Shown here piece after piece: positions 1 through 64,000 of a DNA stretch of 64,000 bases. Source of the DNA: Rhodospirillales bacterium (lineage in GTDB: Bacteria > Pseudomonadota > Alphaproteobacteria > Rhodospirillales > UBA2165). The stretch lies in the NCBI GenBank assembly GCA_965213765.1, contig OZ243926.1:2370971-2434970 (forward strand). Direction: 5' to 3'. Made by a program: the position numbers and the translations under genes. How positions within the stretch are numbered: the first letter of the stretch is position 1; the number at the start of each line of letters is the position of its first letter. The notes beneath the pieces were generated by a model. That model was given only the letters and a program-made list of their open reading frames with translations, made no database searches and was not told the origin of the DNA.

Positions 1-3000
1 AGCCGGTCCTTGACCGCGGCGAGATAATCCTCGACTTCACGGCGGGTTTCGGTTGCTTCGTCGAGTTGGGAGAGCACCTTCCCGAGCGACCGGCGCGGGC
101 GGTCTTCAAGTGCAGGGTTTTCGGCCAATACCACCATGCGGGCACGGAGTTGTTCGTAGCCGTTCACATATATGGCATGGACACCGGCCCGTTCCGCCGC
201 CGCGAGATGATCGCTCCACTCCTGCCGCAATTCCGAATAGGCATCCCACGCGATATCCTCTTTCGTAGGCGTGGATGGTTCCTCCACGGACGGTGCCGAC
301 AGCACTGGCGGGGTTTGTACACCGGGCTCCCGACCGGCCGGCACGGCAACGGTTTCAAGCGGCGGTACGCCCTCGCGCGTCCCCTGGCGCCCCCCGGGCT
401 TAAGCCCTTGTTGTTCGGCTTCCTTCTTAATCCGAAGCACATGGCGCATGGTGGCCGCGCGCCGGTGGCGCCGCGCCCGGGTATGGAGGTTCTCGAATGC
501 GTCGAGGTCCCTGCGTCCGATACCGCCCTGCTCCGCCAGCAGGGATGCGAAGTCGTCCGGCCGGGCGCGGAAGGCTTCGGCCTGCTTCAGCAACACCGCA
601 TGGCGGGCGAGGGTCTCGCTGTAGGCTTCGCCGAGCGCCACCGCATCGCCTTCAATGCGGGTCCGTTCGCGGAGGAAGTCGTAGGCCGCCAGAACCTGCC
701 TGCGGCCGTCGGCGAACGAAGCGACCGCCTGGGTATGGCGCCAGCCGAAGGCGGTGCGCCGGACATCCCGCGCGATGCGGGCCAGCGCGTCGCCGGTCGC
801 CGCTGCGGGGTTATCACCCGCCCCGCCTCGGGATTGGCCGGGGGCTTCGCCCCGGACATCGCCCCGGGATTCACCAAGGGAACGGCTTTCGTCCTCCCGG
901 ACATTCTCCCGGATATCTTCCCATACGCCATCGGCCATGTAGTCGAGCGCCGCCTCCTTGGGCTGCGAGCGCGACCAGCGTTCGGCAAGGTATTCCCTGA
1001 TCTCGGTATCCGTCACCGCCGCTTCCCGGTCGTCATCGGCCCGCCGGTCGGCGATATCGAGGGCGAGCGGCGCCCGGTTGACATATATGTCCAGTGCCTC
1101 GCGATGGCGCGTAGCCGCCGGATAGATGGTTTCCCGCGAGGGCCGCGCATCGGCCAGCAGGAACGTCCGGTCCACGGTCAGCCCCTGGGCGGACGTGATG
1201 GTCAGCGCATAGCCGTGGTCGAGACGGATATTGCCGTACCAGTCGCGGATCTCGTCGTGGCGGAATGATACGGACCGCCCGTCCTCGGTGCGCGCCGTTA
1301 TCAGGACACCCGGCTCCGCGCCGGCCTCGGCTTTTTCAACCTTAAAGTCGTCGACCGTGACCACGGTGCCGTTGAACAGCTGCTTCTCCCAGTGCGTCGC
1401 GCCGATGCGCAGGCAATCGCCGCGCATGATCTCCAGCGGCGAGGTCGCCCGGTCGTCCTCCATGCCCCTGCTGACCATCACCGTCACCCCCAGGTCACCA
1501 AGCGAAGCTCGGTCAATTCGGGACGAAATGACCTTAACTGACCGCTCTCCACCCTGCCGGTCCGCGAACCGGCGTTCCCGCATCAGATGGGACAGCGCCC
1601 GCACCTCGGCCCGGGTGCGCGCCAGCACCACGGCGGACTTGCCGGGGTTGGCCCGCCGGTAGCGGTCCCAGTCGTCGACCAGGCGGGTCAGCGTGTTTTC
1701 CTCGTCATACCCCATATGGAACCGCCCGCGTAGATGATGGGCCTCAATGGCCGATGCCGCATCGCCGTCGCGCAGCGCCTCCGATGCCGCCACCTGCCAC
1801 GGCGTGAATACGGGCTTGTCCTCCATCGCCTCGTATTCGGCGACAATACGGGCGCGGTCCCGCTCCGCCATCGAACCCGCCAGGAGGAGTGCTTTCTCAG
1901 GCGTCTCGCCATGGACGTGAACCAGGATGTCCTCCAGGTCCGCCTTCTGGCGCCGTATGCGGTCCACCCGGACACTGCCGACGGCGTCACGGATCAGCCT
2001 CAGCCCCGGTCCCGCCCCGACGGGCTGCTGTTGCTGGGTATCGCCGGCGAAGACGATCTTCGCCCCATGACGTTCGGAGAGCTGGAGAATGTGATGCGCC
2101 TGGCGGGTCGACAGCATCCCCGCCTCGTCGACGATGATGGTGGTGTCTCCATCGATCTCGATCCCGCCCCGCGCGGCAAGGCGCAGCAGCTTGTCGACGC
2201 AGAACGGGCGCGCATCGACGTCGTTGCCGAGCGCCACCGCGGTGCGCCAGGCGACCGCCGTGGCGATGATGCTCCGCCCGTGTTCACGGTAGAGATCGGC
2301 GATGGGACGCAATGTCGTGGTCTTGCCCGAGCCCGCCGCCCCCTCGATGATGGCGACCCGGCCCGCCGATGGTGGGTCGGTCAGTCGCTTCGCTTTGTGA
2401 CCTGAGGTCAGTCGCTTCGCTTGGTGACCTGATGTAACATACCGGATCGCATTTATCTGTTCCGCGCTCAGCGGATAGCCCGCTTCCAGCAGCCCCGTCA
2501 CCTTTGCGTCGATAGCCCGGGCGGGCAGCGATTGTCCCGTGTCGTCGGCCATATCTTCAATGCCGCCCGGACGCACCGGGACGGCCATGCGCTCCGCCAT
2601 CTCCCTGACTTTCATCTCCATTTCCAGGTTGTGACGGGTTGAATACAGCCTTGTATGCGCCATGTCGGCCCGGCCCTCGGCCGAACGCGGCGGGCGGGTC
2701 AAGCGCACCACCTCCGGGCTCAGCAGGACACGCTCGATGCTGGTCGCCACCGCATCCCGGTTTAGCAGCCCGGCCGTGGCATTGCCCACCCGCTCGACGA
2801 TGTCGGGAAGACGGAATACCGCTTCCTCGCGGGTCAGGCGGTCGGGCAGGTCTTCCAGGACCTCCGTCAGCGCCCGGACCTGCTCTTGGGTCGTCTCTTC
2901 CGCCGTGCCCAGGAGCGAGGCGATCAACAATTCGCGCTCGACATACCCCTCCGCTTCGCGGCGCCAGCGGGCGTGGCGGATCTCCGGGTCGTTGTCCGGC

Positions 3001-3893
3001 GACTTGCCGGCCCGGGTGATCTTGTTGGCCGCCGCCGCACGCGGCGCGTTGCCCTGGACCGTGAACCCCATCTCCCGGGCCGCGTCGATAATCGCGGCGC
3101 GGCGCTTCGACCAGTGTCCCGTCAGGTCCCCGGGCATGCCGGCGATGCGGGTGAACCTCAGGTCACCAAGCGAAGCTCGGTCAATTCGGGACGAAATGAC
3201 CTTAACTGACCGCCCGTCCCTGCCATACTGCTCCATGAGGATGCCCAGGCGTTCCCGCAGGCTCCAGGCCAGCGCATTGCGGTAGACCGCCCCCGCCGCC
3301 TTCATCCAGCTGTAGGCCGGGTGCTGGTGCAATGCCCGGTACCTGCCGTCCCGGTGTGTCCGGGCGGCATTGAAGATCACGCAGTGGGTATGCAGCTGCG
3401 GGTCGTTGTCCCGGCTGGTTCCATGCTGGAACATGGCCGCCGATATGTCGGCGGGCAGCACCTCGATCTCGCCCGCCCTGCTGCGGATGCGGGTATAGGC
3501 GCAGTGACGCAGCACCGTCTCCTCGAGTGCTGTCCGTGCCGCATCGTTATGCGCCCGCTCGATCTCCGAACGCAGTTCCGGATCGGCGACGGCCCACAGG
3601 GCCGAGACGCTCTTGTCGGCGCTGAACGTCATGTCGAGACCCGCGGACCGCCGCTCGCTGCCGGCGTTCTGTGTGAGCTTGTCTCCGGTGTCCGGCGCGA
3701 AACCGTTATACAGCCGGTGGAAGTCCGCGCTGTCGACCCTGCTGCCGTCAACAAGACCGAACAGGCCCTTCGGATTGAACCAGACGCCGTCCGGTTCCTC
3801 TCCCGCCGTATAGTACTCGTTGGGATGCCGGAAGGAGCGCTGGTTCTCCAGGTAATAGGCCGCCGATGCGGCCTGGGCCAGGGTGGCTACCAT
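1..3893 (-). CDS. TrwC-family (MOBF) conjugative relaxase fused to a RecD-like helicase; the 3' end runs off the left window edge, which is why it is absent from the ORF track
   Basis: Own minus-strand translation from ATG 3893: MVATLAQAASAAYYLENQ... Relaxase motifs LDMTFSADKSVS and HGTSRDNDPQLHTHCVIFN; Walker A GAAGSGKTT near 2310-2340; IIVDEAGM Walker B. The frame stays open to position 1. Confidence 0.9.
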   Translation of the reverse strand, partial: MVATLAQAASAAYYLENQRSFRHPNEYYTAGEEPDGVWFNPKGLFGLVDGSRVDSADFHRLYNGFAPDTGDKLTQNAGSERRSAGLDMTFSADKSVSALWAVADPELRSEIERAHNDAARTALEETVLRHCAYTRIRSRAGEIEVLPADISAAMFQHGTSRDNDPQLHTHCVIFNAARTHRDGRYRALHQHPAYSWMKAAGAVYRNALAWSLRERLGILMEQYGRDGRSVKVISSRIDRASLGDLRFTRIAGMPGDLTGHWSKRRAAIIDAAREMGFTVQGNAPRAAAANKITRAGKSPDNDPEIRHARWRREAEGYVERELLIASLLGTAEETTQEQVRALTEVLEDLPDRLTREEAVFRLPDIVERVGNATAGLLNRDAVATSIERVLLSPEVVRLTRPPRSAEGRADMAHTRLYSTRHNLEMEMKVREMAERMAVPVRPGGIEDMADDTGQSLPARAIDAKVTGLLEAGYPLSAEQINAIRYVTSGHQAKRLTSGHKAKRLTDPPSAGRVAIIEGAAGSGKTTTLRPIADLYREHGRSIIATAVAWRTAVALGNDVDARPFCVDKLLRLAARGGIEIDGDTTIIVDEAGMLSTRQAHHILQLSERHGAKIVFAGDTQQQQPVGAGPGLRLIRDAVGSVRVDRIRRQKADLEDILVHVHGETPEKALLLAGSMAERDRARIVAEYEAMEDKPVFTPWQVAASEALRDGDAASAIEAHHLRGRFHMGYDEENTLTRLVDDWDRYRRANPGKSAVVLARTRAEVRALSHLMRERRFADRQGGERSVKVISSRIDRASLGDLGVTVMVSRGMEDDRATSPLEIMRGDCLRIGATHWEKQLFNGTVVTVDDFKVEKAEAGAEPGVLITARTEDGRSVSFRHDEIRDWYGNIRLDHGYALTITSAQGLTVDRTFLLADARPSRETIYPAATRHREALDIYVNRAPLALDIADRRADDDREAAVTDTEIREYLAERWSRSQPKEAALDYMADGVWEDIRENVREDESRSLGESRGDVRGEAPGQSRGGAGDNPAAATGDALARIARDVRRTAFGWRHTQAVASFADGRRQVLAAYDFLRERTRIEGDAVALGEAYSETLARHAVLLKQAEAFRARPDDFASLLAEQGGIGRRDLDAFENLHTRARRHRRAATMRHVLRIKKEAEQQGLKPGGRQGTREGVPPLETVAVPAGREPGVQTPPVLSAPSVEEPSTPTKEDIAWDAYSELRQEWSDHLAAAERAGVHAIYVNGYEQLRARMVVLAENPALEDRPRRSLGKVLSQLDEATETRREVEDYLAAVKDR
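1491..1545. repeat. Long form (54-55 nt) of a short palindromic repeat, inserted in frame in the relaxase gene
   Basis: caggtcaccaagcgaagctcggtcaattcgggacgaaatgaccttaactgaccgc is identical to 3159-3213. Nested ggtca/tgacc inverted motifs. Encodes RSVKVISSRIDRASLGDL on the coding strand. Confidence 0.9.
2379..2432. repeat. Two tandem 27-nt short-form copies of the same repeat, in the opposite orientation, in frame in the relaxase gene
   Basis: ggtcagtcgcttcgcttKgtgacctga x2. The reverse complement equals the two termini of the 54-nt element (tcaggtcaccaagcgaagc..ctgacc) with the central 30 nt missing. Encodes SGHQAKRLT SGHKAKRLT just upstream of the Walker A motif. Confidence 0.85.
3159..3213. 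repeat. Second long-form copy of the repeat, in frame in the relaxase domain
   Basis: 55/55 identity to 1491-1545. It sits between ..MEQYGRDG and RFTRIAGMPGDL.., a segment that reads as contiguous once the 18 codons are removed. Confidence 0.9.
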
Positions 3894-4347
3894 GCGACTG
3901 ACCGACCCGGGTCACATGGCCGGATTATGATTGTTTCGGCTCTCACAATTCGGGCCTTGGAAGTTCCTATATTTTACAGAGGCTTACCGAAACGGCTGTG
4001 CGGTATTCACAAACCGGGGCAAAGCTCATTACTTTCATCGAAGTCAGCGCACCGGGGTGCAGAGGTGTGCGCCAAGAAAGAAACTCCGTTCTCCTTTTGT
4101 TCGCATAGAGCATACGCATATAAGGGGAGACCGCAAGGGGTTTGGGGCCGCTTCCATGTTGGCGTGTTCGCTTGGCATTCGAAGCATCTCCTCGCAGTTG
4201 CACTCGGGGAAGGTTTGGAAGGCGGGCGGACCGTCGTGGCCGGCGTTATGGTTTGCCAAGACTCCTACGATTTGGAACGATGATCGGATAGCCGACGACC
4301 ACATCCGGGCCTGATCGCGGATACCGGAACCAGCGGGGAGACCGACG
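3894..4347. promoter_or_regulatory. Divergent intergenic region; putative oriT and promoters
   Basis: About 450 bp with visibly lower GC, between the divergently oriented relaxase gene and a small gene. Contains short inverted repeats (gacccgggtc near 3903; gcgcac..gtgcgc near 4049-4075). No nic site could be recognised. Confidence 0.35.
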
Positions 4348-4650
4348 ATGCCGGCAAGACGTTTCAACGAAGCGGATATCGACTTCGACGCAATAGACGG
4401 CGAATTGGCGAAACTCGCGCCGCCAAAGCTGAGCCTGGCGGATGTGCTGGAGCGGCTGCGCAAGCGGCTGGTCGAGCAACAGGCCAAGGGCGTTACGGTG
4501 GCTCAGATGCGTGAGGTGTTGAACGCAAACGGTATCGCTATCACGGAGCGCAGTCTGCGGACGTTCCTGACCAAGGGGGTGTTGCCGGGAAGGAAGGTTG
4601 CCGAGGCCGCACGGTCCATGGTCTCGGAAGAAGGCAAGGATCCGTTCTGA
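4348..4650 (+). CDS. Small hypothetical protein, possible relaxosome accessory or DNA-binding protein
   Basis: 100-aa ORF divergent from the relaxase gene, with coding-like composition and a GC-rich hairpin just downstream (about 4668-4690). Function is inferred from position only. Confidence 0.5.
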   Translation: MPARRFNEADIDFDAIDGELAKLAPPKLSLADVLERLRKRLVEQQAKGVTVAQMREVLNANGIAITERSLRTFLTKGVLPGRKVAEAARSMVSEEGKDPF

Positions 4651-4835
4651 ACCGGGCGCCGGCGGGGCGCTTCAGCGCCCGCGTTCGGCGATGGCGCGAA
4701 GCGCCGAGCGTGAGCCCGCATGGTTGGCGGCGGCGATGCATCGTTCGAAGAACGAGGAGCCGCCGGCGAGCGTAAGCTCGCACAATTGGCGGTGGCGCGA
4801 GGCGCCCCGTCATGGGCCGTGACTTTATGCACCTG

Positions 4836-4881
4836 GCAAAATAAAAGGCCGGCCTCCGCCGTGTGATGGCGGGGACCGGCC
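4836..4881 (-). terminator. Strong intrinsic terminator-like hairpin on the minus strand
   Basis: ggccggcctccgcc / ggcggggaccggcc 14-nt stem (one mismatch, one GU pair), 7-nt loop, followed on the minus strand by ttttatttt. Confidence 0.5.
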
Positions 4882-5562
4882 CTGGACGGTGCCGATTTTC
4901 AAGCTACCAGATTGGTAGCTGTCATCTGCCAGCGCATGCCGCTGGAGCGCCCTCTTTCGGATTGAGGATACGCGCTCTGGCGGCGGAGCGGGCCGGTCCG
5001 TGTTGCCCGGATAAGTCAATGCCTTGATTTTCCACGCTCTTCACGGCGCGCTGTAGCGGCGGGGCCTGGCGCGCTGTAGCGGCGGACTATTTCCGGCACG
5101 ACAGGGATACGCAAAATCAACAACCTGCGCAGCCCATCGCAGTCAGTCGCAGCCTCCGCTATGACCGCAGAGGAACTGCGTCAGGTGTGACGAAACGCCG
5201 CTCCGCGGTCCAGAAGGCTAAAAGCGTGCAGCGATGTTCATGGGGGCATCGACGCCGTCGAAGACGGCGGAGGGGAGCCGCCACGGTGATTAAGTGGCGG
5301 CTGGTGCGGACACTGCCATGGGTCGGCGTGTCGAACGCGGTGACGGCGGGCTCGTTGGGAGCGCCGTCACGAGTGCCGCGAGCGGTGCGCCGGGATCGGC
5401 GAACAACCGCGAGCGGCGAGCGACAGCGAGCCGGAGCACGAGCGCGGCGCGAAGCGCGCGCGAGGACGGCGTCGCCGCGCCACCGGTGTGCGAAGGAAGA
5501 AACGGGCCGCGCCGCCACCTCCCGTTGCCGGGGATGATGACGCGGCCCGCGAGGCGGTGCGG

Positions 5563-6495
5563 TCAGGCCGCACACCGGGCGACCGGGATACCGAGGGTGC
5601 GCGCCTTGTCGACGAGGTTCTCGGTGATGCCGGAGCCGGGGAACGCGATCACGCCCTTCGGCAGGAGGTTGAGCAGTTCGTCGTTGCGCCTGAACGGGGC
5701 GGCACGGCCGTGGCGGTCCCAGTCCGGCTTGCAGACAACCTGGTGGACACCGTTGCGCTCTGCCCAGCTTGCCGCGATCTTCTCGACGCCGGGACCGCCG
5801 CCATGGACAAGGACGATGTCGGCGCACTTCGCCTTCGCCGTGTCGAGGCGCGCGATCACCGCGGCCGGGTCGGCGACGTCCCTGCCGCCGGCGATGGCGA
5901 CGAGGGTGCCCTCGGGCAGGTGCGCTTGCGTCTCGCGGTCCTTCCTCGCGCGGATGAAGTCGCGGGCATCGATGCTGGCGGCGGTCAGCTTGCCGGTCTG
6001 CGAGACGTGGCTGCCGTGACGCGGGCGCCAGACCTCGCCGGTCTCGCCGCGGTACTGCTCGGCCACGGCGTCGCGCATGGTCTCGAAGGCGTCGCGGCGG
6101 TCGCCGAGGCTCCGCGCGCGGTCGGTGACGAGTTCGAGTTCGCGCGACTTGATCTCGGAGCCGTCCTGGGCGCGCTGGAGGTCGCGCAACTCCGGGCTGA
6201 GCCGGTCGACGGAGCGGTCGAGGCGGCGGACCTGGGCGTCGAGGCAGTTGACGAAGCCCCAGAGCAGGCTCTCGCGCTCGTCGGCCAACTGGAACCCGTC
6301 CGGGCAGGCGCCCCCGGCGATGATGCGGAAGGCCTCGGCGACGGCGTCGGTGGCGCTGTCGGGGTCCCATACCTCGCGGGGGTCGAACTCGTCCCGCTCG
6401 GGGGTTGCGCCGTAGAGGGCGGCGTTCTCGCAGATTGTCGCGGTGACGGACTGCCCGGCGGTCTCGATGGTGTCGATGTTCTCGATGGTGGTCAT
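5563..6495 (-). CDS. DUF2493 (SLOG/YspA-like) domain protein typical of conjugative elements
   Basis: Start MTTIENIDTIE preceded by an AAGGAG RBS. C-terminal IVLVHGGGPGVEKIAASWAERNGV..KPDW..HGRAAPFRRNDELL matches the recalled DUF2493 signature. Confidence 0.75.
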   Translation of the reverse strand: MTTIENIDTIETAGQSVTATICENAALYGATPERDEFDPREVWDPDSATDAVAEAFRIIAGGACPDGFQLADERESLLWGFVNCLDAQVRRLDRSVDRLSPELRDLQRAQDGSEIKSRELELVTDRARSLGDRRDAFETMRDAVAEQYRGETGEVWRPRHGSHVSQTGKLTAASIDARDFIRARKDRETQAHLPEGTLVAIAGGRDVADPAAVIARLDTAKAKCADIVLVHGGGPGVEKIAASWAERNGVHQVVCKPDWDRHGRAAPFRRNDELLNLLPKGVIAFPGSGITENLVDKARTLGIPVARCAA

Positions 6496-6868
6496 GACGA
6501 TCTCCTTGATGATCGGGTTGCAGCGATCGGAGCGTTGCGCCCCGAAGTGATGTCCTGTTGGGAACCGCGCGCGCAGCGGAAGCACCTGGCCTTGGAAGCT
6601 CTTGGGGCGGAGTGGTGCGGAAAGTCGTCGAGTGGTGCGGAAGATCGCTCCGCGATCTTCACGGTCGGCGGCTTTCACGGTCCGCCCTTAGAGCTTCTTC
6701 GGCCAGGCCGTAGGGAGCCCGGCGACCGGAGGACCCCGGAGGGGTTGCTGTAGCGAGCACGTGGATCACAATTGGACAGCACGAAGGATGGGCTATTTCT
6801 TTCCACCCGCACCGGCCCCATCGGCGGTTCGGCCTGGCACATCGTTGAAAGGGAGGCACGGCGGCGCC

Positions 6869-7204
6869 TCACGCATCGGACCGCTCCGCCAGAACCCCGG
6901 ACGCCCATTCCGCGGCGCGGGCCAGAACATCGCCGTGGCAGGGCAGCGGCTCGCACCAGCAAGCCAGCCAGCACCCGTCCAGTTCGGCCAGTTCTTCCAG
7001 CGGGACCTCGCCCGCGCGGATGCGCTCCCAGAGATGGACGCGGTAGCGGGCAATAACCTGCTCGCGGTCGCCGTCGGCTCCCAGCCTGAACGGATTGCGC
7101 CACTTGGTGCGGCGGTCGATCAGCACGGTGTTGTCGACGACGTGGGCATATTCGAACGCCTCGCGCAGCTTCGGCTCGTGCTTCAGGTTGATGATGGCTC
7201 TCAT
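6869..7204 (-). CDS. DUF4326 domain protein
   Basis: MRAIINLKHEP..RTKWRNPF..ARYRVHLW..LDGCWLACWCEPLPCHGDVL; GGAGGAG RBS upstream of ATG 7204. Confidence 0.7.
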   Translation of the reverse strand: MRAIINLKHEPKLREAFEYAHVVDNTVLIDRRTKWRNPFRLGADGDREQVIARYRVHLWERIRAGEVPLEELAELDGCWLACWCEPLPCHGDVLARAAEWASGVLAERSDA

Positions 7205-7363
7205 GGACTCCTCCTCGTGTCGGCTCGCCCGATCTTCCGCTCTCCTTTTCCTCCAGTTGGCGGGCACGATGACCGTGGCGGCGACGGCCGCCCGCGCCCG
7301 CATCGCGGCCCGCGCGCAGCGCCGGGCGAGATACCCGGCCGGGAAGAGGCTCCAGGTGGGCAG

Positions 7364-7394
7364 CAAAAAAAGGCCGGCGCGCGAGGCGCCGGCC
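7364..7394 (-). terminator. Rho-independent terminator downstream of ssb
   Basis: ggccggcgc gcgag gcgccggcc hairpin, with a plus-strand A-run that gives a T-run after the stem on the minus strand. Confidence 0.65.
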
Positions 7395-7422
7395 CAGTTG
7401 GGGAGGAACGATGACGGGTCGA

Positions 7423-7857
7423 CTAGAAAGGAATATCGTTGTCATCTGCCGTCGTGGCGGCCGGCGCGCTCTCGCCGTTCGCCGCCGGCGCACCATTTCC
7501 GTTCGGCTTGTCGAGGAACTGTACCCTGCCGCCGGGAACCAGCAGGATCTCGGTCGAGAACCGGTCCGAGTCCTCGCCGTCCTTGCGCCACTTGCGGGTC
7601 TGCAGCTTGCCCGAGACGTAGACCAAACGGCCCTTCTTGGCGTGCTTCTCCATCATCTCCACCAGGCCGTCCTGGAAGGTGACGACCCGGTGCCACTCGG
7701 TGCGATCCACTTTGTCGCCCGAATTTTTGTCCAGATAGCTTTCGTCGGTCGCGATCGAAACGTTGGCCACGCGGCCGCCGTTGGTGAGATGGCTGATGGT
7801 GGCGTCGGCGCCGAGGCGTCCGATCAACTGTGCGTTATTCAGTCCGAACATGATCAA
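7423..7857 (-). CDS. ssb: Single-stranded DNA-binding protein
   Basis: OB-fold N-terminus (LIGRLGADA..WHRVVTF), Gly/Ala/Pro-rich linker, and the canonical acidic tip DDNDIPF. Confidence 0.95.
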   Translation of the reverse strand: MIMFGLNNAQLIGRLGADATISHLTNGGRVANVSIATDESYLDKNSGDKVDRTEWHRVVTFQDGLVEMMEKHAKKGRLVYVSGKLQTRKWRKDGEDSDRFSTEILLVPGGRVQFLDKPNGNGAPAANGESAPAATTADDNDIPF

Positions 7858-7975
7858 TCTCCTATGATCCGGGTTATGACATCTGGTTGGTGAACGGGGT
7901 CAGGCCTCTCTCGACCCTTCCCCCTTCATCCTTCTCCAAGCCTTCCTCGTCCTCTTTTCAGCTGCCCGCGCCGGT

Positions 7976-8149
7976 TCAGTCCTGGGAGCCGAGAACCTCC
8001 CGGATCGCATGGGCCGGCAATCCGGCCGCGGCCAGCAATGTGCCGGCGTCGGGAAGCGGTGCGGCGAGGCCGGGATCAACATCTTTTGTGTCGGCGGGAT
8101 TGAAAGGGATGTCGTTGGACTCGGTCGGGCCATGAATGGAATCGAACAT
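7976..8149 (-). CDS. 57-aa hypothetical small protein (below the ORF-track cutoff)
   Basis: Own translation MFDSIHGPTESNDIPFNPADTKDVDPGLAAPLPDAGTLLAAAGLPAHAIREVLGSQD, with GGAGA 6 nt upstream of the ATG. Lies immediately upstream of ssb on the same strand. Confidence 0.35.
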   Translation of the reverse strand: MFDSIHGPTESNDIPFNPADTKDVDPGLAAPLPDAGTLLAAAGLPAHAIREVLGSQD

Positions 8150-8365
8150 CGGGCATCTCCGGTTGATGGGGTTGGGACGCCCCCCGGAGGGAACTCTCTT
8201 TTCCCTTGGGCGCGTCGCCCTTCTCTTCGCCTTCCCCTAACTCTCCCGCACGACGGTCGGGGCAGGCCGGAGAGTTGGCGACATGGCATGTCCGGGGGCA
8301 TCGCAGGGCGGCAGCCGTTGGCGCGCCGGATGTCCGATTGTGCCCGGCAGGGGCTGCGCGGGTTG

Positions 8366-8620
8366 TCAGCGCGCCGCGTCGTCGGCGTCCATGATGGCGA
8401 TGACGGCGTCGTCGAGGCCGCCCCTGGCGCCCATCAGAGTGTTCTCGGGATGGAGAAGCCGGTGGCGGAGCCCGGCGCGGTCGTCGCGGGACGCGCCGCG
8501 ATAGCATCCGGCGCGGATCAGTGCAGGGTGCCGCCGGTCGGGCCGCCGGCGCCGGCAGCGGGCGGCGAATGTGGTCCAGGCGGCGCGGTCGAGGCCGAGC
8601 GCCGTGAAGCTGAAAACCAT
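8366..8620 (-). CDS. Hypothetical protein
   Basis: 84-aa ORF co-oriented with its neighbours, with a weak RBS. No family recognised. Confidence 0.3.
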   Translation of the reverse strand: MVFSFTALGLDRAAWTTFAARCRRRRPDRRHPALIRAGCYRGASRDDRAGLRHRLLHPENTLMGARGGLDDAVIAIMDADDAAR

Positions 8621-8874
8621 GCTTCCGGGATCGATCCCGATGATGCTATCCTGATCCGTGGACGCCTTCTCCTTCTGTTGGTGTTTATCACCCTACCAAC
8701 ATGGCACATAGTGGGATGCCGTCTGGAGGAGGCGTCCACCACATCGGATCTGCGGCAGTTCGTCCTCGCCGGCGTGCGGATGGAAGCAATAAGCCGGGTC
8801 GTCGGGCAGGGTGCTGCCGGTCGGACCGGCCGCGCGGCAGGCCGCCCCCCGCGGAGGGCTGCGAGGGAATGCGG

Positions 8875-9243
8875 TCAGTCGGTCTCGGACACGGCGACGC
8901 GCAGCCGGCCGCCGGTGGGAGAGCGCGGCTGGCGGATAACGATGTCGATATCGCGGTTGAGAGCAATCAGGAGCCCCAGCAACCGCTCCAGCGAATACTC
9001 CCGGATATCTCCGCGGAGCAGACGGGAGATTTCGGGCTGGGAGAGGCCGAGCAGCCGTCCCGCTTCGGCCTGGGTGAGGTCGCGCTGCCGGATGATATCG
9101 TCGATGCGGGCGACCAGCTCGGCTTTCACGATGTGCGCGTCGGTGTCCGGGAGGTCGGGATCGGCGGAGATGTCGCCGCCGCCGGGTTCGATGGGAATGT
9201 CGGATACGGTCATGGGACGAGCCTCATTCATGGGTGTCGCCAT
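8875..9243 (-). CDS. XRE-family helix-turn-helix regulator (antitoxin-like)
   Basis: LTQAEAGRLLGLSQPEISRLLRGDIREYSLERLLGLL is a typical HTH_XRE / HigA2-like C-terminal domain. Confidence 0.8.
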   Translation of the reverse strand: MATPMNEARPMTVSDIPIEPGGGDISADPDLPDTDAHIVKAELVARIDDIIRQRDLTQAEAGRLLGLSQPEISRLLRGDIREYSLERLLGLLIALNRDIDIVIRQPRSPTGGRLRVAVSETD

Positions 9244-9403
9244 CGTGATGCGTTACAACCTCCAGCACGCCGGTACCGAAGTCCCGGAGCGGCTTGAGTA
9301 CATAGGGGACTGTGAGCATAATAAACCCACCCCCATATATTTACACTCCCCCTTCCCATATATGCTAACAGAATTTGAAACTTGTTCGTGGAGAACCGAT
9401 GAC

Positions 9404-9943
9404 ATGAAAAAACAACGGCTCATCCAATCGACATGGGATGAATTCTCGAGAAAATTTGCCAAGCGGCAAAGACTACCTCTAGGCACCGAGTTGCACCTGT
9501 ATGATGGCAGTGGCAGAAAGAAGCGCTCGGACTGGCAGGTCAAATGGAAAAAGGTCGATTCAGTACCCAAAGCCGCCGAGAACGAGACCGTGCACAGTTT
9601 GCTCCAAACGGCGACCAAATTGCTTTCGACCGACATCAAAGCTCGCCGTTTGAAAATCCGTTTGGTGTGCCCACAAGGGGTTCGGATACAGGGCAACACG
9701 CAGGTAGGGACTGTCCGCAAGTTACGTCGTCACCGCACAGGAGACGAGCTTGAGGAAGAAGCGCAACGAGAACTGGAAATTAAGCACCTTCGTCGAGAAA
9801 CGGGAAAGGTCGCAAGCAACGAGATCAATGAGGCTGAATACCTCCTTGAAGACCCTGAAGAGGTAGTTCCCCACGCTTACGTGTCGGCGCTGTGCGAGCG
9901 TTACGGACGCGAGCGTATCGAAGGAGCATTGGAAGCCGTCTGA
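9404..9943 (+). CDS. Hypothetical 179-aa protein in a low-GC pocket
   Basis: ATG 9404 with GTGGAGA upstream (MKKQRLIQSTWDEF...). It is the 3' part of the spurious 644-aa ORF 8009..9943. Divergent from the XRE gene. Confidence 0.6.
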   Translation: MKKQRLIQSTWDEFSRKFAKRQRLPLGTELHLYDGSGRKKRSDWQVKWKKVDSVPKAAENETVHSLLQTATKLLSTDIKARRLKIRLVCPQGVRIQGNTQVGTVRKLRRHRTGDELEEEAQRELEIKHLRRETGKVASNEINEAEYLLEDPEEVVPHAYVSALCERYGRERIEGALEAV

Positions 9944-10105
9944 GACGTGGTGGTGCTATATCCGGACACTGATTGGCCTTGTTCATTGGCTACCGACATT
10001 CTTGGTGGGAGCTCCTGCGGTGGGGCGGGACCGGTAGCCGGCCGGAGGGCCATACGCATGTCGGAACGGGCTGGAGTGTCCGTTGCCGGCAGACGACGGG
10101 CCGGC

Positions 10106-11158
10106 TCACCAGGGCGGTGCGATCATCGCCGCCATGGGACTCGCGTTGCACAGCACCTCGACCTCGTCCCGCGCCAGCTTCTCGAAGGCGAGGCAGAGCG
10201 CGACATCGGCCTCGCTGTCATAGGTGCCGAGATCCCGGCCGGTGGCGATCTCGATCACCGTCCAGGTGGGATCCCAGACCGGGATGCCTTGGAATGCGCC
10301 CGAGCTCTCCCGGTGCCTGCGCGAACAGGGCTCGCAGCGCGCCACCCCCGGCGATGGCGCATTGCAGGCGACGCATCGGCCTCGGGCCTTCCGGTCGGCA
10401 TAGCGGGCACGCTTGGCGGCGTATTCCGCCTCTCTGTCGCGGCGTTCCTCCTTGGCCACGGCGCAAGGGCCGCAGTAGGTGGCGCCGCCATAGGTAGGGG
10501 TTTGGCACTTGACGCACACCCCGGCGGCCCGTCGGGCATCGTAGCGGGCGCGGGCGACCTCGCGGCAGGCCCGGCACTCGGCCGCCCCGTGGGCCGGCTT
10601 GCCGCATGATGTGCATGCGGCGCGGGCGCGCCGCTCGGAATATCTGCGGCGGTCGGCGTCGCGCTTCGCCTTGAGGTTCCGGCGCCTGGAGCGGGTCTTG
10701 GCGCAGGGATCGCAATAGGCCTTGCCGCCGGGCGCGGGCGTCGCGCACTGGACACACAAACCAGCAGCCCTGCGTTCGGCATGGAGAGCGCGTTTCGCGG
10801 CCCGGCGGTCCTCGCGGCAGGTTTCGCACATCGACCGGCCCTCCTCGGGCGGGACATGCCCGCAGCGGACGCATAACCCGGCGGCCCGGCGGGTCTCGGC
10901 CCGCCGGAGGCTGCGCTTCCGACCGGCCAGGCGCCGGGCTTCCGGGTCGCGTCCGCCATATGGGATCCCCTCGGCCTTTGCCCTGGCGTGACGGGCGCGG
11001 TCCCCGGCCCGGTGCTTCCCGGCGCAGGGCTCGCAGGTCGTGCGCCCGGGTCGTGCGGGAGCTTTGCACTTGGTGCAGATACCGGCGGCCTTGCGCCGGG
11101 CGACACGCTCGCGGTCGCGGTCGCGCTGACGGCGAACCTTGGGGTCCCGATAGGCCAT
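10106..11158 (-). CDS. Protein with six tandem CxxC-X7-11-CxxC zinc-ribbon repeats plus a unique C-terminal domain
   Basis: Start MAYRDPKV with a GGAGG RBS. Repeats of the form RRAAG(L/V)C(V)xC..P....G...C.xC followed by Arg-rich linkers. Confidence 0.75.
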   Translation of the reverse strand: MAYRDPKVRRQRDRDRERVARRKAAGICTKCKAPARPGRTTCEPCAGKHRAGDRARHARAKAEGIPYGGRDPEARRLAGRKRSLRRAETRRAAGLCVRCGHVPPEEGRSMCETCREDRRAAKRALHAERRAAGLCVQCATPAPGGKAYCDPCAKTRSRRRNLKAKRDADRRRYSERRARAACTSCGKPAHGAAECRACREVARARYDARRAAGVCVKCQTPTYGGATYCGPCAVAKEERRDREAEYAAKRARYADRKARGRCVACNAPSPGVARCEPCSRRHRESSGAFQGIPVWDPTWTVIEIATGRDLGTYDSEADVALCLAFEKLARDEVEVLCNASPMAAMIAPPW

Positions 11159-11322
11159 TGGCCGCCTCCATGGATAAGAAAATGAGGAAGTGTGGACGCC
11201 CGGTCGCCGGCCCAGCCCTCCGCGCAGCTGCGGGATGTCCCGAAGCCCGGGAGCCGGGACAGGCTTCACCACGAGCCGGAGGCCGGACAACAGGATGTCC
11301 GTAGGCCGGGAAAGGGGGGCGG

Positions 11323-11649
11323 TCAGCCCTTCTGGCGGCGGTCGTGGAACAGGCCCGAGGCGATGTCGCCCCAAATTTGGACGCCGCCCCGGGTCTTCAG
11401 CCCGGTGCAGACGATGATCTCGGTGCGCGCGGGACGCAGTTCCTTCACCGCCTTCAGCGTCGCGGTGACCGCCTTCGCCTTGCGGCGCCTGCCGCCCTTC
11501 GGTGTGTCCGTGCAGCGGCGAATGTTGCCGTCCGCCATCGCCCGGTACCGCTCGATCACATAGCGGTCGTCGTCGGCCAAGCCGGGTCCGAAGATATGGG
11601 TTAGGAAAGTCGCCGCCGTGTTGCCGGGTATCGCCAGTGCTGCCGTCAT
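11323..11649 (-). CDS. Hypothetical protein
   Basis: MTAALAIPGNTAATFLTHIFGPG.. with a GGAGA RBS; co-oriented with the zinc-ribbon gene. Confidence 0.45.
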   Translation of the reverse strand: MTAALAIPGNTAATFLTHIFGPGLADDDRYVIERYRAMADGNIRRCTDTPKGGRRRKAKAVTATLKAVKELRPARTEIIVCTGLKTRGGVQIWGDIASGLFHDRRQKG

Positions 11650-11828
11650 GGGGCCGTCTCCATCTTGCCGATGAGGGAAAACGCGGCCGGACGCCCTCCC
11701 CCGGGCATCCAACCGCCGCCCCGCTCACGGCCGAGGCTCTCCTCTCGGCGGCGCGGGGCGAAGGTTTGCGCCCTGGGGGTCGTATTCCATGACGGCAACG
11801 GGCCGTCGGCGCTCGCGGCGGCAGCGAC

Positions 11829-11857
11829 TTGATTGATGTAGCACCCGGTGCTATATC
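11829..11857 (+). promoter_or_regulatory. Sigma-70-like promoter with an embedded palindromic operator for the toxin-antitoxin pair
   Basis: TTGATT, 17-nt spacer, TATATC. The spacer contains the perfect 7-1-7 palindrome tagcacc c ggtgcta (11839-11853). Confidence 0.5.
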
Positions 11858-11892
11858 GTCCGGCATGATGGAATGCGCTCGAGAGGTGCGTG

Positions 11893-12086
11893 TTGCGCAC
11901 GTTCAAGACCAAGCCTTTCGCGCGCTTCGCCAGTCGCGAGGGGATAACCTCCGGGGCGGCGAACTCGGGGCGCTGAAGGCGCTGGCGGACCGGTTGCTCG
12001 GACTGGACTGGCCGGGCCTGGAAGCGATGCTGGCGAACGGAACGATTAGCGAGGTGAATTGCGATGCCCAGACAATACGGGAGTGA
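11893..12086 (+). pseudogene. Decayed RelE/ParE-superfamily toxin (internal deletion plus frameshift)
   Basis: The frame starting TTG 11893 gives LRTFKTKPFARFASREGIT.. then a stop. A second frame gives ..ELGALKALADRLLGLDWPGLEAMLANGTISEV. About 50 central residues of the family are absent. Confidence 0.6.
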
Positions 12087-12381
12087 CGTGCTGGCGTCGG
12101 TGCATGAGACCGCGCTCGGAATGACGGAGGCGGGCGTCATGTCGAAACGGACGATGAAGGCGTTCGACGAGATGTGTCTGACACCGGTCGAGGACATGGC
12201 ACCGGAGCGGATTCGCGAGATCCGGCTGCGCGAGAACGCGAGCCAGGCGGTGTTCGCGCGCTACCTCAACGTGACGAAGGGTCTGGTTAGTCAATGGGAG
12301 CGTGGCGAGAAGCACCCGCGAGGCGCCTCCTTGAAGCTCCTGACGCTGGTGGCGAAGAACGGCCTCGGGGCGGTCGCCTGA
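12064..12381 (+). CDS. HTH antitoxin (MqsA/YiaG-like DNA-binding protein)
   Basis: ..MSKRTMKAFDEMCLTPVEDMAPERIREIRLRENASQAVFARYLNVTKGLVSQWERGEKHPRGASLKLL.. Overlaps the end of the toxin remnant. Confidence 0.8.
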   Translation: MPRQYGSDVLASVHETALGMTEAGVMSKRTMKAFDEMCLTPVEDMAPERIREIRLRENASQAVFARYLNVTKGLVSQWERGEKHPRGASLKLLTLVAKNGLGAVA

Positions 12382-12496
12382 CGGACATCGGCCGGCGGGT
12401 CGCCGTGTTGCGACAGTGTTGATACGCGACATGAAAAACCCTGCACACCGAAAATAATACAATAATTACAGCATATTATGGTCTAGAGAATCTCCT

Positions 12497-13015
12497 TCAT
12501 GAATGTTCAAGAAGCATCCGCCGAAATGGCTCAAGAGCACCGCGAAATCCGACGACGTCCTCATCGCGTCCCGCCTGCGCCTCCTCAAGGCTGCACCCAA
12601 GACGGGCCTCGCGGGTCCGGCGGTAGTGTTCCCGGTCATCCGGGTGTACATGGTCCAATACGTCCCTGGTAATCAACGGCAGGAGTACCGGGTAGAGTGC
12701 GGCCGGCACCCAGGCATTGAGGAAACTCGCAAGCGCCCAACTTCCGCGGTCGGGAAACAACAAGCCTTCGGACGGCCAGACCCGCTCGAGATAATTGGCG
12801 ATTTCCCAGCTGTCGCACACGACGGAATCGCCATGTTTCAACACCGGCGCCAACCGGTAATCGGTCCAACCCTCCAGAGCGGATTTGTCCAGAAACGTCG
12901 TACCGACGACCTCGTAGTCCAGCTTCTTATGCGCCAGGGCCAGTTTCGTGCGCCAGACGTAGGGGCTGAACCTGAAGTTGTCCCGGCCGAGAAAATCGCA
13001 GAGCGTGATTTGCAA
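12497..13015 (-). pseudogene. Glutathione S-transferase family gene, apparently 3'-truncated
   Basis: A GST N-domain plus part of the C-domain. It ends at ..LEPFRRMLLEHS, where family members normally continue for about 50 more residues. An AT-rich junction follows at 12382-12496. Confidence 0.6.
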
Positions 13016-13043
13016 GATGATGCTTCCGGTTCCGGGGTCCCGC

Positions 13044-14039
13044 TTACGCGAGAACCCTCCTTGTGGAAACCGCCATTCCCGGCCGCCGGTCTTCCTGGGG
13101 AGATTTGCCGAACTCGGTTTTGTAGGTACGGGAGAAATGCTCCAGGCTTCCGAAACCGCTCGCCACCGCCACTTCGATTAACGGCAGTTCGGATTGCAGC
13201 AGGAGGCGCCTGGCGTGGAGCAATCTGATATGACGGTAGTAGCGGACTGCGGATGTCTTTACGTGCTCCTTGAACATCCTTTCGAGTTGACGCTGAGAGA
13301 TACCCACCTGGGCGGCCAACCTGGATATTGGAATTGGGTCCTCTATGTTGCCTTCCATCAGATCCACAACCCGAAGAACGCGGGGGTTTGTAATTCCGAG
13401 ACGGAATCGGGTCGACGTTCTTTGGTTATTCTCCGCATTCCGGATTTCGCCCATGATGAACTGATCGGAAACCTCCGCGGCCACGTTGTGACCGAAATGG
13501 ACACTAATCAGATGAAGCACCAAATCCATTGCGGCCGTTCCACCCGCGCAGGTAAATCGATCACGGTCAATTTCGAACAGATTCCGGGTCGCCTCAACCC
13601 GCGGATAGGTCTCGATGAAACTGTCAAGAAACTGCCAATGGATGGTCGCCCGATATCCATCCAACAGGCCGGCTTCCGCGAGGAAGATGGAGCCCGCCCC
13701 CAGTGCGCCAAGATGGGCACCCTTGCTGTCCAGCATCCGCAGCCATGATTTTACGGGCGCCCTTACCGACAGGACCGGTTCGAACCCAACGCAGCAAATC
13801 GCATTGGGGAAATAGCCCGCCTCCTTCAGGGAACAGTCGGCAACGATGGACATTCCGTTGATGGCCTCCACCGGCTGGCCGTCCCGGGAAATGAAGGTCC
13901 ACTCAAAAAGCCTTTCGTCGCAGATCCGATTGGCCATTCGAAGGGGGTCGATGGCGTTTATGAACGGAACGATCGAAAACTTCTGAGCCAGATAGATCCC
14001 GATTTTGATGGGCCCGGTGGTGTCGGTCACTTTCAACAT
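13044..14039 (-). CDS. GlxA-family transcriptional regulator (DJ-1/PfpI-like domain plus AraC HTH)
   Basis: ..GAGSIFLAEAGLLDG..ATIHW.. N-terminal domain; C-terminal ISQRQLERMFK..VAVASGFGSLEHFSRTYK. Confidence 0.9.
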   Translation of the reverse strand: MLKVTDTTGPIKIGIYLAQKFSIVPFINAIDPLRMANRICDERLFEWTFISRDGQPVEAINGMSIVADCSLKEAGYFPNAICCVGFEPVLSVRAPVKSWLRMLDSKGAHLGALGAGSIFLAEAGLLDGYRATIHWQFLDSFIETYPRVEATRNLFEIDRDRFTCAGGTAAMDLVLHLISVHFGHNVAAEVSDQFIMGEIRNAENNQRTSTRFRLGITNPRVLRVVDLMEGNIEDPIPISRLAAQVGISQRQLERMFKEHVKTSAVRYYRHIRLLHARRLLLQSELPLIEVAVASGFGSLEHFSRTYKTEFGKSPQEDRRPGMAVSTRRVLA

Positions 14040-14101
14040 AAACGCATTTGTCCGAGAACGGTCGCTGGTTTACTGGTCGATCTTATCCCCGAACTTCTCC
14101 G

Positions 14102-15412
14102 CTAGCGCGTATCCATCGTCGACGGAAGCCAGGTTGCGATTTCCGGAAAAATCGTCAGAAGGACGACGCCGACGATCATAAGGCAAAAGAACGGGATGGT
14201 TGCCCGCGCAACCTTGAAGATGCTTATGCCCGTCAGCCCTTGGATAACGAACAAATTGAACCCGAGCGGCGGCGTAATTTGCGCCATTTCGACCACAATG
14301 ATTACGAAGATGCCGAACCAAATTAGGTCGAAGCCGGCCGACGTCACCAGTGGAAGCACAACGGTGGTGGTCAACACGATCATGGATATTCCCTCGATAA
14401 AGCAGCCCAGCACGATATAGAGCAGGCACAAAGCCGCCATGAGAGCAAAGGGGTGCAGGTTGAAGGCTCCGATCCAACTCGCGAGCGCCGCCGGCAGGCC
14501 CGAAAACGCCAAAGACGTCGTGAGGAATGCGGCGCCCGTGAGGATAAAGAAAATCATGCAGGTCAGCCTCGTCGCGCCGAGCAGACTTTCCGAAAACGTC
14601 TTCCAGTTAAGCGTACCCGTCCAGGCGGATAACAGGAGAGCGCCAATGACGCCGCCGGCGGCAGCCTCCGTCGCAGTGGCAATTCCGAGATAGATCGAAC
14701 CGATCACGGCGGCGATCAGCAGGACCACGGGGATCAATCCTTTCGAACGCCGCAATTTTTCCCGAAAACTGATTTTCAAATTATCCAAGGGGACGCCGCC
14801 GGTCTTAAAAACCGCCGACAAACCGATATAGCCCATGAACAATGCGATCAGCATGAGACCGGGAAACACCCCGGCCAGAAACAGCCTGACAATCGAGACG
14901 TCGGCGGCCACGCCGTAAACAATCATGATGATCGACGGCGGTATCAACAAACCCAACGTTCCCGACCCGGCCAAACTGCCGATGCTCAAATTTTGGTCGT
15001 AGCCCTGTTGCTTGAGCTCGGGCAGTGACATGCGGCCGATCGTGGCGACGGTCGCAGCCGAAGAGCCGCAGACCGCCGCAAAGATTCCACACCCGACCAC
15101 ATTCACATGCATCAGCCTTCCCGGCAGCCATCGCACCCAAGGGGCCACGCCTCGAAACAGGGTTTCCGAGAGCCGGGCCCGAAACAGGATCTCTCCCATC
15201 CATATGAAGAGGGGCAGGGCGGCCAACGTCCAGGAAGCCATGGTCCCCCACACCGACGTCGCCAGCGATTTCTCGACCGGCACCGTCCCGAAGAACGTCA
15301 GGCCGATCCAGCCGACCCCTAAAAGGGAAAGGGCGATCCACAGCCCGGATCCCAGAAACAGTGCGAGGAAAATGACCAGGGTCACTGCTATTTGAGTGAG
15401 TTCGGGGGTCAT
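14102..15412 (-). CDS. TRAP transporter large permease (DctM family)
   Basis: 436-aa polytopic membrane protein with typical DctM sequence (SSAATVATIG, GTLGLLIPPS). Confidence 0.95.
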   Translation of the reverse strand: MTPELTQIAVTLVIFLALFLGSGLWIALSLLGVGWIGLTFFGTVPVEKSLATSVWGTMASWTLAALPLFIWMGEILFRARLSETLFRGVAPWVRWLPGRLMHVNVVGCGIFAAVCGSSAATVATIGRMSLPELKQQGYDQNLSIGSLAGSGTLGLLIPPSIIMIVYGVAADVSIVRLFLAGVFPGLMLIALFMGYIGLSAVFKTGGVPLDNLKISFREKLRRSKGLIPVVLLIAAVIGSIYLGIATATEAAAGGVIGALLLSAWTGTLNWKTFSESLLGATRLTCMIFFILTGAAFLTTSLAFSGLPAALASWIGAFNLHPFALMAALCLLYIVLGCFIEGISMIVLTTTVVLPLVTSAGFDLIWFGIFVIIVVEMAQITPPLGFNLFVIQGLTGISIFKVARATIPFFCLMIVGVVLLTIFPEIATWLPSTMDTR

Positions 15413-15424
15413 GATCTTGCCCTG

Positions 15425-15955
15425 CTAATCCAGGTTTTCCACCGAGCCGCCCAGAAATTCGCTCTCGACCATATAGGGCGGCGTTTGTCCCCGAAGAGAG
15501 GCGATCACATCGTCCAACACGGCGATGGTCAACAGGAGTGAACCGAGACCAATGGAGATTTGAGGAATCCAGATGGGAATCACGATCAGGCCCTGGGATA
15601 GTTCCTCGAACCGCAAGGAGTCCCAAGCCATATCGAAGGCCGAGAAAGTCAGGAATCCGATGAAATAGAGCGCGACCACCATGACGCCCAGCTCCATGAG
15701 CCGGCGCGCCATTCCATCGAAAAGGTGGATTACGACCGTTACACGAATGTGGCTGCCGTGCCGGTAAGTATAGGCCAGAGGGAGGAAGCCGGTCGCGACA
15801 ACGCTCCAGGCGGTCAGATCATCGGCCCCTTTTACCTGAATGCCCAGCTCCCGGCCGATCACCTGGGCACAGATGAGCAACCCGATAATGACGATAAAAA
15901 AGGCGGCTAGGACCCCCCCGGCGAAATACAAGAAATCCAGGGTTCTTCTGACCAT
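15425..15955 (-). CDS. TRAP transporter small permease (DctQ family)
   Basis: 176-aa four-TM protein directly upstream of the DctM gene. Confidence 0.9.
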   Translation of the reverse strand: MVRRTLDFLYFAGGVLAAFFIVIIGLLICAQVIGRELGIQVKGADDLTAWSVVATGFLPLAYTYRHGSHIRVTVVIHLFDGMARRLMELGVMVVALYFIGFLTFSAFDMAWDSLRFEELSQGLIVIPIWIPQISIGLGSLLLTIAVLDDVIASLRGQTPPYMVESEFLGGSVENLD

Positions 15956-16020
15956 GCCGCCCTCTGGTTATGGCGCCCGGCCGCGGCGCAGGGAGTCCCG
16001 CCGCGGCCGGGTCAACCTTT

Positions 16021-17001
16021 CTACTTCCCTAGCGCATTATAGGCGGCGATGAATTTCTTGCCACGGTCTCCTGCTTTGGCCAGCCACTCATCGACCATTT
16101 GGCTGCCGATTTTCTCGAGTTGAGCCAGGAATGCCGGATTCGGCGGCTCAACCTTCATGCCGTTCTTCGCCAAATTGGCGGTCAGACCCGCCTGAACATT
16201 AGCGCTCATGATCCAGCCACGGGCTTCCGCCTTGGCGGCCGCGCGCGTCACCGCACGTTTCGTGTTGGCATCGAGCCCATCGAAAGCACGGGCGTTCATG
16301 ATGACCATGTTCTTATTGTTCATGGCATTTACGTCGTAGTAGTGGGACGTGAAATCCCAGGCCTTCGTATAGTTGCCGGTCGCCGCCGACGTGATCATCG
16401 CGCTGACGACACCGGTGGCAAATGCCTGCGGGACTTCAGCGGACTGAACCGTGGTCGGAACGGCGCCCATCAGTTCGGCGAAGCGGGCGGTCAATGCGTT
16501 GTAGGCCCGGAACTTTACGCCCTTGTAGTCGCTGGTCGACGTGATTGGTTTCTTGGCGTACAGACCCTGGCCCGGCCACGGCACCGCAAACAGCGCCATG
16601 AGGCCTTGGGATTTCAGTTTGGCTTCGATATGCGGCAAGGTCAGTTCATACACTTCCCAGGCCGTCGGCTGTCCCTTGGAAAGAAACGGTATGCCGTCGA
16701 CCTCGAAGAACGGATCTTCCTTCCCGTAAGCGGAGAGCAGAATCTCCCCCAACTGGACCTGACTCGTCTGCACACCGCGCTTGATCTCCGGCATCTTGAG
16801 AAGCGAGGCGCCGGTATGGAGCGTGATGTTCAGCTTGCCACCCGAATCACGGGCGACATCCTTTGCAAAACGGGCGATATTCTGGGTGTGGAAGTTATTG
16901 TCCTTGTAGGCGGTCGCCATATTCCATTTGGTTTGAGCGTCCGCGGCAACCGTGCTGAGCGCAACTACGGCGGCAGCGGACATAGAGAGAATTTTCTTCA
17001 C
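16021..17001 (-). CDS. TRAP substrate-binding protein (DctP family)
   Basis: GTG 17001 with a GGGAGG RBS; signal peptide VKKILSMSAAAVVALSTVAADA; DctP-like body. Confidence 0.9.
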   Translation of the reverse strand: MKKILSMSAAAVVALSTVAADAQTKWNMATAYKDNNFHTQNIARFAKDVARDSGGKLNITLHTGASLLKMPEIKRGVQTSQVQLGEILLSAYGKEDPFFEVDGIPFLSKGQPTAWEVYELTLPHIEAKLKSQGLMALFAVPWPGQGLYAKKPITSTSDYKGVKFRAYNALTARFAELMGAVPTTVQSAEVPQAFATGVVSAMITSAATGNYTKAWDFTSHYYDVNAMNNKNMVIMNARAFDGLDANTKRAVTRAAAKAEARGWIMSANVQAGLTANLAKNGMKVEPPNPAFLAQLEKIGSQMVDEWLAKAGDRGKKFIAAYNALGK

Positions 17002-17262
17002 TTGAGCCTCCCGGGTGAAGGATTGAAGTTCACAAATTGAGGAACGGCCTCCGTCGCAGTTCCAAGATTCCCCAACTTGATGGGCACCAATGTCGCAATT
17101 CATGCCTGCTATCGAGTTCAAAGTATCCGAGCCTGCCCTTCGGGAGACATGACACAATTCGCCATTAATTGGACGATAATCGACATCGAACAGGCGGCTG
17201 CGTCAAGTGGAATTGGCGGCTTGTGTTGCCGCGGCGCAGACCGGGCTTCGTAGCCTTCAGCG

Positions 17263-17518
17263 ATGCAAAATCCATTTCGCTATTTCAATAGTTCACCCGA
17301 GGTGACTCGCCTCGCGGTTCCCATGTATATCCGATATCCGTTGTCGCTCCGGCAGGTCGAAGACTTACTCTTCGAACGTGGCATCGATATTTGCCGCGAT
17401 ACAGTTCGATATTGGTGGGACAGGTTCGGACCTGTGTTTACGGCCGAGATCAGAGGGCGCCGCATTCAACACCGGTCGCATTCAAACCGGCGTTGGCATT
17501 TAGATGAGGTGTTCGTTG
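17263..17518 (+). mobile_element. IS6-family transposase, N-terminal fragment
   Basis: FRYFNSSPEVTRLAVPMYIRYPLSLRQVEDLLFERGIDICRDTVRYWWDRFGPVF..WHLDEVFV, then an abrupt break at 17519. Confidence 0.8.
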
Positions 17519-17600
17519 GGCGTTGTCAGAGCAACCAGCATCAACTTGAGCAATCTGAAGGCACTGTGGTTCTAGCCGGCAAGTTGCCGCCATTCGGCTA
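17519..17600 (-). mobile_element. Terminal fragment of a second IS6-type element (IR plus transposase C-terminus, inverted)
   Basis: ggcgttgtcagagcaac resembles the IS6 IR at 18447-18462. The reverse complement of 17557-17600 encodes ..AALAEWRQLAG-stop. Confidence 0.55.
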
Positions 17601-17656
17601 ACGCTGCGGAGCGATGGGTCAGAATGCGCCAACTCTCTTAACAAACCTGGACCACT

Positions 17657-17701
17657 TTCAGGGGGTCACTCCAGGCACATTTTTGCGCCGCCGTTGACAC
17701 A
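17657..17701. repeat. IS21-like terminal inverted-repeat remnant
   Basis: The reverse complement tgtgtcaacggcggcgcaaaaa matches tgtgtcaacggcggagcaaaaa at 58331-58352, next to the IstB stub. Confidence 0.5.
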
Positions 17702-17754
17702 TGAGACCGGGCGCACAATCATTGTACGGACGGGATCGAGGAACGGAGGGCGAC

Positions 17755-18114
17755 ATGCCGGCGAGGGCACGCATCAGGATTGTTTCGGCCTGCCTTTTCG
17801 CGGGCCTGATTGCCGGCAGCCCGGCATGGGCCGGCTGCATATCGCAGTCGCTCGGCGCCATCACCGTCCACAACTGCAACGGCAAGCTCACCACCTCGCA
17901 GACCGTGGGCGCTACCACGGTGCATAGTTTCGACGGCAGGATCGGCCTGTCGCAGAGGATCGGGGATACCGCCGTGCACAGCATCGACGGTAAGACCGGC
18001 ACGTCACAGACCGTTGGGACCACCACGGTGCATAATTTCGACGGCAAGGCCGGCTTCTCGCAGACCATCGGCGGCATCACCGTCCACAGCGGCCCGCTGT
18101 TCGACGGCCGCTGA
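17755..18114 (+). CDS. Small lipoprotein with five ~18-aa tandem repeats
   Basis: GGAGGG RBS; signal peptide with lipobox AGSPAWAG-C. Repeats xSQxxGxxTVHxxDGKxG: CISQSLGAITVHNCNGKL, TSQTVGATTVHSFDGRIG, LSQRIGDTAVHSIDGKTG, TSQTVGTTTVHNFDGKAG, FSQTIGGITVHSG. Confidence 0.7.
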   Translation: MPARARIRIVSACLFAGLIAGSPAWAGCISQSLGAITVHNCNGKLTTSQTVGATTVHSFDGRIGLSQRIGDTAVHSIDGKTGTSQTVGTTTVHNFDGKAGFSQTIGGITVHSGPLFDGR

Positions 18115-18116
18115 CC

Positions 18117-18462
18117 GTGGTTTCGCCGAGCCGGCTTCTATCCTGCCGCGCGGCCCTCAAAGAATTGAGTATGACGAGGCTTCAGGAGAGTGGCGGCCGG
18201 GCAAACAGCCGGGCGGAGAACTCGCATCAGCCGTTTCGACGGCGACAAGGAGCCATGGCGCGGTTCCGGGATATCAAGACTCTACGGAAATTCGCCGCGG
18301 TGCACGCCTCGATCCGCAACCACTTCAATCCAGAACGCCATCTCATTCGCCGGGACATGTTCAAGACCCGCTGCGCTGCCGCTTTGGCCGAACGGCGGCA
18401 ACCCGCCGGCTAAATTCACAATCCGCACCGGTTAACCCGCATCCGCGCCATTTGCTCTGACA
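18117..18462 (+). mobile_element. IS6-family 3' fragment (transposase C-terminus plus right IR)
   Basis: ..RAALKEL..NSRAENSHQPFRRRQGAMARFRDIKTLRKFAAVHASIRNHFNPERHL..AALAERRQPAG; IR ttgctctgacaatgcc at 18447-18462. Confidence 0.85.
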
Positions 18463-18481
18463 ATGCCGCAGACTGCGCTAC

Positions 18482-18970
18482 TCAAACATCGATCCATTCG
18501 TCGCCAAGGCGCAGACGATGACCTATGTCGTTTTGCCGCCCAAGGGTCTGTTCGATGAAGCAACCCTTCTTTGCAGCGTCGATGAGTTTCTTCAGGTCAT
18601 CAACCGAGGCCTCGGAATCGATGTCGATATCGAAATCGAATCCAACCGGCTCGGTCTCGTAGGGCGCCCGCCCCCGCATCGTGCCGCGCCAGTGGCATTT
18701 GCCGGTGATGCTGACGTCGTTGACGGCGACGTCGAGGCGATTTGAAAACGTCCGGATTTGAGTCATCAAACACGTGATGAGCCCGGCGAAATAGGCCAGC
18801 GGTGGCGGAGCGGTCTCCTCACCCCCGTGAACACGGCCTTCGTCCGTCGCGAATTCATAGACTTTGTCGCTATTGCCTGGATGAACCGTCACTTCGTTGC
18901 GCATTTTGCCGACCGCCCGGGCTCGGGTTTCGATTATTACGTCAAAAGACCTTGTCTCGTTTTCGGTCAT
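18482..18970 (-). CDS. OsmC-family protein
   Basis: 162 aa with ..GGEETAPPPLAYFAGLITC.. and ..KGCFIEQTL.., typical of OsmC/Ohr-like proteins. Confidence 0.8.
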   Translation of the reverse strand: MTENETRSFDVIIETRARAVGKMRNEVTVHPGNSDKVYEFATDEGRVHGGEETAPPPLAYFAGLITCLMTQIRTFSNRLDVAVNDVSITGKCHWRGTMRGRAPYETEPVGFDFDIDIDSEASVDDLKKLIDAAKKGCFIEQTLGRQNDIGHRLRLGDEWIDV

Positions 18971-18991
18971 TTCTTTGTTCCCGCCTCCGGT

Positions 18992-19546
18992 TTATTTGGC
19001 CCGGCTCGCCGCTGTCGGCGCCTTGAATTCCGTACCGGCGTCGAATGTCCATTCAGAGAATATGTCAGGCCCGACCTCAAACTCCCGGGTTTGCCACTTC
19101 TCCGTCATGATGTCCTCATCAGCGCAATATTCCAGCGCACCGCCCAGCGGACTGCGGAAATACCAAAAGCAAGCCGAGGAGATATAGTGGCGGCCCGGAC
19201 CAACCTGGGTCTTCCAACCGCGCCGGGTCAGAAACTGACCGCCCCCGATCACCTCATGAATGTCCCGGACCTTGAACGCGAGATGGTTGAACCTGGGCTT
19301 GCGGCCAGCGGTGTTCATGACAAACAGGTTGTGATGATTGCCGCGCCGGGCGGCGCGCAGGAAGACGCCCCGTTTCCGGTAACGGTCCGTCGCCCGGAAG
19401 CCGAGCCGGTCGCCGTAGAACGCTTCCACCACTCTGAAATCCGGCACCCCGAGGACGATATGGCTGATGGTCTGCGGCGTGGCACGCTCGTAAAATGTTG
19501 CCGCGCGGTCGACGCGGACGTCGTTGCCGGGCACGTTGAAGGGCAA
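18992..19546 (-). CDS. VOC (glyoxalase/extradiol dioxygenase) family protein, C-terminal-domain-like
   Basis: ISHIVLGVPDFRVVEAFYGDRLGFRATD..FNHLAFKVRDIHEV; TTG start. Confidence 0.7.
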   Translation of the reverse strand: MPFNVPGNDVRVDRAATFYERATPQTISHIVLGVPDFRVVEAFYGDRLGFRATDRYRKRGVFLRAARRGNHHNLFVMNTAGRKPRFNHLAFKVRDIHEVIGGGQFLTRRGWKTQVGPGRHYISSACFWYFRSPLGGALEYCADEDIMTEKWQTREFEVGPDIFSEWTFDAGTEFKAPTAASRAK

Positions 19547-19550
19547 TGGG

Positions 19551-19925
19551 TCAGGGCTTCAATATCTCGCGGTGGGACACGCGGAATCCGATCCCGAGGC
19601 CCATGTCGTCGATCGTGCGAAGGGTTTCGTCAGCGGATTGGGTAACCGGGCGGTCGCGGGACAGCTCGTCGGCAATGGTTTTCAATTCACTTCTTCTTTC
19701 GACGCCCCAAATGACCTCCCGGATTGTGGACCCTGCATGCATGGGCGGCGGGAGACGCCGGTTGCCGATGGTCCGGACATCGACCCCCGATCCGTCGGCG
19801 CAAACGTAGTTCGCGCCGAACTTTCCGGACTTCACCCGTTCCAATCCCCAATCGTCCAAGAATTTTCTCGCGCTCGCTACGTTCCGGACTCCGAAAGTAA
19901 CGGCGTCGATCCCGGTGATGCTCAC
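19551..19925 (-). CDS. VOC family protein, N-terminal-domain-like
   Basis: GTG 19925 with a GGAGAG RBS; ITGIDAVTFGVRNVASARKFLDDWGL. Confidence 0.65.
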   Translation of the reverse strand: MSITGIDAVTFGVRNVASARKFLDDWGLERVKSGKFGANYVCADGSGVDVRTIGNRRLPPPMHAGSTIREVIWGVERRSELKTIADELSRDRPVTQSADETLRTIDDMGLGIGFRVSHREILKP

Positions 19926-19935
19926 GACCTCTCTC

Positions 19936-20355
19936 CTATTTGCGATTTCGAAAGATGATGCGGGCCTCGCGGCGCCGCAATTTCCAGCCGTCGTCGGTGC
20001 GTGCGAAGTCTTCGTGATACTCCCCGACAACGAACGGGCCCTCCAACGGATAGGGCGGGTCCTCGTCACCGCCATAGAGGTAGAGGGTGTAATAGGTGAG
20101 ACCTTTGGCTGAGTCCCGGTCGATGATCTCGATTTCCGTTGGGGTCACGAAGTGCCGGGTCTTGTTGGGCGGCGTGGATTTTAGCCACTCGATAAAAGCG
20201 TCCACGAGAAGTTCTTCTCCCAAGCGTACGTACGTGGCATCCGGTGTCATCAGGCCGGCAAGTTCGTCGTGGCTCCGTGAATCCTGCAGCCGACCGAAAC
20301 GCACGGATACGGACTGGCAAGCGTCCTTGATGGCCAAAATCTCGTTCTGGTTCAT
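19936..20355 (-). CDS. SnoaL-like / NTF2-fold protein
   Basis: MNQNEILAIKDACQSVSVRFGRLQD.. 139 aa; fold-family call made from composition and pattern only. Confidence 0.55.
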   Translation of the reverse strand: MNQNEILAIKDACQSVSVRFGRLQDSRSHDELAGLMTPDATYVRLGEELLVDAFIEWLKSTPPNKTRHFVTPTEIEIIDRDSAKGLTYYTLYLYGGDEDPPYPLEGPFVVGEYHEDFARTDDGWKLRRREARIIFRNRK

Positions 20356-20371
20356 GGGGTGTCCTTTCGCA

Positions 20372-21274
20372 TTACAGCGCGCTCGCGCGGAGATCCAATT
20401 TGCGGCGCAGGCGATCACCCATCAGATTGAGGGACAGCACCGTCAGGAACAGAACCAACGCCGGCATAAATGTAATATGCGGATCGGTATTTATGTCCGT
20501 GAAACCCTTGGCGATCATCCCGCCCCAGGTGGGTGTGGGAGGCGGGATGCCGACGCCGAGAAAGGACAGCGAGCCCTCGATCATGATGATGATCGACATA
20601 AAGGCGAGAATGTAGGTCAACTGCGGCAGCAGAATATTGGGCAACAACTCGCGCAACAGGATACGCAGGTCGGACGCGCCCTGGGCGCGGGCGGCCACGA
20701 CAAACTCCCGCTCCGCATAGACCAGGGTCGACGCCCTCGCGATCCGCGTGTTGGCCGGGATCGACGTGATAGCCAGGACAGCGATCAGGTTGACCAGATC
20801 GGCACCGGCGAAAAACAAAATTCCCATCGCCAGCACAATGTTCGGAAAGGCAAGGATCACGTCCATGGTGCCGACGATCAGGGATTCAACGGATCCCCGG
20901 TAATAGCCCGCCAGCATGCCGAGAGTCAGACCGACGATCATGCCTATCACCGGCGCGAAGAAGCCCACGGTAAGCGAAATGCGGGCGCCATGGATGACCC
21001 GGGAAAAGATGTCGCGGGCCAATACGTCCGTGCCGAACCAATACTCGGCACTGGGCCGCGACTTTAGATCGGTGAATTCGCTCGCCGTTGGATCGCGCAG
21101 CGGCAATACATCAGCAAATACGGCGACAAACAAGAGAGCCGCGACCCATGCGGCCGGCATCCAGAACCAGACGCCGAGCCGGTTGGCCGGAGCCGTCGAG
21201 GTGCGGCTGATGAACGGTTCGGGAGATTGCGTTTGCGGAACCGTCGCCGAGGCGCTCGTGGGAACCAATGTCAT
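20372..21274 (-). CDS. Peptide/nickel-type ABC transporter permease (DppC/OppC-like)
   Basis: EAA-loop region ..AARAQGASDLRILLRELLPN..; ATGA overlap with the upstream permease gene. Confidence 0.9.
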   Translation of the reverse strand: MTLVPTSASATVPQTQSPEPFISRTSTAPANRLGVWFWMPAAWVAALLFVAVFADVLPLRDPTASEFTDLKSRPSAEYWFGTDVLARDIFSRVIHGARISLTVGFFAPVIGMIVGLTLGMLAGYYRGSVESLIVGTMDVILAFPNIVLAMGILFFAGADLVNLIAVLAITSIPANTRIARASTLVYAEREFVVAARAQGASDLRILLRELLPNILLPQLTYILAFMSIIIMIEGSLSFLGVGIPPPTPTWGGMIAKGFTDINTDPHITFMPALVLFLTVLSLNLMGDRLRRKLDLRASAL

Positions 21275-22242
21275 GGCCGGATCCTCGGATCCAATGCGCC
21301 GTAGGTAAGATCGACGACGAAGTTGATCAGCACATAGGCGACGGCGATTAGGGCGACGATACCTTGCACCATCAAGACCTCGCGCGCGTGAACAGACTCG
21401 ACCAAGAGCGAGCCAACCCCAGGCAGGGCAAATATGGATTCGACGATCACCGCGCCGCTGATCAGGTTGCCGAGCTGAATGCCCACGATAGTGATCATAG
21501 TGAACGAAGAGGGCCTGAGTGCGTGCCGGATCAGGACGTAACCAACCGCCAAGCCCTTGGCTTTGGCCAAAGAAATGAAATCCTGCTGAAGGGTCGAGAT
21601 CATGTCGTTGCGCAGGACCCGGCTGAGGATCGGCCACTCGATCAACGCAAGGGCCAAAGCCGGCAAGATGAAGGACCTGAGATTGCCGAAGAGATCATGG
21701 GTGAGCGGCACGTAGCCGGTTGCCGGAAACCACTTGAGCAGGACGGCAAATAGGAACATCAGAACGATAGCGACTATGAAGCTGGGCGCGGCCAGGAACG
21801 CGAAAGTCATGGTGGTTAAAACGCGGTCGGTGAGCCTGCCGGCTCTGTAGGCCGCGATGACGCCGGCGGGAATCGCAAATAGCAGGGCCAGCACTTGTGC
21901 CATTACCAGCAGCTGGAGCGATACGGGCAGTCGTAATGCGATCGCGTCACTGACCGGCTCTCCGGTTTGGTAGGACTTCCCCAGGTCGCCGCTCAGCGCG
22001 TCACCGATCCATGCCGCATAGCGAACCACAAGGGGCCGATCGAGGCCCAAATCCTCTCGTATCGCCTCCACCGTCGCCTGGTCGGCGACCGTGCCGTCGG
22101 CTCCTGATCCGGCAATGGCGTCAGCCACGTCGCCGGGCAACAGGTTGATGAACAGAAAGCTCAACGCCGTGACCGCGAGGGTGATCGGGATCAGATGGAG
22201 CAGTTTTCGGCGGACATAGATTGCCACTCGGCTTATTCCCAA
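21271..22242 (-). CDS. Peptide/nickel-type ABC transporter permease (DppB/OppB-like)
   Basis: ..RKLLHLIPITLAVTALSFLFINLLPGD.. and ..LAKAKGLAVGYVLIRHALRPS.. Confidence 0.9.
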   Translation of the reverse strand: MGISRVAIYVRRKLLHLIPITLAVTALSFLFINLLPGDVADAIAGSGADGTVADQATVEAIREDLGLDRPLVVRYAAWIGDALSGDLGKSYQTGEPVSDAIALRLPVSLQLLVMAQVLALLFAIPAGVIAAYRAGRLTDRVLTTMTFAFLAAPSFIVAIVLMFLFAVLLKWFPATGYVPLTHDLFGNLRSFILPALALALIEWPILSRVLRNDMISTLQQDFISLAKAKGLAVGYVLIRHALRPSSFTMITIVGIQLGNLISGAVIVESIFALPGVGSLLVESVHAREVLMVQGIVALIAVAYVLINFVVDLTYGALDPRIRP

Positions 22243-22294
22243 TCAGTCCGACAGCAACAGCAAGGGCCAGCCGCCCGGTCAGTTTTGCGGTCGA

Positions 22295-23931
22295 TTATTT
22301 ATCCAACCATGCATCATGGAGACGCGAGATCGTCAACTCGGGCTTGGCCAGTCCCTTCACATGGCGGCCGGCGATGATTGCAAAGTTGTTGTGACTGCGG
22401 AACAGCACCGGCTGGTGTTTGACGACCGCGCGAACGTAATCGCAATACGCCGCCTTGCGCTTCGCCGGGTCCCGGAATGACCGCCAGGCACCCTCCAATG
22501 CGGCGTCAATCTCAGGCACATTGATTTTGGTAACGTTGGAGCGGTTCTTTGAGTGAAAGGCCTGCGCCTGAAGACCGGGGTCGACGGCTTCGGAGATCCC
22601 CACCAGCCAAGCGTCCCATTTGCCGCTGCGCAGCTCTCGAAAATAGGTCGGTCCCGGCGGCACAACCTTGAGTTCGACCTCGACTCCCAAGCGCTTCCAG
22701 AAGGTCTGGTGTATTTGGGCACCAACGATGAAGTTCTTTGTCGCCATCGTAACCATCTTGATCTTTACCGGTTTTCCGTAGGCGCCAAGCAATGCCTTGG
22801 CCTTGCCCGGATTAAATTCGGGATACCCCGTGGTGTTGCCGCAGCTCCACGACGATGCGGGGCTAAACCAATCGGTCGACGGCCTGCCAAATCCGTCATT
22901 GGCGGCCTTGATATCGACCATCCTGTTGACGCCGTGGGCGAGCGCCTTGCGCACCCGCAGATCGGCGAGCGCACCCCGTGAGGTATTGAACTCGATGGTC
23001 GTCGTCCCAAGGCCTTGCGTACTCGGATGTCGTCAAGCGGCGGCCGGGAATTGTCGAACGCGACAATACCCGCGCCCTGGTCCACCTGAGCGAACACCTC
23101 GATCGTCGGATCTTTTTCGGCGAGTTTGGCGAGTTTGCCTGAATTAGTGATATAGAGATCAATGTCGCCGGCTCTCAGCGCGTTGAGCCGCGCTTCTTCT
23201 TTTTGCAGCAGCGGCATGACGATCTTGTCGAGATATTGTTTTTCAGGATGCCGGTAATTGGGATTGCGGACCAACGTCAGGGAAACGCCCTGATCCCACG
23301 AATCCAGCATGTACGGACCGGTGCCGACAGGCAGCTTGGAGACGAACGGTCCCAACCCTCGGGCATGTTCGGGAGCATTGACCCAAAAAAACTGAAATGG
23401 TCCCGTGAGCGCTGAGCGAAACGCCGGATGAGGCCGCGACATCCGAAACTCGACGGTGTGATCGTCGAGCGCAACGACGTTCTCGAGTGGCCCGATCTGA
23501 CCGCGGATGAAACCGATCATCGGTCCCTTCACGGCACGCTTGAAATGATCCTCGAAGGCACGCGCGGTAAATGGCTCATCATTGGAGAACCTGACCCCCT
23601 TGCGCAGGGTGACGGTGAAGGTTTTCTGATCCGGTGAAGCTTCGAATTTGGTGCCAAGAATAGGCGCCAGCTTGCCGTCGCCGTCGAGGGAGAAAAGATC
23701 CTCGAAAATCGCCCGTTGAACATTAAGCTTCGTCGGAAAGACGTTTGGGTTGGTCGCTGTGTCGAAGCCGTTGAAATTCCTATTCATGGCGACACGCAGT
23801 GTCCCGCCTTGCTTGGGCTCGGCAATCGCTTCCGCTGCCCAGGTGAAGATGGTCATACCCGCCAACAATGCGATGGTGTAGGTGAAGGAGCGGGCTTTAG
23901 GCCGGCACGGAAGCCTATTTTCGTTCCACAT
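22295..23931 (-). pseudogene. Family-5 (peptide/nickel) ABC substrate-binding protein, disrupted near 22950-23010
   Basis: The N-terminal 309 aa (ORF 22765..23931) and the C-terminal 219 aa (ORF 22295..22954) lie in different frames. The ..F(D/N)..R..L.D(I/L)RVRKAL motif is present twice, in divergent form, at the junction. Confidence 0.8.
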
Positions 23932-24040
23932 CGAACAGACCTTGTTTTTAGAATCGTATACGATTTTTCTTGTACGGTATGACGAAATGAATCATTGTGT
24001 CCAGCGAAAACTGTCCGAAACGAAACAGAGTCCTGTACAT

Positions 24041-24706
24041 ATGGTGACGCGTGCAAACACAATTCGGGAGCTGCTGGAGCATGAAATAATCTCCGGCGAA
24101 CGTATGCCGGGAGATCGTCTCGATGAGCCTCAGCTAACCCGCCGGTTCGATGTGTCGCGGACACCCGTCCGCGAAGCGCTGGTCGAACTCGCGGCTGAAG
24201 GACTCGTCGAGATGCAGCCGCATAGGAGCGCAGTGGTCGCAGAGGTAAGCGTCGGCCGGGTCATCGAAATGTATGAGGTGCTCGCCAAATTGGAGGGGCT
24301 CAGTGCCCGGCTAGCCACCCGGCGTATGAAGGAAGACGAACGGAAAGAATTCAAAGCTGTGCACGCGAGGATTGGGCTGATGGTCGAGGCCAATGACCGG
24401 GATTCCTTCCCGGCTCTCAATAGGGAATTCCACAACCTGATTCATCAGGGGGCTCACAACGATGTTCTCAGCGAACAGATAAACGGCCTCAATAAACGGC
24501 TCACGCCTTATCGCAGAATTTATCGCGAGGAGCCGCACGACCTACGAACTCCCCATGAGGAACATGATGGCGTCGTGACGGCGATTATGAATCGGGATGA
24601 GGCCGCCGCCGAGCGGATCTTCAGTGATCACACAGCGCTACGTGCCGAGGCCATGACTGATTTTGTCGCCGCGTTCAAGCGCCGCTTCGAGAGGCAGCCG
24701 GCATAA
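24041..24706 (+). CDS. GntR-family (FadR-type) transcriptional regulator
   Basis: ..LTRRFDVSRTPVREALVELAAEGLVE.. wHTH followed by an FCD-like C-terminal domain; divergent from the ABC operon. Confidence 0.9.
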   Translation: MVTRANTIRELLEHEIISGERMPGDRLDEPQLTRRFDVSRTPVREALVELAAEGLVEMQPHRSAVVAEVSVGRVIEMYEVLAKLEGLSARLATRRMKEDERKEFKAVHARIGLMVEANDRDSFPALNREFHNLIHQGAHNDVLSEQINGLNKRLTPYRRIYREEPHDLRTPHEEHDGVVTAIMNRDEAAAERIFSDHTALRAEAMTDFVAAFKRRFERQPA

Positions 24707-24960
24707 CGCCACGGACTCAACACCGGCGTCCGGAATCCAAGGCGTACGGTTTCGGGCCGGAAGCCTCCAACGGACACCGGATATCGCCTGTTCGCTTCTA
24801 GCCGGAAGCGTACAGGAGGCCTATCTGGTCGGATGGAAAAGGGAACCACAGAAAGCTCGTCGAACCGAAACCTGCCGGCGGCGGTTGCGTCTTGGAATAC
24901 CGCCCCTAAACCCATAGGCTCCATTCGAGCAGTGGGTGTGCGACGGGCAGCCGGGATCAA

Positions 24961-25179
24961 ATGGCGGCAATGCAGAGTTCGGAAAGTCCAAGTGACGATC
25001 GAGAGCATGACCGCGTACAGACGGGTGGCTCGCTGCATGATAATTTCGTTCGCCAGGTGCAGGAGCTTCTCGATAAGAGCGATATATCCGAGGAAGACCG
25101 CCGGACCATACTGGCAAACATGTCCTGCCCCTGCTGCTGCGGCGGCGGCGCTTCAGTGAACATCAAACTCGGCGATTAG
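24961..25179 (+). CDS. Possible small Cys-cluster protein (72 aa)
   Basis: ..DNFVRQVQELLDKSDISEEDRRTILANMSCPCCCGGGASVNIKLGD. Codon pattern looks coding, but the RBS is weak and no family was recognised. Confidence 0.3.
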   Translation: MAAMQSSESPSDDREHDRVQTGGSLHDNFVRQVQELLDKSDISEEDRRTILANMSCPCCCGGGASVNIKLGD

Positions 25180-25182
25180 GCA

Positions 25183-25425
25183 TCAGCCGCGCCGTTTGCC
25201 GCGTAGTGTCCCGGTCGCCTCGGCGTCCAATGCCAGGGTTTCCGGATCGACGATGACGCCGTAATTCCGTTCCGCGGATTCGATGGAGACATAACCCTGC
25301 CGGACATCTTCGGCGACGATATCGGCCGGGCGGTCCAACGGGTCGCCAAAACCGCCGCCGCCACCGGACCTGAGCCGGAACGCCTCACCCTCCTTTAACT
25401 GGGCGGTCAATACCTTGGCGTTGGG
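25183..25425 (-). pseudogene. Hydantoinase B / oxoprolinase C-terminal stub
   Basis: ..GEAFRLRSGGGGGFGDPLDRPADIVAEDVRQGYVSIESAERNYGVIVD.. The 5' part is cut off by the IS6 remnant at 25426. Confidence 0.7.
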
Positions 25426-25940
25426 AAAATCCGGCGTCGTCCGAGCAATTGGCGCGGATGCGGGTTAACCGGTGCGGATTGTGAATTTAGCCGGCGGATT
25501 GCCGCCGTTCGGCCAAAGCGGCAGCGCGGCGGGTCTTGAACATGTCCCGGCGAATGAGATGGCGTTCTGGATTGAAGTGGTTGTCGATCGAGGCGTGCAC
25601 CGCGGCGAATTTCCGTAGAGTCTTGATATCCCGGAACCGCGCCATGGCTCCTTGTCGCCGTCGAAACGGCTGATGCGAGTTCTCCGCCCGGTTGTTTGCC
25701 CGGCCGCAAACACCGGCCCGAAGCGGTTCCACCGGAAACGAATTGTCTCGCGCCAGATATCGATACCGCGTTCGAACGGCAGATCTTCAAACCTACCCCG
25801 GCGACAACGGATACCGGACATACATCATCACTGTGCGGCGAATGATCCCGGGCGAACTATTGAAATAGCGGAAGGGGTGTTTCATCACCGGAGGCTAAGT
25901 AGCCCGCCCGCCAACCTCAACCCGATTTAGTCCGACAATG
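25426..25940 (-). mobile_element. Internally deleted IS6-family element with both IRs
   Basis: IRs ggcgtcgtccgagcaa (25428-) and agtccgacaatgcc (-25940). N-terminal MKHPFRYFNSSP.. and ..FERGIDIWRETIRFRWNRFGPVF are fused out of frame to ..NNRAENSHQPFRRRQGAMARF.. About 300 bp is near-identical, inverted, to 18160-18462. Confidence 0.85.
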
Positions 25941-26106
25941 CCGGCTGTGCAGCATGTTCGGCACTCTCCTGTGATCCGCCCCGGAGACCGATCCCACTCG
26001 AATGTCGGCCCGGAATTCTCACGAACAGGGTAGGCGGGCGGGAAGCGAGTTCGCGACCGCGTGCATGCATTGGCTGGGGCGGGACCGCCGCCGCCCCGCC
26101 CGCGGT

Positions 26107-26400
26107 TTAGGCGTCGGTCGCGTCGAAATGCCGGATGATCGGTGGTTCGGCGAGGGCCTCCATGAGCCGCTCGCTGGTACCCCTCTCCCGTTGCCAGGCT
26201 AGGTATTCTTCGTATTGCTCGCGGGTTTCCCAGACTTCCATCACCACCACATTGTCGGCGTCGTCGCTGTTCCGCAGTGCGTCGACGCTCGTGCAGCCCT
26301 CGTAAGCGCGCGTCTCGGGCAGGATCGACCTGAAGAACGCAATCAACTCGTCCCCGGTGCCGGGCTTCGCCTTGACTTCGAGAATCACTCTTGCAGCCAT
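26107..26400 (-). CDS. Antibiotic-biosynthesis-monooxygenase (ABM) domain protein
   Basis: MAARVILEVKAKPGTGDELIAFFRSILPETRAYEGC..VVVMEVWETREQYEEYLAW. Confidence 0.8.
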   Translation of the reverse strand: MAARVILEVKAKPGTGDELIAFFRSILPETRAYEGCTSVDALRNSDDADNVVVMEVWETREQYEEYLAWQRERGTSERLMEALAEPPIIRHFDATDA

Positions 26401-26521
26401 TTCAATGTCACTCCCTGATTGGTTGTAAGGCGCCGGCATTGCCGGTCCGTAAGTTATGATGGTTTCGCATCCGTCGCGCAACCGGAAAACCATGGGCGCC
26501 CGATCGGGCACGGAAGCCGGT

Positions 26522-26577
26522 TGGCCTGCCCCCGGTTAGTGGTCCACCGCTTAAGTTAGAGTTTGGCGCCGGTTGAG
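26522..26577 (+). repeat. Solo IS-end-like repeat (copy 1)
   Basis: tggcctgccccc..gtggtccaccgcttaagttagagtttggcgccggttgag is about 90 percent identical to 51230-51284. The TG..-type terminus is reminiscent of IS3-family IRs. Confidence 0.45.
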
Positions 26578-26592
26578 TTGATTTTCAGGCCG

Positions 26593-26634
26593 GGCGTTGT
26601 CAGAGCAACTAGCGTCAACTTGAGTAATCTGAAG
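26593..26634 (-). mobile_element. IS6-type terminal fragment (IR plus 25 nt), left half of a split end
   Basis: ggcgttgtcagagcaactagcgtcaacttgagtaatctgaag matches the uninterrupted copy at 17519-17560. It is continued at 38091-38160. Confidence 0.6.
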
Positions 26635-26664
26635 TCGTTGGTTCAAATCCTACCCCCGCAACCA
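26635..26664 (+). other. tRNA 3'-end-like remnant (T-arm, acceptor strand, CCA)
   Basis: tcgttGGTTCAAATCCtacccccgcaACCA. No matching 5' half or cloverleaf could be built upstream. Confidence 0.45.
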
Positions 26665-26713
26665 CTTCAAGCTATTGAAAATGTTGAATTTTTCGAGGGC
26701 TTATTATATTCGG

Positions 26714-26742
26714 AATAGGTAATTTGGCAAGCTGGCAAACTA
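26714..26742. promoter_or_regulatory. Three phased TGGCAA repeats (candidate integrase arm-type sites, left arm)
   Basis: ttggcaag ctggcaaac tattggcaaac. The 21-mer ctggcaaactattggcaaaca recurs at 37940-37960. Confidence 0.4.
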
Positions 26743-26832
26743 TTGGCAAACAATTTGATTCGAACGGTATTCCTTCGGCCAGCGGGTGATGACCCAATGC
26801 ACCACCGCAATCGTTACCGTTCGGTTATCCTT

Positions 26833-27860
26833 TCAATTACCCACATCGTCGATTTTCAGGGTCGCGCCGAGGGCGATGTCGGTCAATCGAGAGAGGCCGC
26901 GCCACATGACGATGTTGCCGGGCGGCGGATCCTTGGCACGGTCGAGATAGCCGCCGAGCCTGGCGATCTTGATGAGGTAGAGCGAGAGCGTCCTGGCAGC
27001 AGGGGGATCGGCGGTGGAATCGGGTATCAGGCGATCGAGGATTTTCGTCTCCAACCCGGTCAGCACCAAGGCTGGTTCGAGGTTTGGCCTGGCGCGGTTG
27101 AGCATAGTCAGCCAGAACACGCGCCAGCTCAGGATACAGAACACCGCGAGCAGCCTGACCAACCGCTCGGCGGTTCGCAACCGGGCTTGTTCGGCCCGGC
27201 AGCCCGATTTCAGGATCTTGTGGAAGACCTCGATCTTCCAGCGCATGGCGTACCATTGCAGCTTCTCCACGGCGTCGTCGTGGCTGTCGACAGGCAGGTC
27301 GGTGATCAGCTTCCAGTCGATGCGGGGGCGACCGACCGGCTCTTCCGGCTCCCGGGCGTGCAACACCGTGAGCATGAGCGTCGGATAGCGCTTCTGTTTG
27401 GCGATCGGTGGCCGGACAGTCATGCGTCGGTAGGAGAGTTCAACCTGCGTGGAGCCAAGCTTGCCTTTGTCGTCGCGGACGGCGACCCGGTGCAGCCCGC
27501 GGACTTTCTCGTCGGTCATGATCGCTTCCACCGTGCGAGACCCGTCCTCGGCGAGCCTGTTGGCAAAGCGTCTGATGACGAAATGCGTGTCCAACTCCCG
27601 GGCCAGGCAGAACAACTCCCAGATGTCGCCTTCGCGGTCGCAGATGTGAACGCAGCGCGCGGGATCACCCAACAGTTCGGTGGATTGCCGGAGATTCTCC
27701 AGCCAGCGCATGCTCTCCTTGCCCTCGATCGGCACGCACGTTGGATTGATCTTCCTCTTGAGGGCGTTCGTCCCCTTGAACTTTTTCCGGGTCCAGAACT
27801 TTGCCGCGGAAATACCCAGTGGCAATCCGTCCGTCGTCACTGTCATCCAGCACAGGTGCG
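26833..27860 (-). mobile_element. IS4-family (Tn5-like) transposase, 5'-truncated
   Basis: ..DGLPLGISAAKFWTR.., ..CDREGDIWELF.., ..LQWYAMRWKIEVFHKILKSGCRAE.. The DNA-binding and first-Asp region is missing. Confidence 0.8.
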
Positions 27861-28010
27861 CCAGCCTGTTCGATCTGAACCGGACGGAAGAGGCGCTCGC
27901 GACCTGCGACCAGGCGATCGACCGGTTCGGGCAGGCGACACCACGCTCACCGCCAGCTTCCTTCCGGCCCGGCCGGTTCCGCCGTGCGCGAAGCCCAAAG
28001 ACCGGGCGCG

Positions 28011-28505
28011 CTAGCGCTGCCAGGTGCAATCGGCCCGGGTGACGAATAGATCGTTCGTCAGGTAATCGGCTTCGTATGAGCACGAACCCGTGACGCCTTC
28101 GAACCTGCCGGTCCCGCCCAGCATTTCGAGGCGTCCCGCGCCGCCTCCGCCCTGGGCGACGTCACCCGCGCTTCTCCTCGAATTCCAGAACTGCTTGTCG
28201 CCCGAGGGGTCCGTCGCGGTGCAGGACGCCCCGAGCTCGGTGCCCGCGGCCGAACTCTTTCCGTGTACGATGCACGTCACCCGGCTGGATCCCCCCTCGA
28301 TGAAGGGTCCGCCGCTGCTCCTGACGATGGTGCTCGTACCCTCCGAGGCGCCGCCGAAGATCGTTCCGCCCATGTGGGCGATCGTGGTGTAACCGCCGGT
28401 CATGCTCGAAACCGATGTGAAGCTGCCGGTTTCGGCGGCGGCCGGGCCGGCGCACACGATCCCGATGGAGATGAACAGCACCGTAATTCCCCTGCTGAAC
28501 GACAT
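28011..28505 (-). CDS. Secreted hypothetical protein
   Basis: MSFSRGITVLFISIGIVCAGPAAAETG.. signal peptide; Gly/Ser/Thr-rich with four Cys; GAGGA RBS. Confidence 0.55.
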   Translation of the reverse strand: MSFSRGITVLFISIGIVCAGPAAAETGSFTSVSSMTGGYTTIAHMGGTIFGGASEGTSTIVRSSGGPFIEGGSSRVTCIVHGKSSAAGTELGASCTATDPSGDKQFWNSRRSAGDVAQGGGGAGRLEMLGGTGRFEGVTGSCSYEADYLTNDLFVTRADCTWQR

Positions 28506-29082
28506 GGCGTTGGTCCTCGGTCTGTTGGAAGTGGTATGTCGATGGTAAACCAATAACCCGGATCCATCACGACGATTTCCGATGTGATTTTTTCGTTTTT
28601 GGCTCACGTCGCTCGATTTCCGGCACACATTTTCCAGTTTTGGGCGCAGCCAGGATTTTGGGGAGGACATAGTCGCGCGTTTTCAATTTATGCGGCATAT
28701 TTTGTGCCGCCTGGACGTGTTTGAGTGACCCCCGCCTGGGAGTTTCTGGATTTCCGGGTTTTCAGGGAAGAGGGCGCTTACGTGGGAGCGAGGGCCCGCC
28801 ATGCGGTGAAGAAGTCGTCTTTGTATGGATAGGCGTCGGGCACCATTGCATAGCCACGGTATTTCATATAGAAGGCGTGCCGTCGCTGGAGGCGCGATAT
28901 TTTATGCATTCGGCGGCTTTTTGGTCGTCGGCAATGGTTGGGGAAACCATGACGGGCATGTTGACGAAGCCGCTGGCCGGCCGGAATGACATGGCTTGCG
29001 GCGATTTTGTTGAGTCGCTCTGCTGCGGCGCAAGAAACTTGCGGCATCTCTTGACATTGGCGGCGGGTGAGGCGGATAAAAT

Positions 29083-29122
29083 GAGCCGCCGAGCCGCCGA
29101 GCCGCCGAGCCGCCGAGCCGCC
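29083..29122. repeat. Octanucleotide tandem repeat (GAGCCGCC)x5
   Basis: Five perfect head-to-tail 8-bp units read directly from the sequence. Confidence 0.95.
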
Positions 29123-29494
29123 GGCGATGAGTCCGTCCGGCCCGCGGCGGGGCCGGTTACGCCGATGGATATGCCCGCCTGAGTTTGCGCGAACCGTTGC
29201 GGACGGGCCGCATCCGGCCGCCAACCCGGTTCCTCCGCCAGCCTCGAACCCTCCTGCCATTGCAGGCCGGCAGTCCGATCAGCCGCCTCGACGACATTCT
29301 CCAAATGCCTTTCGGGCAGGCGCTGGCCCGCACCCCCGACGCTTCATCCTTACTGCCCGGCGGTAATGGGTTTGCGCTATATGCCGCCGCGCGGCGGAAG
29401 CGGAGCGCCTCGGCTCCGCGGATGGCGCGGCCTCCTGTCGGCAGCCTTCAGGGCCTGTCATGCCCTTGTCCCTGCGGCTCCTAAAGGTGGGCAG

Positions 29495-31345
29495 GCCAAC
29501 ATCACGTTTACCGACGCCACTATCACCATCAATGACGATGACGCGGCGCCGAGCGGCATCACGCTGAGCGTGGACACCAACGGTTCGACCTCGGGCACGC
29601 CGAGCACGGTGGCGGAGGACGCCGGGGCCACGGTGGTCACGGTAACGGCGACGGTGAACGGCACCACGCGTTACGTGGACGCCAAGACCGTGGCGGTGAG
29701 CGTGGATGACGGCACCGCGGAATCGCCCGCCGATTATGCGGCGGTGAGCGGCTTCAACATCACGATTGCCGCGGGCGCGGCCAGCCAGAGCGGCAGTTTC
29801 ACCGTGACGCCGGTGGACGACGACCTCGACGAGGCCAACGAGACGATCGACGTCACCGGCACGCTGACCGACATCACGATCACCGCCGCGACGGTGACGC
29901 TGACCGACACCGACGACCCGGTGAGCTTCTCGATCGCCGATGCCGAGGCCACCGAGGGCGGCAAGGTGGAGTTCACGGTGAGCCGCGAAGGGGCCGGGGA
30001 CAACGTGGCGTCGGTGAAGGTGACCACGGCCACGGACAGCGGCGATGGGGCCGATGCCGCCGATGCGGACGACTACACCGCCATCGCCACGGCGCAGACA
30101 TTGAACTTTGCCAAGGGCGTCGCCAGTCAGACGGTGGAGGTGCAGACCACGCAGGACGACCTGTTCGAGCCGGACGAGACGTTCAAGGCGGTCCTGAGCG
30201 CCCCGGCGCTTGGGGAGAACGACCCCGGCACCGGGGTGAGCATTGAGTCGGGCAAGGGCACGGCCACGGGGACAATCAAGAACGACGACACCGAGCCGTC
30301 GTTTGCGGTGGCGGACGCCAGCGCGTCGGAGGGCGATGCCATCACCTTCACGGTGACCCGCTCCGGGGCGATGGACAACGCGGTGTCGGTGAAGTGGAAC
30401 ACCAAGGCGGCGACCGGGGCGGGCGCGGCTTCGATCAGCGATTACACCGCTGTGACGGCGCCGGCGACGCTGACCTTCGCCAAGGGCGTGAGCAGCCAGA
30501 CCTTCACGGTCGCCACCACGGAGGACACGCTGGATGAGGGCAACGAGACCTTCCTGGTGGAGCTGACCGGGGCGGTGGGCGGCACGATTGCCACGGCCGA
30601 GGCCACCGGCACCATCAATGACGATGACGCGGCGCCGAGCGGCATCACGCTGAGCGTGGACACGAACGGTTCGACCGCGGGCACGCCGAGCACGGTGGCG
30701 GAGGACGCCGGGGCCACGGTGGTCACGGTGACGGCGACGGTGAACGGCACGACCCGCTACGTGGATGCCAAGACCGTGGTGGTGAGCGTGGATGACGGCA
30801 CCGCGGAATCGCCCGCCGATTATGCGGCGGTGAGCGGCTTCAACATCACGATTGCCGCGGGCGCGGCCAGCCAGAGCGGCAGTTTCACCGTGACGCCGGT
30901 GGACGACGACCTCGACGAGGCCAACGAGACGATCGACGTCACCGGCACGCTGACGCCCACCGATGACGACCTGCACGAGGGCAGCGAGACGATTGACGTT
31001 ACCGGTACCTCGAACGCGCTCACCATCACCAAGGCTTCGATCACCCTTGAAGACGACGACGCTCAACCGTCGTTTGCGGTGGCCGACGCGAGCGCGTCGG
31101 AGGGCGACGCGATCACCTTTACGGTGACCCGTAGCGGGGCGATGGACAACGCGGTGTCGGTGAAGTGGAACACCAAGGCGGCCACCGGGGCGGGCGCGGC
31201 TTCGACCACCGACTACACCGCGATGCCCACGGCGACGAAGCTGGATTTCGCCAAGGGCGTGGGCAGCCAGACCTTCGCGGTCGCCACCACCGAGGACACG
31301 CTGAACGAGGCCAACGAGACCTTCCTGATAGAGCTGACCGATCCC
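29495..31345 (+). pseudogene. Calx-beta repeat adhesin-like gene fragment (both ends missing) with a 1086-bp internal tandem duplication
   Basis: Repeated ..ADYAAVSG..ITIAAGAASQSGSFTVTPVDDDLDEANETIDV.. and ..DYTA....L.FAKGV.SQTF.V.TTEDTL.E.NETF.. units. No signal peptide. Blocks 29528-29868 and 30614-30954 are near-identical. Confidence 0.8.
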
Positions 31346-31485
31346 GTCGGCATCACGGTGAGCACGTTGCGGCCGGCCAGGAGCGCCTCGATGGCCGCTT
31401 CCTGGCCCGGCCGGAACCCGTCGAACCCAAATACATCCCTCAGCACCTGGCGTGCGGCGGCTGTCGGTTCCTCCAACGTGCGCAT
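31342..31485 (-). pseudogene. RecQ helicase N-terminal stub (about 48 aa)
   Basis: MRTLEEPTAAARQVLRDVFGFDGFRPGQEAAIEALLAGRNVLTVMPTG, then the homology stops where the Calx-beta fragment abuts. Confidence 0.6.
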
Positions 31486-31528
31486 CAGTGCCGAAACCGG
31501 GAGAGGTCAACCAGGGATCAGGCGGAGA

Positions 31529-31813
31529 TCACGCGCCCGCCGCCCTCTTCAACGCGGCGGACGGCCGGAATTTGAGAACCTTGGAGGCCTTGATCCGGAT
31601 CGCTTCGCCCGTCCGCGGATTGCGGCCCTTGCGCGCCGGACGCCTGGTAATGGTGAAGGTGCCGAAGTTGCCGATGGTGTAGCGGCCTTCCTTCTTCGAC
31701 TTCTTCAGCCCGGCCTCGATCTCGCCCAGGACAAGGTCGACCGTGCGCTTGGCCTCCGCCTTGCTCATGTTGCCCTTCGCGGCGATGTTCTCGATGAATG
31801 CGGCTCTGCTCAT
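31529..31813 (-). CDS. HU/IHF-family nucleoid-associated DNA-binding protein
   Basis: ..FGTFTITRRPARKGRNPRTGEAIRIKASKVLKFRPSAALK. Confidence 0.9.
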   Translation of the reverse strand: MSRAAFIENIAAKGNMSKAEAKRTVDLVLGEIEAGLKKSKKEGRYTIGNFGTFTITRRPARKGRNPRTGEAIRIKASKVLKFRPSAALKRAAGA

Positions 31814-32033
31814 GATGTGTGGCCTCTTTGTTTTCCGAACCGAAACTGTCTCACAAGGCCGCTACATATAGTGGCCTCATGCCTGTGTGTATACTATAAA
31901 CGGCTCCAGGTTGCATATGATCGCGGCTCCCTGTTCGAACCGCGCGGCTGGGCGGTAATGCAGGAAGCAGCCACGGCGGCGTTTCTCCAAGGAAGCCGCG
32001 CACCGGATTCGCGTGCTTGAAGAACTATAGCGG

Positions 32034-32375
32034 ATGCGCTATATGGTGGAGATGGACTGGACGGTCGAAACCGTGTCGGCCGTTGACGCCGAAATCGCGG
32101 CCTTGCCGGTAGCGTTGCGCGCGCGGTTGTTGCGGCTGCTTGAGACGGTGGAGAATGTCGGGCTGGAGACTCTTCGCGCACCGCATGTCAAACATCTCGA
32201 TGGGAAGCTCTGGGAGCTTCGGGTGCGGGCAGACGGCGGTATCGCACGAGGGATCTACGTAACGGCGGCGGGCCGGCGGGTGGTGGTGTTGCACGTCTTC
32301 GCGAAGAAATCGCGCAAGACGCCGCGCCGAGCGCTCGCGACCGCCAGGGAGCGGATGAAGCAGGTGATGACATGA
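32034..32375 (+). CDS. RelE/ParE-superfamily toxin (Gp49/HigB-like)
   Basis: ..HVKHLDGKLWELRVRADGGIARGIYVTAAGRRVVVLHVFAKKSRKTPRRALATARERM. Confidence 0.8.
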   Translation: MRYMVEMDWTVETVSAVDAEIAALPVALRARLLRLLETVENVGLETLRAPHVKHLDGKLWELRVRADGGIARGIYVTAAGRRVVVLHVFAKKSRKTPRRALATARERMKQVMT

Positions 32376-32656
32376 CGAAGCTGAGGGATCTGAAGGCGCG
32401 CTTGATGGAGGATCCGGAGTTCCGGGAGGAATACGTGCGCGTCGACGAGGAGTATGCGCTCATTGAGGCGTTGGTCCGCGCCCGCGCGGCGGCGAAGCTG
32501 ACGCAGGCGGAGCTTGCCCGGCGGCTCGGCACGACCCAGTCGGCGGTCGCTCGGCTGGAAGGCGGACGGGTGTCTCCGTCCTTCGCGACCCTTCGCCGCT
32601 ATGCCGAAGCGACCGGCACGCGGCTGACCGTGGGCCTTGTGCCGGCTGACGGCTGA
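32372..32656 (+). CDS. XRE-family HTH antitoxin (HigA-like)
   Basis: ATGA overlap with the toxin gene; ..KLTQAELARRLGTTQSAVARLEGGRVSPSFATLRRYAEATG. Confidence 0.85.
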   Translation: MTKLRDLKARLMEDPEFREEYVRVDEEYALIEALVRARAAAKLTQAELARRLGTTQSAVARLEGGRVSPSFATLRRYAEATGTRLTVGLVPADG

Positions 32657-33045
32657 GGCATTGCGCTCGGGCTGGCGGAGCGGCAGGGGCACGCCTGGAT
32701 GAAGCGGCTGGACGCCGGCGGCTACGATCTGGGCCGGGGCAAGCGCGTCCTGGCAAGGGACGGCCGGTTGGTGCGCCGCTACGGGATCACCGTGCCGAAA
32801 ACGATGCATGGATAGCCTCTCGCCTTGCTACGATGGCCGCCAGGCCGGGCCCGGATATTCATCGATCAGTAACTTCAACGCGATCCGGCCGGCTGAGTTG
32901 GATGTCGGATGACGCCTTCGGCTGATCCGACCTGGATCAGTTGCCCGATGTCGTCGCCACATCGACGATCTTGCCGGTCCGCGTCATGGTGCTCGGGAAT
33001 CCCACCCGCTCGCCACAGTGTCATCGGGAATAGCGGCTGGGCCGC

Positions 33046-33450
33046 TCACGATGCCGTCTCATCGGGTTGCTCATTCCGCTTTCGCCTTTGTTCGAGGCCC
33101 TGCATCGTGACCTCGTCCAGTTCCGGCTCGTCCCACTTCCCGGCCTCCATCGCCGCCCGTTCGAGCATGCCGAGGAACTCCATGTCGCCGGATTTAAGGT
33201 TGACGGTATAGAGGCGGTTGACGATCTGGCGCATCAGCTCGCGCATCTCGTCCTGTTCGATGTGCGCCACCTCCGTCCAGGGAATCCGCCGGCCGTTCGC
33301 ATCGATCACCACGACATCGGAGAAATCCCCGGTATGGGTCACCGGATGAATCCCGCCATGGAAGTCTTCGAGAATCGTATTGCGAACGCACATGACGGCC
33401 ATGGCCTTCGCCGGAAAGGATGCGACCGCGACTTCGTGTTCCCCCACCAT
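33046..33450 (-). CDS. Hypothetical protein (possibly frameshifted at the 5' end)
   Basis: 134-aa ORF. A second frame (33339..33575) reads into it, suggesting a longer ancestral gene. Confidence 0.4.
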   Translation of the reverse strand: MVGEHEVAVASFPAKAMAVMCVRNTILEDFHGGIHPVTHTGDFSDVVVIDANGRRIPWTEVAHIEQDEMRELMRQIVNRLYTVNLKSGDMEFLGMLERAAMEAGKWDEPELDEVTMQGLEQRRKRNEQPDETAS

Positions 33451-33651
33451 GCCCCGGCGCCCCGCTCCTTGCTATCCATCTGCCGTCCGAAAGCATAGCC
33501 GCCCGTCGGTTTCACGGCAACGTACGCCCAGGCAAGACGGCCGTCGACCGTGAGAGCGGCTGCGGCGGCGTCCACCGCATGGCTGGGACATTACGGGCTC
33601 CTGTGGAACGATATTTTACAAATCGGAATTTCCTAGTTTAGGGTCTTAGAT

Positions 33652-34104
33652 TTATTTCCCGTAGCGCGGCTTGCGACGCATTTTTGCCGCTCGCTCTACA
33701 CCGAGCTGCGGTAGGACAACCCATCGCAAATCCATTTTTCGGACGCGGGCAATGGCACTGAGCCATGCGGACTTATGGTCTTCGCGGTCCATGTCCAAGG
33801 GCTTGCCGACCTGCTCCCACGTCAGCAAATACGCTAGATTGCATCCGCCTATTTGCCGAGTGGCTCCAGCTGTCGGACCATATCGCCGGATCGGCAGGAT
33901 ATCCGCCCGACCTGAAATAAGGTGATGCCGGAAAACACGCTGCCGGATGCCCTGGGCGGCACTGCCGATGTACATCACCTCATTGCCTTCGGTGAACATG
34001 TAGACTCCCGGTTCTTCTGGGAATTTGTCAGCTACCAAGTCGCCAGCCTTGTGGGGCGTGGCGTCCAAGAGGGCTTGCACATAGTCGTCAACCGGAGCCG
34101 TCAT
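33652..34104 (-). CDS. GIY-YIG-like nuclease-domain protein
   Basis: ..EEPGVYMFTEGNEVMYIGSAAQGIRQRVFRHH.. resembles the GIY-(10-11)-YIG..R motif. Confidence 0.5.
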   Translation of the reverse strand: MTAPVDDYVQALLDATPHKAGDLVADKFPEEPGVYMFTEGNEVMYIGSAAQGIRQRVFRHHLISGRADILPIRRYGPTAGATRQIGGCNLAYLLTWEQVGKPLDMDREDHKSAWLSAIARVRKMDLRWVVLPQLGVERAAKMRRKPRYGK

Positions 34105-34147
34105 TCATCGTCTCCCAGCGACAGCGGGATGTTACAAATTGCGCCCA

Positions 34148-35329
34148 TCAGGATTCCCTCCGATCTTCCATTCGCTCCAGCATTTCGCTCAGGTCGGTCA
34201 GGGGAACCACCTCTCCGTCCCGCCGGGATTGTCGATCCGCACCTCCATAGACAACAGTCCTGGTGGCGATTTCCGGGAGCTCTTTCGCTACCCGGTTGAG
34301 CGAATCGAACCAGTCGGAAGCGACCGTCGCACCGGACTTAATCTCTATCGCCGCCATGCCGTGGCCGTTCTCATACAGCAGGTCGCACTCGATACCACGG
34401 CTGTCCCGGAAGAAGGACAGGTTGGATCGGCGGCCCCGATTGAAACGGTGCTTGAGCGCCTCCACCACGACGGCATTCTCGAACAGCGGCCCGCGAAGCG
34501 GGTGCGTGCCGATCTGTGCGGCGTGTTCAATACCGATGAGGTGACTCGCCAGCCCGACATCGTAGAAGTAGATCTTCGGCGACTTGACCAGCCGCTTGCG
34601 GATATTGGCATGAAACGGCGGGAGCCGGAACACGACATAGCTCGCCTCCAGAACCGTCAGCCAATGGCTTGCCGTGGTGTGGGACACCCCGGCATCCGCA
34701 CCCAGGGACGAGAGATTGACCAGTTGCCCTATGCGCCCGGCGCACAGGCGGACAAACCTGCGGAAGTGTTCAAGATTCCGGATCTCGCCGATCCTGCGCA
34801 CGTCGCGCTCGACGTAGGTCTCGAAATAGTCGCCAAGCGCCTGCCGAGGCTCGAGCTTCCGGTTGTGAATCCGGGGATAGAAGCCGGAATACAGGATGTC
34901 GTCGATGTTGTCGCTCGCGCCCGTCCGCCGCCGTTCGGCCAGCGAGAACGGCAGCAGGCGAAGCAAGGCCGTGCGCCCGGCAAGCGACTGGCTTATGGCG
35001 TCGGAGAGCCGGAATTGCTCGCTCCCGGTCAGAACGAACAAGCTGTTCCGCCCCGCCTCGTCCGCCAGAACCTGCAGAAAGGACAGAAGTTCGGGGACAC
35101 GCTGGATTTCATCAAGGATGGCCCCTTCGCCAAGCCGCGCAAGAAACCCCCGCGGATCGGATTCGGCGAATTCCCGCTGATCGGGCGCTTCCAGATTGAC
35201 ATAGTCGAGATGCGGGAAGGCAGCGCGGCAGAGCGTGGTCTTGCCGGATTGCCGCGGTCCGGTCACCGTGACGAAGGGGTATTGCTTGAACAGGCCGACG
35301 AGGCAGGGTGCGATCTCGCGCTCGATCAT
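34148..35329 (-). CDS. AAA-type ATPase with DUF4143 domain (COG1373-like)
   Basis: MIEREIAP..VTVTGPRQSGKTTL.. Walker A, ..ILDEIQRVPEL.. Walker B, DUF4143-like C-terminus. Confidence 0.85.
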   Translation of the reverse strand: MIEREIAPCLVGLFKQYPFVTVTGPRQSGKTTLCRAAFPHLDYVNLEAPDQREFAESDPRGFLARLGEGAILDEIQRVPELLSFLQVLADEAGRNSLFVLTGSEQFRLSDAISQSLAGRTALLRLLPFSLAERRRTGASDNIDDILYSGFYPRIHNRKLEPRQALGDYFETYVERDVRRIGEIRNLEHFRRFVRLCAGRIGQLVNLSSLGADAGVSHTTASHWLTVLEASYVVFRLPPFHANIRKRLVKSPKIYFYDVGLASHLIGIEHAAQIGTHPLRGPLFENAVVVEALKHRFNRGRRSNLSFFRDSRGIECDLLYENGHGMAAIEIKSGATVASDWFDSLNRVAKELPEIATRTVVYGGADRQSRRDGEVVPLTDLSEMLERMEDRRES

Positions 35330-35355
35330 GGCGCACAGTACCGGATGATCGCGCA

Positions 35356-35385
35356 ATTTGCAAATACTATTTGCAAATTGCAAAT
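35356..35385. promoter_or_regulatory. Clustered ATTTGCAAAT palindromes upstream of the ATPase gene (candidate operator)
   Basis: Perfect 10-bp palindromes at 35356-35365 and 35369-35378, plus an overlapping 9-bp variant at 35377-35385. They lie 27-56 nt upstream of ATG 35329. Confidence 0.4.
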
Positions 35386-35554
35386 CAAGGTGGCCGAGGA
35401 TAGCCCTTCCACCGAGGCGATGGCGCGGGGCCTTCCGGAGTTGACGTACGGTCCGCCAACCTCAAAGACGACCGCCATGCCATACAGGTAAGTTGATGGG
35501 CCGACCGCGGCCCGCTCAGACGCGGCTGACGGTCCAGACCACCCGGCCGACCAC

Positions 35555-36529
35555 ATGGGCGTCTTCGGCGAGGCAGGTATGGGCACCAACGCGATCATGC
35601 GCGAGACCGGCAAGTCCAAGACTTGCGTCTGGCGCTGGCAGGAGCGCTTTGCTGAAGAGGGCGTAGAGGGCCTGCTGCGCGACAAGACCAGACCCTCGCG
35701 AATTGCGCCGCTGCCGCCCGAGGTGGCCGGGCGGGTGGTGGAACTGACCTTCACCGAGCCGCCCGCCGAGGCCACGCACTGGACCGGAGCGATGATGGCC
35801 GAGGCAGTCGGGATCAGCGTCAGTTCGGTACACCGCATCTGGCGGGCCCACGGCCTGCGGCCGCACCGGGTGCGCCAGTTCAAGCTCTCCAACGATCCCG
35901 AGTTCGTCACCAAGCTGCGCGACGTGGTCGGGCTCTATGTCGATCCCCCCGCCCACGCCATCGTCCTCTCGGTCGATGAGAAGTCGCAGATCCAAGCCCT
36001 CGATCGCACTCAGCCCGGCCTGCCCCTGAAGAAGGGTCGGGCCGGCACCATGACCCACGACTACAAACGCAACGGTACCACCACCCTGTTTGCCGCCCTC
36101 AACGTGCTCGACGGCACCGTGATCGGGCGCTGTATGCAGCGCCACCGTCACCAGGAATTCCTCCGCTTCTTGAAGGCCGTCGAGCGTGAGGCGCCAGTCG
36201 GCAAGATGGTGCACGTGATCCTCGACAACTATGCCGCCCACAAGCATCCCAAGGTGCGCGCCTGGCTCGCCCGTCATCCGCGCTTCGTCTTCCACTTCGT
36301 GCCGACCTCGTGCTCCTGGCTCAACGCCGTCGAGGGATACTTCGCCAAGCTCTCCAGACGCCGTCTCAAGCGCGGTGTCTTCAGATCCGTGGTCGACCTG
36401 CAAACCGCCATCAATCGATTCATCGACGAGACCAATGATGACCCCAAGCCCTTCGTCTGGACCGCCGATCCCGACAAAATTATCGCCGCCGTCAAACGGG
36501 GGCATCAAATGTTAGATTCAATCCACTAG
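35555..36529 (+). mobile_element. IS630-family transposase, probably 5'-truncated element
   Basis: ..THWTGAMMAEAVGIS..SVDEKSQIQALDR..ILDNYAAHKHPKV..FVPTSCSWLNAVEGYF.. The usual N-terminal ~30 aa are missing, and no left-end partner was found for the right end ..ttagattcaatccactag. Confidence 0.85.
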
Positions 36530-36713
36530 CGCAGCTTCTGCTCGAGGATACACGGGTCGTATTGCCGGAATCCGTCCACCGGGATCTTCGCGTTTTCGTC
36601 GACCTGGTTCACGCGGACCAAACTCTCGATCCCACGACATTTGACGTTCCCTTCACCCGAGACGAGGCAACCGATCTTCTCCGCACGGTGTACGGGCTGA
36701 CATAGTCGGAGCG

Positions 36714-37901
36714 TCAATCCTCGACGAGTCTGGAACCGACGTCGTGATCACCCACGAGGTTCCCGCCGATGCTTTCTGTGATGCGCGCCGCAGCGGTCTG
36801 AATCGAGTCCCGCGCCAGATGCGCGTAGCGCGCCGTCGTTTGCACCTGGGTGTGCCCGAGCAGTTTCCCGATCATGGTCAGGCTCTCGCCGAGAGCCAGC
36901 GCACGCGAGGCAAAAGAATGTCTCAGATCGTGGATCCGCACGTCCTCGAGGCCCGCCTGCTTGCGGATGCGCTGCCAGGGGCGTTGCAGGTCGGTGAGGT
37001 GAGAGCCGGGGAGGCGGCCCGCGATGACCCAGGGATTGTCATCGTCACGGGGAATGGCTGACAACACCGCCCGGGCCTCGGGGCCCAGAGGTACGACCCG
37101 TCCGCCGGTCTTGGCGTCGGGAAGCTCGATGCAATCGTCCTTGACGTACTCCCAGCGCAGGAACTGGATCTCCGACAGCCGGCAGCCGGTCAGCAGCAAC
37201 AAGCGGAAGGCGGCGACCGCCGAGGGCATCTCTTCTTCGGCCTCGCGCAGGACCTGGCCCAGCCGTTCCGTCTCTTCCGGCGACAGGAAGCGCTCCCGCT
37301 TGTGCTCCTTGTAGCGCTTGACATGCCGGCAGGGATTGGAGCCGTCGGGTCGCCAGCCCCAGACTTCGGCAAGGGAGAACATTTTGGATAGCACTGCGAG
37401 CGTCCGGTTGGCCTGATAGGGTTTGTCCCGCAGGCCGTGATGCAGGGCGGCAATATCCTTGCGCTGCACCTCCGGAACCTGCAACTCACCGATCACGGGG
37501 TCGACAAACAGCCTCACCGAACGGCGGTACTCTTCCCGGGTGCTCGGCTTGCAGTGGACAGGGACATATTCCTCCAGGAACCTGCGTCCGAGATCAGCCA
37601 TGTTCCGCTCGGCTTCGCGCCGGGCGTCCGCGTCGCGGGGGTCGATGCCTTTCTTCGCGGAAGCCAATATCTCAAGCGCGCGGGCACGCGCCTGATCCGG
37701 GTTCAGAGGCCCATGCGGGCCGATGGTGAACCAGCACAGTTTCCCGGCGATGCGGGTCTGAACGACGTAGCTCTTGCGTCCCGAGCGCCGAACACGCAGG
37801 CCGAAGCCTGTGAGTTCTCCATCCCAATAGACGGTATCCGTCCCACCGGCCTTGACGGCATCGACGGAGCGCTTGGTGATACGGGGGATGCGGTTTGCCA
37901 C
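36714..37901 (-). CDS. int: Tyrosine recombinase, P4-type integrase with DUF4102 arm-binding domain
   Basis: GTG 37901 with an AAGGAG RBS; ..YWDGELTGFGLRVRRSGRKSYVVQ..; catalytic region ..LLLLTGCRLSEI.., ..HDLRHSFAS.., ..LLGHTQVQTTARYAH. Confidence 0.9.
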   Translation of the reverse strand: MANRIPRITKRSVDAVKAGGTDTVYWDGELTGFGLRVRRSGRKSYVVQTRIAGKLCWFTIGPHGPLNPDQARARALEILASAKKGIDPRDADARREAERNMADLGRRFLEEYVPVHCKPSTREEYRRSVRLFVDPVIGELQVPEVQRKDIAALHHGLRDKPYQANRTLAVLSKMFSLAEVWGWRPDGSNPCRHVKRYKEHKRERFLSPEETERLGQVLREAEEEMPSAVAAFRLLLLTGCRLSEIQFLRWEYVKDDCIELPDAKTGGRVVPLGPEARAVLSAIPRDDDNPWVIAGRLPGSHLTDLQRPWQRIRKQAGLEDVRIHDLRHSFASRALALGESLTMIGKLLGHTQVQTTARYAHLARDSIQTAAARITESIGGNLVGDHDVGSRLVED

Positions 37902-37939
37902 GGCATTGCTCCTTGACGGGGGAGGGAGCATGTATCATC

Positions 37940-37960
37940 CTGGCAAACTATTGGCAAACA
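37940..37960. promoter_or_regulatory. TGGCAA direct repeats (candidate arm-type sites or int operator, right arm)
   Basis: ctggcaaactattggcaaaca is identical to 26722-26742 and lies 39-59 nt upstream of the int start. Confidence 0.4.
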
Positions 37961-38090
37961 CTTTCAGGTAAACCACAGCGCATTCCTGCGTACGTCTGTC
38001 GTAGAAAGAATCAATAAATCCCTTGTAATACAACGTTTTATCATACTCCTGCGCACGTGTGCGCATCCTTGTCCACTAGGTGAAATGAAA

Positions 38091-38160
38091 TGAGTAATCT
38101 GAAGGCACAGTGGTTCTAGCCGTCGGGTTGCCGCCGTTCGGCCAAAGCGGCAGCACGGCA
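38091..38160 (-). mobile_element. Right half of the split IS6-type end (transposase C-terminal codons), then truncated
   Basis: tgagtaatctgaaggcacagtggttctagccgtcgggttgccgccgttcggccaaagcggcagc. The reverse complement encodes ..AAALAERRQPDG-stop. Colinear with 17547-17600. Confidence 0.6.
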
Positions 38161-38172
38161 TTGTCCCGATTG

Positions 38173-39474
38173 CTACAATGCGGTTCTCGGCAGCCACAAC
38201 GCTATCTGCGAAAACAGGAGCAGCAGAACCAGCAATACGGTCTGCGCCGCGACAAATGGGATCACGCCCTTATAGATCGTCATCAGCGGCACATCGTTCG
38301 CCATGCCTTTTAGGACAAAGACGTTGATGCCCATCGGCGGCGTTATAAGCGCGAGTTCGACCACAACGACGATCACGATGCCGAACCAAACGGGATCAAA
38401 GCCCAGGCCAATCACCAGCGGGAAAAAGACCGGGATCGTCAACAAGATCATGGCCAGCGTGTCCAGCACGGCACCCAGGACGATGTAAATCAGGAGGATG
38501 ACGATCATCATGCCCATGGGTGTCAGGGATAGCCCCGCCATGAAACTCTCGATCATCGTCGGAACTTGAGCCAGCGCCATAAAATTCTTGAAGATGATGG
38601 CGCCGATCAGGAGCGTAAAGATCATCGCCGTCGTGCGAACGGTATCGAGGAGCGCCGCCATGAAACTGGCGCGGCTCACGCGTCGGCCCAGCAGACCCAA
38701 CAGCCACGCGCCCACCGCGCCGATCCCCGCAGCCTCCGTGGGCGTAAACACGCCGAGATAAATACCGCCCAAAACAACGGTGAAGAGCGCAAGCGTGCCC
38801 CCGATCTTCCGGAAGGCGGCGCGCTTTTCGGCCGCCGTCGACGGCTCGCCCGGCGGCCCCATCGAAGGTCGAACCAGCGTTACCAGCCAAACCACAATAA
38901 GGAAAAGTACGACCAACAGAATTCCCGGAATAACCCCGGCCAAGAAAAGATCGCCGATGCTGGTCTCGGTCAGTATGCCGTAGAGCACCATGATGACGCT
39001 GGGTGGAATGAGGATGCCGATCGTGCCGCCTGCGGCGATCACCCCGGTCGCCAACTGGTCGCTATAGCCGTACCGCCGCATTTCCGGCAGGGCGACCTGG
39101 CTCATCGTGGCGGCGGTCGCGAGCGAAGACCCCGATATGGCACCAAACGCGCCGCAGGCGCCGACGGTCGCCATGCCCAATCCGCCGCGTCGGCCGCCCC
39201 ACCATGTGTTGAAAGCGCTGTAAAGATCGCCGCTCAGCCCGGCACTGGTCGCGAAGAAACCCATCAAAAGGAACAAAGGAATGACACTGAGTTCGAAGTT
39301 GAAGGCGGTTTCGAGCACCGTCTGTCCCAACAAGGCTAGGGCCGCATCCGGTGACAGGATGACCAGCATGCCGAGGAAACCGGCAAGCGCCATCGCGAAC
39401 CCGATATGCATGCCGAACGCCAGCAGCACGAACATAAGCCCGGTGACAAGCAGCGCGGCAAGCGGGGCGCTCAT
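38173..39474 (-). CDS. TRAP transporter large permease (DctM family)
   Basis: 433-aa polytopic protein, paralogous to 14102-15412. Confidence 0.95.
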   Translation of the reverse strand: MSAPLAALLVTGLMFVLLAFGMHIGFAMALAGFLGMLVILSPDAALALLGQTVLETAFNFELSVIPLFLLMGFFATSAGLSGDLYSAFNTWWGGRRGGLGMATVGACGAFGAISGSSLATAATMSQVALPEMRRYGYSDQLATGVIAAGGTIGILIPPSVIMVLYGILTETSIGDLFLAGVIPGILLVVLFLIVVWLVTLVRPSMGPPGEPSTAAEKRAAFRKIGGTLALFTVVLGGIYLGVFTPTEAAGIGAVGAWLLGLLGRRVSRASFMAALLDTVRTTAMIFTLLIGAIIFKNFMALAQVPTMIESFMAGLSLTPMGMMIVILLIYIVLGAVLDTLAMILLTIPVFFPLVIGLGFDPVWFGIVIVVVVELALITPPMGINVFVLKGMANDVPLMTIYKGVIPFVAAQTVLLVLLLLFSQIALWLPRTAL

Positions 39475-40019
39475 GGATCGATCCGTTCCTCAGGGGTCGG
39501 TCTTTGGAACAGCGTCAAGCCCGCCCGGTGGAGGTGGAACAATAGTCCGGCGACCATGGTCAAGCTGCAGGCGGCCATAACCAGCGCGGCCGCCCAGACC
39601 GGCAAGCCCAGTACCTGTGTTTCGTTCAACTCCCGGGTCTGATCGAGCGCCACCAGGAGCAGCTGCCAGCACATCAATGCCGCGATGGTAAGGCTTAGGA
39701 CATGGACGATGACATTGACCAATGCCTGAATCGTGTGGGGCATGATCCGCGTCAGGACGTCGACGCGGATATGGCCCTCCTCGAATGTCGTAAGGCCGAC
39801 GCCGAGAAAAACCAGCATCCCCATCAGCAGGAAGATGATCTCGACGGAACCGGTAATGGGCCGGTTGAATACGAACCGTCCGATGACGTCAATGAATGTG
39901 ACGTACATCATCAGGGCGAGAACCATCGCCGCCCCGATTGCCAGAATGTACGCGACACGCCCGACGAACCGGCCGACAGGGCCTTGTGCCGGTGATTTCG
40001 ATTCGTCGGGGGTATTCAC
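39471..40019 (-). CDS. TRAP transporter small permease (DctQ family)
   Basis: 182-aa four-TM protein with a 4-nt overlap with the DctM gene. Confidence 0.9.
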   Translation of the reverse strand: MNTPDESKSPAQGPVGRFVGRVAYILAIGAAMVLALMMYVTFIDVIGRFVFNRPITGSVEIIFLLMGMLVFLGVGLTTFEEGHIRVDVLTRIMPHTIQALVNVIVHVLSLTIAALMCWQLLLVALDQTRELNETQVLGLPVWAAALVMAACSLTMVAGLLFHLHRAGLTLFQRPTPEERIDP

Positions 40020-40050
40020 ATCGGTGCCGTTTTGACCGTATCGTTGGGCG

Positions 40051-41082
40051 CTACTCGTACTTTTTGACGGTTTTTCGAAGATCGGCCATCGATGCCTTTC
40101 CGTTCAGGCCGGCGGCGTTTGCTTTCTTGATCCAACCCTCCTCGAAGAAGGACGTGACAGACCGGAGTTTGGCGGTATCGGCATCGCCCAGAATGACGAT
40201 CTTGTTGCCGTTCGCGACGGCAGCCTGTTTCGCCTTCGCCTCAACGGCGTCCCAGCGCTGGCCGATCAACTTTGATCCCGACAGTCCGTTGTCGGAGAAC
40301 GCCTTTTGTTGGGCCGGCGTCAAACCGCTCCAGGCCTTTTTGCTCATGGCGATCCAGAAGGCCGTCGAATACAGGCCGTTGGGGATCACCAGGTGATGGG
40401 TGGTCATTTTCGTGAGCCGAAAACCGGCAAGGCCTTCCCACGGAAACTGGGTTGCGTCGACCGTGCCACGTTGAACCGCCTCGGTGACACCGCTCGGCGG
40501 AATGAATACCGGGGCGGCGCCGAGGCGTTTCAGTATCTCGATGCCGATACCGCCGGCCCTCACCTTCAGCCCCTTGAGATCGCCGAGGCCGTTGATCGGC
40601 TTGCGCGAATGATAAAGAAATGGCGCCGGCGTGAAGGCGCCGATCAGCTTGGCGTCGTGAAACTCCTTGTCGGCCTGGCCGGTGCGCATGTACCAGTCCC
40701 ACATGCCGGCTGAACCGGAAGTCGCGTTATTGACCGTAAAGGGAACTTCAATCCCCCGAAACAGCTGAAAACGCTTGGGCGTAAACGCCGCGACACCAAA
40801 GGCGATATCGGCGATTCCTTTCTTGACCAAGTCATACTGGCCGGGCGCCTTGGCCAGGGGCGCTTTCATCAGGTTGATCTTGACCGATCCGCCGGACGCC
40901 TTTTCGATTACGGCGGCCCATATCGGTATCGCCTTTTGCATGTGGTGAACCGGCGGCAGCCAATTCGCCATGCGAAGGTCTTTGGTTTGCGCGGCGGCGC
41001 CACCCGATCCGCCGATTGCGAGACCGGCGGCCGCCGCCAAGGCCAGCACGTAGTTGGGTCTAATTTTCAAGTATTTATTCAT
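40051..41082 (-). CDS. TRAP substrate-binding protein (DctP family)
   Basis: ATG 41082 with an AGGAGG RBS; signal peptide MNKYLKIRPNYVLALAAAAGLAIGGSGGAAA. Confidence 0.9.
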   Translation of the reverse strand: MNKYLKIRPNYVLALAAAAGLAIGGSGGAAAQTKDLRMANWLPPVHHMQKAIPIWAAVIEKASGGSVKINLMKAPLAKAPGQYDLVKKGIADIAFGVAAFTPKRFQLFRGIEVPFTVNNATSGSAGMWDWYMRTGQADKEFHDAKLIGAFTPAPFLYHSRKPINGLGDLKGLKVRAGGIGIEILKRLGAAPVFIPPSGVTEAVQRGTVDATQFPWEGLAGFRLTKMTTHHLVIPNGLYSTAFWIAMSKKAWSGLTPAQQKAFSDNGLSGSKLIGQRWDAVEAKAKQAAVANGNKIVILGDADTAKLRSVTSFFEEGWIKKANAAGLNGKASMADLRKTVKKYE

Positions 41083-41159
41083 TTCATACCTCCTATTGAG
41101 CATTTGTGTTAAGTCTCGCCGCTGTCGGAAGCGGTCGTTTCAAGGACTGGCAGCGAACT

Positions 41160-41822
41160 CTATTCCGCAGCGGCCGCGGCACCGATCACGGCTTGAATCG
41201 CGGCCTCCCATTCTTCCGGATAAAAGCCTTGCGGCCCCTGCGCGGAGCGAAATGTCACTCTGCCCTCCGTATCAACGACGAACAGCCGGTCGGGCCACGC
41301 GCGATAAGCCGCCTCGATCTGGTTGGTCATATCGTCGAGCAGCATCGGCATCTCGAGGTTGAGGGCAAGGACGCATGCCTCCGCCGCGTCGGCCCGCTCA
41401 TCGATGGTCGTCGGTTGATCGATGACGATGCCCAGCTTTGCATTCCGTTCAGAGCGGTAGCCGCCGTCGCTATCCTCCGGATGCGCTTCTTTGATATAGG
41501 CGCAGTAAAAATCGATCTGGTCCTTGTAGGACCGGTAGATATCGTTCAGGCGCACGGCCTGATCACGAAAGGGGGGTCACGTATATGAGCCCATCACCAG
41601 CGCGACGGGCCTGCCCCGCGTTGAGGAAAGCCGGAACATCTCTCCTGTCCGCCGGCCCTTTGCGTCGAGACGCTCGACCTCGAAGTCCGGCGCCTCCGAT
41701 CCGACCGCCGGTGTGCCTTTATCCCATTCGGCCTTTGCGGCCGCGTAAGAGTCGAACTCCTCCTTCGAAATGCCCCAGTTTACCCATGGCCGGGCTGGGA
41801 CTTTATTGTCGAGTTCGGCCAT
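41160..41822 (-). CDS. Iodothyronine-deiodinase-like thioredoxin-fold protein with an in-frame TGA (candidate selenocysteine) at 41577-41579
   Basis: ORFs 41577..41825 and 41160..41555 are in one frame across the TGA: ..GRPVALVMGSYT-TGA-PPFRDQAVRLNDIYRSYKDQIDFYCAYIKEAHPEDS..WPDRLFVVDTEGRVTFRSAQGPQGFYPEEW. Confidence 0.75.
41542..41568 (-). promoter_or_regulatory. Candidate bacterial SECIS stem-loop
   Basis: RNA UCGU-ga-UCAGGC-cgugc-GCCUGA-ACGA starting 8 nt after the UGA: a 4-bp lower stem, 2-nt bulge, 6-bp upper stem and a GU-containing 5-nt loop. Confidence 0.5.
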
Positions 41823-41936
41823 CACTTGTCTCCTCTTGTTGCCGCATCATTAATTTCCGTGTGTCAGTCGCAATGCGTTCCGAATTGCCGGTGCGATTGC
41901 CCCGGCCTCGACCCCATATCACTCTTATCGGAAAGT

Positions 41937-42725
41937 CTAATCATGGCCCCAACTCGATTCACGGATCCATTTGAGAAAAGCCGTGTCGAATTGCGGCCGG
42001 GAACTGACGCGATCGTACCAGGCTTCAACGTTGGGAAATGGGCTGAAGTCGAATTCACCGATTTTCTGCGTTGTGACCGTCGGGGCCCAGGACATGTCCG
42101 CCAGTGTATACACGCCGCCGACAATGTACTCGGAATTGGCCAGAATGCCGTCCATTTCCTGATAAATCTCGTTCATCAGTCTGGTCGCCTCGGCGGCATC
42201 CTCTTCGGTGAGGCTCGATCCGGGCGCACCATGTTTTGCGTGAAATTCCAGGTGGGCGGGATCGGTTTGCAGTTCCCGGTATCGATTATACTCTTCCTCC
42301 GATTTTTCCAGGAGCCTGGCGACGCGTTTATAATATTGAAGCGTCTTGATGCCCGGCAAATGAATCTCACCAGATAATTTGAGCCAACGGTCGATCTTCG
42401 GCTGATCCTCGTCGGCAACCGCGCGAAACCCCGGCTCGGGAAATTGGTCTTCGAGATACGCCATTATATCGTTCGATTCGACGACCACCGTGCCGTCGTG
42501 AACCAGCGCCGGCACCAAGCCTTTCGGATGAATGCCGAAATATTCTTCACTGATGTTTTCCTTGGTCTTGAGATTGATGTGATGGCTGACCCAGGGAAGC
42601 TCCTTCTCCTCAAGCAACAGCCGGACCCGCGCCGAGCAGTTTGAACGATCCGCGTGGTAGAGATGGATACCTTCGAAATCGAGGACGGATTTGTTGGTTG
42701 GCTCAACGATTGGCATGGGTGGCAA
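41937..42725 (-). CDS. Glutathione S-transferase family protein with an N-terminal S-N-C-S motif (Cys-type)
   Basis: ..IHLYHADRSNCSARVRLLLEEKELP..HPKGLVPALVHDGTVVVESNDIMAYL.. Lies upstream of, and co-oriented with, the deiodinase-like gene. Confidence 0.85.
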   Translation of the reverse strand: MPPMPIVEPTNKSVLDFEGIHLYHADRSNCSARVRLLLEEKELPWVSHHINLKTKENISEEYFGIHPKGLVPALVHDGTVVVESNDIMAYLEDQFPEPGFRAVADEDQPKIDRWLKLSGEIHLPGIKTLQYYKRVARLLEKSEEEYNRYRELQTDPAHLEFHAKHGAPGSSLTEEDAAEATRLMNEIYQEMDGILANSEYIVGGVYTLADMSWAPTVTTQKIGEFDFSPFPNVEAWYDRVSSRPQFDTAFLKWIRESSWGHD

Positions 42726-43095
42726 TCCTCCTAAAATCGATCCGGCAGATGCCTATGCATCTGCCAGGACAAAGTCCGCGCCGCCCCGGCACCCACGATG
42801 ACGTAGTCGAATTCCAATTCTTCAGTCATTAAGACCACCTGTTCCCGGATCGTGAGTTCATCTGCCGGAAGCCCCTGTCACTTTGCGAGGCATTGCCGGA
42901 CAGTGCCCCTCAACACTCCTACTGAGTGCGGAACCCTGTTTATTAAATGTGAACCACCTGTTCATTCTTATAGTGAAAGTAAATTCACGTTTATTTTTCA
43001 TTGATTGTCAAGTCCCGCGACTCTACTCTTGGCTAAGGACTGCCGGACAGCTCCAAGTTGGAACTGCCAACAAGCCCCATCCGAAAGCTTGAATT

Positions 43096-43761
43096 TTGAA
43101 CGCAAATATTAGTGATCCGAACGAATTTGAGACGGCAATGAACCAAGGCGTGAAACCTGCAACCCAGCGCCGAAGTCGAGCCCTGCGAGACGCGCTGATC
43201 GAATGCGGCATGGGTCTTCTCAACGAAATGGACCTCGATGACTTGACAATTCCCGCACTGACAAATGCCGCCGGGTGTTCCGTTGGCAGTTTCTACAAAC
43301 GCTTCGAAGACAAAGAGCTCTATTTCCTGGTGCTCAGGGATTCCGTGGTTGCCGAAAACCGCGCCAAGGCTTTCGCTGTTCTCGATCCTGATGAGCTCAA
43401 GAAGTTGCCGTTTCCGGAAGCAACCGACCGGATCGTAGACGCGTTTCTGCAAATTTCGAAAGGACGGGGACGAGGCGTATTGAGATCGGCCTTTGTCAGA
43501 CTCAATTCGGACCCGGCGATCTGGGAGCCGATGCGGGAGACCATTCGTCTGATAAACGAAAATTGTGTAGCGGGACTTGCCGATCGGGTTCCGGCGGATT
43601 CGAGGAATGCGGCCGCGACCAAGGTAAGGGTGGCCGTCCAAATGGTCGGTTCAACCATCACAAACACCTTCGTAAATGCCTGGCATCCGCTCGCGGTAGG
43701 TGAGAAGCCGCTCGCCTCTCACCTCAAAGTAATGGTGAGGGCCTATTTGGCAGCCGACTAA
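43096..43761 (+). CDS. TetR/AcrR-family transcriptional regulator
   Basis: ..LTIPALTNAAGCSVGSFYKRFEDKELYF.. HTH; divergent from the GST operon across an AT-rich spacer. Confidence 0.85.
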   Translation: MNANISDPNEFETAMNQGVKPATQRRSRALRDALIECGMGLLNEMDLDDLTIPALTNAAGCSVGSFYKRFEDKELYFLVLRDSVVAENRAKAFAVLDPDELKKLPFPEATDRIVDAFLQISKGRGRGVLRSAFVRLNSDPAIWEPMRETIRLINENCVAGLADRVPADSRNAAATKVRVAVQMVGSTITNTFVNAWHPLAVGEKPLASHLKVMVRAYLAAD

Positions 43762-43783
43762 CCAAGATACAGGGGATAGTCGT

Positions 43784-44860
43784 ATGAACTTCGAACGGGT
43801 CGGATTACTCCGTTGGGACAAGAAAAAAGCTCAACCCGGCTACACGATATTGGGTAACCTCTATTCGTCGCAGGTGCGCCTCATCGACATGAACGGCGCA
43901 GAGGTTCACACCTGGACATTGCCGGAACCCAGTCAACTTGGTTCGTACGGGCAGCTCCTGCCCGGCGGCAACCTTCTCGTTCCGATCGCATTGTTTCAGG
44001 GCCCTCCATTGCGGACAGCCAAAGGCGGCCGCATCGTCGAGCTCGATTGGAAAGGTAATGTCGTTTGGGAGTATACCGACACCTCCCAGCACCACGACAT
44101 TCGGCGGCTTCCCAATGGCAACACGGTCTACATTGGGTGGCGCGAGATGGCGGACGAGGACGCCGCCCGGGTCCAGGGGGGCGTTCCCGGGACCGAGATG
44201 GAAGGCAAAATTTACGAAGACTATTTTCGGGAAATCTCGCCCGAGGGTGAAACGGTATGGGAATTCGGAACTTCCGAACTGGAGATTGAGAACTATCCCA
44301 TTTCACCCGGCTCACGGCGCTCCGAGTTCGGCCACGCAAACACCATTTGTCCGCTCCCGGACGGCAATCTCCTCGTCAATTTCCGCAATCTCGATACGAT
44401 CGCGATCCTTGGCCGTGAGGAGCGCCGGTTCATTTGGGAAAAGCGTGATATCAGCTGGGGACGAGGCCACGATCCCCAGATGCTCGACAATGGCAACATC
44501 TTGTTCTTTGCGAACGGCGCCCATGACCTCACCTTACCGATGCGCTCCAGCATTATAGAACTGGACGGGAAAAGCGGTGACGAAGTCTGGCGCTACGAAG
44601 CCGACATCGCGTGGACGTTCTTCAGCCATATCATGAGCGGCGTTCAGCCTCAGCCCAACGGCAACCTCTTAATATGCGAGGCCGTCAACGGGCGGGTATT
44701 CGAGATTACGAAGAACGAGGATCATTGCGAGATCGTGTGGGAATACATCAATCCCCGCTTCGAGACGCCGATCATAACAACCAAAAGCAAATGCAACGCC
44801 ATGTTCCGCGCCTATCGCTATTCCCCTGACGGGCCCGAACTCGCGGGGCGTGGCCTATAA
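43784..44860 (+). CDS. Arylsulfotransferase (ASST)-like beta-propeller protein
   Basis: Recurrent LP(G/N/D)GN(L/T)L(V) blades: LPGGNLLV, LPNGNTVY, LPDGNLLV, LDNGNILF, QPNGNLLI. Family call made from memory of ASST proteins. Confidence 0.6.
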   Translation: MNFERVGLLRWDKKKAQPGYTILGNLYSSQVRLIDMNGAEVHTWTLPEPSQLGSYGQLLPGGNLLVPIALFQGPPLRTAKGGRIVELDWKGNVVWEYTDTSQHHDIRRLPNGNTVYIGWREMADEDAARVQGGVPGTEMEGKIYEDYFREISPEGETVWEFGTSELEIENYPISPGSRRSEFGHANTICPLPDGNLLVNFRNLDTIAILGREERRFIWEKRDISWGRGHDPQMLDNGNILFFANGAHDLTLPMRSSIIELDGKSGDEVWRYEADIAWTFFSHIMSGVQPQPNGNLLICEAVNGRVFEITKNEDHCEIVWEYINPRFETPIITTKSKCNAMFRAYRYSPDGPELAGRGL

Positions 44861-44877
44861 TCGAACGAGGACCCAGT

Positions 44878-46788
44878 ATGGTTAAGGCCTACCCACTACC
44901 CGATCCCGGCACCGCCACGAATGTGACGATGGCAGCCAATGCGAAGGTGGCCCAATCGCTTCCGCTGGCCGATCAATCGGACTTCGAGAAAGCCCGCAAA
45001 GGTCTCATCGCTTCGATCGACGGGCCGATCGAGACCGATGACGGCCGTACCGTCATGGATCCAGGCGCCTTTGCCTTTCTTGATGGTCCGGCGGCCGACA
45101 CGGTTAACCCTTCCCTCTGGCGTCAGGGGCAACTCAACGCCATCCATGGCCTGTTCGAAGTTGCGGACGGCATCTACCAGGTCAGGGGGTATGACATTTC
45201 CCTCATGACCTTGATCCGCGGCGAGACCGGCTGGATTATTGTCGATTGTCTGATCTCGATAGAAACCGCTAGAGCCGCCGTGAAGCTGGCGATGGACCAT
45301 CTGGGCGAACGCCCGATCAGCGCGGTGTTGATCACCCATACGCATGCCGACCATTTCGGCGGCAGCCGCGGCGTCTTGACGGACGATATGATCGCCGATG
45401 GCGACATCCCCATAATTGTTCCCGAGGGTTTCACACGATATTCCGTGAGCGAGGCGGTTCTGGCCGGCAACCAAATGGCACGCCGGGCGATGTATCAGTT
45501 CGGTCTCTTGGTGCCCCCGGGGCCCGCCGGCTTTGTAGATAGCGGGATCGGCAAGTCCAACGCGAAGGGCAATCGAAGCTTTGTGTTGCCGACCAAGGAA
45601 ATTTCGAAGACCGGCGAACGGCTGACGGTTGACGGCGTTGAGTTTGTCTTCCAGATGGCCTCAGGCACCGAGGCACCGTCTGAGTTCATATTCTACCTAC
45701 CTCAGCATAAGGCGTTGTGCATGGCCGAGGTCACCTGCCGTACCATGCACAATATTTTGACCTTGCGCGGCGCTGAGGTTCGCGACCCTCTCCAATGGTC
45801 GGCGTGCATCGACGAGTCGCTGAATATGTTTGGCGACGAAGTCGAAATCTATTTCGCCTGTCACAACTGGCCGGAATGGGGAAACGAGAACATCCGCGAG
45901 TACCTGGAAGAGCAGCGCGATATCTATCGCTATATCCATGATCAGACTCTCCGGCTGGCGAACACCGGCTATACACCTCGGGAAATTGCCGAGGAGGTAG
46001 AAGAGCCCGAGTTCATGAAGCAGTCCTTTTCCGTGCGCGGATATTACGGGACGCTGAACCACAATCTGAAAGCAACTTACCAAAAATATTACGGTTACTT
46101 TGATGGCAATCCCGCTCATCTCGAGCCCCACACGCCGGTTGAGGAGGGCAAGAGATACGTCCAGGCGATGGGCGGCAGCGACGCCGTTTTGGACCTCGCA
46201 TGGTCGGCATTCGAAGCGGGAGACTACCGCTGGGCCGCAACGATTCTCAATCACTTGGTCTTCGCTGAGCCTTCTAACGAAACAGCAAGAGCGATGCTGG
46301 CATCGACATATGAGCAGCTCGGTTTCCAAGCGGAGTCGGTCATTTGGCGCAACATCTATCTCTGTGGAGCTCACGAACTACGAGAGGGCGTAAAACCGCG
46401 TCAGAGAGTCGGTGGGGTCAACGAAGATATCGCGCGGGCTATGCCGATCGGTGACTTCTTCAATCTCCTCGCCGTCAAACTCGACCCGGCAAAGGCGAAG
46501 TCTGTCGACTGCGCCATCAATTTTGAACTCACGGACTCGGATGAGAGTGTCGTGGTGACTGTTGGAAAACAGGTCGAGAACCACAAGCTCAATGCGCGGG
46601 ATGATGACGCAGACCTGACCGTTTCACTAACTCGAACTACGCTCAACGATATCGCGTACGGCCGCAGTTCCATTGATGACGCCATGGAGAGTGGCTCGGT
46701 CAATGTGACCGGTAGTGTCGACACGTTTAAGGCCTACCTCGAAATGCACGATACATTCGATTTGTGGTTCAACGTCGTTGAGCCCTAG
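44878..46788 (+). CDS. Alkyl/aryl-sulfatase (MBL-fold, SdsA1/BDS1 type)
   Basis: ..ITHTHADHFGGSRGV.. metallo-beta-lactamase motif, with a dimerisation region and an SCP2-like C-terminus; 636 aa. Confidence 0.9.
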   Translation: MVKAYPLPDPGTATNVTMAANAKVAQSLPLADQSDFEKARKGLIASIDGPIETDDGRTVMDPGAFAFLDGPAADTVNPSLWRQGQLNAIHGLFEVADGIYQVRGYDISLMTLIRGETGWIIVDCLISIETARAAVKLAMDHLGERPISAVLITHTHADHFGGSRGVLTDDMIADGDIPIIVPEGFTRYSVSEAVLAGNQMARRAMYQFGLLVPPGPAGFVDSGIGKSNAKGNRSFVLPTKEISKTGERLTVDGVEFVFQMASGTEAPSEFIFYLPQHKALCMAEVTCRTMHNILTLRGAEVRDPLQWSACIDESLNMFGDEVEIYFACHNWPEWGNENIREYLEEQRDIYRYIHDQTLRLANTGYTPREIAEEVEEPEFMKQSFSVRGYYGTLNHNLKATYQKYYGYFDGNPAHLEPHTPVEEGKRYVQAMGGSDAVLDLAWSAFEAGDYRWAATILNHLVFAEPSNETARAMLASTYEQLGFQAESVIWRNIYLCGAHELREGVKPRQRVGGVNEDIARAMPIGDFFNLLAVKLDPAKAKSVDCAINFELTDSDESVVVTVGKQVENHKLNARDDDADLTVSLTRTTLNDIAYGRSSIDDAMESGSVNVTGSVDTFKAYLEMHDTFDLWFNVVEP

Positions 46789-46828
46789 TGCCGTGTCGAG
46801 AGTAGCCGATTGACTTGAGGAGGATTTG

Positions 46829-47656
46829 ATGGCCCTGGAACTCTATTATCTTGAGGAGACTGACTCGATTTGCTCGAATCGAGTTGTTGTAACCCTGTCC
46901 GAGAAGGGAATTGCCGACTGGGTTCCCCACAAGATGATCCTCATGAACAGGGATCAGTTCACCCCGGAATATCTAAAGCTAAATCCGAATGGCACGGTTC
47001 CGACACTTGTTCACGATGGTGCCGTCATCCGAGAATCTTCTCTGATTTGCAGCTATATTGACAATTTGAAGGCTGATCCGCCGCTGTCGCCCAGTGACCT
47101 GGTTGAGCGCTATCACATGGCCGAATTCATAAAGTTATTTGATGAGCGAGGATTTGCGGCCACCGGGATCATCAACTTCGTGACCAAGTTTCGCCTGACG
47201 ATCCCACGGGACAAATTGGAAGAACGCTGGAAGCACATTCCGGTCATTGATCGCCTTCATCGTCAGCAGTCCGTTATCAGGGAGGGTCTCGACTCCCTTT
47301 ATGTACTGCGTGCCATCGGTGCCTGGGAAACTATCTTCCGGCGGATGGAGGCGGCGCTGGCTGACGGAAGGCCTTATCTTATGGGTGACCAGTTCACGCT
47401 GGCGGAAACCAACTCGGCGACGTTCGTCAAGGTGATCGAAATGATTCGCTTCCTGGATTTCTGGCTTGAGCCCTACCCGAAGACCAGAGAATGGTGGGAC
47501 CGGGTTTCAAGCCGGCCGAGCATGCAGCAACTGGACACTTTTGCGAGTAACGCGGTCTCCGAGGATTCGCCCCATGCCAAGGCTGGGCGCGAGTGTGAAG
47601 CAGGCTTTCGCAATAAAATTGAAAAATACCGGGAGCAATTTGCGCACGCTTTGTAG
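46829..47656 (+). CDS. Glutathione S-transferase family protein with an N-terminal S-I-C-S motif (PcpC/LinD-like Cys-type)
   Basis: MALELYYLEETDSICSNRVVVTLSEKGI..DQFTPEYLKLNPNGTVPTLVHDGAVIRESSLI. Confidence 0.8.
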   Translation: MALELYYLEETDSICSNRVVVTLSEKGIADWVPHKMILMNRDQFTPEYLKLNPNGTVPTLVHDGAVIRESSLICSYIDNLKADPPLSPSDLVERYHMAEFIKLFDERGFAATGIINFVTKFRLTIPRDKLEERWKHIPVIDRLHRQQSVIREGLDSLYVLRAIGAWETIFRRMEAALADGRPYLMGDQFTLAETNSATFVKVIEMIRFLDFWLEPYPKTREWWDRVSSRPSMQQLDTFASNAVSEDSPHAKAGRECEAGFRNKIEKYREQFAHAL

Positions 47657-47764
47657 ATCGGGCTCGTTTACCGCGGTTCCTCAGGGGTCAGGCGTGCACC
47701 CTCCACCCGTGCCTTGCGGGCGCCGCCTGAACACCCCATTTCGTTTTCCGGACAATGATGCCGA

Positions 47765-47789
47765 AAAAGGCCTGGTTTTACGGCCTTTT
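47765..47789 (+). terminator. Hairpin terminator about 110 nt downstream of the GST gene
   Basis: aaaaggcc tggttttac ggcctttt: 8-bp stem with a T-rich 3' arm. Confidence 0.45.
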
Positions 47790-48485
47790 CTCCTTCGGAC
47801 CGGCGGCAAATCCCTTTCGTGTTCCGATCTAACACCGAGCCTTCCAAATACCGGACAATCACGGTCGGTTTGCACACTCTTTGTGGTAGCCGCCGCGGGC
47901 GGAACGTTGGCTTCACCAAGGTGGATCAGGATGGGGGAACGGGGAAACGGCTACAGCGCCCCGAATACGCCCGGCAATACAATTAGCACCAGAGCGCCCA
48001 ATGCCGCCATCTGGTACCCAATCATCCGGATCGGCGCGAAGATGGTCGTCATTCGAAGGCGAATGCACGTCGAGGTGTTTCGAGTCACACTCAATGGGCT
48101 GGGAGGGTTCCATATGGGGAATCCCGGCTTAAAGTAGGGAGCGTGTTAATTCTGTCGCGACTGAGCACTCGTAATTCGTCCCATTTTCTCATTGAATTCC
48201 GATGAACGCCATCCCTTCCGCGTATGTAGACGGCCATATCAGGGCCGCGGCGATAGACCGGGACCTTGCCGATATCTACGTCCGGCACACCCAGATCGGC
48301 GACCCCCTGATGGACGCAGCGGTTGAGGATCTGGCCGCGCTGCCCAGCCCGGAGGTGTCGCGGCTTATCAAGGCCGGCATGGATCAGGACGAATCCATGC
48401 TTCGAGATGCACCTCACCGGCCTAACATTATGGGATATTTGAATCAGTGCGGTTGTTGGGCTCAACACCGTATACGACAACGGCC

Positions 48486-48905
48486 TCACCCCGCGCCAAC
48501 GGGGTTCTCCAAGGTCATGAGTGCCATATCAATCTCGGCAAGACTGACGCTGACGCGTACCGTATCGCCGTCATTGAGGAATTGTGGTGGGTCTTGCTCG
48601 ATCCCGGTTCCGGGGGGCGTGCCGGTAGTGATGACATCGCCGGGTTCAAACGGATACCAGCGCAAAAAGTAGGCGGTCAATTCGGCAATCGCGTGTACGA
48701 AATCACTCGTCAACGCATCCTGCATGACCTGGTCGTTTATCGTCGAGGCTAGTCGTAGAGCGGTCGGGTCCGGGACATCCTCTTTCGTTACGATTGCCGG
48801 ACCAAGCGGACAGAAGGTTGCGAATGAGTTTCCTTGGCGATTGATGTTTCGTCTCCTACGCTCCTCCGTTTCGGCGGCGCCTCGGTTGCGGCGAGCCGCG
48901 CGTTT
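48486..48905 (-). pseudogene. Fumarylacetoacetate-hydrolase-family gene, 5'-truncated
   Basis: ..GNSFATFCPLGPAIVTKEDVPDPTALRL..NDQVMQDALTSDFVH..PFEPGDVITTGTPPGTG.. Only the C-terminal half is present. Confidence 0.7.
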
Positions 48906-49491
48906 ACTGTAGGCGACCAAGTTGACGCCCGGCCCGTGCCCAGCGGCCCCAGACGCGCAAATATTCCGGTAGCATCAGTTCAGCATTTCCGTCGGTGTCG
49001 AGGCCACGGAATATAATTTCGGCAATGCCCTTGTCGCGAACGATGGGGCTTTGAAGAAATTCCTTCCGCGCGACCCGCCGGTCACTGTCGACATCCATGG
49101 CGAAAAAGATCTTCCGTGCTTCGTCGGTGATGACCCGTTGCCACCCGTATTCGTTGGCCGACATCAGGCCGTCGCGGTTCATGTCGGCGGCGGCGAAGAA
49201 TCCCCGGGTGCCGCGTGGGTTGCCTCGAAAGTGACTGTTTTTGCTGTATTCATCGAGGCTGAGATGGCCGTCGCCATTTTCGTCGAGGCGTCGAACGATG
49301 CGATGGAACCCGGCAATGTCTTCCGCCGTAACGCCCTGCTCAAATTTTGCCTGCATGTGGGCCATGATCTGCACTGGCGACAATCCTTCCGCGCCCACGC
49401 CCACAGTCCAGGATACTGCGAGCGCCACAATACAGCCCGACAGGACGGTTCGGCACCAGCCTACCCGCGACGACTCTCTTGAGTATCGCAT
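48904..49491 (-). CDS. Secreted EF-hand calcium-binding protein
   Basis: Signal peptide, then four EF-hand loops: DENGDGHLSLDEY, DMNRDGLMSANEY, DVDSDRRVARKEF, DTDGNAELMLPEY. Confidence 0.8.
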   Translation of the reverse strand: MRYSRESSRVGWCRTVLSGCIVALAVSWTVGVGAEGLSPVQIMAHMQAKFEQGVTAEDIAGFHRIVRRLDENGDGHLSLDEYSKNSHFRGNPRGTRGFFAAADMNRDGLMSANEYGWQRVITDEARKIFFAMDVDSDRRVARKEFLQSPIVRDKGIAEIIFRGLDTDGNAELMLPEYLRVWGRWARAGRQLGRLQ

Positions 49492-49511
49492 GTATATTTC
49501 CCTCGATATCG

Positions 49512-50522
49512 CTATCCCAACGTGACTTGGTATTCGTAGGTTTCAGGGTCGATCAGGTCGTGCCAATCATCGACACCCCCGACGTTCGGTTGAAACGGAT
49601 TTTTGAGATCGCCGCCCTGCTCGAACATCCAGTAATAGCCACCGCGCGGATAATCCTCTATTTGCCAGGCATTCTGGTCGAGATCCGAAAACGTAAATCC
49701 ATAGGTGCCATGGCTGCCGCTGATTTTATGGATGACGTCAAAACCGAACCGCTCTTCGTGCTCGACGACGATCTCTCGCGCGGCATCGACAAATGCTGGT
49801 CCGGCCACATCGAAACCAATGTGATTGTGCATTTTGTGTTCGCGAATTTTGTTGTCGGTCTCGATGACGTCGATGACGGCGACGCTGTTGAGCCGCGCCA
49901 ACATGCGCTTGGGACCCAACTCGACCGTCTCGAAGCCGAACATTTCTTCATAGAAGTCGCGGGATTTCGAGATATCGACGACTTCGCAGGTGAGGTGCGA
50001 CATGAGCTTGAGATCGAGCACCGCGCGGCCGATTGTGTCGCTGCCCTCGCCCAGCGGTGGAAAAGAACACAGTGCGTGGGTCGTGTCGCAGACGTCGGTG
50101 AACCGATCAGCGTATCCACCGACGGGGTTTTCGAGAATTTCCCAGTAGTTGCCATCCTGGTCGCGCAGCATGAAGCACAAACCGTTTTCATCTTCGCTGA
50201 GTTCGCCGACTTCTTGGATGTTGAATACCGCCTGGTTTTCGAGGGAAAGTTCCCGCGCCTCCCTCACGGCCTCACCGGTTGGCACGTCAAAACCGAAATG
50301 CGCGTTCCGGAGCCACGGCCGATCGGCCTTTGCCAGCCCCTTTTCGCCCAGCGTCACGCCGACGATGGCGGTGTTGCTGCCGAGCCGTGCCACTAAGGTG
50401 CGTTTTGACGTCTTCAGCACATCGAGACCAAGAAAGTCGCGGTAGAAGCGCACCGATTCGTCGACATCCTTTAGTGTCGCATGCCCGTGCGACAGGAATG
50501 GCAGGTCCAACAATGGTTTCAC
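49512..50522 (-). CDS. Two-domain VOC (glyoxalase/dioxygenase) family protein
   Basis: ..FLSHGHATLKDVDESVRFYRDFLGLDV.. and ..MSHLTCEVVDISKSRDFYEEMFGFE. Confidence 0.8.
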   Translation of the reverse strand: MKPLLDLPFLSHGHATLKDVDESVRFYRDFLGLDVLKTSKRTLVARLGSNTAIVGVTLGEKGLAKADRPWLRNAHFGFDVPTGEAVREARELSLENQAVFNIQEVGELSEDENGLCFMLRDQDGNYWEILENPVGGYADRFTDVCDTTHALCSFPPLGEGSDTIGRAVLDLKLMSHLTCEVVDISKSRDFYEEMFGFETVELGPKRMLARLNSVAVIDVIETDNKIREHKMHNHIGFDVAGPAFVDAAREIVVEHEERFGFDVIHKISGSHGTYGFTFSDLDQNAWQIEDYPRGGYYWMFEQGGDLKNPFQPNVGGVDDWHDLIDPETYEYQVTLG

Positions 50523-50620
50523 GATGTATCCCCTTGGAAAAATTCAACAATCGCTACGTGTCGAGCCACATTTCGTGCAGGTGACTCATTTTGAAGACCG
50601 ATGTCTTCGGGCCCTTCACA

Positions 50621-50839
50621 TAGGTCTTCGAAAATTGCCCGCATCACGTTGAGCTTGGTTGGGAAGACGTTGGGATTGGTCGCTGCATCAAAACCATTGA
50701 AGTTGCGGTTCATGGCGACCCGTAGGGTGCCGCCGCGCTTGGCCTGGGCCCATGATTCGGCGGCGACGGTGAATATGATCCCGGTCGCCAAAACCGCAGC
50801 CGACAACGCCGACAACGCAGAGCGATAATTGCCGGATAC
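50621..50839 (-). pseudogene. N-terminal stub of a paralogous family-5 ABC substrate-binding protein
   Basis: ..AKRGGTLRVAMNRNFNGFDAATNPNVFPTKLNVMRAIFEDL parallels residues 38-79 of the gene at 23931. Confidence 0.7.
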
Positions 50840-50952
50840 AGGGGCTGTAAGGCGAAATATGGCAACCTCCCAATCAAAATCGTATACGAAATTTATTATA
50901 ATGTATGACAAAATTTTGAATAATGTCTACAGCAAATTTTGAGGCGGCTGAG

Positions 50953-51246
50953 CCTGAGCGATGGTGACACGCGCCAACAACATTCGAGATGCAACCTCAC
51001 CGCAGCGCTGTCGTGGCCGAAGCCAGTGTCGGTCAGGTCATTGAGATGTATGAGGTGCTGGCGGAGCTGGAAGGCCTGTGCGCTCGACTTGCTGCGCGCC
51101 GTATGACCGATGCCGAACGTGGCAGGTTGCGCGCGCAGCATGTTGCGATAGCGCGCTGCTTGGAGCGGGACGATCGCGATGCCTTCCCCGCACTCAATAA
51201 GGAATTTCACGACATGATCGACGCGGGTGTGGCCTGCCCCCATTAA
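50953..51246 (+). pseudogene. GntR paralogue remnant (HTH deleted, 3' end cut by an IS-end-like repeat)
   Basis: MVTRANNIR is joined out of frame to MQPHRSAVVAEASVGQVIEMYEVLAELEGLCARLAARRM.. Compare 24041-24452. Confidence 0.75.
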
Positions 51247-51284
51247 GTGGTCCAACGCTTAAGTTAGAGTTTGGCGCGGTTGAG
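51230..51284 (+). repeat. Solo IS-end-like repeat (copy 2)
   Basis: tggcctgcccccattaagtggtccaacgcttaagttagagtttggcgcggttgag; see 26522-26577. Confidence 0.45.
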
Positions 51285-51622
51285 GCTCTACCAAAAACAG
51301 TACCAGCCTGGATGTCAGAATCCGGCGGTTCGCATGGAAAAAAGTGGTGGTGGGCGCAGTCTGATGCGAACCCGTCTCCGGCGGATTTGCCGGTTAGCCA
51401 GGGAATATATAAAGGGAAATTGTCTAAGATATGGCTTGGACCCAGGTAGTTCTATGCCCGCAAGGCTCCGTCAAAAGGCGGAACTGGAATTCCATTCCCT
51501 GGTTCGAAACAGGGAATTTCTCCAGCATGTACAACAAAAAATGGGAGAATGTAATTTGAAACGTCGTAAATTGAATCAACATTCGGAGCAAGATTCCCTA
51601 TATGCACGCATAGGGCACAACA

Positions 51623-53440
51623 ATGCGTCTGCGGGAGTCGAGAGGGGCCAATAGTTTGTCAAACGACACCGATCTAAATCCCAAAATTAGCCGGCCGCTT
51701 GTACTGGTCTTGGCCTCGGCTGCCATCGCAGTTTCCGTGCTGGTGGGACAACTTTCCTCAAATTTTGTGGTTCGCCAAATAAAGTCCGAGACGAGTGATC
51801 GCCTTAACTTCTATGCGACACGTTTGGAATCGGCCGTCAACAAACTACGCCACCTACCCATTGCCATCGGAGAACATCCGGCCGTGAAGTCGGCGCTCAC
51901 TGCGCCAACATCGATGCATCCAGCCAACATCTATCTGCAGACGGTGAACTCAGCGGCTGGAGGAGAAGCCCTCTACATTCTTGACCCGACCGGCCTCACG
52001 GTCGCGGCGAGCAATTGGGACAAGTCGTATAGTTTTGTCGGCCATAACTACGGTTTTCGACCTTACTTTCGACAAGCTCTCCTCGGCGATGAGGGTTTGT
52101 TCTTTGCCGTCGGTGCGACGACAGGAAAGCCCGGAGTGTTCATCTCAAGACCAATCAGCAGTGCCGGCACGATCATAGGGGTGGCGGTTATCAAAATTGG
52201 AGTGGATGTACTGACGGAAGATTGGGATCTCCTAGAGGAAAATATTCTTGTCACTGACGGAGACGGGATCGTCTTCTTGTCGACAAATCCTGACTGGCGG
52301 TACAAGTCTATTCAACCGCTAACAGATACCGCTCTAGGCTCGCTCGCAGAAACGAGGAAATATGCCTCGGTAAGGATCGCTCCCCTAACATTTGCGGGTA
52401 AGAGCGGTGAGTTTTTTGGCAGGGTTGAGCTGCAGAATGAAGAATTCCAAGCGGCAAGTGTTGAACTGCCCTTCCTAAATTGGAAACTCCATTACCTCGC
52501 CAGTTTAGGCCCTGCCGAGACAGCAAGATGGATGGGAATTCTAATCGGGGTAGCTCTGTCCTTGGTGATCGGCACCGGACTCCTCTATCTGCGGGAACGC
52601 CGGATGAAATTGGCGAATGCGATAGCAGCAGAGGACGCGGCGAAGATTCGGGAAGCAAACCGGCTGCTGGAAGAGGAGGTTGCGGAACGGCGGAAGGTAG
52701 AATATGAGCTACGAGAGACACAGAGTGAACTCGTGCAAGCGGGGAAGCTAGCCGCTTTGGGACAAATGTCTGCAGCGATTGCCCACGAGGTCAATCAGCC
52801 GATCACGGCGATCAGGACATTTGTTTCGAGCGGACAAGTCTTGTTGAGTAGGTCCAAGACCGACGAGGTCGCAAACAATCTGAACCACATTGGTCAACTG
52901 ACCGAGCGGCTGGCATCTATCACGGGCCAGCTCAAATCATTCTCCAGGAAAACGCCAGGGGTCTTTGCGCCGGTTGAGACCGTCTCCTGCATTGAGACAG
53001 CCATTAGCCTCGTAGAGCCACAGGCGAAGATTGACGGAACGACAATCGAGATGGTGGAGCCTATTGATCAGGTGCAAATATTGGGGGACGAGGTTCGGGT
53101 CGAACAGATTGTAATAAACCTGCTGCGAAACTCTCTCGATGCTGTTCGAGAATGCGATGAGAAACGAATTTTGCTGCGCCTCAGGCAGGAAGGTCCGACT
53201 GCGTTTGTAGAAGTATCAGATAGCGGGCCGGGATTGGATTTGGAGAATTTGGCTCAGGTGTTCGATCCATTTTTTACCACCAAGTCGACAGGTGAAGGGA
53301 TCGGGCTTGGCCTCACGGTCTCGTTTACATTGGCCAAGGAAATGAACGGCAAGCTTACCGCGGCGAACCACCCGAGCGGCGGCGCATGCTTCACCCTGAC
53401 GCTACCCGTCGCCGAACCCACCAACCAGGCAGCCGAATGA
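51623..53440 (+). CDS. Sensor histidine kinase, DctB-like
   Basis: Two TM segments flank a periplasmic domain; ..GKLAALGQMSAAIAHEVNQPITAI.. H-box; N, G1 and G2 boxes (..DSGPGL.., ..GEGIGLGL..). Confidence 0.85.
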   Translation: MRLRESRGANSLSNDTDLNPKISRPLVLVLASAAIAVSVLVGQLSSNFVVRQIKSETSDRLNFYATRLESAVNKLRHLPIAIGEHPAVKSALTAPTSMHPANIYLQTVNSAAGGEALYILDPTGLTVAASNWDKSYSFVGHNYGFRPYFRQALLGDEGLFFAVGATTGKPGVFISRPISSAGTIIGVAVIKIGVDVLTEDWDLLEENILVTDGDGIVFLSTNPDWRYKSIQPLTDTALGSLAETRKYASVRIAPLTFAGKSGEFFGRVELQNEEFQAASVELPFLNWKLHYLASLGPAETARWMGILIGVALSLVIGTGLLYLRERRMKLANAIAAEDAAKIREANRLLEEEVAERRKVEYELRETQSELVQAGKLAALGQMSAAIAHEVNQPITAIRTFVSSGQVLLSRSKTDEVANNLNHIGQLTERLASITGQLKSFSRKTPGVFAPVETVSCIETAISLVEPQAKIDGTTIEMVEPIDQVQILGDEVRVEQIVINLLRNSLDAVRECDEKRILLRLRQEGPTAFVEVSDSGPGLDLENLAQVFDPFFTTKSTGEGIGLGLTVSFTLAKEMNGKLTAANHPSGGACFTLTLPVAEPTNQAAE

Positions 53441-54816
53441 ACGACCGGAAAAATTCGTCCGTCATCTTTGTTGACGACGAGGAACCCATGAGGGTTTCCG
53501 TAAAACAGTGGCTCGAACTGGCAGATTATTCTGTCACGACGTATGCGGATGGTGCCGCTGCCCTCGAATCCTTTAAACCGCAATCCATCGATGTGCTCGT
53601 CACGGATTTAAAGATGCCGGAAGTTGATGGTTTTGATGTTCTGGAGCGCGTCCTCGCCATAGATGCCGAACTACCTGTGATCGTGGTTACGGCACATGGT
53701 GATGTTGATGCGGCTGTAACGGCGATGAAGCAGGGCGCGTATGACTTCATCGAGAAACCATTTTCTCCAGAGCAACTGGCCGAAAGCGTTTTGCGCGCTT
53801 CCGAGAAGCGACATCTGGTATTGGAGAATAGATCCCTCAGGCAAAAATTGACTGGGTCGGATGTGTTGCAGTCCCGTCTGATTGGCAATTGCAAGGCAAT
53901 TGGTAATCTTCGCAGCACGATTTCAGACTATGCTGAAACCGGCGCCAACATTTTGATTCTCGGAGAAACAGGAACCGGCAAAGAAATCGTTGCGAGGTGC
54001 CTGCACGATCTCGGCCCCAACCCAAATGAGAACTTCGTTGCGGTGAACTGTGGCGCAATTCCGGAACATCTGTTCGAGAGCGAGTTTTTTGGTTATCGGG
54101 CCGGAGCATTTACAGGCGCTCATGATACTCGCGCCGGCCACTTTGAGCATGCCGGCAACGGAACCCTTTTCTTCGATGAGGTGACAAGCCTACCCCTTCA
54201 TCAGCAGGTCAAGATTCTGCGTGTATTGGAAGAAGGCCGGGTTACGCCTCTGGGGTCCAGCACCGAAATTCCGGTATCGGCACGATTCTTGAGCGCGGCA
54301 AACGGGAATCCGCTGGACGGAATTGCGGCCGGATCATTTCGACAGGACCTCTATTTCCGTATTAATACTCTCGTCCTGAATGTGCCGCCCTTGCGGGAGC
54401 GCGACGACGACATAATACTCCTCTTTGACCACTTCCTTGCCGAGGCCGAGGTTCGATTTGGCCGGGAGGCCCCTAAGCTCAGGGACCAAGATTTGGCGCT
54501 ACTCAAAGAGCATCATTGGCCTGGAAATGTGCGCGAACTCAAAAATGCTGCGGAAAGGTTTTTGTTCGCCAATAACCACGGTTACAGCCGATTGGCCCAG
54601 GTTATAACCGGGGCGGACGGCCTAAAACCTGAGGCCGCCGCGTCTGACCCAAGCGGAAGCTTGACCGATCAGACACAGGCATTTGAACGCCAGACGATTG
54701 AGGCGTGCCTGAAGAAGCACGGCGGAAATATGTCGGCGGTGATGGAAGAACTCAAGTTGCCCCGACGCACCCTGAACGACAAAATGAAGCGTCACGGATT
54801 GTCTCGAACGAGCTAG
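53437..54816 (+). CDS. Sigma-54-dependent response regulator, DctD/NtrC-like
   Basis: REC domain (..VLVTDLKMPEVDG..), AAA+ domain with GETGTGKE and GAFTGA, C-terminal Fis-type HTH. ATGA overlap with the kinase gene. Confidence 0.9.
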   Translation: MNDRKNSSVIFVDDEEPMRVSVKQWLELADYSVTTYADGAAALESFKPQSIDVLVTDLKMPEVDGFDVLERVLAIDAELPVIVVTAHGDVDAAVTAMKQGAYDFIEKPFSPEQLAESVLRASEKRHLVLENRSLRQKLTGSDVLQSRLIGNCKAIGNLRSTISDYAETGANILILGETGTGKEIVARCLHDLGPNPNENFVAVNCGAIPEHLFESEFFGYRAGAFTGAHDTRAGHFEHAGNGTLFFDEVTSLPLHQQVKILRVLEEGRVTPLGSSTEIPVSARFLSAANGNPLDGIAAGSFRQDLYFRINTLVLNVPPLRERDDDIILLFDHFLAEAEVRFGREAPKLRDQDLALLKEHHWPGNVRELKNAAERFLFANNHGYSRLAQVITGADGLKPEAAASDPSGSLTDQTQAFERQTIEACLKKHGGNMSAVMEELKLPRRTLNDKMKRHGLSRTS

Positions 54817-54944
54817 CTCATTCAAGCAATCATTTGCCAGAATTATTTGTCATGGGCAATATTTTGCTCGTCTCAACCGATGCCCGTAGCCTGGGCTGTA
54901 GATTTCGTTCAACAAATTCAATTGGTTATTATTTTATGCGGAAT

Positions 54945-54960
54945 TGGCATCGGCATTGCA
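54945..54960 (+). promoter_or_regulatory. Sigma-54 (-24/-12) promoter for the TAXI-TRAP operon
   Basis: TGGCAT-cggca-TTGCA matches TGGCAC-N5-TTGCW; about 80 nt upstream of ATG 55040. Confidence 0.7.
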
Positions 54961-55039
54961 TTGCCTACCTGCGACGGGCCTAAAACACAATTACAGCCCG
55001 GGATCATTCAAACAGTAGGCTAACGCTAGGAGACATCTC

Positions 55040-56050
55040 ATGAAGCCGTTACATGCCGTCAAATTAATTTCGCTGCTCAGTGGCATCACCCTATTGAGCC
55101 TTACCGCTACCTCAGTTGCCGCGAAAGACTACATCCTTAACACCGCGTCTACGGGCGGAACCTATCATCCGGTGGGCACCGCCATCGCCACCTTGTCCAA
55201 GGTGAAGCTTCTGCCGAAGAAGAAGTTCAGCCTGACCGCTGTAAACTCCGCCGGTTCGGGTGCCAACGTCCAGGCCTTGGGCGCTAACACGGCACAGTTT
55301 GCAATTCTACAGGGTCTGTTCGGTTCCTACGCTGTGACCGGTACCGGCCCGGTGTCGGCGCCCCAGAAGAACCTGCGCTCGGTCACCATGCTTTGGCAGA
55401 ACGTCGAGCAGTTCGTGTTGTCAAATCAACACGTCAAGAAGGGCACGGTCAGCGACCTTGTAACCCTGAAGGGCATGTCCATGGGGATGGGTCGGCAAAA
55501 CTCCGGCACCATCGGTTCCAACCGAGTACTAATGTCCGGCCTCGGCGTCGACATCGCCAAAGACTATAAGCTGGTTTACGCGGGCTACGGTCCAACCGCC
55601 GATGCCCTGGCCAACGGACAGGCTGTCGGCGCTGGCATCCCCGCCGGGCCACCGACCGGTGCGATCACCAAGCTGATGGCGTCCAACGCCGCAAAGTTCA
55701 CGCTGCTCAACGTTACCCCCGATGAAGCCAAAAAAATGGACGGCGGACGCAATCTGTGGGTGCCCTACACCATTAAGGCCGGCACCTATCCGGGTCAGAC
55801 CAAAGACGTGCAAACCATCGCCCAACCGAACTTCCTCGGCGTGAACGCCGATGTGAATTCGGAGCACGTCTATCTGCTGATCAAGGCAATCTACGAGAAC
55901 CTGCCGTTCCTGCAGGCCATCCATCCGGCCACCAAGGCAATGGACGTGAAGAGGTCCATGGCCGGCTTGCCGGCGCCGTTGCACCCCGGTGCGGCGCGCT
56001 ACTACAAGGAAGTGGGACTTTCCATTCCCGCCCACCTGATGGCCAAGTAG
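55040..56050 (+). CDS. TAXI-family TRAP solute receptor
   Basis: Signal peptide; ..TASTGGTYHPVGTAIA.., ..AGTYPGQ.., ..PLHPGAARYYKE.. hallmark segments. Confidence 0.9.
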   Translation: MKPLHAVKLISLLSGITLLSLTATSVAAKDYILNTASTGGTYHPVGTAIATLSKVKLLPKKKFSLTAVNSAGSGANVQALGANTAQFAILQGLFGSYAVTGTGPVSAPQKNLRSVTMLWQNVEQFVLSNQHVKKGTVSDLVTLKGMSMGMGRQNSGTIGSNRVLMSGLGVDIAKDYKLVYAGYGPTADALANGQAVGAGIPAGPPTGAITKLMASNAAKFTLLNVTPDEAKKMDGGRNLWVPYTIKAGTYPGQTKDVQTIAQPNFLGVNADVNSEHVYLLIKAIYENLPFLQAIHPATKAMDVKRSMAGLPAPLHPGAARYYKEVGLSIPAHLMAK

Positions 56051-56141
56051 CCGGACACGTATCAGGAAGTTGCGGTGGCCGGCTGGCGGCCGGCCATCGC
56101 AACCATTCGCTACCGCCTGACATCTCTTTAAGATACGAGCC

Positions 56142-58322
56142 ATGACCGAATCTGCGCCACGCGGCCAGGATCAGGCCCGTCCTACGTCCCCGCAAAATGT
56201 TGACGGGAAGGGGGCGCCTATATTGCGGTTGTTTGATTTCGACCGCGCCATCAAAACGCCGGGACTGTCGACGCTGATCGTCGCACTGAGTTGTCTGTTC
56301 GGCGTCTGGCATATTCTCACAAATCTCATCCTGAACGAACCGGGAATGTGGCAGAACGCCATTCACTTCGCCGGGTTCGCCTTTTTGGCCGCTATTTCTC
56401 ACCCACTCTTGCGCCGCACCTCCAGGGGCTGGCCGGCAGCCATTGAATGGGCCTTTGGAACCTTGATTGCGCTGAGCGCCCTTTGGATCGCCTACAACGA
56501 ATCAGGGCTCTATGAGCGCACGCTCGCCAAGACCGGCCAGGAATGGCAGTTTTCGGGCCTAGACTGGATCACTGGGATGATCGTGATCGTCGGCGCTGTC
56601 GAACTGACTCGCCGAATGACCGGTTGGATCATTCCTGCGCTGGTGATTTTAGCACTCGCCTACAACATATTTCTCGGTGAGTACCTGCCAGGCGTGTTTC
56701 GGGCAGCAAGCCTGCCGGTCTCCGACGTCATGTTCCGTTCGCTCTACAATGACGAAGGAATGTTCGGGATCATCACCACCATCTCGTCAGCCAACATCAC
56801 ACTATTCATGATCTTCGGCGCCTTTCTGGCGAAATCCGGTGCGTCGGACTTTGTGATCGAAGTCGCCAGAGTTATTGCCGGACGCTTCAGAGGTGGTGCT
56901 GCCTTCGTCGCGGTCATCGCCTCGGCCCTGACCGGCACCATTTCAGGTTCAGCGGTCGCCAATACGGCGTCCACCGGCGTTATTACCATCCCGCTGATGA
57001 AGTCCAATGGATTTCAGGCGAAATTTGCCGCCGGTGTCGAGGCCTCAGCCTCCACCGGCGGACAACTCATGCCGCCGATCATGGGGGCGGGCGCCTTCGT
57101 CATGGTGTCCTATACGGGCATCCAATACGGCACGATCGTGCTGTTCTCCATCGTGCCGGCGATCCTCTATTTCCTGTCGGTCGCCTTCGTGATTCGTATC
57201 GAAGCGATGAAATCCAACATCAACGTCGTCGATGTGACCAAATTCGATCGGACAAAAATCGCCGCCGGTGCGCTTAATTTCGTCCTACCACTTGGTGTGC
57301 TGACATACCTGCTGGTCACCGGCCGGACCCCGAGCTACGCCGCCTGTGTCGCCATTGCCACCCTGGTGGTGGGCAGCTGGCTGACCCCCAATAAGATGGG
57401 GCCGGAAAAGATCGCCCGGGCCCTGACCCTCGGCATTCGCACTTCGATTATGACCGCCGTATTGCTGGTAACCGTCGGCCTGATCAATAACGCGGTGACC
57501 ACGTCCGGCCTCGCCAACACGTTCGCCCTGATGATCGCCGAATGGTCGCAAGGCTCGCTGATCGTCGCCCTGGTCCTGGTGGCACTGGCCTCGTTGGTCC
57601 TCGGCATGGGTCTGCCGGTAACCGCCGCCTATATCGTGCTCTCCATCCTTTCGGCCCCCGCCATTGCCGGAATGCTGGCCGACAGCATTGTCGTGGATCT
57701 TTTGGCGGCGGGTATCGCTGATCCTGCCAAGGCGGCCATGTTCAGCCTTGTTGACTCGCCCCACGCGGCCAAGGTAGCGGCCGGGATGAACTTGGCAGAG
57801 GCGCGGCAACTGGTCGATGCCATTCCGTTCGAACTCGCCATCGTTATCCGCCCGGCCTTGGTTGATACCGACTTGATGACGACCTTCCTGCTGACGGCGC
57901 ATCTGATCGTTTTCTGGCTGAGCCAGGATTCCAACGTCACACCGCCGGTCTGCTTGGCCGCGTTTACCGCCGCCGGCATCGCCGGGTCCAAGCCGATGGC
58001 CACGGGCGTCTCTGCATGGAAGATTGCCAAGGGCCTCTATATCGTGCCGGTGTTGTTCGCCTACACGCCCCTGGTCGGTGGAACCGTCGCCGAAATCATG
58101 CAGGTTGGGATATTTAGTCTGTTCGGCATCTATGCCTCGAACGCGCTCATCCAACGCTACGCGGAGGGCCCCCTATCGGTGGCGAGCCTCCCGCTTCTCG
58201 TCGCTGGTGCGGCACTGAGCTTTTGGCCACTGGCTCTGTCAGCCAATCTCCTAGGCGCCTCAATGGTCACCCTGGCCGTGATCATCACGCGCAGAGCCTC
58301 AAGGCAGCGCGTCGACAACTAA
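56142..58322 (+). CDS. TRAP transporter fused 4TM/12TM permease (TAXI type)
   Basis: 726-aa polytopic protein immediately downstream of the TAXI receptor gene. Confidence 0.9.
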   Translation: MTESAPRGQDQARPTSPQNVDGKGAPILRLFDFDRAIKTPGLSTLIVALSCLFGVWHILTNLILNEPGMWQNAIHFAGFAFLAAISHPLLRRTSRGWPAAIEWAFGTLIALSALWIAYNESGLYERTLAKTGQEWQFSGLDWITGMIVIVGAVELTRRMTGWIIPALVILALAYNIFLGEYLPGVFRAASLPVSDVMFRSLYNDEGMFGIITTISSANITLFMIFGAFLAKSGASDFVIEVARVIAGRFRGGAAFVAVIASALTGTISGSAVANTASTGVITIPLMKSNGFQAKFAAGVEASASTGGQLMPPIMGAGAFVMVSYTGIQYGTIVLFSIVPAILYFLSVAFVIRIEAMKSNINVVDVTKFDRTKIAAGALNFVLPLGVLTYLLVTGRTPSYAACVAIATLVVGSWLTPNKMGPEKIARALTLGIRTSIMTAVLLVTVGLINNAVTTSGLANTFALMIAEWSQGSLIVALVLVALASLVLGMGLPVTAAYIVLSILSAPAIAGMLADSIVVDLLAAGIADPAKAAMFSLVDSPHAAKVAAGMNLAEARQLVDAIPFELAIVIRPALVDTDLMTTFLLTAHLIVFWLSQDSNVTPPVCLAAFTAAGIAGSKPMATGVSAWKIAKGLYIVPVLFAYTPLVGGTVAEIMQVGIFSLFGIYASNALIQRYAEGPLSVASLPLLVAGAALSFWPLALSANLLGASMVTLAVIITRRASRQRVDN

Positions 58323-58330
58323 TTTGCTCT

Positions 58331-58670
58331 TGTGTCAACGGCGGAGCAAAAAGGGACCACTGGAGCGGCGTAAAAAGGGGGCCACTCGGTATTTGAGGCT
58401 TGTCCCGGTAGCCCCATAGGAGGGACCCGCGGGCGGCGCGGCGTGCCTCTCAGCTGGCTGAGGCGGTGGCGCGCGTGGGAGGGACCTGTGGACCCACGGG
58501 GGCAAGCGAGGCGAGGTAGGTCAGGCTGATTTTTCGGGTTTTCTGCGGTTTTTGCTCTGGTTGAGCCGGTAGCTCTCGCCGTTCATCTCGAGAATATGGA
58601 CGTGGTGGGTAAGGCGATCGAGAAGCGCGCCGGTGACCCGAAGCGCAATTGGGGACCTGGCCCCGAACAG
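58331..58670 (-). mobile_element. IS21-family 3' remnant (IstB C-terminal ~50 codons plus terminal repeats)
   Basis: Own translation ..FGARSPIALRVTGALLDRLTHHVHILEMNGESYRLNQSKNRRKPEKSA-stop (stop at 58521-58523). Terminus tgtgtcaacggcgg with repeated aaaaaggg(a/g)ccact motifs. Confidence 0.6.
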
Positions 58671-58930
58671 CCATCATGACCTTCCCCGATCCCCGTACAA
58701 TGGATTGGTGGCCGGAATAACCGCCCAGAGACTTTTGGCAATTCGGGGCCGGAAACCCGCCGAGCGACGGTCTCTCGGCGGCGGTCCGGCCTAAGTGGCC
58801 GCTTCTGGCCATGTGTGGGCGGCTCCCTGTCGGCAAGGGTTATTTGGAGCTTATGCAGAGCCGGTCGGTGCTGCCATGGGTGCAGAGCGCTCTTGTCTGT
58901 GCCGCAACGTGGTCGGTCAGCTCTGAGAGG

Positions 58931-60418
58931 CTACCTCTTGGCCTGCGGAGACTGAAATTGAATGGAGTCTTGGCCAGCCTGGGCGGCAATAGCAGAGAAC
59001 TCGTTGCGATTCAGAAGTTCTCGAACCAGCTTTATCATTGGCCTTTCACCGGTCGTATACATTCGGGGCGGTCCCGCCTCGTACATCTCTTCGATTTCCC
59101 CCAAGGGCGCGATATAGCGGAGTATGAGATCATCGTCTGACAAATCCGGTCCACCGAGCTTCTGCCTCACTTCGGAGATCCCCAACTCCTCAACTTCCCA
59201 GTTCTCAAATCGTTTTGCACGCGGAGCGCTGAGGATTCGGTCCTTCACCTCAGGATCGATGTCCGCGGCGGCCTCTTTTCCCCAGTGTCCCATTACGAGT
59301 TGAATAATTTCATCTGTGATCTGCTTATATCGCTCACCTGAAATCACGTTCAGCGCGGATTGTGAACACACGAACTGTGAAAACGGCGTAACCATGATCG
59401 GGTAGCCGAGTTCCGCCCTGACTTTGCCCACCTCAACCAGCACCTCCTCCAGCCGGTCGACGACGCCGATCTGGTTGAGCTGGTGCTTGAGGTGTGAAAT
59501 GACACCCCCTGGTACGTGGTGGACATACTGACCGAGGTCGTATTCAAGGGGAGCGCCGATCGCCAATCCCTCTCGTTCCGCGATTTCCATGAAGTGTTCG
59601 GAAACCGGCTCCAGTTTCGAGACATCGATGGTCGGCTCCAGACCGAGCAGGCGTGCGTTATTCCCGACATTGAAGACCGAGGGCTGTGAGGAACCGTCGG
59701 CCAGTGGAGGAATTGCGGTATGGACAGTTTCGACGCCCAATTCCATCGCCTCCGCATAACACGCCTGCATAAGGCCTGTATTGCAGTGACCATGAAACTC
59801 GATCGGGACATTGCCGGCATTTGACAATACGCTTGGTACAAGCGTTTTGGTCCGCTCGGGAGTCAAAAGCCCCGAAGGATCCTTGATAAAGATCGCGTCG
59901 GGATTAAACGCCGCTGCTTGTGCCGTCTTGGCCGCGTAGTAATCGTCGGTGTGTTTTGGGGAAAGTGAATAGACCAGACCAATAACGATCTGCATTCCTT
60001 CTGTGCGTATCATCTCCAAGACGGCCGGCATCCGGTTTTCGAAATCGTTGGACGACTCGATTATTTGGCAACGATTGATGCCGTGGGCAGCCAGCCGTTC
60101 GACATAAACTTTGAGAACGGAATATGGCGTGATGTCGAACACGGTGACGGTTGGGGCCATCATGAAGGCGGTCGGCGTCGTCCGGATCTTCTCCGCCATG
60201 AGACTCATTCGATCCCATGGATTTTCCTTTAATTCCCGGATGCACTTCCTGAGATGACCTGCGCCACACACTTCAATTGATTTGAAGCCGACATCGTCAA
60301 GCTGCTCGCCCACGGGGACCATCATTCCGGTCCGCATCCCCATTGCCCAAAGGCTATGATGACCATCCCTCAGCGTCGTATCGACGAACTTGATTTGCCT
60401 CAAATCTCCAACTCCCAA
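58931..60418 (-). CDS. Carboxyltransferase subunit (5S / oxaloacetate-decarboxylase-alpha-like, HMGL fold) lacking a biotinyl domain
   Basis: ..IKFVDTTLRDGHHSLWA.., ..EFHGHCNTGL.. TTG start abuts the biotin-carboxylase stop. Confidence 0.85.
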   Translation of the reverse strand: MGVGDLRQIKFVDTTLRDGHHSLWAMGMRTGMMVPVGEQLDDVGFKSIEVCGAGHLRKCIRELKENPWDRMSLMAEKIRTTPTAFMMAPTVTVFDITPYSVLKVYVERLAAHGINRCQIIESSNDFENRMPAVLEMIRTEGMQIVIGLVYSLSPKHTDDYYAAKTAQAAAFNPDAIFIKDPSGLLTPERTKTLVPSVLSNAGNVPIEFHGHCNTGLMQACYAEAMELGVETVHTAIPPLADGSSQPSVFNVGNNARLLGLEPTIDVSKLEPVSEHFMEIAEREGLAIGAPLEYDLGQYVHHVPGGVISHLKHQLNQIGVVDRLEEVLVEVGKVRAELGYPIMVTPFSQFVCSQSALNVISGERYKQITDEIIQLVMGHWGKEAAADIDPEVKDRILSAPRAKRFENWEVEELGISEVRQKLGGPDLSDDDLILRYIAPLGEIEEMYEAGPPRMYTTGERPMIKLVRELLNRNEFSAIAAQAGQDSIQFQSPQAKR

Positions 60419-61801
60419 CTAGGACTCATCGTGGTCCTGCCGTTGCGTCAACATGTCATCAATCGTGCGAGTGTTGTGCTGTTGTTGAACAAATTTCTCG
60501 TCCGCAAGCAGCGACAAAAGGAACTCTCTATTTGTCGCAATTCCCTCGACGACGAGATCCTCAATCGCGCCTGAGAGCTTCTTGATTGACTGGAACCGGT
60601 CCGGCGCAAGCACGATAATCTTGGCAATCATAGAGTCGTAGAAGGGCGGTACAAGGCTTCCGCTCTCGCAGTAGGTATCAACCCGAATGCCGTCGCCGGC
60701 CGGGGCTTGCCAGGCAGTTATCCTGCCTGGCGAAGGACGAAAGTTCTCCTCCGGCACTTCAGCGGTGATCCTCGCTTCGATGGCATGGCCGGAAAGCACC
60801 ACCGCGTCCCTGGAAATGCCGAGAGTCTCCCCCCGGCCCACACGAATTTGTTCGGCCACGATATCGACTCCGGTCACCATTTCCGTCACGGGATGTTCGA
60901 CTTGTAGCCGGGTATTCATTTCGAGGAAATAGAAGTTCTCCTCTTTCTTGTCATAGAGAAATTCAATGGTGCCAGCATTTACATACTTAACGTTCTCGGT
61001 GATACCGATCGCCGCTGCCCGCATGCGGTCGAGCACTGCATCTGGAATATTCGTCGCTGGAGCCTCTTCAATGACCTTTTGGTGGCAACGCTGAAGCGAA
61101 CAATCCCGTTCCCCAAGATGGACCACGTTGCCGGATTCATCACCGAGGACCTGAACCTCGACATGGCGGGCATCCTCGAGGAACTTTTCGACATAGAGCG
61201 TGGCGTCACCAAAAGCAGCCTCGGCTTCGGTTGCTGTCATTACCAAGGCGCTTTCCAATTCGGCTTCGCTCCGCACGACTTTCATACCGCGGCCACCGCC
61301 GCCGGAGGCCGCCTTGATCAGGATCGGATAACCTATTTCGGCAGCTGCCGATCGCGCCTCATCAGGCTCAGCGACCTTTTTCGAGCCGGGCAACAGAGGT
61401 ACGCCGCTCTCTTCGGCGATATTGCGTGCCGCCAGCTTGTTTCCGAGGAGTTCGATCGTGTCGGCGTCGGGTCCGATAAACGAAACACAATTCTCTGCGC
61501 AAAGGCTCGCGAGGGAGGACTGCTCCGAGAGGAAACCATAGCCCGGATGGATTGCGTCGCATTCGGCACCGAGCGCCGCCTGTACGATCAGATCGGGCCT
61601 AAGATAACTGTCTCGCGCCGGCCCCGGTCCGATGCAGACCGCGCGGGTTGCCTGCCGAGCCGGCAGACTATCCCTGTCGGCAGCGGACACGGCGAGAATG
61701 GATTCTATCCCCTGAGAGTCGCAGGCCCGAATAATGCGAGCGGCGATTTCCCCGCGATTGGCCACCAAAATTCGGTTGATTGGACGTCTAAGGCCGATCA
61801 T
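60419..61801 (-). CDS. accC: Biotin carboxylase subunit
   Basis: ..ILVANRGEIAARIIRAC.., ..YPILIKAASGGGGRGMKVV.., ..EMNTRLQVEHPVTE. Confidence 0.95.
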   Translation of the reverse strand: MIGLRRPINRILVANRGEIAARIIRACDSQGIESILAVSAADRDSLPARQATRAVCIGPGPARDSYLRPDLIVQAALGAECDAIHPGYGFLSEQSSLASLCAENCVSFIGPDADTIELLGNKLAARNIAEESGVPLLPGSKKVAEPDEARSAAAEIGYPILIKAASGGGGRGMKVVRSEAELESALVMTATEAEAAFGDATLYVEKFLEDARHVEVQVLGDESGNVVHLGERDCSLQRCHQKVIEEAPATNIPDAVLDRMRAAAIGITENVKYVNAGTIEFLYDKKEENFYFLEMNTRLQVEHPVTEMVTGVDIVAEQIRVGRGETLGISRDAVVLSGHAIEARITAEVPEENFRPSPGRITAWQAPAGDGIRVDTYCESGSLVPPFYDSMIAKIIVLAPDRFQSIKKLSGAIEDLVVEGIATNREFLLSLLADEKFVQQQHNTRTIDDMLTQRQDHDES

Positions 61802-62348
61802 CGGGCGTGATCAGCATTAGTATCTGGTCGTGCTCAACCATTGCATTGTCTTCTACGAGCACTCGCTCCAGAGTTCCCGACACCTCGGCGGTGATTGCCG
61901 TGAAGACTTTCATCACTTCGATGAGGCAGAGCGTATCGCCTTCTTCCACTCGCTCGCCCTCCTCCACAAATGGAGGCGCACTGGGCTCGGGTCGGCGATA
62001 GAATATTCCCACTGTCGGCGACTTGACGGAAACACCGGAACCGGTATCGACCGTATCGACGGCGGGAGCAGGTGTCGTAGGCATGGGCGAGGAGTCGGAT
62101 GTTCCCGCGGCCTCGGAGGCCTGTACGGGAGGTGGTGACGGGTCTTGGCCGGCGGACGTTGGTGTGGTCGAAAATTGAGATAACTCAGTTGGATCGAATG
62201 CGCCGCCCTCGCCCCCTCTTTTCAACGAGAGTTTCAGCCCCTTCCATTCAATATGAATTACATCGAATGGAGCGCTGTCTATGACCTTCAGTAGTTGCTC
62301 AATGTCGGATCGTGTCAGTTCCATTTGAGATTCAATTCTTGTAGCCAC
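61788..62348 (-). CDS. Biotin carboxyl carrier protein with a long Pro/Ser/Thr-rich linker
   Basis: C-terminal ..GDTLCLIEVMKVFTAITAEVSGTL.. biotinyl-lysine motif (E-V-M-K-V variant of EAMKM). Confidence 0.85.
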   Translation of the reverse strand: MATRIESQMELTRSDIEQLLKVIDSAPFDVIHIEWKGLKLSLKRGGEGGAFDPTELSQFSTTPTSAGQDPSPPPVQASEAAGTSDSSPMPTTPAPAVDTVDTGSGVSVKSPTVGIFYRRPEPSAPPFVEEGERVEEGDTLCLIEVMKVFTAITAEVSGTLERVLVEDNAMVEHDQILMLITPDDRP

Positions 62349-62383
62349 GGTTTCCTATGTCCAGGAACGTTTCGCTGATGCAC

Positions 62384-63379
62384 CTATGAATTTTTCTCGG
62401 CCAACAGACAAGCCACCTGATGACCGGGCGCGGTAAACTCGAGCCCGGGCGCTTGTGATCGGCAGTCCTGCGTCGCGATCGGGCACCTTGGGTGAAAACG
62501 GCATCCCGTCGGCGGCGAGAGGGGAGAAGGCAATTCGCCTTCCAGTCCTGGTTCGTCTGTCAGGCGCTTGTCCAACCCGGGAACCTCGGCGAGCAAGGCC
62601 TTTGTGTAGGGATGTTGAGGGTTTTCGAGCAGTTCCTTGGTAGGCGCGAGTTCAACGATTTGTCCCAGGTACATGACGGCGATCCTGTCGGACACATGCT
62701 CAACGACGCTGATATCGTGGCTGATAAAGAGGTACGACAGGTTCAGCTCATCCCGCAGAACCAGGAACAAGTTGATGATCTGGGCCTGAATGGACACGTC
62801 GAGAGAGGCAACCGCTTCGTCACAGATCACGACGCTTGGATCTACTGCTAAGGCTCTGGCGATGCATATCCTTTGCCGCTGCCCGCCGGAGAATTGATGC
62901 GGGTACCGGTTTAGGGCGTCTTCTCGCAGACCCACACGCTTTAGAGCTTCGATTGCAAACCCGCGGGCCTCGGAGCGTTTGATCAACCCATGTGCAATTG
63001 GGGCTTCGGCAATCGTGTCAACGATACGCTGACGAGGATCCAAAGCGGCGGCCGGGTTCTGAAAAACCATCTGCACGCCAAGACCGGAACCGTCCTTTTG
63101 CCGGGTCTTGTTCACAATCGGGCGGTCGTTGAAAAAAACCTCGCCTGAGTCCTGTGGGAGGATGCCGGCAACGATCCGGCCAAGCGTGGACTTGCCGCAG
63201 CCCGACTCGCCAACGAGGCCCACCACCTCGCCCTGTGCGATTTCGAGATCAACACCGTCGACCGCACGAAGGGCGCGGGCTGAGGATTTTGCGCCAAACG
63301 CAGTTGCAATCCTGTCCGCCAAATCCGGCTTGGTAACAAAGCTGCGGTGCACGGATCTGAGCTCAATGACGTTTGACAT
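62384..63379 (-). CDS. Peptide ABC transporter ATP-binding protein (DppF/OppF-like)
   Basis: GESGCGKST Walker A, FSGGQRQR signature, C-terminal oligopeptide-type extension with Cys residues. Confidence 0.9.
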
Positions 63380-63380
63380 T

Positions 63381-64000
63381 TCAAGCCGCCTCATTGAGTG
63401 GTGAAACACAGCGGACTGCGTGTTCGGCCGATGTTGAAATGAGCTCAGGCAGCACGTCGCATGCCGCCGAGGCCTGCGCGCAGCGCGGTGCAAAAGCACA
63501 GCCAACCGGCAGGTTCGATAATTGCGGCAGCCCCCCAGGGATGGAGCGCAACCTCTCGCCGCGTTTTGAATTTGTCGGCATGCTCGCGATCAGCCCTGCC
63601 GTATATGGGTGAGAGGGTGTTTTCAGGAGCCTATTTGTTAGCCCTTGTTCCACGATACGCCCGGCATACATCACGGCAACCCGATGCGCGATCTGGGCGA
63701 CGACGCCAAGATCATGCGAAACCCAAATGAGTGCCGTCCCGGCGTCCTTACATAGTCGCCGTACGTCGCGCAGGATCTGCGCCTGGATTGTGACGTCCAA
63801 TGCCGTGGTGGGTTCATCCGCGATGATCAAATCTGGTTCGTTCAAGAGCGCGGTGGCGATGACCACACGCTGCCGCATGCCGCCCGAAAACTGATGGGGG
63901 TAGGACTGGAGTCGTTCTTCCGGGCTGCTGATGCCAACCCTGACCATTGCCTCTAGAACGATGCGCTTCGCGGCGTCTTTCGAGATGTCGCGGTGGGCCT
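63381..64000 (-). CDS. Peptide ABC transporter ATP-binding protein (DppD/OppD-like), 5' end beyond the right window edge
   Basis: ..[38 protein letters not shown].. The frame remains open to 64000. Confidence 0.9.

Follow-up and report, generated by a model that had tools for sequence, protein, structure and literature searches.

A very small hairpin-forming repeat that looks like a mobile element living on other mobile elements in sponge-associated Rhodospirillales

The MobF relaxase gene of a family of integrative conjugative elements is the main host of a short hairpin-forming sequence that looks like an unusually small mobile repeat, apparently undescribed, living on other mobile elements. 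Its copies occur almost exclusively on such elements, in one lineage of sponge-associated Rhodospirillales. It is an entity of the DNA level and not a peptide module, because it lies in both orientations and in three reading frames with shared nucleotide variants. The best overall explanation, which we consider probable though far from secure, is a very small non-coding dispersed mobile repeat that copies itself without target duplication by way of a hairpin-forming single-stranded DNA intermediate.

In the window, i.e. the whole 64-kb stretch of DNA analysed, positions 1-3893 (minus strand) are translated as the 5' 1297 codons of a MobF/TrwC-type relaxase-helicase gene, the 3' part of which lies beyond the left window end. 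The full protein (P0001, 1470 aa, 100% identical) carries Pfam TrwC, AAA_30 and related domains and matches TraI (5N8O) and TrwC (1OMH); plasmid MobF relaxases are ~30% identical to it. Element-bearing relaxases are constrained by purifying selection in their catalytic domains (dN/dS 0.06-0.12 in the relaxase domain, 0.17-0.26 in the helicase). The spacer upstream of the gene contains a small hairpin, GCACC-CC-GGTGC followed by GCTGACTTCGATG (4036-4062, minus strand), which the outgroup shares with all eight of the relaxase loci. By analogy with the R388 nic region, we take it to be a candidate oriT nic region, for which there are no functional data.

The first-pass annotation had proposed three insertion sites within this gene, and all three are real, but a fourth, truncated copy exists besides. 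Two copies, at 1490-1545 and 3158-3213 (plus strand, antisense to the gene), have the same sequence, a long form consisting of a 54-nt core plus GC, and encode the peptide RSVKVISSRIDRASLGDL at aa 784-801 and 228-245, respectively. A repeat search confirmed that 1491-1545 and 3159-3213 do not differ and are spaced 1668 nt apart, within a direct repeat of 63 nt and 95% identity (1483-1545 and 3151-3213). In homologues, the former site is empty or holds the short form; the latter, following ..YGRDG at a turn of the relaxase domain (TrwC residues 218/219 in the alignment), has no insert in L047, L051, L052 or the outgroup, and a short one in L046 and L048. Also confirmed were two tandem 27-nt short units of opposite orientation, 96% identical to each other (2379-2405 and 2406-2432, minus strand, sense to the gene), which encode SGHQAKRLT and then SGHKAKRLT (aa 488-505) in a loop that, relative to TraI, lies directly N-terminal of the Walker A motif. 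The truncated copy is a short-unit remnant, GCGACTGACCGA (3894-3905, plus strand), adjoining the relaxase start codon, where L001, L048 and L049 possess full 27-nt copies and L047 and the outgroup L053 none. The 18-nt arm CAGGTCACCAAGCGAAGC has four real sites in the window at no more than 3 mismatches and one chance-like site, while shuffled sequences gave a mean of 0.06 matches and reached five in none of 100 shuffles. No element copy was found in the 64-kb window beyond 1490-1545, 2379-2432, 3158-3213 and 3894-3905. The minus-strand reading frame that starts at 3893 remains open through all the copies, with RSVKVISSRIDRASLGDL twice and SGHQAKRLT SGHKAKRLT once.

The short core comprises 27 nt, 5'-TCAGGTCAC(C/A)AAGCG(A/G)AGCGACTGACC-3', and, extended by the GA that follows, makes up a 29-nt hairpin whose 7-bp stem contains a bulge. 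It had been described as palindromic, but the palindrome is weak, with a GGTCA/TGACC stem of 5 bp, or of 7 bp with a bulge if the flanking TC...GA is included. In the composite long form (54/56 nt) a second hairpin of 30 nt is nested at a fixed position of the loop. The short unit had been read as the long form minus its central 30 nt; the termini are indeed kept, but the 30 nt are replaced by GAC. The inner hairpin was never found alone among the relaxase loci and flanks scanned, so that an origin of the long form by nested insertion is unproven. Folded as DNA, the long form reaches -8.9 to -10.3 kcal/mol (z -2.0 to -2.5), but the short form only -2.3 to -3.6 kcal/mol (z -0.5 to -1.3). The structural evidence for the element is weak, as is the short hairpin thermodynamically, and covariation in the stem is minimal (one compensatory change versus three disruptive ones). 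Stem bases are nearly invariant and variation falls in loop positions; the variants C/A at position 10 and A/G at position 16 are present in every frame used.

Among relaxases of 83-92% identity, the element occupies at least 11 different reading-frame positions in both orientations, and occupancy at every site differs between close relatives, whereas homologues at ~78% identity have no copy. The insertions are therefore lineage-specific and polymorphic, as the first-pass annotation had supposed, and neither of the two observations that would have refuted it, distant homologues with the same segments at the same positions, or a lack of copies elsewhere in the genome combined with an assembly artefact, was made. 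The number of tandem units at 2379-2432 ranges from 0 to 6 across homologues, and one relaxase (P0011) has no copy within its reading frame. Three relaxase variants with differing element sets (P0001, P0012 and P0015) are listed with the same longest contig (4,557,672 bp) and hence probably belong to one genome. Copies diverge and co-vary with host lineages, and they have been amplified in tandem and recombined with each other; for example, the segment between two IS630 element copies is deleted in one locus (L010).

The length added by each surviving relaxase copy is divisible by three (27, 30, 33, 36, 54 or 60 bases). The short form is free of stop codons in three of its six frames and the long form in two, and the relaxases use exactly these; both sites in the SGHQAKRLT frame, which a stop codon closes in the long form, hold short units only. 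Relaxase loci were retrieved via intact proteins, so that copies breaking the frame of a relaxase would escape notice, and the stop-free frame use is what selection would leave.

In unbiased DNA scans, carriers of the element were only metagenome-assembled genomes named 'Rhodospirillales bacterium' and the metagenome of the sponge Sarcotragus foetidus, and 12 of 12 loci lay in mobile-element genes or in the backbone of integrative conjugative elements. Hosts other than the relaxase are transposase genes of IS630, IS21 and IS3. In those of IS630 and IS3 the element is a clean insertion of 29 or 56 nt without target duplication that breaks the frame, located between ATC and ATG (IS630, position 1), between AAY and CCN (IS630, position 2) and between DRT and DGRK (IS3). 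Judged against empty sister copies or a conserved motif, the inserted sequence at these three sites is exactly TCAGG...CTGACCGA. The proposed rule that copies are always in frame and multiples of 27 thus does not describe the element itself; being in frame reflects survivorship and is not intrinsic to it. Relaxase genes contain ~1.2 units/kb (~41 units in 34 kb of reading frame) versus ~0.04/kb in their flanks (~7 in 188 kb, all seven within ~1.5 kb of the gene), and copy number per genome appears low. Unlike the Rickettsia type of repeat, the element is not spread over the whole genome; all copies found lie in mobile-element DNA, the great majority of them in this relaxase gene.

According to the explanation favoured here, the element would be copied to new sites without duplicating the target, possibly as a hairpin-folded single-stranded DNA, with cutting and joining at defined termini. 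This mode may resemble that of HUH-type 'peel-and-paste' elements, with an enzyme acting in trans that has not been identified: no Y1 HUH transposase or RAYT was among the Pfam calls of neighbouring genes. Variable choice of the right-hand end could yield the units of 27, 29, 33 and 36 nt, and the need for a working relaxase would select among insertions, the survivors being translated as inserts of 9-20 residues. These are inferred to sit in surface loops, a placement based on sequence alignment only. Why copies should be concentrated so extremely in a single gene does not follow from this model.

Alternatively, and this we regard as a real if distinctly less probable possibility, the copies are short templated insertions from break repair or microhomology-mediated template switching, without dedicated machinery. 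Donors would lie close by, tandem slippage and gene conversion among the several relaxase and IS paralogues of each genome would then multiply the copies, and the hairpin would predispose this sequence to stalling and to serving as donor. Clean insertions at three relaxase sites (33 nt) and a fourth (60 nt), and left flanks biased to (C/A)-A-Y-C with a nearly invariant G at +1, speak for the favoured explanation. On the other side, the right end is not sharply defined (27/29/33/36 nt), ~16 nt of target are replaced at site S784, where one junction shows 6 nt of microhomology (GACCGG), 8 nt are replaced at the 5'UTR copy, and a small target change accompanies site S1, where insert length differs by lineage (27 versus 30 nt). 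Several left flanks read CATC, which matches the spacer preceding units in the 36-nt tandem arrays. Such unclean junctions and the fuzzy right end are accounted for by microhomology-mediated repair or template switching no less well than by transposition. Further support comes from the tight clustering within ~1.5 kb around one gene, from the rarer GGGACG variant in both long window copies, as expected of intragenic copying, and from a second type of short in-frame insert. This is a 33-nt inverted copy (2553-2585; AVPVRPGGIED) of the gene's own segment 3345-3377, which encodes ..IFNAARTHRDG.. immediately C-terminal to the HTH in the HUH motif; the two are 97% complementary and 760 nt apart, a signature of local strand switching, and presence of the insert varies among homologues. 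However, the left end is sharp at all sites, and chance microhomology would have to produce the same clean ends (TCAGG...CCGA) with an intact target each time at three independent sites in unrelated IS families. Moreover, the contigs with transposase copies have no relaxase within the 8 kb examined, so copying is not solely local.

A more doubtful proposal makes the relaxase the enzyme that moves the element, which it would treat as a miniature mimic of its nic site, in a REP/RAYT-like fashion and with a preference in cis for its own transcribed gene. A relaxase is an HUH endonuclease, which cleaves single-stranded DNA on the 3' side of a hairpin and is able to join strands; no other HUH enzyme was consistently present near the copies in relaxase loci. 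Copies are concentrated in and near its gene, including the oriT-proximal spacer, and the hairpin fold and lack of target duplication would suit it. The clean right end (..GCGAAGC-G-ACTGACCGA) falls 8-9 nt 3' of a GCGAAGC mini-hairpin, which is the hairpin-to-nic spacing of R388, and at the conserved hairpin of the candidate oriT the sequence is GGTGC-G-CTGACTTC, followed by GATG. But that likeness is a gapped match of ~8 nt without statistical weight, the copies lie in both orientations, those in IS630, IS21 and IS3 would require action in trans, the retrieved loci of element-bearing Rhodospirillales assembled genomes contain no relaxase, and biochemical data are lacking.

It is improbable that the repeats are retained for a function, as regulator binding sites (GGTCA-N14-TGACC), expression-tuning RNA structures or beneficial peptide linkers. 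The nearly invariant stem with its variable loop, the copy adjoining the start codon in most loci and the pre-Walker A site filled in most of the clade would agree with this idea. Yet one DNA sequence gives three different peptides, which leaves no conservation at the peptide level, occupancy of each site varies among close relatives down to the empty P0011, the element merely disrupts the frame in IS630 and IS3 transposase genes, and Rfam has no matching family. Finally, several carriers are long-read metagenome assemblies (ENA), but a sequencing or assembly artefact is refuted by the search for further copies, which turned up the element in other genes and in independent projects and technologies, including MEGAHIT short-read genomes and the Sarcotragus foetidus metagenome (sequencing completed 2013), with copy divergence that tracks host lineages.

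Several known systems resemble the element in part. Rickettsia palindromic elements (RPE) are ~100-150 bp long, occur only in Rickettsia and are scattered through many housekeeping and RNA genes. They were reportedly presented by Ogata et al. 2000. The first-pass annotation had drawn this parallel, and it holds for a lineage-specific non-coding repeat, polymorphic between relatives, that sits in frame inside coding genes whose proteins tolerate the extra peptide. However, the present element is 27-56 nt long, belongs to Rhodospirillales, is found only in mobile-element genes and not genome-wide, and breaks the frame where selection is absent; membership of the RPE family is unsupported on size and taxon. 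Closer in size are the cyanobacterial small dispersed repeats SDR4-6, 21-27 nt long with a predicted hairpin, nested or composite and tandem copies, genome-wide abundance and an unknown mechanism of mobility. They are said to be the subject of Elhai et al. 2008 ('Very small mobile repeated elements'). Shared with them are a size class too small to encode a protein, the hairpin, the nested and tandem arrangement and the unknown mechanism, whereas phylum and sequences differ and the present element appears to be low-copy, tied to the relaxase and IS transposase genes, with an inner 30-nt hairpin that was never found alone.

REP elements are extragenic, number hundreds of copies and are marked at one end by a GTAG or CGTC tag (PMC3116915, PMC3333891, PMC3733652). 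The REP/REPIN-RAYT systems are similar in being imperfect palindromes of 20-40 nt, thought to move as single-stranded hairpins via an HUH nuclease and clustered around the presumed enzyme gene (PMC3116915, PMC3333891, PMC3733652), but our element is intragenic, lacks such an end tag and has no RAYT nearby. Derivatives of IS200/IS605 likewise cause no target duplication, have hairpins near their ends and insert 3' of a short loose motif, here (C/A)AYC; they exceed 100 nt, have one hairpin at the left and another at the right and are served by a cognate TnpA, while the present element is in its entirety a single 29-nt hairpin, without a TnpA found. MITEs (e.g. Correia elements) are also non-autonomous, with short terminal inverted repeats, lie in or near genes and can alter their products, but they duplicate the target site and derive from identifiable IS, in contrast to an element of 27-29 nt that is well under their size range and duplicates no target. 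The element belongs among the small non-autonomous repeats such as RPE, SDR and REP elements.

All in-gene copies of the repeat lie in a single open reading frame (ORF) on the minus strand, which starts at 3893 and leaves the window at its left edge. Two long copies form a direct repeat of 63 nt (1483-1545 and 3151-3213), identical over 55 nt and spaced by 1668 nt, and two tandem 27-nt units (2379-2405 and 2406-2432) are present in the opposite orientation; the first-pass annotation had described two identical 55-nt stretches 1668 nt apart as well as the inverted tandem pair, and both are confirmed. The common 18-nt arm has five matches in the window, four of them real, against a mean of 0.06 matches in shuffled sequence. 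In translation the copies appear as RSVKVISSRIDRASLGDL (twice) and SGHQAKRLT-SGHKAKRLT (once). The encoded protein has a 1470-aa database counterpart of 100% identity on a 4.56-Mb contig, matches TraI (5N8O) and TrwC (1OMH), shares about 30% identity with plasmid MobF relaxases and, judged by its sequence, is a MobF/TrwC-type relaxase-helicase.

A truncated fourth copy (3894-3905) adjoins the start codon of this gene. Among the compared loci, this copy is of full length in L001, L048 and L049 (9976-10002), whereas the window and three further loci have it in truncated form. It takes the place of 8 nt of an ancestral leader, which is intact in locus L047 and in the outgroup locus L053. This copy in the 5' untranslated region (UTR) was considered as the ancestral source of the family and rejected, since L053 and L047 lack it and since it has replaced 8 nt of ancestral sequence.

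Beyond the relaxase-gene copies and 3894-3905, the 64-kb window contains no further copy of the element, nor any Rfam family at gathering thresholds or any tRNA gene. Other repeats are present. The ORF 17810-18460 contains, at 17837-18093, a diverged 54-nt (18-codon) repeat in five tandem copies, which has no sequence relation to the relaxase element. A 276-nt inverted repeat (18193-18468 and 25432-25707; 97% complementary) brackets about 7 kb and has shorter kin elsewhere in the window, including 17547-17607 and 38091-38151; the pair may delimit a composite mobile unit or, alternatively, belong to a family of MITE-like intergenic repeats. Large direct repeats (300 nt, 86-96% identity) and shorter units occur at 29511-31352 in a repeat-rich ORF of 884 aa (29366-32020). 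Near 12 kb the G+C content drops from 0.66-0.71 to about 0.58 (~12000-17200), and beyond it come genes of an ordinary chromosomal type (an AraC/DJ-1 regulator, the TRAP transporter DctM/DctP); this is probably where the conjugative element stops. The ORFs at 4.3-11.9 kb gave no Pfam matches.

The short unit of the element reads TCAGGTCAC(C/A)AAGCG(A/G)AGCGACTGACC, and in the long unit its GAC is exchanged for a 30-nt segment, TCGGTCAATTCGG(G/A)ACGAAATGACCTTAAC. The earlier description of the short form as the long form without its central 30 nt is therefore correct as to the shared termini, but overlooks the GAC that stands in that place. The ends are TCAGG.. and ..CTGACCGA, the 3' extension is GACCCATCC, and the terminal stem of 5-7 bp reaches TC(A)GGTCA/TGACCGA once the next two bases (GA) are included. 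The loop contains GCGAAGC, an unusually stable DNA mini-hairpin. In DNA folding, the short unit forms a weak hairpin (-2.3 to -3.6 kcal/mol), the 30-nt inner segment alone a good one (-6.5 kcal/mol, z -3.4), and the long form a three-way fold (-8.9 to -10.3 kcal/mol, z -2.0 to -2.5). The long form looks like a 30-nt hairpin nested in a short unit, although the inner hairpin was never found without the surrounding short unit, and its independent mobility was rejected for want of a solitary copy. In locus L046, upstream of a YAcAr-domain gene, a long-form copy (8462-8515) carries the stem GGGCA/TGCCC in place of GGTCA/TGACC, the sole compensatory double change among about 70 copies.

Comparison between relatives establishes that these are real insertions of a tiny dispersed repeat. 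Among the 120 best homologues of the relaxase, element-derived peptides occur only in the 21 closest (83-100% identity) and are absent from the group at about 78% identity; similarly, the DNA of the outgroup locus L053 has no copy. Across the relatives, protein and DNA alignments reveal at least 11 occupied positions in the ORF in addition to the 5'UTR and the region just downstream, with copies in both orientations and with presence and absence differing between close relatives. The proposal that the peptides are lineage-specific insertions is thereby borne out. The relaxase variants P0001 (the full-length protein), P0012 and P0015 differ in their element sets; each is listed with the same longest contig of 4,557,672 bp, and they probably reside in one genome for this reason. 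Just before the Walker A motif, one site holds zero to six tandem units with periods of 27 and 36 nt. Such head-to-tail arrays of variable copy number resemble a coding minisatellite, but this reading leaves the dispersed copies in both orientations unexplained.

That selection filters the insertions in relaxases is, in our view, settled. Three of the six frames of the short form lack stop codons (SGHQAKRLT, RSPSEATDR and RSVASLGDL), as do two of the long form (RSPSEARSIRDEMTLTDR and RSVKVISSRIDRASLGDL), and the frames used by relaxases are exactly the stop-free ones. For example, the two sites in the SGHQAKRLT frame hold short units alone, in keeping with the stop codon that the long form has there. 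Identical nucleotide variants recur across all frames, and the conserved entity is therefore the DNA rather than the peptide. The element-bearing relaxases are under purifying selection, with dN/dS of 0.06-0.12 (relaxase domain) and 0.17-0.26 (helicase) at a dS of about 0.17. A search with concatenated element peptides for other protein families with in-frame copies was uninformative (170 word-sharing candidates, none scored). As to the position in the protein, the insertion site at aa 228 aligns to ..YGKDG|N.. of TrwC (residues 218/219 of 1OMH), and the site at aa 488 aligns, in the TraI helicase domain, after a helix and before the first strand ahead of the Walker A motif. It is plausible, as an inference from these alignments, that both are surface turns; an AlphaFold2 model of residues 1-897 (mean pLDDT 39) was too poor for loop mapping.

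The element is not confined to relaxases. A degenerate-pattern scan of 185,579 species-representative genomes returned true matches in no more than three metagenome-assembled genomes, all labelled 'Rhodospirillales bacterium', with only a few exact copies per genome; the remaining matches had gap lengths and sequences as expected by chance. None of the true matches encodes the relaxase; they sit in IS630-family transposase genes, at two fixed positions. An exact 53-nt scan of the species-representative contigs, among which the source genome is not included, had no match. A scan of JGI metagenomes recovered seven contigs, all from the WGS project LXNI01, which corresponds to the metagenome of the sponge Sarcotragus foetidus (Horn et al. 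2016; PMC5099237). In these contigs the copies are located directly 5' of a relaxase start, at a relaxase C-terminus, in an ICE backbone spacer adjoining the relaxase operon, in an IS21 IstA-like ORF, and in an IS630 and an IS3-family gene. Searches of plasmids recovered neither the relaxase region (megablast) nor the element (blastn), and a scan of viral contigs for the element was negative. Within eight relaxase-centred loci, a hand tally gave about 41 units in 34 kb of relaxase ORF vs. about seven in 188 kb of flanks, or, counted as independent sites, about 12 vs. five; none of the seven flank copies is farther than about 1.5 kb from the relaxase gene, and three abut its start codon. These loci were retrieved via intact relaxases, so that frame-broken relaxase genes would have been missed, and the flanks serve as the unbiased control. 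The mobile-element habitat of the repeat is well established. The flanks of loci L001, L046-L049 and L052 are islands dense in defence and toxin genes (restriction-modification, GmrSD, AIPR/Z1, TIR/SEFIR, an RT with a PRTase domain, HipA, PIN, Fic), which fits the defence-rich sponge symbiont genomes described previously (PMC5099237).

The junctions are clean in the transposase genes, where, relative to empty sister copies, the insert in IS630 (ATC|ATG and AAY|CCN) and IS3 (DRT|DGRK) is exactly TCAGG...CTGACCGA. These inserts measure 29 or 56 nt, leave the target unchanged and not duplicated, and break the frame. The first-pass annotation had regarded the copies as always in frame and stop-free; this holds for all relaxase copies but is not intrinsic to the element. 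Nor are its lengths always multiples of 27, given net inserts of 27, 30, 33, 36, 54 and 60 nt in relaxases and of 29 or 56 nt in transposase genes. Rescue of the 29-nt IS630 inserts by translational bypass or frameshifting was rejected, as the junction sequences offer neither matching take-off and landing codons nor a stop codon after the upstream junction. In one IS630 copy (L010, 5074-5127) the segment between both element sites is deleted and a single long-form element is left, which implies recombination between element copies. In relaxases, three sites carry clean 33-nt insertions (29 nt + CYYA) and at a fourth the long form, likewise extended by these 4 nt, measures 60 nt, while at site S784 about 16 nt of target are replaced and at site S1 the junctions differ. 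The 'GDAD' at empty S784 sites was rejected as an element remnant, being the ancestral state in the consensus of the ~78%-identity group. The left end is sharp at all sites; the 27-nt core is followed by G in 15 of 18 independent sites, then by A and then by CCC, and this makes the ends of the units look variable. To the left, the flanks favour (C/A)-A-Y-C|, a pattern present in 9 of 18 sites but picked post hoc, so that nominal P values are inflated. Filled and empty sites compared at both IS630 positions, IS3 and the relaxase sites S5, 10965 and 10636 show no target duplication.

The clean, identical ends in three unrelated transposase sites, the absence of target duplication, the hairpin and the biased left flank point to enzyme-mediated, single-strand 'peel-and-paste' as the process that would move the element. 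The fuzzy right end, the small target replacements and the local clustering point instead to microhomology-mediated templated insertion. The relaxase gene also contains an inverted 33-nt copy of part of itself (2553-2585; source 3345-3377, 97% complementary), which likewise favours templating. The source of this copy encodes the conserved ..IFNAARTHRDG.. adjoining the HUH motif, and the copy, about 760 nt downstream, is in frame as AVPVRPGGIED, an insert that is present in some homologues, missing in others and replaced by two hairpin units in L046; this suggests more than one donor for the pieces of about 33 nt that the gene acquires. The enzyme that moves the element could be the relaxase itself, an HUH endonuclease moving hairpins by cut-and-paste, mainly in cis, into its own gene and the oriT spacer, with the 29-nt element mimicking the nic region of oriT. 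We consider this improbable and no more than a lead, as it rests on co-location and a weak resemblance to a conserved candidate oriT hairpin. The latter (GCACC-CC-GGTGC followed by GCTGACTTCGATG; 4036-4062, minus strand) lies in the spacer upstream of the relaxase gene, is kept in all loci and the outgroup, and is a candidate nic region by analogy with R388. If true, the element would be a relaxase-borne counterpart of the REP/RAYT relation, a parasite specialised on mobile elements. As to a cognate RAYT (Y1 HUH) gene, Y1_Tnp was absent from the Pfam calls for genes in nine loci (whole genomes were not covered; ten window ORFs were scanned). An IS630-type MITE with TA target was rejected, as no junction has a TA or a duplication.

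It is a long-standing question how repeats without room for a gene of their own (REP, cyanobacterial SDRs, Rickettsia palindromic elements (RPEs)) are mobilised, and the present case is unusually well suited to it: filled sites are defined and can be set against empty ones, the junctions in dead transposase genes are clean, the selection filter is visible in a gene whose function lends itself to conjugation assays, and a candidate enzyme is encoded by the colonised gene itself. The tolerance of relaxases to insertions of 9-20 residues at at least 11 positions is useful for the engineering of relaxase fusions. Moreover, the habitat of the repeat appears to be other mobile elements, which bears on the decay and taming of conjugative elements and insertion sequences in symbiont genomes.

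Literature searches found no published description of the element. RPEs are about 100-150 bp long and form the families RPE-1 to RPE-10 in the genus Rickettsia. Like them, the element in the relaxase is in frame within an ORF and predicted to be translated, but it measures only 27-60 nt, and its carriers are assembled Rhodospirillales genomes and the sponge metagenome, a distinction drawn on length and taxon rather than on sequence similarity to the RPE families; the likeness to RPEs proposed from the window alone thus extends to the in-frame behaviour and not to size or taxon. REPs and REPINs are imperfect palindromes of 20-40 nt, comparable to the 29-nt unit with its 5-7-bp stem, but REPs are extragenic and of high copy number, whereas the element is nearly all intragenic with few copies. 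They also bear a GTAG or CGTC tag at one end (PMC3733652), which the element lacks; only a CGTC inside the long-form inner hairpin, on the reverse strand, was found. Terminal inverted repeats (TC(A)GGTCA / TGACCGA) are shared with MITEs but span only 5-7 bp, and MITEs have the target-site duplication that is missing here. Cyanobacterial SDRs are similar as dispersed hairpin repeats of 21-27 nt with presence/absence polymorphism. IS200/IS605-like single-strand transposition would leave no duplication, as here, and would insert 3' of a short conserved motif, for which the (C/A)AYC| flank, picked post hoc, is at most a tentative counterpart. The element therefore resembles RPEs in behaviour and cyanobacterial SDRs and REPs in size and hairpin form, and fails the defining features of RPEs, REPs and MITEs. 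It belongs to the small non-autonomous kind of repeat, among which it is remarkable for its size, for residing almost exclusively in mobile-element genes and for its very high load in a single functional gene.

Follow-up and report, generated by a model that had tools for sequence, protein, structure and literature searches.

The ZnR gene is a real, conserved gene under purifying selection, and it lies on an integrative conjugative or mobilisable element. To judge from its sequence, it represents an undescribed family, whose members carry putative Cys4 zinc modules in tandem. We tentatively propose that ZnR is a zinc-dependent polyvalent nucleic-acid binder that helps the incoming DNA of the element to establish, and we give this proposal a little less than an even chance. 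For now, ZnR counts as a conserved hypothetical protein that is uncharacterised, and the role proposed for it is plausible. All positions refer to the window, that is, the whole stretch of 64,000 nucleotides that was analysed. The gene and the parts of its product are as follows.

10106..11158, minus strand: ZnR gene, 350 codons plus stop; six predicted helix / Cys4 zinc knuckle / helix units, then the C-terminal domain
11165..11169, minus strand: ribosome-binding site GGAGG, 6 nt 5' of the ATG at 11158
11024..11077, minus strand: putative zinc unit 1, residues 28-45, CTKC...CEPC; ortholog of unit 3 in the 8-unit reference
10817..10873, minus strand: putative zinc unit 2, residues 96-114, CVRC...CETC
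10703..10756, minus strand: putative zinc unit 3, residues 135-152, CVQC...CDPC
10565..10615, minus strand: putative zinc unit 4, residues 182-198, CTSC...CRAC
10463..10516, minus strand: putative zinc unit 5, residues 215-232, CVKC...CGPC
10325..10375, minus strand: putative zinc unit 6, residues 262-278, CVAC...CEPC; always kept beside the C-terminal domain
10109..10303, minus strand: family-specific acidic C-terminal domain, residues 286-350, predicted beta-beta-alpha-beta-alpha

A regular-expression search of the 350-aa translation found exactly six CxxC-X(9-11)-CxxC units, with the sequences quoted in the original prediction. The 24 metal-ligand-type cysteines counted there were recovered (24 of the 26 cysteines fall in the units), and the RRAAG-type motif was found before every unit in the form R[RK]A[AR]G. 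The same prediction had described repeats of about 40-45 aa, and this did not hold; the unit lengths range from 30 to 68 aa (68, 39, 47, 33, 47, and 30 aa in order), and the inter-unit spacers are variable. The very high positive charge was borne out, with 63 Arg and 18 Lys against 41 Asp and Glu, giving a net charge of +40; this is divided between +47 in the repeat region (residues 1-285) and -7 in the C-terminal 65 aa. The Arg and Ala richness of ZnR partly reflects the 71% GC of this part of the window.

When 29 units from 7 homologs were aligned, the four Cys columns did not vary at all, and most Cys positions were invariant or at least 90% conserved among 45 full-length homologs. Together with the dN/dS values given below, this shows that the pattern did not arise by chance. 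The N-terminus MAY.DP is also present in homologs. The AlphaFold2 model of ZnR was locally confident, with a mean pLDDT of 85, and had a pTM of 0.40, the latter value fitting flexibly linked modules. Each unit was modelled as a helix, a short beta-knuckle, and a helix, and this following helix begins at the second CxxC. The motifs and the model suggest that the units may be Cys4 zinc-binding modules in the broad zinc ribbon or treble clef sense.

The C-terminal domain, with the motif GIPxWDPxWTVIE...G.(Y/F)DSE.(D/E)(V/I)ALCLAF, is unique to the ZnR family, as had been expected for the last 65 or so residues, and is its best-conserved part. All inspected proteins with this domain also have ZnR units or are frameshifted fragments. 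When the model of the domain alone (pLDDT 73) was compared by Foldseek, the best E values were 1.8 against the PDB and 0.07 against viral models; none of the matches was significant, and thus no fold was assigned. The viral-model matches were small uncharacterised phage proteins, one of which is labelled DUF2188.

ZnR had not been recognised as a member of any described family, and searches of Pfam, NCBIfam, PADLOC, PHROGs, and the PDB, together with Foldseek, gave no significant placement. The Pfam matches were below threshold, with DZR (PF12773) at 17.8 bits against a gathering threshold of 27.3 and DZR_2 (PF18912) at 16.5 against 27; DZR_2 is matched, as a precomputed hit or just at threshold, in a few relatives (P0041; P0246). 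NCBIfam and PADLOC gave no match, and PHROGs gave one weak match to phrog_19644 'DNA binding protein', a 49-position model (E 0.0044). Neither the protein nor a 47-column profile of its repeat unit drew a significant sequence match from the PDB; the best one (E 0.048) was to a RING/PHD finger, and this relationship was dismissed as a generic knuckle match. Foldseek of the full ZnR model, the comparison suggested at the outset, found nothing significant in the PDB (best E 2.7). The source names of the homologs are all "hypothetical protein".

DZR and DZR_2 are the only Pfam models that touch ZnR. They share its generic CxxC...CxxC knuckle pattern, have no assigned function, and are without the Arg-helix spacers and the C-terminal domain of ZnR. 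In bacterial topoisomerase I, the C-terminal Cys4 zinc ribbons, which in the E. coli enzyme TopA form domains D5-D7 (zf-C4_Topoisom), stand in tandem and bind ssDNA. As predicted for ZnR, several Cys4 zinc modules follow one another there in a protein that handles DNA, and for an ssDNA binder of bead-like form these ribbons are the best analogy in function. However, the gap between the two CxxC knuckles is 9-11 residues in ZnR, where roughly 16-20 would be expected for zf-C4_Topoisom. Unlike in TopA, the second CxxC pair of ZnR starts a long Arg-rich helix, which is more treble-clef-like, and ZnR has a unique C-terminal domain and no catalytic domain. Membership in zf-C4_Topoisom was rejected, with no Pfam match at E<=10 and no topoisomerase in the PDB unit-profile search. 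ZnR also recalls the DksA/TraR C4 zinc-finger proteins of conjugative plasmids, in which a zinc finger is likewise paired with long helices. These proteins have only one finger, spaced CxxC-X17-CxxC, and they bind in the secondary channel of RNA polymerase. ZnR has no Pfam zf-dskA_traR match, six units with X9-11 spacing, and a different size and charge; it was not assigned to this family. ArdC and VirE2 are ssDNA binders used in conjugative transfer, as establishment or anti-restriction proteins. ArdC joins a metalloprotease domain to an ssDNA-binding domain at its N-terminus, and VirE2 has a different fold. Neither has homology to ZnR. The genomic niche of ArdC (IncW/IncN plasmids), VirE2 (Ti plasmids), and leading-region gene sets (PMC11541004) is like that of ZnR, whose gene neighbours ssb, points the same way, and is separated by a non-coding spacer from the relaxase gene.

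The homolog searches returned 587 sequences at E<=1e-3 and 311 representatives at E<=1e-10, and the family comprises hundreds of 90%-identity clusters. The phyletic distribution, which the original prediction had proposed to examine along with the repeat number, was confined to MAGs and metagenomes of Alphaproteobacteria whose names suggest sponges. ZnR is multi-copy in many genomes, often with five or more copies, and up to five loci were seen on a single chromosome. No homologs were found by tblastn in PLSDB plasmids and INPHARED phages or by a scan of IMG/VR, and an exact-sequence look-up for the gene context of homologs P0001 and P0003 returned nothing. The unit number varies from 4 to 8 across homologs, and the copy in the window corresponds to units 3-8. 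The units are position-specific orthologs and not homogenised beads.

Against 13 orthologs, ZnR gave dN/dS values of 0.26-0.50, and of 0.26-0.34 where the ortholog is closer; none reached 1, and the C-terminal domain showed no trace of diversifying selection. The GGAGG ribosome-binding site, more than 580 homologs, and these dN/dS values indicate that the gene is real and conserved. Divergence is faster in ZnR than in the neighbouring genes; where a locus has a ZnR 39-49% identical to the copy in the window, the identity is 55-75% for SSB and 67-82% for YAcAr, each where present. This faster divergence fits a protein at the host interface. An intact ZnR, defined as at least one uninterrupted frame with at least 3 zinc units and the C-terminal motif, was present in 68 of the 78 related loci. 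In at least 9 of the 78, the family gene is split by a serine-recombinase element; many copies are interrupted by this large element at the same place, and some others are frameshifted. The split and frameshifted copies indicate that ZnR is dispensable for vertical maintenance.

The genes and boundaries around ZnR are listed below.

3..3911, minus strand: TrwC-type (MOBF) relaxase-helicase gene, running off the start of the window
3912-5562: largely non-coding gap of 1.6 kb between the gene string and the relaxase gene
5563..6687, minus strand: gene with a YAcAr (SLOG) domain
6869..7441, minus strand: DUF4326 gene
7423..7899, minus strand: ssb of the element
8750..10000: window-specific cargo of 1.25 kb between ssb and the ZnR gene, outside the conserved module
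8875-9252, minus strand: HTH_37 gene in the cargo
9404-9943, plus strand: low-GC 179-aa ORF in the cargo
12477..12507: right-hand end of the repeated element, approximately; contigs of single-copy chromosome start at 12477/12507

The relaxase gene, the chromosomal integration, and the discrete boundary place ZnR on an integrative conjugative or mobilisable element. Beyond about 12.5 kb, the GC content drops from 0.66-0.71 to 0.58, the similarity to related loci ends, and TRAP/ABC transporter genes follow. The conjugative-type region that had been suspected was found as a block with a conserved order, namely the 109-aa gene, an RNA hairpin, ZnR, ssb, DUF4326, the YAcAr SLOG gene, and the TrwC relaxase, in which all genes share one strand, as they do in plasmid leading regions. 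Of 78 related loci, 61 have ssb downstream of ZnR; in 60 of these the two genes are co-oriented, and in the remaining one ssb faces the other way. Transcription of the ssb-containing string runs toward the 3912-5562 gap, and that of the relaxase gene runs away from it. In plasmid leading regions, the SSB and anti-defence families all point the same way on the T-strand, and such co-orientation is reported as the hallmark of leading-region gene families (PMC11541004); ZnR shows it in the window as in the 60 loci above. For YAcAr and DUF4326, domains of phages and conjugative elements, a part in conflicts and a link to NAD/ADP-ribose have been predicted (PMC7824862). Gene order and orientation suggest that ZnR belongs to a leading region. 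Because the cargo contains an opposite-strand ORF, ZnR and ssb do not strictly form one operon in this window. In one relative (L079), two tandem tyrosine integrases and a RelE/MqsA pair lie just upstream of the 109-aa gene.

Upstream of ZnR are a small gene and two hairpins.

11323..11649, minus strand: orphan 108-aa gene ('109-aa family'), upstream of ZnR
11683..11716, minus strand: hairpin 1, GC-rich and followed by a U-run, conserved, 34 nt upstream of the start of the 109-aa gene
11180..11300, minus strand: hairpin 2, an intercistronic sense-strand RNA between the 109-aa and ZnR genes, of the GGACRUCC...GGGCGUCC type

The 109-aa gene lies upstream of ZnR on the same strand in 67 of the 78 related loci, mostly at about 0.4-0.85 kb and at several kb where an element is inserted. 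Its product had no match in Pfam, PHROG, PADLOC, or PDB-profile searches. Hairpin 1 (folding z = -3.3) looks terminator- or attenuator-like. Hairpin 2 has 15 bp, with 93.5% of cells paired and 5 pairs showing compensatory change. The U-G wobbles of hairpin 2 can pair on the sense strand only, and the copy in this window has a larger loop owing to an insertion or duplication. The conservation of hairpin 2, which links the 109-aa and ZnR genes, argues for a single transcript. Among the sequencing runs examined, those with ZnR reads look like DNA, and the only putative RNA run had none. A Frpo-like ssDNA promoter in the 109-aa/ZnR spacer was also considered and rejected, as the plus-strand DNA folded no better than shuffled sequence (z = -0.6).

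In the reading that we prefer, each of the six Cys4 knuckles would pin two successive Arg-rich alpha-helices together, end to start, and the pinned helices would form a flexible zig-zag chain of basic helices (+47) along the nucleic-acid backbone. The conserved acidic C-terminal domain may be a specific effector or interaction end. ZnR would be co-transcribed with its small orphan partner gene in the co-oriented, ssb-containing string, which probably enters the recipient first. ZnR may then act early after transfer, together with the SSB of the element, to coat, protect, or organise the incoming element DNA. The charge, the zinc modules, and the neighbourhood make nucleic-acid binding and an action on incoming ssDNA plausible; zinc binding, the timing, and the establishment role are likewise inferred. 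What the analysis shows directly is the architecture, the purifying selection, the synteny and co-orientation with ssb, and the confinement of ZnR to chromosomal mobile elements in a single ecological group. A point against this reading is that no homology or fold match to known nucleic-acid binders was seen in Pfam, the PDB, or Foldseek. Further points against it are the cargo between ZnR and ssb here, the disruption of the family gene in other loci, and the share of the Arg and Ala richness that comes from the GC content.

More speculatively, and with less confidence than the preferred reading, the ZnR family might be a new class of conjugative-element establishment or anti-defence factor. 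Its 4-8 'helix / zinc staple / helix' modules would make a length-tunable chain that coats or reads the incoming nucleic acid beside SSB, the family-specific acidic end would either recruit a host factor or block one, and the orphan, highly conserved 109-aa protein would be the partner. Such a class would be specific to a heavily amplified ICE/IME lineage in sponge-symbiont Alphaproteobacteria. Conjugative elements are now recognised to keep a store of establishment and anti-defence functions in their leading regions, where most genes have yet to be characterised. The repeat architecture of ZnR is described by no library, and the family is abundant and tightly linked to ssb. Should ZnR prove to bind nucleic acid by zinc-stapled modules, the leading-region repertoire would gain a new protein design, and ZnR could help explain the spread and multiplication of mobile islands in sponge symbionts rich in defence systems. 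For structural work, ZnR makes a clean target: six zinc sites are predicted, and both its end domain and its partner protein are orphans.

Binding of RNA by Arg-rich helices is classic, the arginine-rich motifs of lambda N and HIV Rev being examples. ZnR could accordingly be an RNA-binding operon regulator whose helices read the sense-strand hairpins and control read-through of the terminator-like stems, mRNA stability, or translation. Two conserved hairpins lie directly upstream of the 109-aa and ZnR genes, the first with z = -3.3 and a following U-run and the second with compensatory changes and sense-strand-only wobbles. However, the covariance model of hairpin 2 found no other significant copy in the window, where hairpin 1 scores only 9.5 bits, so there is no array of sites matching the array of 4-8 modules. 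The hairpins may be mere intrinsic terminators or mRNA stabilisers, and a size of 350-470 aa with a charge of +40 is rare among regulators. We consider such a regulator unlikely. The variant with one hairpin before every cistron, read by the ZnR repeats, found no support in the covariance model or in the GGACRTCC counts, which were not enriched window-wide (6 found against 7.5 expected). Alternatively, ZnR could bind dsDNA and compact or repress the integrated or newly acquired element, in the way of a nucleoid-associated protein, a silencer, or a transcription factor; its high positive charge and multiple DNA-binding-type modules favour this. Quieting many resident copies would be useful where a genome holds several, up to five loci per chromosome, and in relatives ZnR is near the integrase/TA end of the element. 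On the other side, ZnR has no HTH or known nucleoid-protein fold, it is coupled to ssb and counter-defence-type genes and not to integrase or regulatory modules, and its copies are frequently inactivated without apparent cost. The probability of this silencing role is equally low in our judgement.

Anti-defence by protein-protein inhibition, in which the C-terminal domain docks on a host nuclease or sensor and the basic array is a tether or decoy, seems slightly more improbable still. The ssb / DUF4326 / YAcAr string is typical of conflict islands, ZnR evolves faster than its neighbours with a variable repeat number, and its best-conserved part is the family-unique domain; yet ZnR has no likeness to known anti-defence proteins and no PADLOC or PHROG anti-defence match, dN/dS is below 1 throughout, and the C-terminal domain gives no signal of diversifying selection. 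A selfish or decaying passenger gene, which matters mainly as a DNA landing site for serine-recombinase and other insertion elements, is very improbable. The intact frame in 68 of 78 loci, the purifying selection with invariant Cys positions, and the conserved ribosome-binding site and gene order speak against it. The many copies split at the same place by the large serine-recombinase element, the frameshifted copies, and the chimeric ORFs that join ZnR to integrase or DDE transposase sequence speak for it. The apparent fusions of ZnR to tyrosine integrase, DDE transposase, DruA/Mom-like, and LolA-like domains are best read as chimeric ORFs at insertion junctions.

An original prediction had described a 350-aa protein with six CxxC units (here ZnR), and translation and a regular-expression search confirmed it. 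The features of the region are listed in the reading direction of the minus strand:

11683-11716, minus strand: hairpin 1, terminator-like, with a U-run, 34 nt before the start codon of the 109-aa gene (z = -3.3)
11323-11649, minus strand: orphan 108-aa gene, the local copy of the 109-aa family
11180-11300, minus strand: hairpin 2, in the spacer that separates the 109-aa and ZnR genes; alignments A6 and A7 show compensatory changes
6 nt upstream of the ATG at 11158, minus strand: ribosome-binding site GGAGG of ZnR
10106-11158, minus strand: ZnR gene, an ORF translated to the 350-aa protein
residues 296-346 of ZnR: C-terminal domain, a predicted small beta-beta-alpha-beta-alpha fold
8750-10000: window-specific insert of ~1.25 kb, separating ZnR from ssb
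9404-9943, plus strand: low-GC insert ORF of 179 aa
8875-9252, minus strand: HTH_37/XRE insert gene, divergent from the 179-aa ORF
after the insert: a small ORF, then ssb, DUF4326 and the YAcAr SLOG gene
next: ~1.6 kb, mostly non-coding, between the YAcAr gene and the relaxase gene
last: TrwC relaxase-helicase gene, running off the window

A longer in-frame ORF reaching 11866 was rejected as the ZnR start, because the homologs begin at the MAY.DP N-terminus and a separate conserved gene fills 11323-11649. Whether the gene is conserved, a point on which the original prediction could have failed, was also examined. In a word-indexed search over 5.8 billion proteins, 8000 candidates were scored and 587 of these were relatives at E<=1e-3, the best being 87-90% identical. 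HMMER was also run exhaustively over 1.84 billion representatives at 50% identity: 2099 matches passed E<=1e-3, of which 311 reached 1e-10 and 50 reached 1e-30. Most cysteines were invariant or at least 90% conserved in 45 full-length homologs, and all four Cys columns were invariant across 29 aligned units. Pairwise dN/dS against 13 orthologs lay at 0.26-0.34 for the nearer sequences and rose to as much as 0.50 for the most divergent; repeats and C-terminal domain, taken separately, gave similar values. ZnR is a real gene under selection. It diverges faster than its neighbours, being 39-49% identical in loci where SSB, if present, keeps 55-75%.

The six CxxC-X9-11-CxxC units lie at residues 28-45, 96-114, 135-152, 182-198, 215-232 and 262-278. 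This repeat shape held, but the uniform length of about 40-45 aa first proposed did not: units range from 30 to 68 aa because the spacer varies. Aligned, the units share the consensus R-[RK]-A-[AR]-G-x-C-x-x-C-x(2-3)-P-x(2-3)-G-x(3)-C-x-[PAT]-C, and an Arg-rich stretch comes after it. With 63 Arg, 18 Lys and 26 Cys, the protein has the very high positive charge expected (net +40), split into +47 for the repeat region and -7 for the last 65 residues. The AlphaFold2 model (45-sequence alignment) had a mean pLDDT of 85 and a pTM of 0.40; its modules are locally confident and their predicted mutual arrangement is undefined. In each modelled unit an alpha-helix runs as far as the conserved Gly, the first CxxC is borne by a beta bridge pair of two residues, and the second CxxC starts the next helix. 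This pattern suggests that a putative zinc site staples the end of one Arg-rich helix to the start of the next, and the modelled unit resembles a treble clef more than it does a classical two-hairpin ribbon. The family's most conserved motifs (GIPxWDPxWTVIE, G.(Y/F)DSE and ALCLAF) are all within the C-terminal domain.

ZnR belongs to no known family, as had been anticipated. Pfam gave only DZR (17.8 bits vs a threshold of 27.3) and DZR_2 (16.5 bits vs 27), both below threshold, and NCBIfam and PADLOC gave no match. PHROGs returned a single weak match (E 0.0044). Searching PDB with the sequence and with a profile of the repeat unit yielded only generic knuckle matches (E>=0.05). Foldseek, with the full model and with the C-terminal domain model alone, gave nothing better than E 0.07. 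The last ~65 aa, called unique in the original prediction, form a family-specific domain. Homologs are named only "hypothetical protein" in their sources, and a literature search found no description of a ZnR-like protein. ZnR is an undescribed, ecologically restricted family, in which modules of a known kind are arranged in a new way.

Repeat number varies among homologs, a point raised with the original prediction, from 4 to 8 units, 7 being most frequent. Matched one by one to a reference protein with eight units, they prove to be position-specific orthologs. The window protein consists of units 3-4-5-6-7-8; relatives carry units 2-8 or 1-8, or miss some of units 4-7 (all four in one case), and every one keeps unit 8 and the C-terminal domain. 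Set beside a relative with seven units (L001), the window gene is short of one unit of 210 nt; its two flanks share 41 nt of overlapping repeat homology, the signature that unequal recombination between units leaves.

The phyletic distribution, likewise considered, is narrow. All 78 related loci, drawn from one-genome-per-species contigs, are in MAGs, and all are alphaproteobacterial (Rhodospirillales, Paracoccaceae, Defluviicoccus, Thalassobaculaceae) except one labelled Gammaproteobacteria. Many bin names suggest sponge studies. The metagenome loci number 49, from a handful of projects, and one of the runs containing the sequence is labelled "sponge metagenome". No homologs were found in PLSDB plasmids, INPHARED phages or IMG/VR. 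A chromosome may carry several loci; OY763326.1 and CBDDOM010000002.1, for instance, have five apiece. In short-read contig sets holding the window, summed depth over the ZnR gene was ~5x the chromosomal flank, and unique contigs start at 12477/12507.

DNA similarity to the 78 loci spans 5250-8000 and 10000-11750 of the window; none was detected at 8750-10000 or right of ~12.5 kb, where TRAP and ABC transporter genes lie. The insert at 8750-10000 had the depth of the single-copy flank in two runs and ~2x the flank in a third, and its 179-aa ORF had only a faint Cap4-nuclease match (E 0.063). The 109-aa gene is upstream of ZnR on the same strand in 67 of the 78 loci. ssb is present in 61, in 60 of them downstream of ZnR on the same strand; YAcAr occurs in 49 loci and DUF4326 in 33. 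Just upstream of the 109-aa gene, one locus (L079:6148-9326) has two tyrosine integrases in tandem (Arm-DNA-bind_3 + Phage_integrase) as well as an intact RelE/MqsA pair, and two more Phage_integrase-type genes follow ssb. The window counterpart of this RelE/MqsA pair is only an HTH remnant (12058-12381). A second island-like stretch of higher GC (0.63-0.66), flanked by TRAP transporter genes, was seen at 28000-38000; it encodes a 945-aa Calx-beta protein, an AAA_14/DUF4143 ATPase, a DDE_3 transposase and a tyrosine integrase.

With 270 homologs and a mean column identity of 79%, the 109-aa protein is conserved far better than ZnR and carries the invariant motif EIIVCTGL..RGG.Q.WG. It too is an orphan family, with no match in Pfam, PHROG, PADLOC or PDB. 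Hairpin 2 has a conserved 15-bp stem, GGACGUCCUGCCGGC / GYCGGCGGGGCGUCC. Across 31 loci, 93.5% of cells were paired, five pairs showed compensatory changes, and the U-G pairs are possible on the sense strand only, which together point to an RNA element on a shared transcript. Its loop is enlarged in the window, where GGACATCC is present twice, and a covariance model found no other significant copy within the window. The idea that such hairpins stand ahead of each cistron and are recognised by the repeats finds no support in the window. Hairpin 1 is GC-rich, conserved and 14-16 bp long, with compensatory change at just 2 of 8 predicted pairs; the ~95-nt leader of the 109-aa gene is conserved in about 37 loci. 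Hairpin 1 may be a terminator or attenuator. Rfam gave no match. In another locus (L022:9168-13500), one element carries two tandem copies of the 109-aa and ZnR pair, each with its own leader and hairpin.

The leading-type location proposed originally agrees with the TrwC relaxase-helicase gene and the co-oriented ssb string. Published leading regions carry SSB, anti-defence and toxin-antitoxin families, all on the T-strand (PMC11541004), and the ssb-centred string pointing at the relaxase-side spacer matches this architecture. Predictions in PMC7824862 link the YAcAr and DUF4326 domains, which belong to phages and conjugative elements, to conflict and to NAD/ADP-ribose. The +47 array of zinc-stapled Arg helices would most simply be a polyvalent nucleic-acid binder, and the acidic, family-specific end domain is likely a specificity or interaction module. 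These two readings, of a binder and of a leading region, favour an early role, in which ZnR would act in establishment on incoming element DNA, beside SSB. We hold this tentatively, at somewhat less than even chances, and regard the original interpretation as plausible and unproven. The charged array would also be compatible with a dsDNA silencer or nucleoid-type protein, which we consider unlikely, and we give the same low weight to ZnR regulating its own operon by binding an RNA hairpin. An anti-defence factor targeting protein seems slightly less probable still.

That ZnR is a dispensable passenger or insertion target appears very improbable beside the early establishment role, given the selection on the gene; disrupted copies bear on both. 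In at least nine loci the gene is split by inserts of 3.4-3.6 kb, after ~92 codons in L017, L020, L021, L047-L049, L074 and L077 and after about 36 codons in L071. At L017:6348-9998 the insert has a gene for a large serine recombinase of 692 aa (Resolvase + Recombinase + Zn_ribbon_recom) along with an orphan ORF of 348 aa, and the element appears to target the ZnR gene family. Frequent disruption fits a function needed only during transfer. Four chimeric metagenome ORFs (P0157, P0217, P0262 and P0171) join ZnR to another domain (tyrosine integrase, DDE transposase, DruA/Mom-like or LolA-like); they are probably junctions where elements inserted into ZnR genes, not true fusions.

Follow-up and report, generated by a model that had tools for sequence, protein, structure and literature searches.

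A degenerate P4-like island in an IS6 relic and the variant attachment core of its sublineage

The island ends and the empty site

The window, the whole 64,000-nucleotide stretch of DNA that was analysed, contains a segment of about 11.5 kb (26635-38090) with a tyrosine integrase gene and integrase-type attachment arms, lying between the two parts of an IS6 right end (relic D). A second, uninterrupted IS6 right end in the window (copy A) serves as the reference. The features at the ends are:

17518-17610, plus strand: IS6 right end, reference copy A, uninterrupted; IRR, TGAGCAATCTGAAG and the last ~11 transposase codons (minus strand)
26592-26634, plus strand: outer part of relic D; IRR GGGCGTTGTCAGAGCAAC and spacer, with core copy 1 at its end
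26621-26634, plus strand: core copy 1 (attL), TGAGTAATCTGAAG
26635-26664, plus strand: island-borne 3' 30 nt of tRNA-fMet (variable loop, T arm, acceptor, CCA), a 44-nt half in relatives
26665-26780, plus strand: P' arm; degenerate terminator-like hairpin, then phased TGGCAA(G/A)C repeats
36714-37901, minus strand: P4-like tyrosine integrase (Arm-DNA-bind_3, Phage_int_M, Phage_integrase)
37902-38090, plus strand: P arm; 21-mer repeat, 7-2-7 inverted repeat, variant core-proximal stretch
38091-38104, plus strand: core copy 2 (attR), TGAGTAATCTGAAG
38105-38160, plus strand: inner part of relic D; transposase stop and last ~13 codons (minus strand)

The approximately 90 bp shared by these ends is an IS6 right end, consisting of the IRR and the last ~13 transposase codons and stop on the minus strand. 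The assignment to IS6 is supported by the IRR family, which occurs four times in the window (0.2 expected); longer IS6 copies match DDE_Tnp_IS240, and the transposase C-termini of copies B and C match PF13610. Copy A, laid out as GGGCGTTGTCAGAGCAAC...TGAGCAATCTGAAG|GCACTGTGGTTCTAGCCGG, adjoins a truncated IS6 transposase N-terminus and confirms the uninterrupted end that an earlier note, made from the window alone, had placed at 17519-17600. Relic D, which the same note took to be such an end split by an island, retains only the IRR and about 13 codons and ends in a truncation 13 bp away from the stop codon of dctM; when its halves are joined with one 14-mer, they align collinearly with copy A and with the IS6 ends 18468rc and 25432.

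The 14-mer TGAGTAATCTGAAG was found by a repeat search of the window to match exactly at both ends of the island, as the earlier note had claimed, and its only near-copies in the window are at 17547 (one mismatch), the unoccupied site in copy A, and an unrelated one at 32382. Such a pair is not rare: repeats of 14 bp or more form 58 pairs in the window, of which about 30 are unrelated and due to chance, so its significance rests on the exact break in the IS alignment and on the empty site. In a closely related assembly, two contigs (L099 and L100) whose flanks are 98.95-99.9% identical to those of the window have just one 14-mer, within an IS6 relic that is uninterrupted and accompanied by dctM and the ABM gene. 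By blastn, L099 yields two HSPs, to window positions 48416-38091 and 26634-23007, which overlap in L099 by exactly 14 bases. The empty allele has one 14-mer and the occupied allele two, the alleles differing by the island plus one core; window 26635-38104 (the island and one TGAGTAATCTGAAG) was inserted precisely into an IS6 right-end relic of 98 bp. An origin of the two IS6 pieces from different elements, which the earlier note had considered, does not agree with L099 and L100, where they are one contiguous element, and the uninterrupted copies (copy A, L099 and L100) run on beyond the 14-mer as IS sequence, with no tRNA-like segment. The excision side is represented by this population-level empty allele; neither a circular form nor an attP junction was seen, and attP was reconstructed from attL and attR only.

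The integrase family and its tRNA target

The integrase is full length by comparison with 96-98% identical siblings (P0001-P0004 cover 100% of the query) and comprises 395 aa from a GTG behind AAGGAG, or 405 aa from an ATG at 37931. Its domain matches (PF00589, E = 5.8e-21; PF13356, E = 8.4e-13; PF22022, weak) agree with the P4-type gene recognised by the earlier note. The family is very abundant, with more than 7900 homologues and, at 93-98% identity, over 120 clusters; it occurs mainly in MAGs of Alphaproteobacteria, of which several are labelled as sponge-derived. In about 55 relatives (60-98% identity), the integrase-side junction reads NNAAA|CTCATAACCTGAAGGTCG..GGTTCAAATCC..CCCCCGCAACCA, and the junction block is the 3' 44 nt of initiator tRNA-fMet, from the anticodon loop onward. 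In E. coli, the junction 45-mer matches the tRNA-Met class present in four copies, one of which is metY, located between argG and rimP, and ARAGORN calls a full gene carrying the same 3' half tRNA-Met(CAT). The canonical target of the integrase family, and the cognate tRNA that the earlier note proposed to look for, is initiator tRNA-fMet. No full tRNA-fMet gene was found within 10 kb of any integrase locus, so integration into the intact gene is deduced from the 44-nt halves and terminators. Family elements would integrate by a crossover at or near the anticodon loop, apparently within the anticodon-loop/variable-loop stretch, and each would bring the 3' 44 nt and a terminator by which the target gene is rebuilt; the integrase gene is placed at the opposite end from the expected position of the intact tRNA.

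The window island does not lie in a tRNA gene: its target is the IS6 relic, and the tRNA evidence comes from the halves in its relatives. The T-arm/acceptor/CCA-like segment that the earlier note pointed out just inside the left repeat is the 3' end of initiator tRNA-fMet in a decayed state, with a variable loop short of one G and a T stem that is a mismatched hybrid (GTTGG/CCTAC); tRNA calling reports no tRNA there or anywhere else in the window. The 21-mer CTGGCAAACTATTGGCAAACA is present on both arms (26732-26752 and 37940-37960), as the earlier note had seen, and is conserved in the P arms of the siblings and in the P' arm of a relative (L073); these repeats may be arm-type sites bound by the N-terminal domain of the integrase. 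The 7-2-7 inverted repeat (38050-38065), another feature of that note, and the TGGCAAAC repeats of the P arm are also conserved in the siblings, and the P' arm is kept in L073, where a homologous arm follows a canonical tRNA half.

The changed attachment core and its explanation

The sequence TGAGTAA in place of CTCATAA is found only in the window island and a sibling island (L006), versus about 55 canonical relatives. The reconstructed attP core of this sublineage is GAAA|TGAGTAATCTGAAG|TCGTTGG, compared with GAAA|CTCATAACCTGAAGG|TCGTTGG in canonical elements, and the IS6 site is identical to the variant core at 14 of 14 positions. Since the island's core is the variant and not the canonical one, the IS6 relic is a perfect match rather than a weak pseudo-site. 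The core-proximal P arm of the variant copies (CCACTAGGTGAAATGAAA at 38073-38090 in the window) has about 7 of 20 positions changed relative to the canonical stretch, which a simple overlap swap does not explain, and this variant stretch occurs in none of the ~55 canonical relatives, even the 96-98% identical siblings in the same assembly. Comparison of the integrase with its siblings revealed no residues specific to the two variant copies.

The L006 island has an integrase 98% identical to that of the window, and shares cargo over about 4.7 kb. Its P arm is the same variant, and its TGAGTAATCTGAA abuts a dehydrogenase start codon; its attL is a prediction. The empty dehydrogenase site in another locus (L091) reads ..GGACAAATGAGTAACCTGAAAGTCGG, and a 78% orthologue natively has the MSNLKVG N-terminus. 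The native IS6 site and the native dehydrogenase site each contain TGAGTAA(T/C)CTGAA. Occupancy of sites other than tRNA is 2 of 2 for copies with the variant core and 0 of ~55 for those with the canonical core. The TAATCTG of L006 has a T where the empty site in L091 has a C, a difference that may be a strain polymorphism or element-derived.

The segment 26635-38090 is probably a degenerate P4-like island of the tRNA-fMet family, belonging to a variant-core sublineage and inserted in an IS6 relic, which supports the earlier reading of a tRNA-targeting island in a non-tRNA site within an IS6 end. The island integrase presumably catalysed the event by recombining the variant attP with a fortuitously identical 14-mer of the 98-bp relic downstream of dctM, flanked there by the transposase stop codon and the inverted repeat, with a putative 7-bp overlap inside the 14-mer. 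The products would be attL (IS6 outer part, core, island tRNA tail and P' arm) and attR (P arm, core and IS6 inner part).

It is unlikely that a canonical element (CTCATAA) recombined directly and independently with the IS6 site and with the dehydrogenase start, in which case the identical end 14-mers would be due to heteroduplex repair or gene conversion towards the target, and the TGAGTAATCTGAA common to the window and L006 would simply stem from the resemblance between the two native sites. Both native sites do hold the shared motif themselves, the dehydrogenase start matches canonical attP at 16 of 21 positions, and CTGAAGG is common to canonical attP and the IS6 site (7 of 7); however, both non-tRNA copies share the variant P arm, which is element-borne and absent from the canonical relatives, and, with an overlap of 6-8 bp, reciprocal exchange is unable to leave both junctions target-like over at least 8 bases. 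Identity in the overlap is, moreover, required by most tyrosine recombinases (PMC2817482).

The perfect match of the reconstructed attP core to the relic would also be expected if the sublineage were specialised on IS6 ends, the relic being its regular primary target and not a chance site, but this is very improbable given that an IS6 element holds just one of the two known copies, the other lying at a gene start, that copy A is unoccupied despite having a single mismatch, that IS6 ends B and C of the window lack the 14-mer, and that a search of about 1.8 Mb of related loci yielded no further IS6 end of the relic D type. The abundance of IS debris in the region might suggest transposition (for example by the internal IS4-like or IS630 transposases) with a 14-bp target-site duplication, an IS6-mediated rearrangement or an assembly artefact, any of which is extremely improbable: on reading the ends no terminal inverted repeats are seen, and none of the inverted-repeat pairs reported has arms coinciding with the island ends, which are instead the P and P' arms of an integrase attachment system conserved in relatives; at exactly the base of the break, relatives pass from P arm to tRNA; an IS6 end split with a 14-bp duplication is not what an IS6-mediated rearrangement would produce; and the filled allele has exactly the island and one core more than the empty one.

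Several known systems come close to the island. Elements with P4-like integrases (Arm-DNA-bind_3 / DUF4102 N-terminal domain) at tRNA genes include phage P4 and the enterobacterial CP4-type islands. The present family is similar to these in integrase domain architecture, in an attP with the 3' part of the target tRNA, in direct repeats at the ends, in phased arm repeats on both arms and in the accretion of tandem islands at one tRNA gene, but it targets initiator tRNA-fMet, with an identity block from the anticodon loop, its integrase is distal to the rebuilt tRNA, and the window copy is outside any tRNA gene with a decayed tRNA tail. Secondary attachment sites are also known for lambda and ICEBs1. 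SGI1 has a second attB between sodB and purR (PMC2297512). As in these three systems, a site-specific element is found in a non-primary site that resembles the core, the element plus one core is what distinguishes an occupied from an empty allele, and tandem arrays occur in the same systems; unlike them, where such integration followed removal of the primary site or occurred at low frequency in the laboratory, the present case is a natural polymorphism in metagenome assemblies, and the landing site is an insertion-sequence relic.

With its unoccupied site known, the window island is a well-documented but fairly ordinary case of secondary-site integration, and its changed attachment core is less ordinary. 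Weisberg et al. in 1983 reportedly described lambda saf mutants, in which overlap changes derived from secondary-site excision redirect integration while Int is unchanged. From the sequence comparison, the two-copy sublineage appears to be a natural site-affinity (overlap) variant; such variants are known, although this one is new: the integrase is the same, with no lineage-specific residue, the core is changed in cis, and the set of sites has changed, all of them sharing the new 7-mer TGAGTAA. In this sublineage, about 7 of 20 adjacent P-arm bases and two P'-side bases also differ, so that the change is larger than a pure overlap swap. Overlap reprogramming has been described for the mv4 integrase as well (10.1101/2023.11.06.565760). 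The variant core may have arisen by the same route as the saf mutants, through a secondary site with a heterologous overlap, probably a look-alike such as the dehydrogenase start codon, and would now exclude the element from tRNA-fMet. The chances are about even that this was a natural site-affinity switch, in which the attP overlap changed from CTCATAA of the anticodon loop to TGAGTAA with the same integrase and the lineage, shut out of the tRNA, moves between fortuitous TGAGTAA-CTGAA sites (the IS6 relic and a gene start). Such a switch would be evidence from a wild population that the core sets the target choice of a P4-like integrase in cis, and would illustrate the birth of new integration specificities, with matched empty and filled alleles for two sites.

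Cargo of the island

Between the P' arm and the integrase gene are:

26833-28083, minus strand: IS4/Tn5-like transposase fragment (weak DDE_Tnp_1 and Dimer_Tnp_Tn5 matches)
28552-28842, no strand assigned: mosaic segment, 95% identical to DNA of locus L096 that adjoins a different, CAACAC-type P' arm and a Calx-beta gene
29366-31335, plus strand: Calx-beta repeat ORF fragment with internal 300-nt repeats
31213-31485, minus strand: recQ 5' stub, homologous to the L006 island
31529-31813, minus strand: HU-type DNA-binding protein gene, conserved in L006
32034-32656, plus strand: Gp49/HigB-like toxin (32034-32375) and HTH antitoxin (32372-32656), conserved in L006
34148-35383, minus strand: AAA_14 and DUF4143 ATPase gene (domain matches)
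35555-36529, plus strand: IS630-family transposase

The cargo had been listed largely correctly in the earlier note as regards the recQ stub, HU, HigBA-like, DUF4143 and IS4 fragment genes, but the supposed GIY-YIG-like gene has only a DUF123 match (E = 0.049), and the IS630 transposase, thought to be cut at its 5' end, looks nearly full length. The Calx-beta repeat ORF is present, but the ORF as listed extends to 32020, and its 3' ~700 nt are antisense to the HU gene and the recQ stub and are therefore not real coding sequence. No excisionase gene was recognised in the island, and the IS630 element takes the place of two integrase-adjacent genes of L006, so the window copy may no longer move alone. 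L006 has a full recQ and a topoisomerase gene, and its homology to the window stops at about 31335; judged by these similarities, the cargo is evidently a mosaic of at least two island types and IS debris.

The split IS6 end and its empty alleles

One IS6 family is represented by four ends in the window, and its inverted repeat (GGCGTTGTCAGAGCAAC) occurs 4 times versus 0.2 expected. The approximately 90 bp common to the ends comprise the right inverted repeat and, after a short spacer, the transposase stop with the last ~13 codons, on the minus strand.

IS6 ends of the window and the gene left of the island
17518-17610: IS6 end A, uninterrupted, second subtype (together with D)
18193-18468: IS6 end B, reversed, C-terminus of DDE_Tnp_IS240 transposase
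25432-25707: IS6 end C, C-terminus of DDE_Tnp_IS240 transposase
26107-26511: ABM-monooxygenase gene, left of the island
26592-26634 and 38091-38160: IS6 end D (relic), split by the island, second subtype

End A is unbroken (GGGCGTTGTCAGAGCAACCAGCATCAACTTGAGCAATCTGAAGGCACTGTGGTTCTAGCCGG..). The left piece of relic D (26592-26634) terminates in the 14-mer TGAGTAATCTGAAG, and the right piece (38091-38160) starts with the identical 14-mer and continues with GCACAGTGGTTCTAGCCG.. sequence. Joined through a single 14-mer, the two pieces align collinearly with end A and more distantly with ends B and C. The relic is only 98 bp long, with its terminus 13 bp from the stop codon of dctM. A 14-mer pair is not by itself rare in this GC-rich window, which contains 58 exact repeat pairs of at least 14 bp, but the position of the pair is decisive, and a chance repeat is rejected.

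Two contigs of assembly ERZ25070917 (L099 and L100), found through a look-up of the window's DctM protein, have the ABM-monooxygenase gene directly after dctM, and between the two genes is relic D unbroken (...GGCCGGGCGTTGTCAGAGCAACTAGCGTCAACTTGAGTAATCTGAAGGCACAGTGGTTCTAGCCG...); the whole 14-mer, present there as a single copy, is native to the target. Two stretches of L099 match the window by blastn: 1061-11384 (window 48416-38091, 98.95%) and 11371-14998 (window 26634-23007, 99.89%). Their overlap is exactly the 14 bases, and thus window 26635-38104 is a precise insertion or L099 and L100 represent a precise excision. The attB predicted to be restored by excision from the window is ...CAACTTGAGTAATCTGAAGGCACAG.... 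The earlier note's observation of an IS6 end split between two copies of a 14-mer is borne out by the collinearity with end A and by these empty alleles.

The island is located just downstream of the second of two apparently paralogous three-gene operons (13044-15955 and 38173-41103, both on the minus strand), which repeat D9 connects at 70% identity. DctM of the second operon (38173-39474) is the sole member of these operons confirmed by Pfam, and L099 has DctP and DctQ calls for the operon corresponding to window 38173-41103. Collinear short repeats (26522-26569 and 51230-51277; 24207-24342 and 50984-51119; 23952-23988 and 50878-50914) join the region left of the island (23952-26569) to a region ~25 kb off (50878-51277), an arrangement suggesting that an intergenic or regulatory segment was duplicated. 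A small ORF (17756-18116, plus strand) of secreted or lipoprotein-like type, enclosed by IS6 ends A and B, is composed of 54-nt (18-aa) tandem repeats, which are families D4/D5 of the window repeat listing.

The integrase family and its initiator tRNA target

The integrase gene, full length in the window copy, is at the right end of the island, preceded by a 190-bp arm; the left end begins with TCGTTGGTTCAAATCCTACCCCCGCAACCA, and the second arm comes next.

Integrase and arm features of the island
26732-26752 and 37940-37960: CTGGCAAACTATTGGCAAACA, one copy in each arm
36714-37901, minus strand: P4-like tyrosine integrase (Arm-DNA-bind_3, Phage_int_M, Phage_integrase)
38050-38065: TGCGCAC-GT-GTGCGCA, right arm

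This integrase has more than 7900 homologs at E < 1e-30; more than 120 clusters are 93-98% identical to it. Species-representative genomes, when scanned, yielded 79 loci, mostly in Alphaproteobacteria MAGs, several of them with a sponge-derived label. At ~55 loci (integrase identity 60-98%), the integrase-side arm terminates in NNAAA, and next comes CTCATAACCTGAAGGTCG(T/C/A)(T/A)GGTTC(A/G)AATCC..CCCCCGCAACCA. This junction 44/45-mer corresponds to initiator tRNA-fMet from the start of its anticodon loop to the 3' end. It has a 91% full-length match to a tRNA-Met class that E. coli genomes carry at a median of four positions; the gene between argG and rimP, metY, is among them. A full gene bearing the family 3' half is called tRNA-Met(CAT) by ARAGORN, and the acceptor end CCCCGCA-A-CCA implies the C1xA72 mismatch typical of bacterial initiators. 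The earlier proposal of a tRNA-targeting island at a site in an IS6 end is supported and also sharpened, tRNA-fMet being the family target at the ~55 loci. The window element has the structure of a P4-type tRNA island but sits outside a tRNA gene.

Beyond the tRNA end, terminator hairpins are followed by at least six types of phased direct repeat (GGGAATC, CAACAC, TTCGGAAxG, GGTACC, CGTAAGC and TGGCAAAC), ~100-250 bp past the tRNA-fMet halves of loci L001-L098 (for example L001 9600-9760, L004 6330-6450, L007, L011 and L009). They look like the P' (tRNA-tail-side) arms of different island families stacked as tandem arrays at tRNA-fMet. Locus L073 has the same P' arm as the window (..GGCTGGCAAACAATTGGCAAACATTTTGATTCGAAC), so both arms of the window island are family features. 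No intact tRNA-fMet gene is present within 10 kb of any integrase locus, which fits an integrase placed at the far end of the island from the rebuilt tRNA, the array heads being unseen. In these Alphaproteobacteria MAGs, many island families appear to be arrayed in tandem at the initiator-tRNA locus, and island borders are callable from the 44-nt tRNA halves.

A conserved CCGAGACCGACAT.. flank comes straight after the tRNA half in L018, L026, L037, L041, L060, L063, L064, L066, L071 and L098, and the L098 gene call at this flank is a large serine recombinase. One integrase homolog (P0007, 591 aa) is called with Recombinase and Zn-ribbon domains fused to the integrase. L097 has two more tyrosine integrase genes and then a Cas9-like gene (HNH_4, RuvC_III, weak Cas9_a) at 17923-21218, ~7 kb from the family integrase. 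At least five contigs of ERZ25070917 (L006, L087, L096, L097 and L098) carry integrases 96-98% identical to that of the window, each at a different junction; the integrase family is multi-copy in the population, and the same assembly holds the empty-site contigs L099 and L100.

The window itself contains no tRNA or RNA family match by ARAGORN or Rfam, and the tRNA-like segment of the island is therefore just a 3' fragment. Its T stem is a mismatched hybrid (GTTGG/CCTAC), where relatives have GTTGG/CCAAC or GTAGG/CCTAC. A functional tRNA could no longer be restored from such a tail, in keeping with release from that constraint. The cargo includes an IS4/Tn5-like transposase fragment, a Calx-beta repeat fragment (with 300-nt internal repeats of 86-96% identity at 29511-31352), a recQ stub, an HU gene, a Gp49/HTH toxin-antitoxin pair, an AAA_14 and DUF4143 ATPase, and an IS630 transposase; an 8-nt tandem repeat, (GAGCCGCC)n, occupies 29083-29115. 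A megablast of window 17-41 kb against a plasmid collection matched solely the IS630 and IS4 copies. The left third of the island is foreign, 28552-28842 matching DNA that in L096 neighbors a Calx-beta gene and an island of another type, and in comparison with L006 the island is broken inside recQ at ~31335; the integrated unit either was a mosaic already or was rearranged later. No excisionase gene was recognized in the island, which makes autonomous mobility doubtful; the numerous sibling integrases of the same population could act in trans.

The variant core and its second site

The core of the relatives reads GAAA-CTCATAACCTGAAGG-TCGTTGG, whereas GAAA-TGAGTAATCTGAAG-TCGTTGG is reconstructed from the two junctions of the window, for which the predicted circle junction (variant attP) is ...CCACTAGGTGAAATGAAATGAGTAATCTGAAGTCGTTGGTTCAAATCCTACC.... 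The 17 core-adjacent bases of the P (integrase-side) arm differ too (CCACTAGGTGAAATGAAA versus CTATCATATGTAACGAAA); outside this stretch, the arm and the integrase share 97-98% identity with those of canonical siblings. Elsewhere, the variant occurs only in L006 (ERZ25070917:ctg122553), which has a 98% identical integrase and shares ~4.7 kb of cargo with the window; recQ is full in L006 versus a stub in the window, and an IS630 element in the window island replaces the two integrase-adjacent genes of L006.

At the L006 junction (...GTGAAATGAAATGAGTAATCTGAAAGTCGGCGTCATCGGC...), the core continues into the start codon of a gene (MSNLKVGVIGLG) resembling that of 3-hydroxyisobutyrate dehydrogenase. 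The empty site of this insertion is L091 (..CGGAGAGGACAAATGAGTAACCTGAAAGTCGGCG..), with a 98% identical dehydrogenase; synteny of L006 and L091 begins 2 bp before the ATG, and a 78% identical orthologue shares the N-terminus. The attL of L006 is predicted to read ...GGAGAGGACAAATGAGTAA(C/T)CTGAAGTCGTTGGTTCAAATCCTACCCCCGCAACCA, followed by a P' arm of the TGGCAAAC type. At attR (L006 9842-9882), the dehydrogenase ORF and ATG are intact, but the upstream region is now the island P arm, so expression would depend on island sequence. Both native sites contain TGAGTAA(T/C)CTGAA and are otherwise unrelated; thus, two unrelated sequences received the variant element.

Canonical elements at tRNA halves number ~55. 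The four other siblings with 96-98% integrase identity in the same assembly (L087, L096, L097 and L098) are all canonical, which leaves the variant sublineage at two known members; L012 and L072 (95% identical) were rejected as new sites, their P arm being absent through truncation. The variant P-arm and core pattern had 0 matches in metagenome_contigs and in viral_contigs. A one-G variant of the tRNA tail had 4 matches in the metagenome and viral scans, one labelled tRNA-Met(CAT), none of the 4 with the variant core.

Integration and possible retargeting

The island is a precise insertion with a duplicated core, and its ends are the P and P' arms of the family. Identity to the empty site starts exactly at TGAG at the right junction and stops exactly after GAAG at the left, which places the crossover inside the 14-mer. 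Three alternatives, namely transposition with a 14-bp duplication, an IS6-mediated rearrangement and an assembly artefact, are rejected because of how the ends are built and because the empty site exists. Integrase-mediated reciprocal exchange between a variant attP and the IS6 relic probably produced the insertion. Altered integrase specificity is rejected as well, since no residue is common to both variant copies yet missing from canonical ones.

Tyrosine recombinases generally need identity in the 6-8 bp overlap (PMC2817482). With this constraint, an attP with the variant overlap TGAGTAA would be barred from tRNA-fMet (CTCATAA) and would go to sites with the new 7-mer and an adjacent CTGAAG. 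The canonical attP and the dehydrogenase start agree at 16 of 21 positions. The start could plausibly have been the first secondary site and have released, by excision, an element whose overlap had been switched. Site-affinity (saf) mutants of lambda reportedly arise by excision from a secondary site with a switched overlap. A simple saf-like route leaves unexplained the changed P-arm stretch, the T in TAATCTG and the missing G before TCGTTGG. By eye, the variant P-arm stretch matches the flanks of the IS6 and dehydrogenase sites at 9-10 of 15-20 bases, versus 13 of 20 for the canonical P arm; these similarities being no better than canonical, no claim is made for the origin of the stretch. 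A natural overlap switch stands an even chance of being what retargeted the element.

Secondary attachment sites are in use by lambda and ICEBs1, and their use is itself well known. SGI1 has one between sodB and purR and forms tandem arrays (PMC2297512). Less common are a natural variant core common to two copies at two non-tRNA sites with both empty sites in hand, an unchanged integrase, and an IS relic as the landing site. The result is a clean natural case of a tRNA-targeting island that uses a site outside any tRNA gene. Occupied and empty alleles are defined to the base at two sites, an attP is predicted, and the case makes target determination by a P4-like integrase directly testable with a few synthetic att sites. 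It also indicates that a leftover IS end can take up an integrase island. Known mechanisms are not overturned by any of these findings. The variant overlap opens with TGAG (38091-38094), the reverse complement of canonical CTCA; TGAG is native to the dehydrogenase start, and the complementarity is therefore probably a coincidence.
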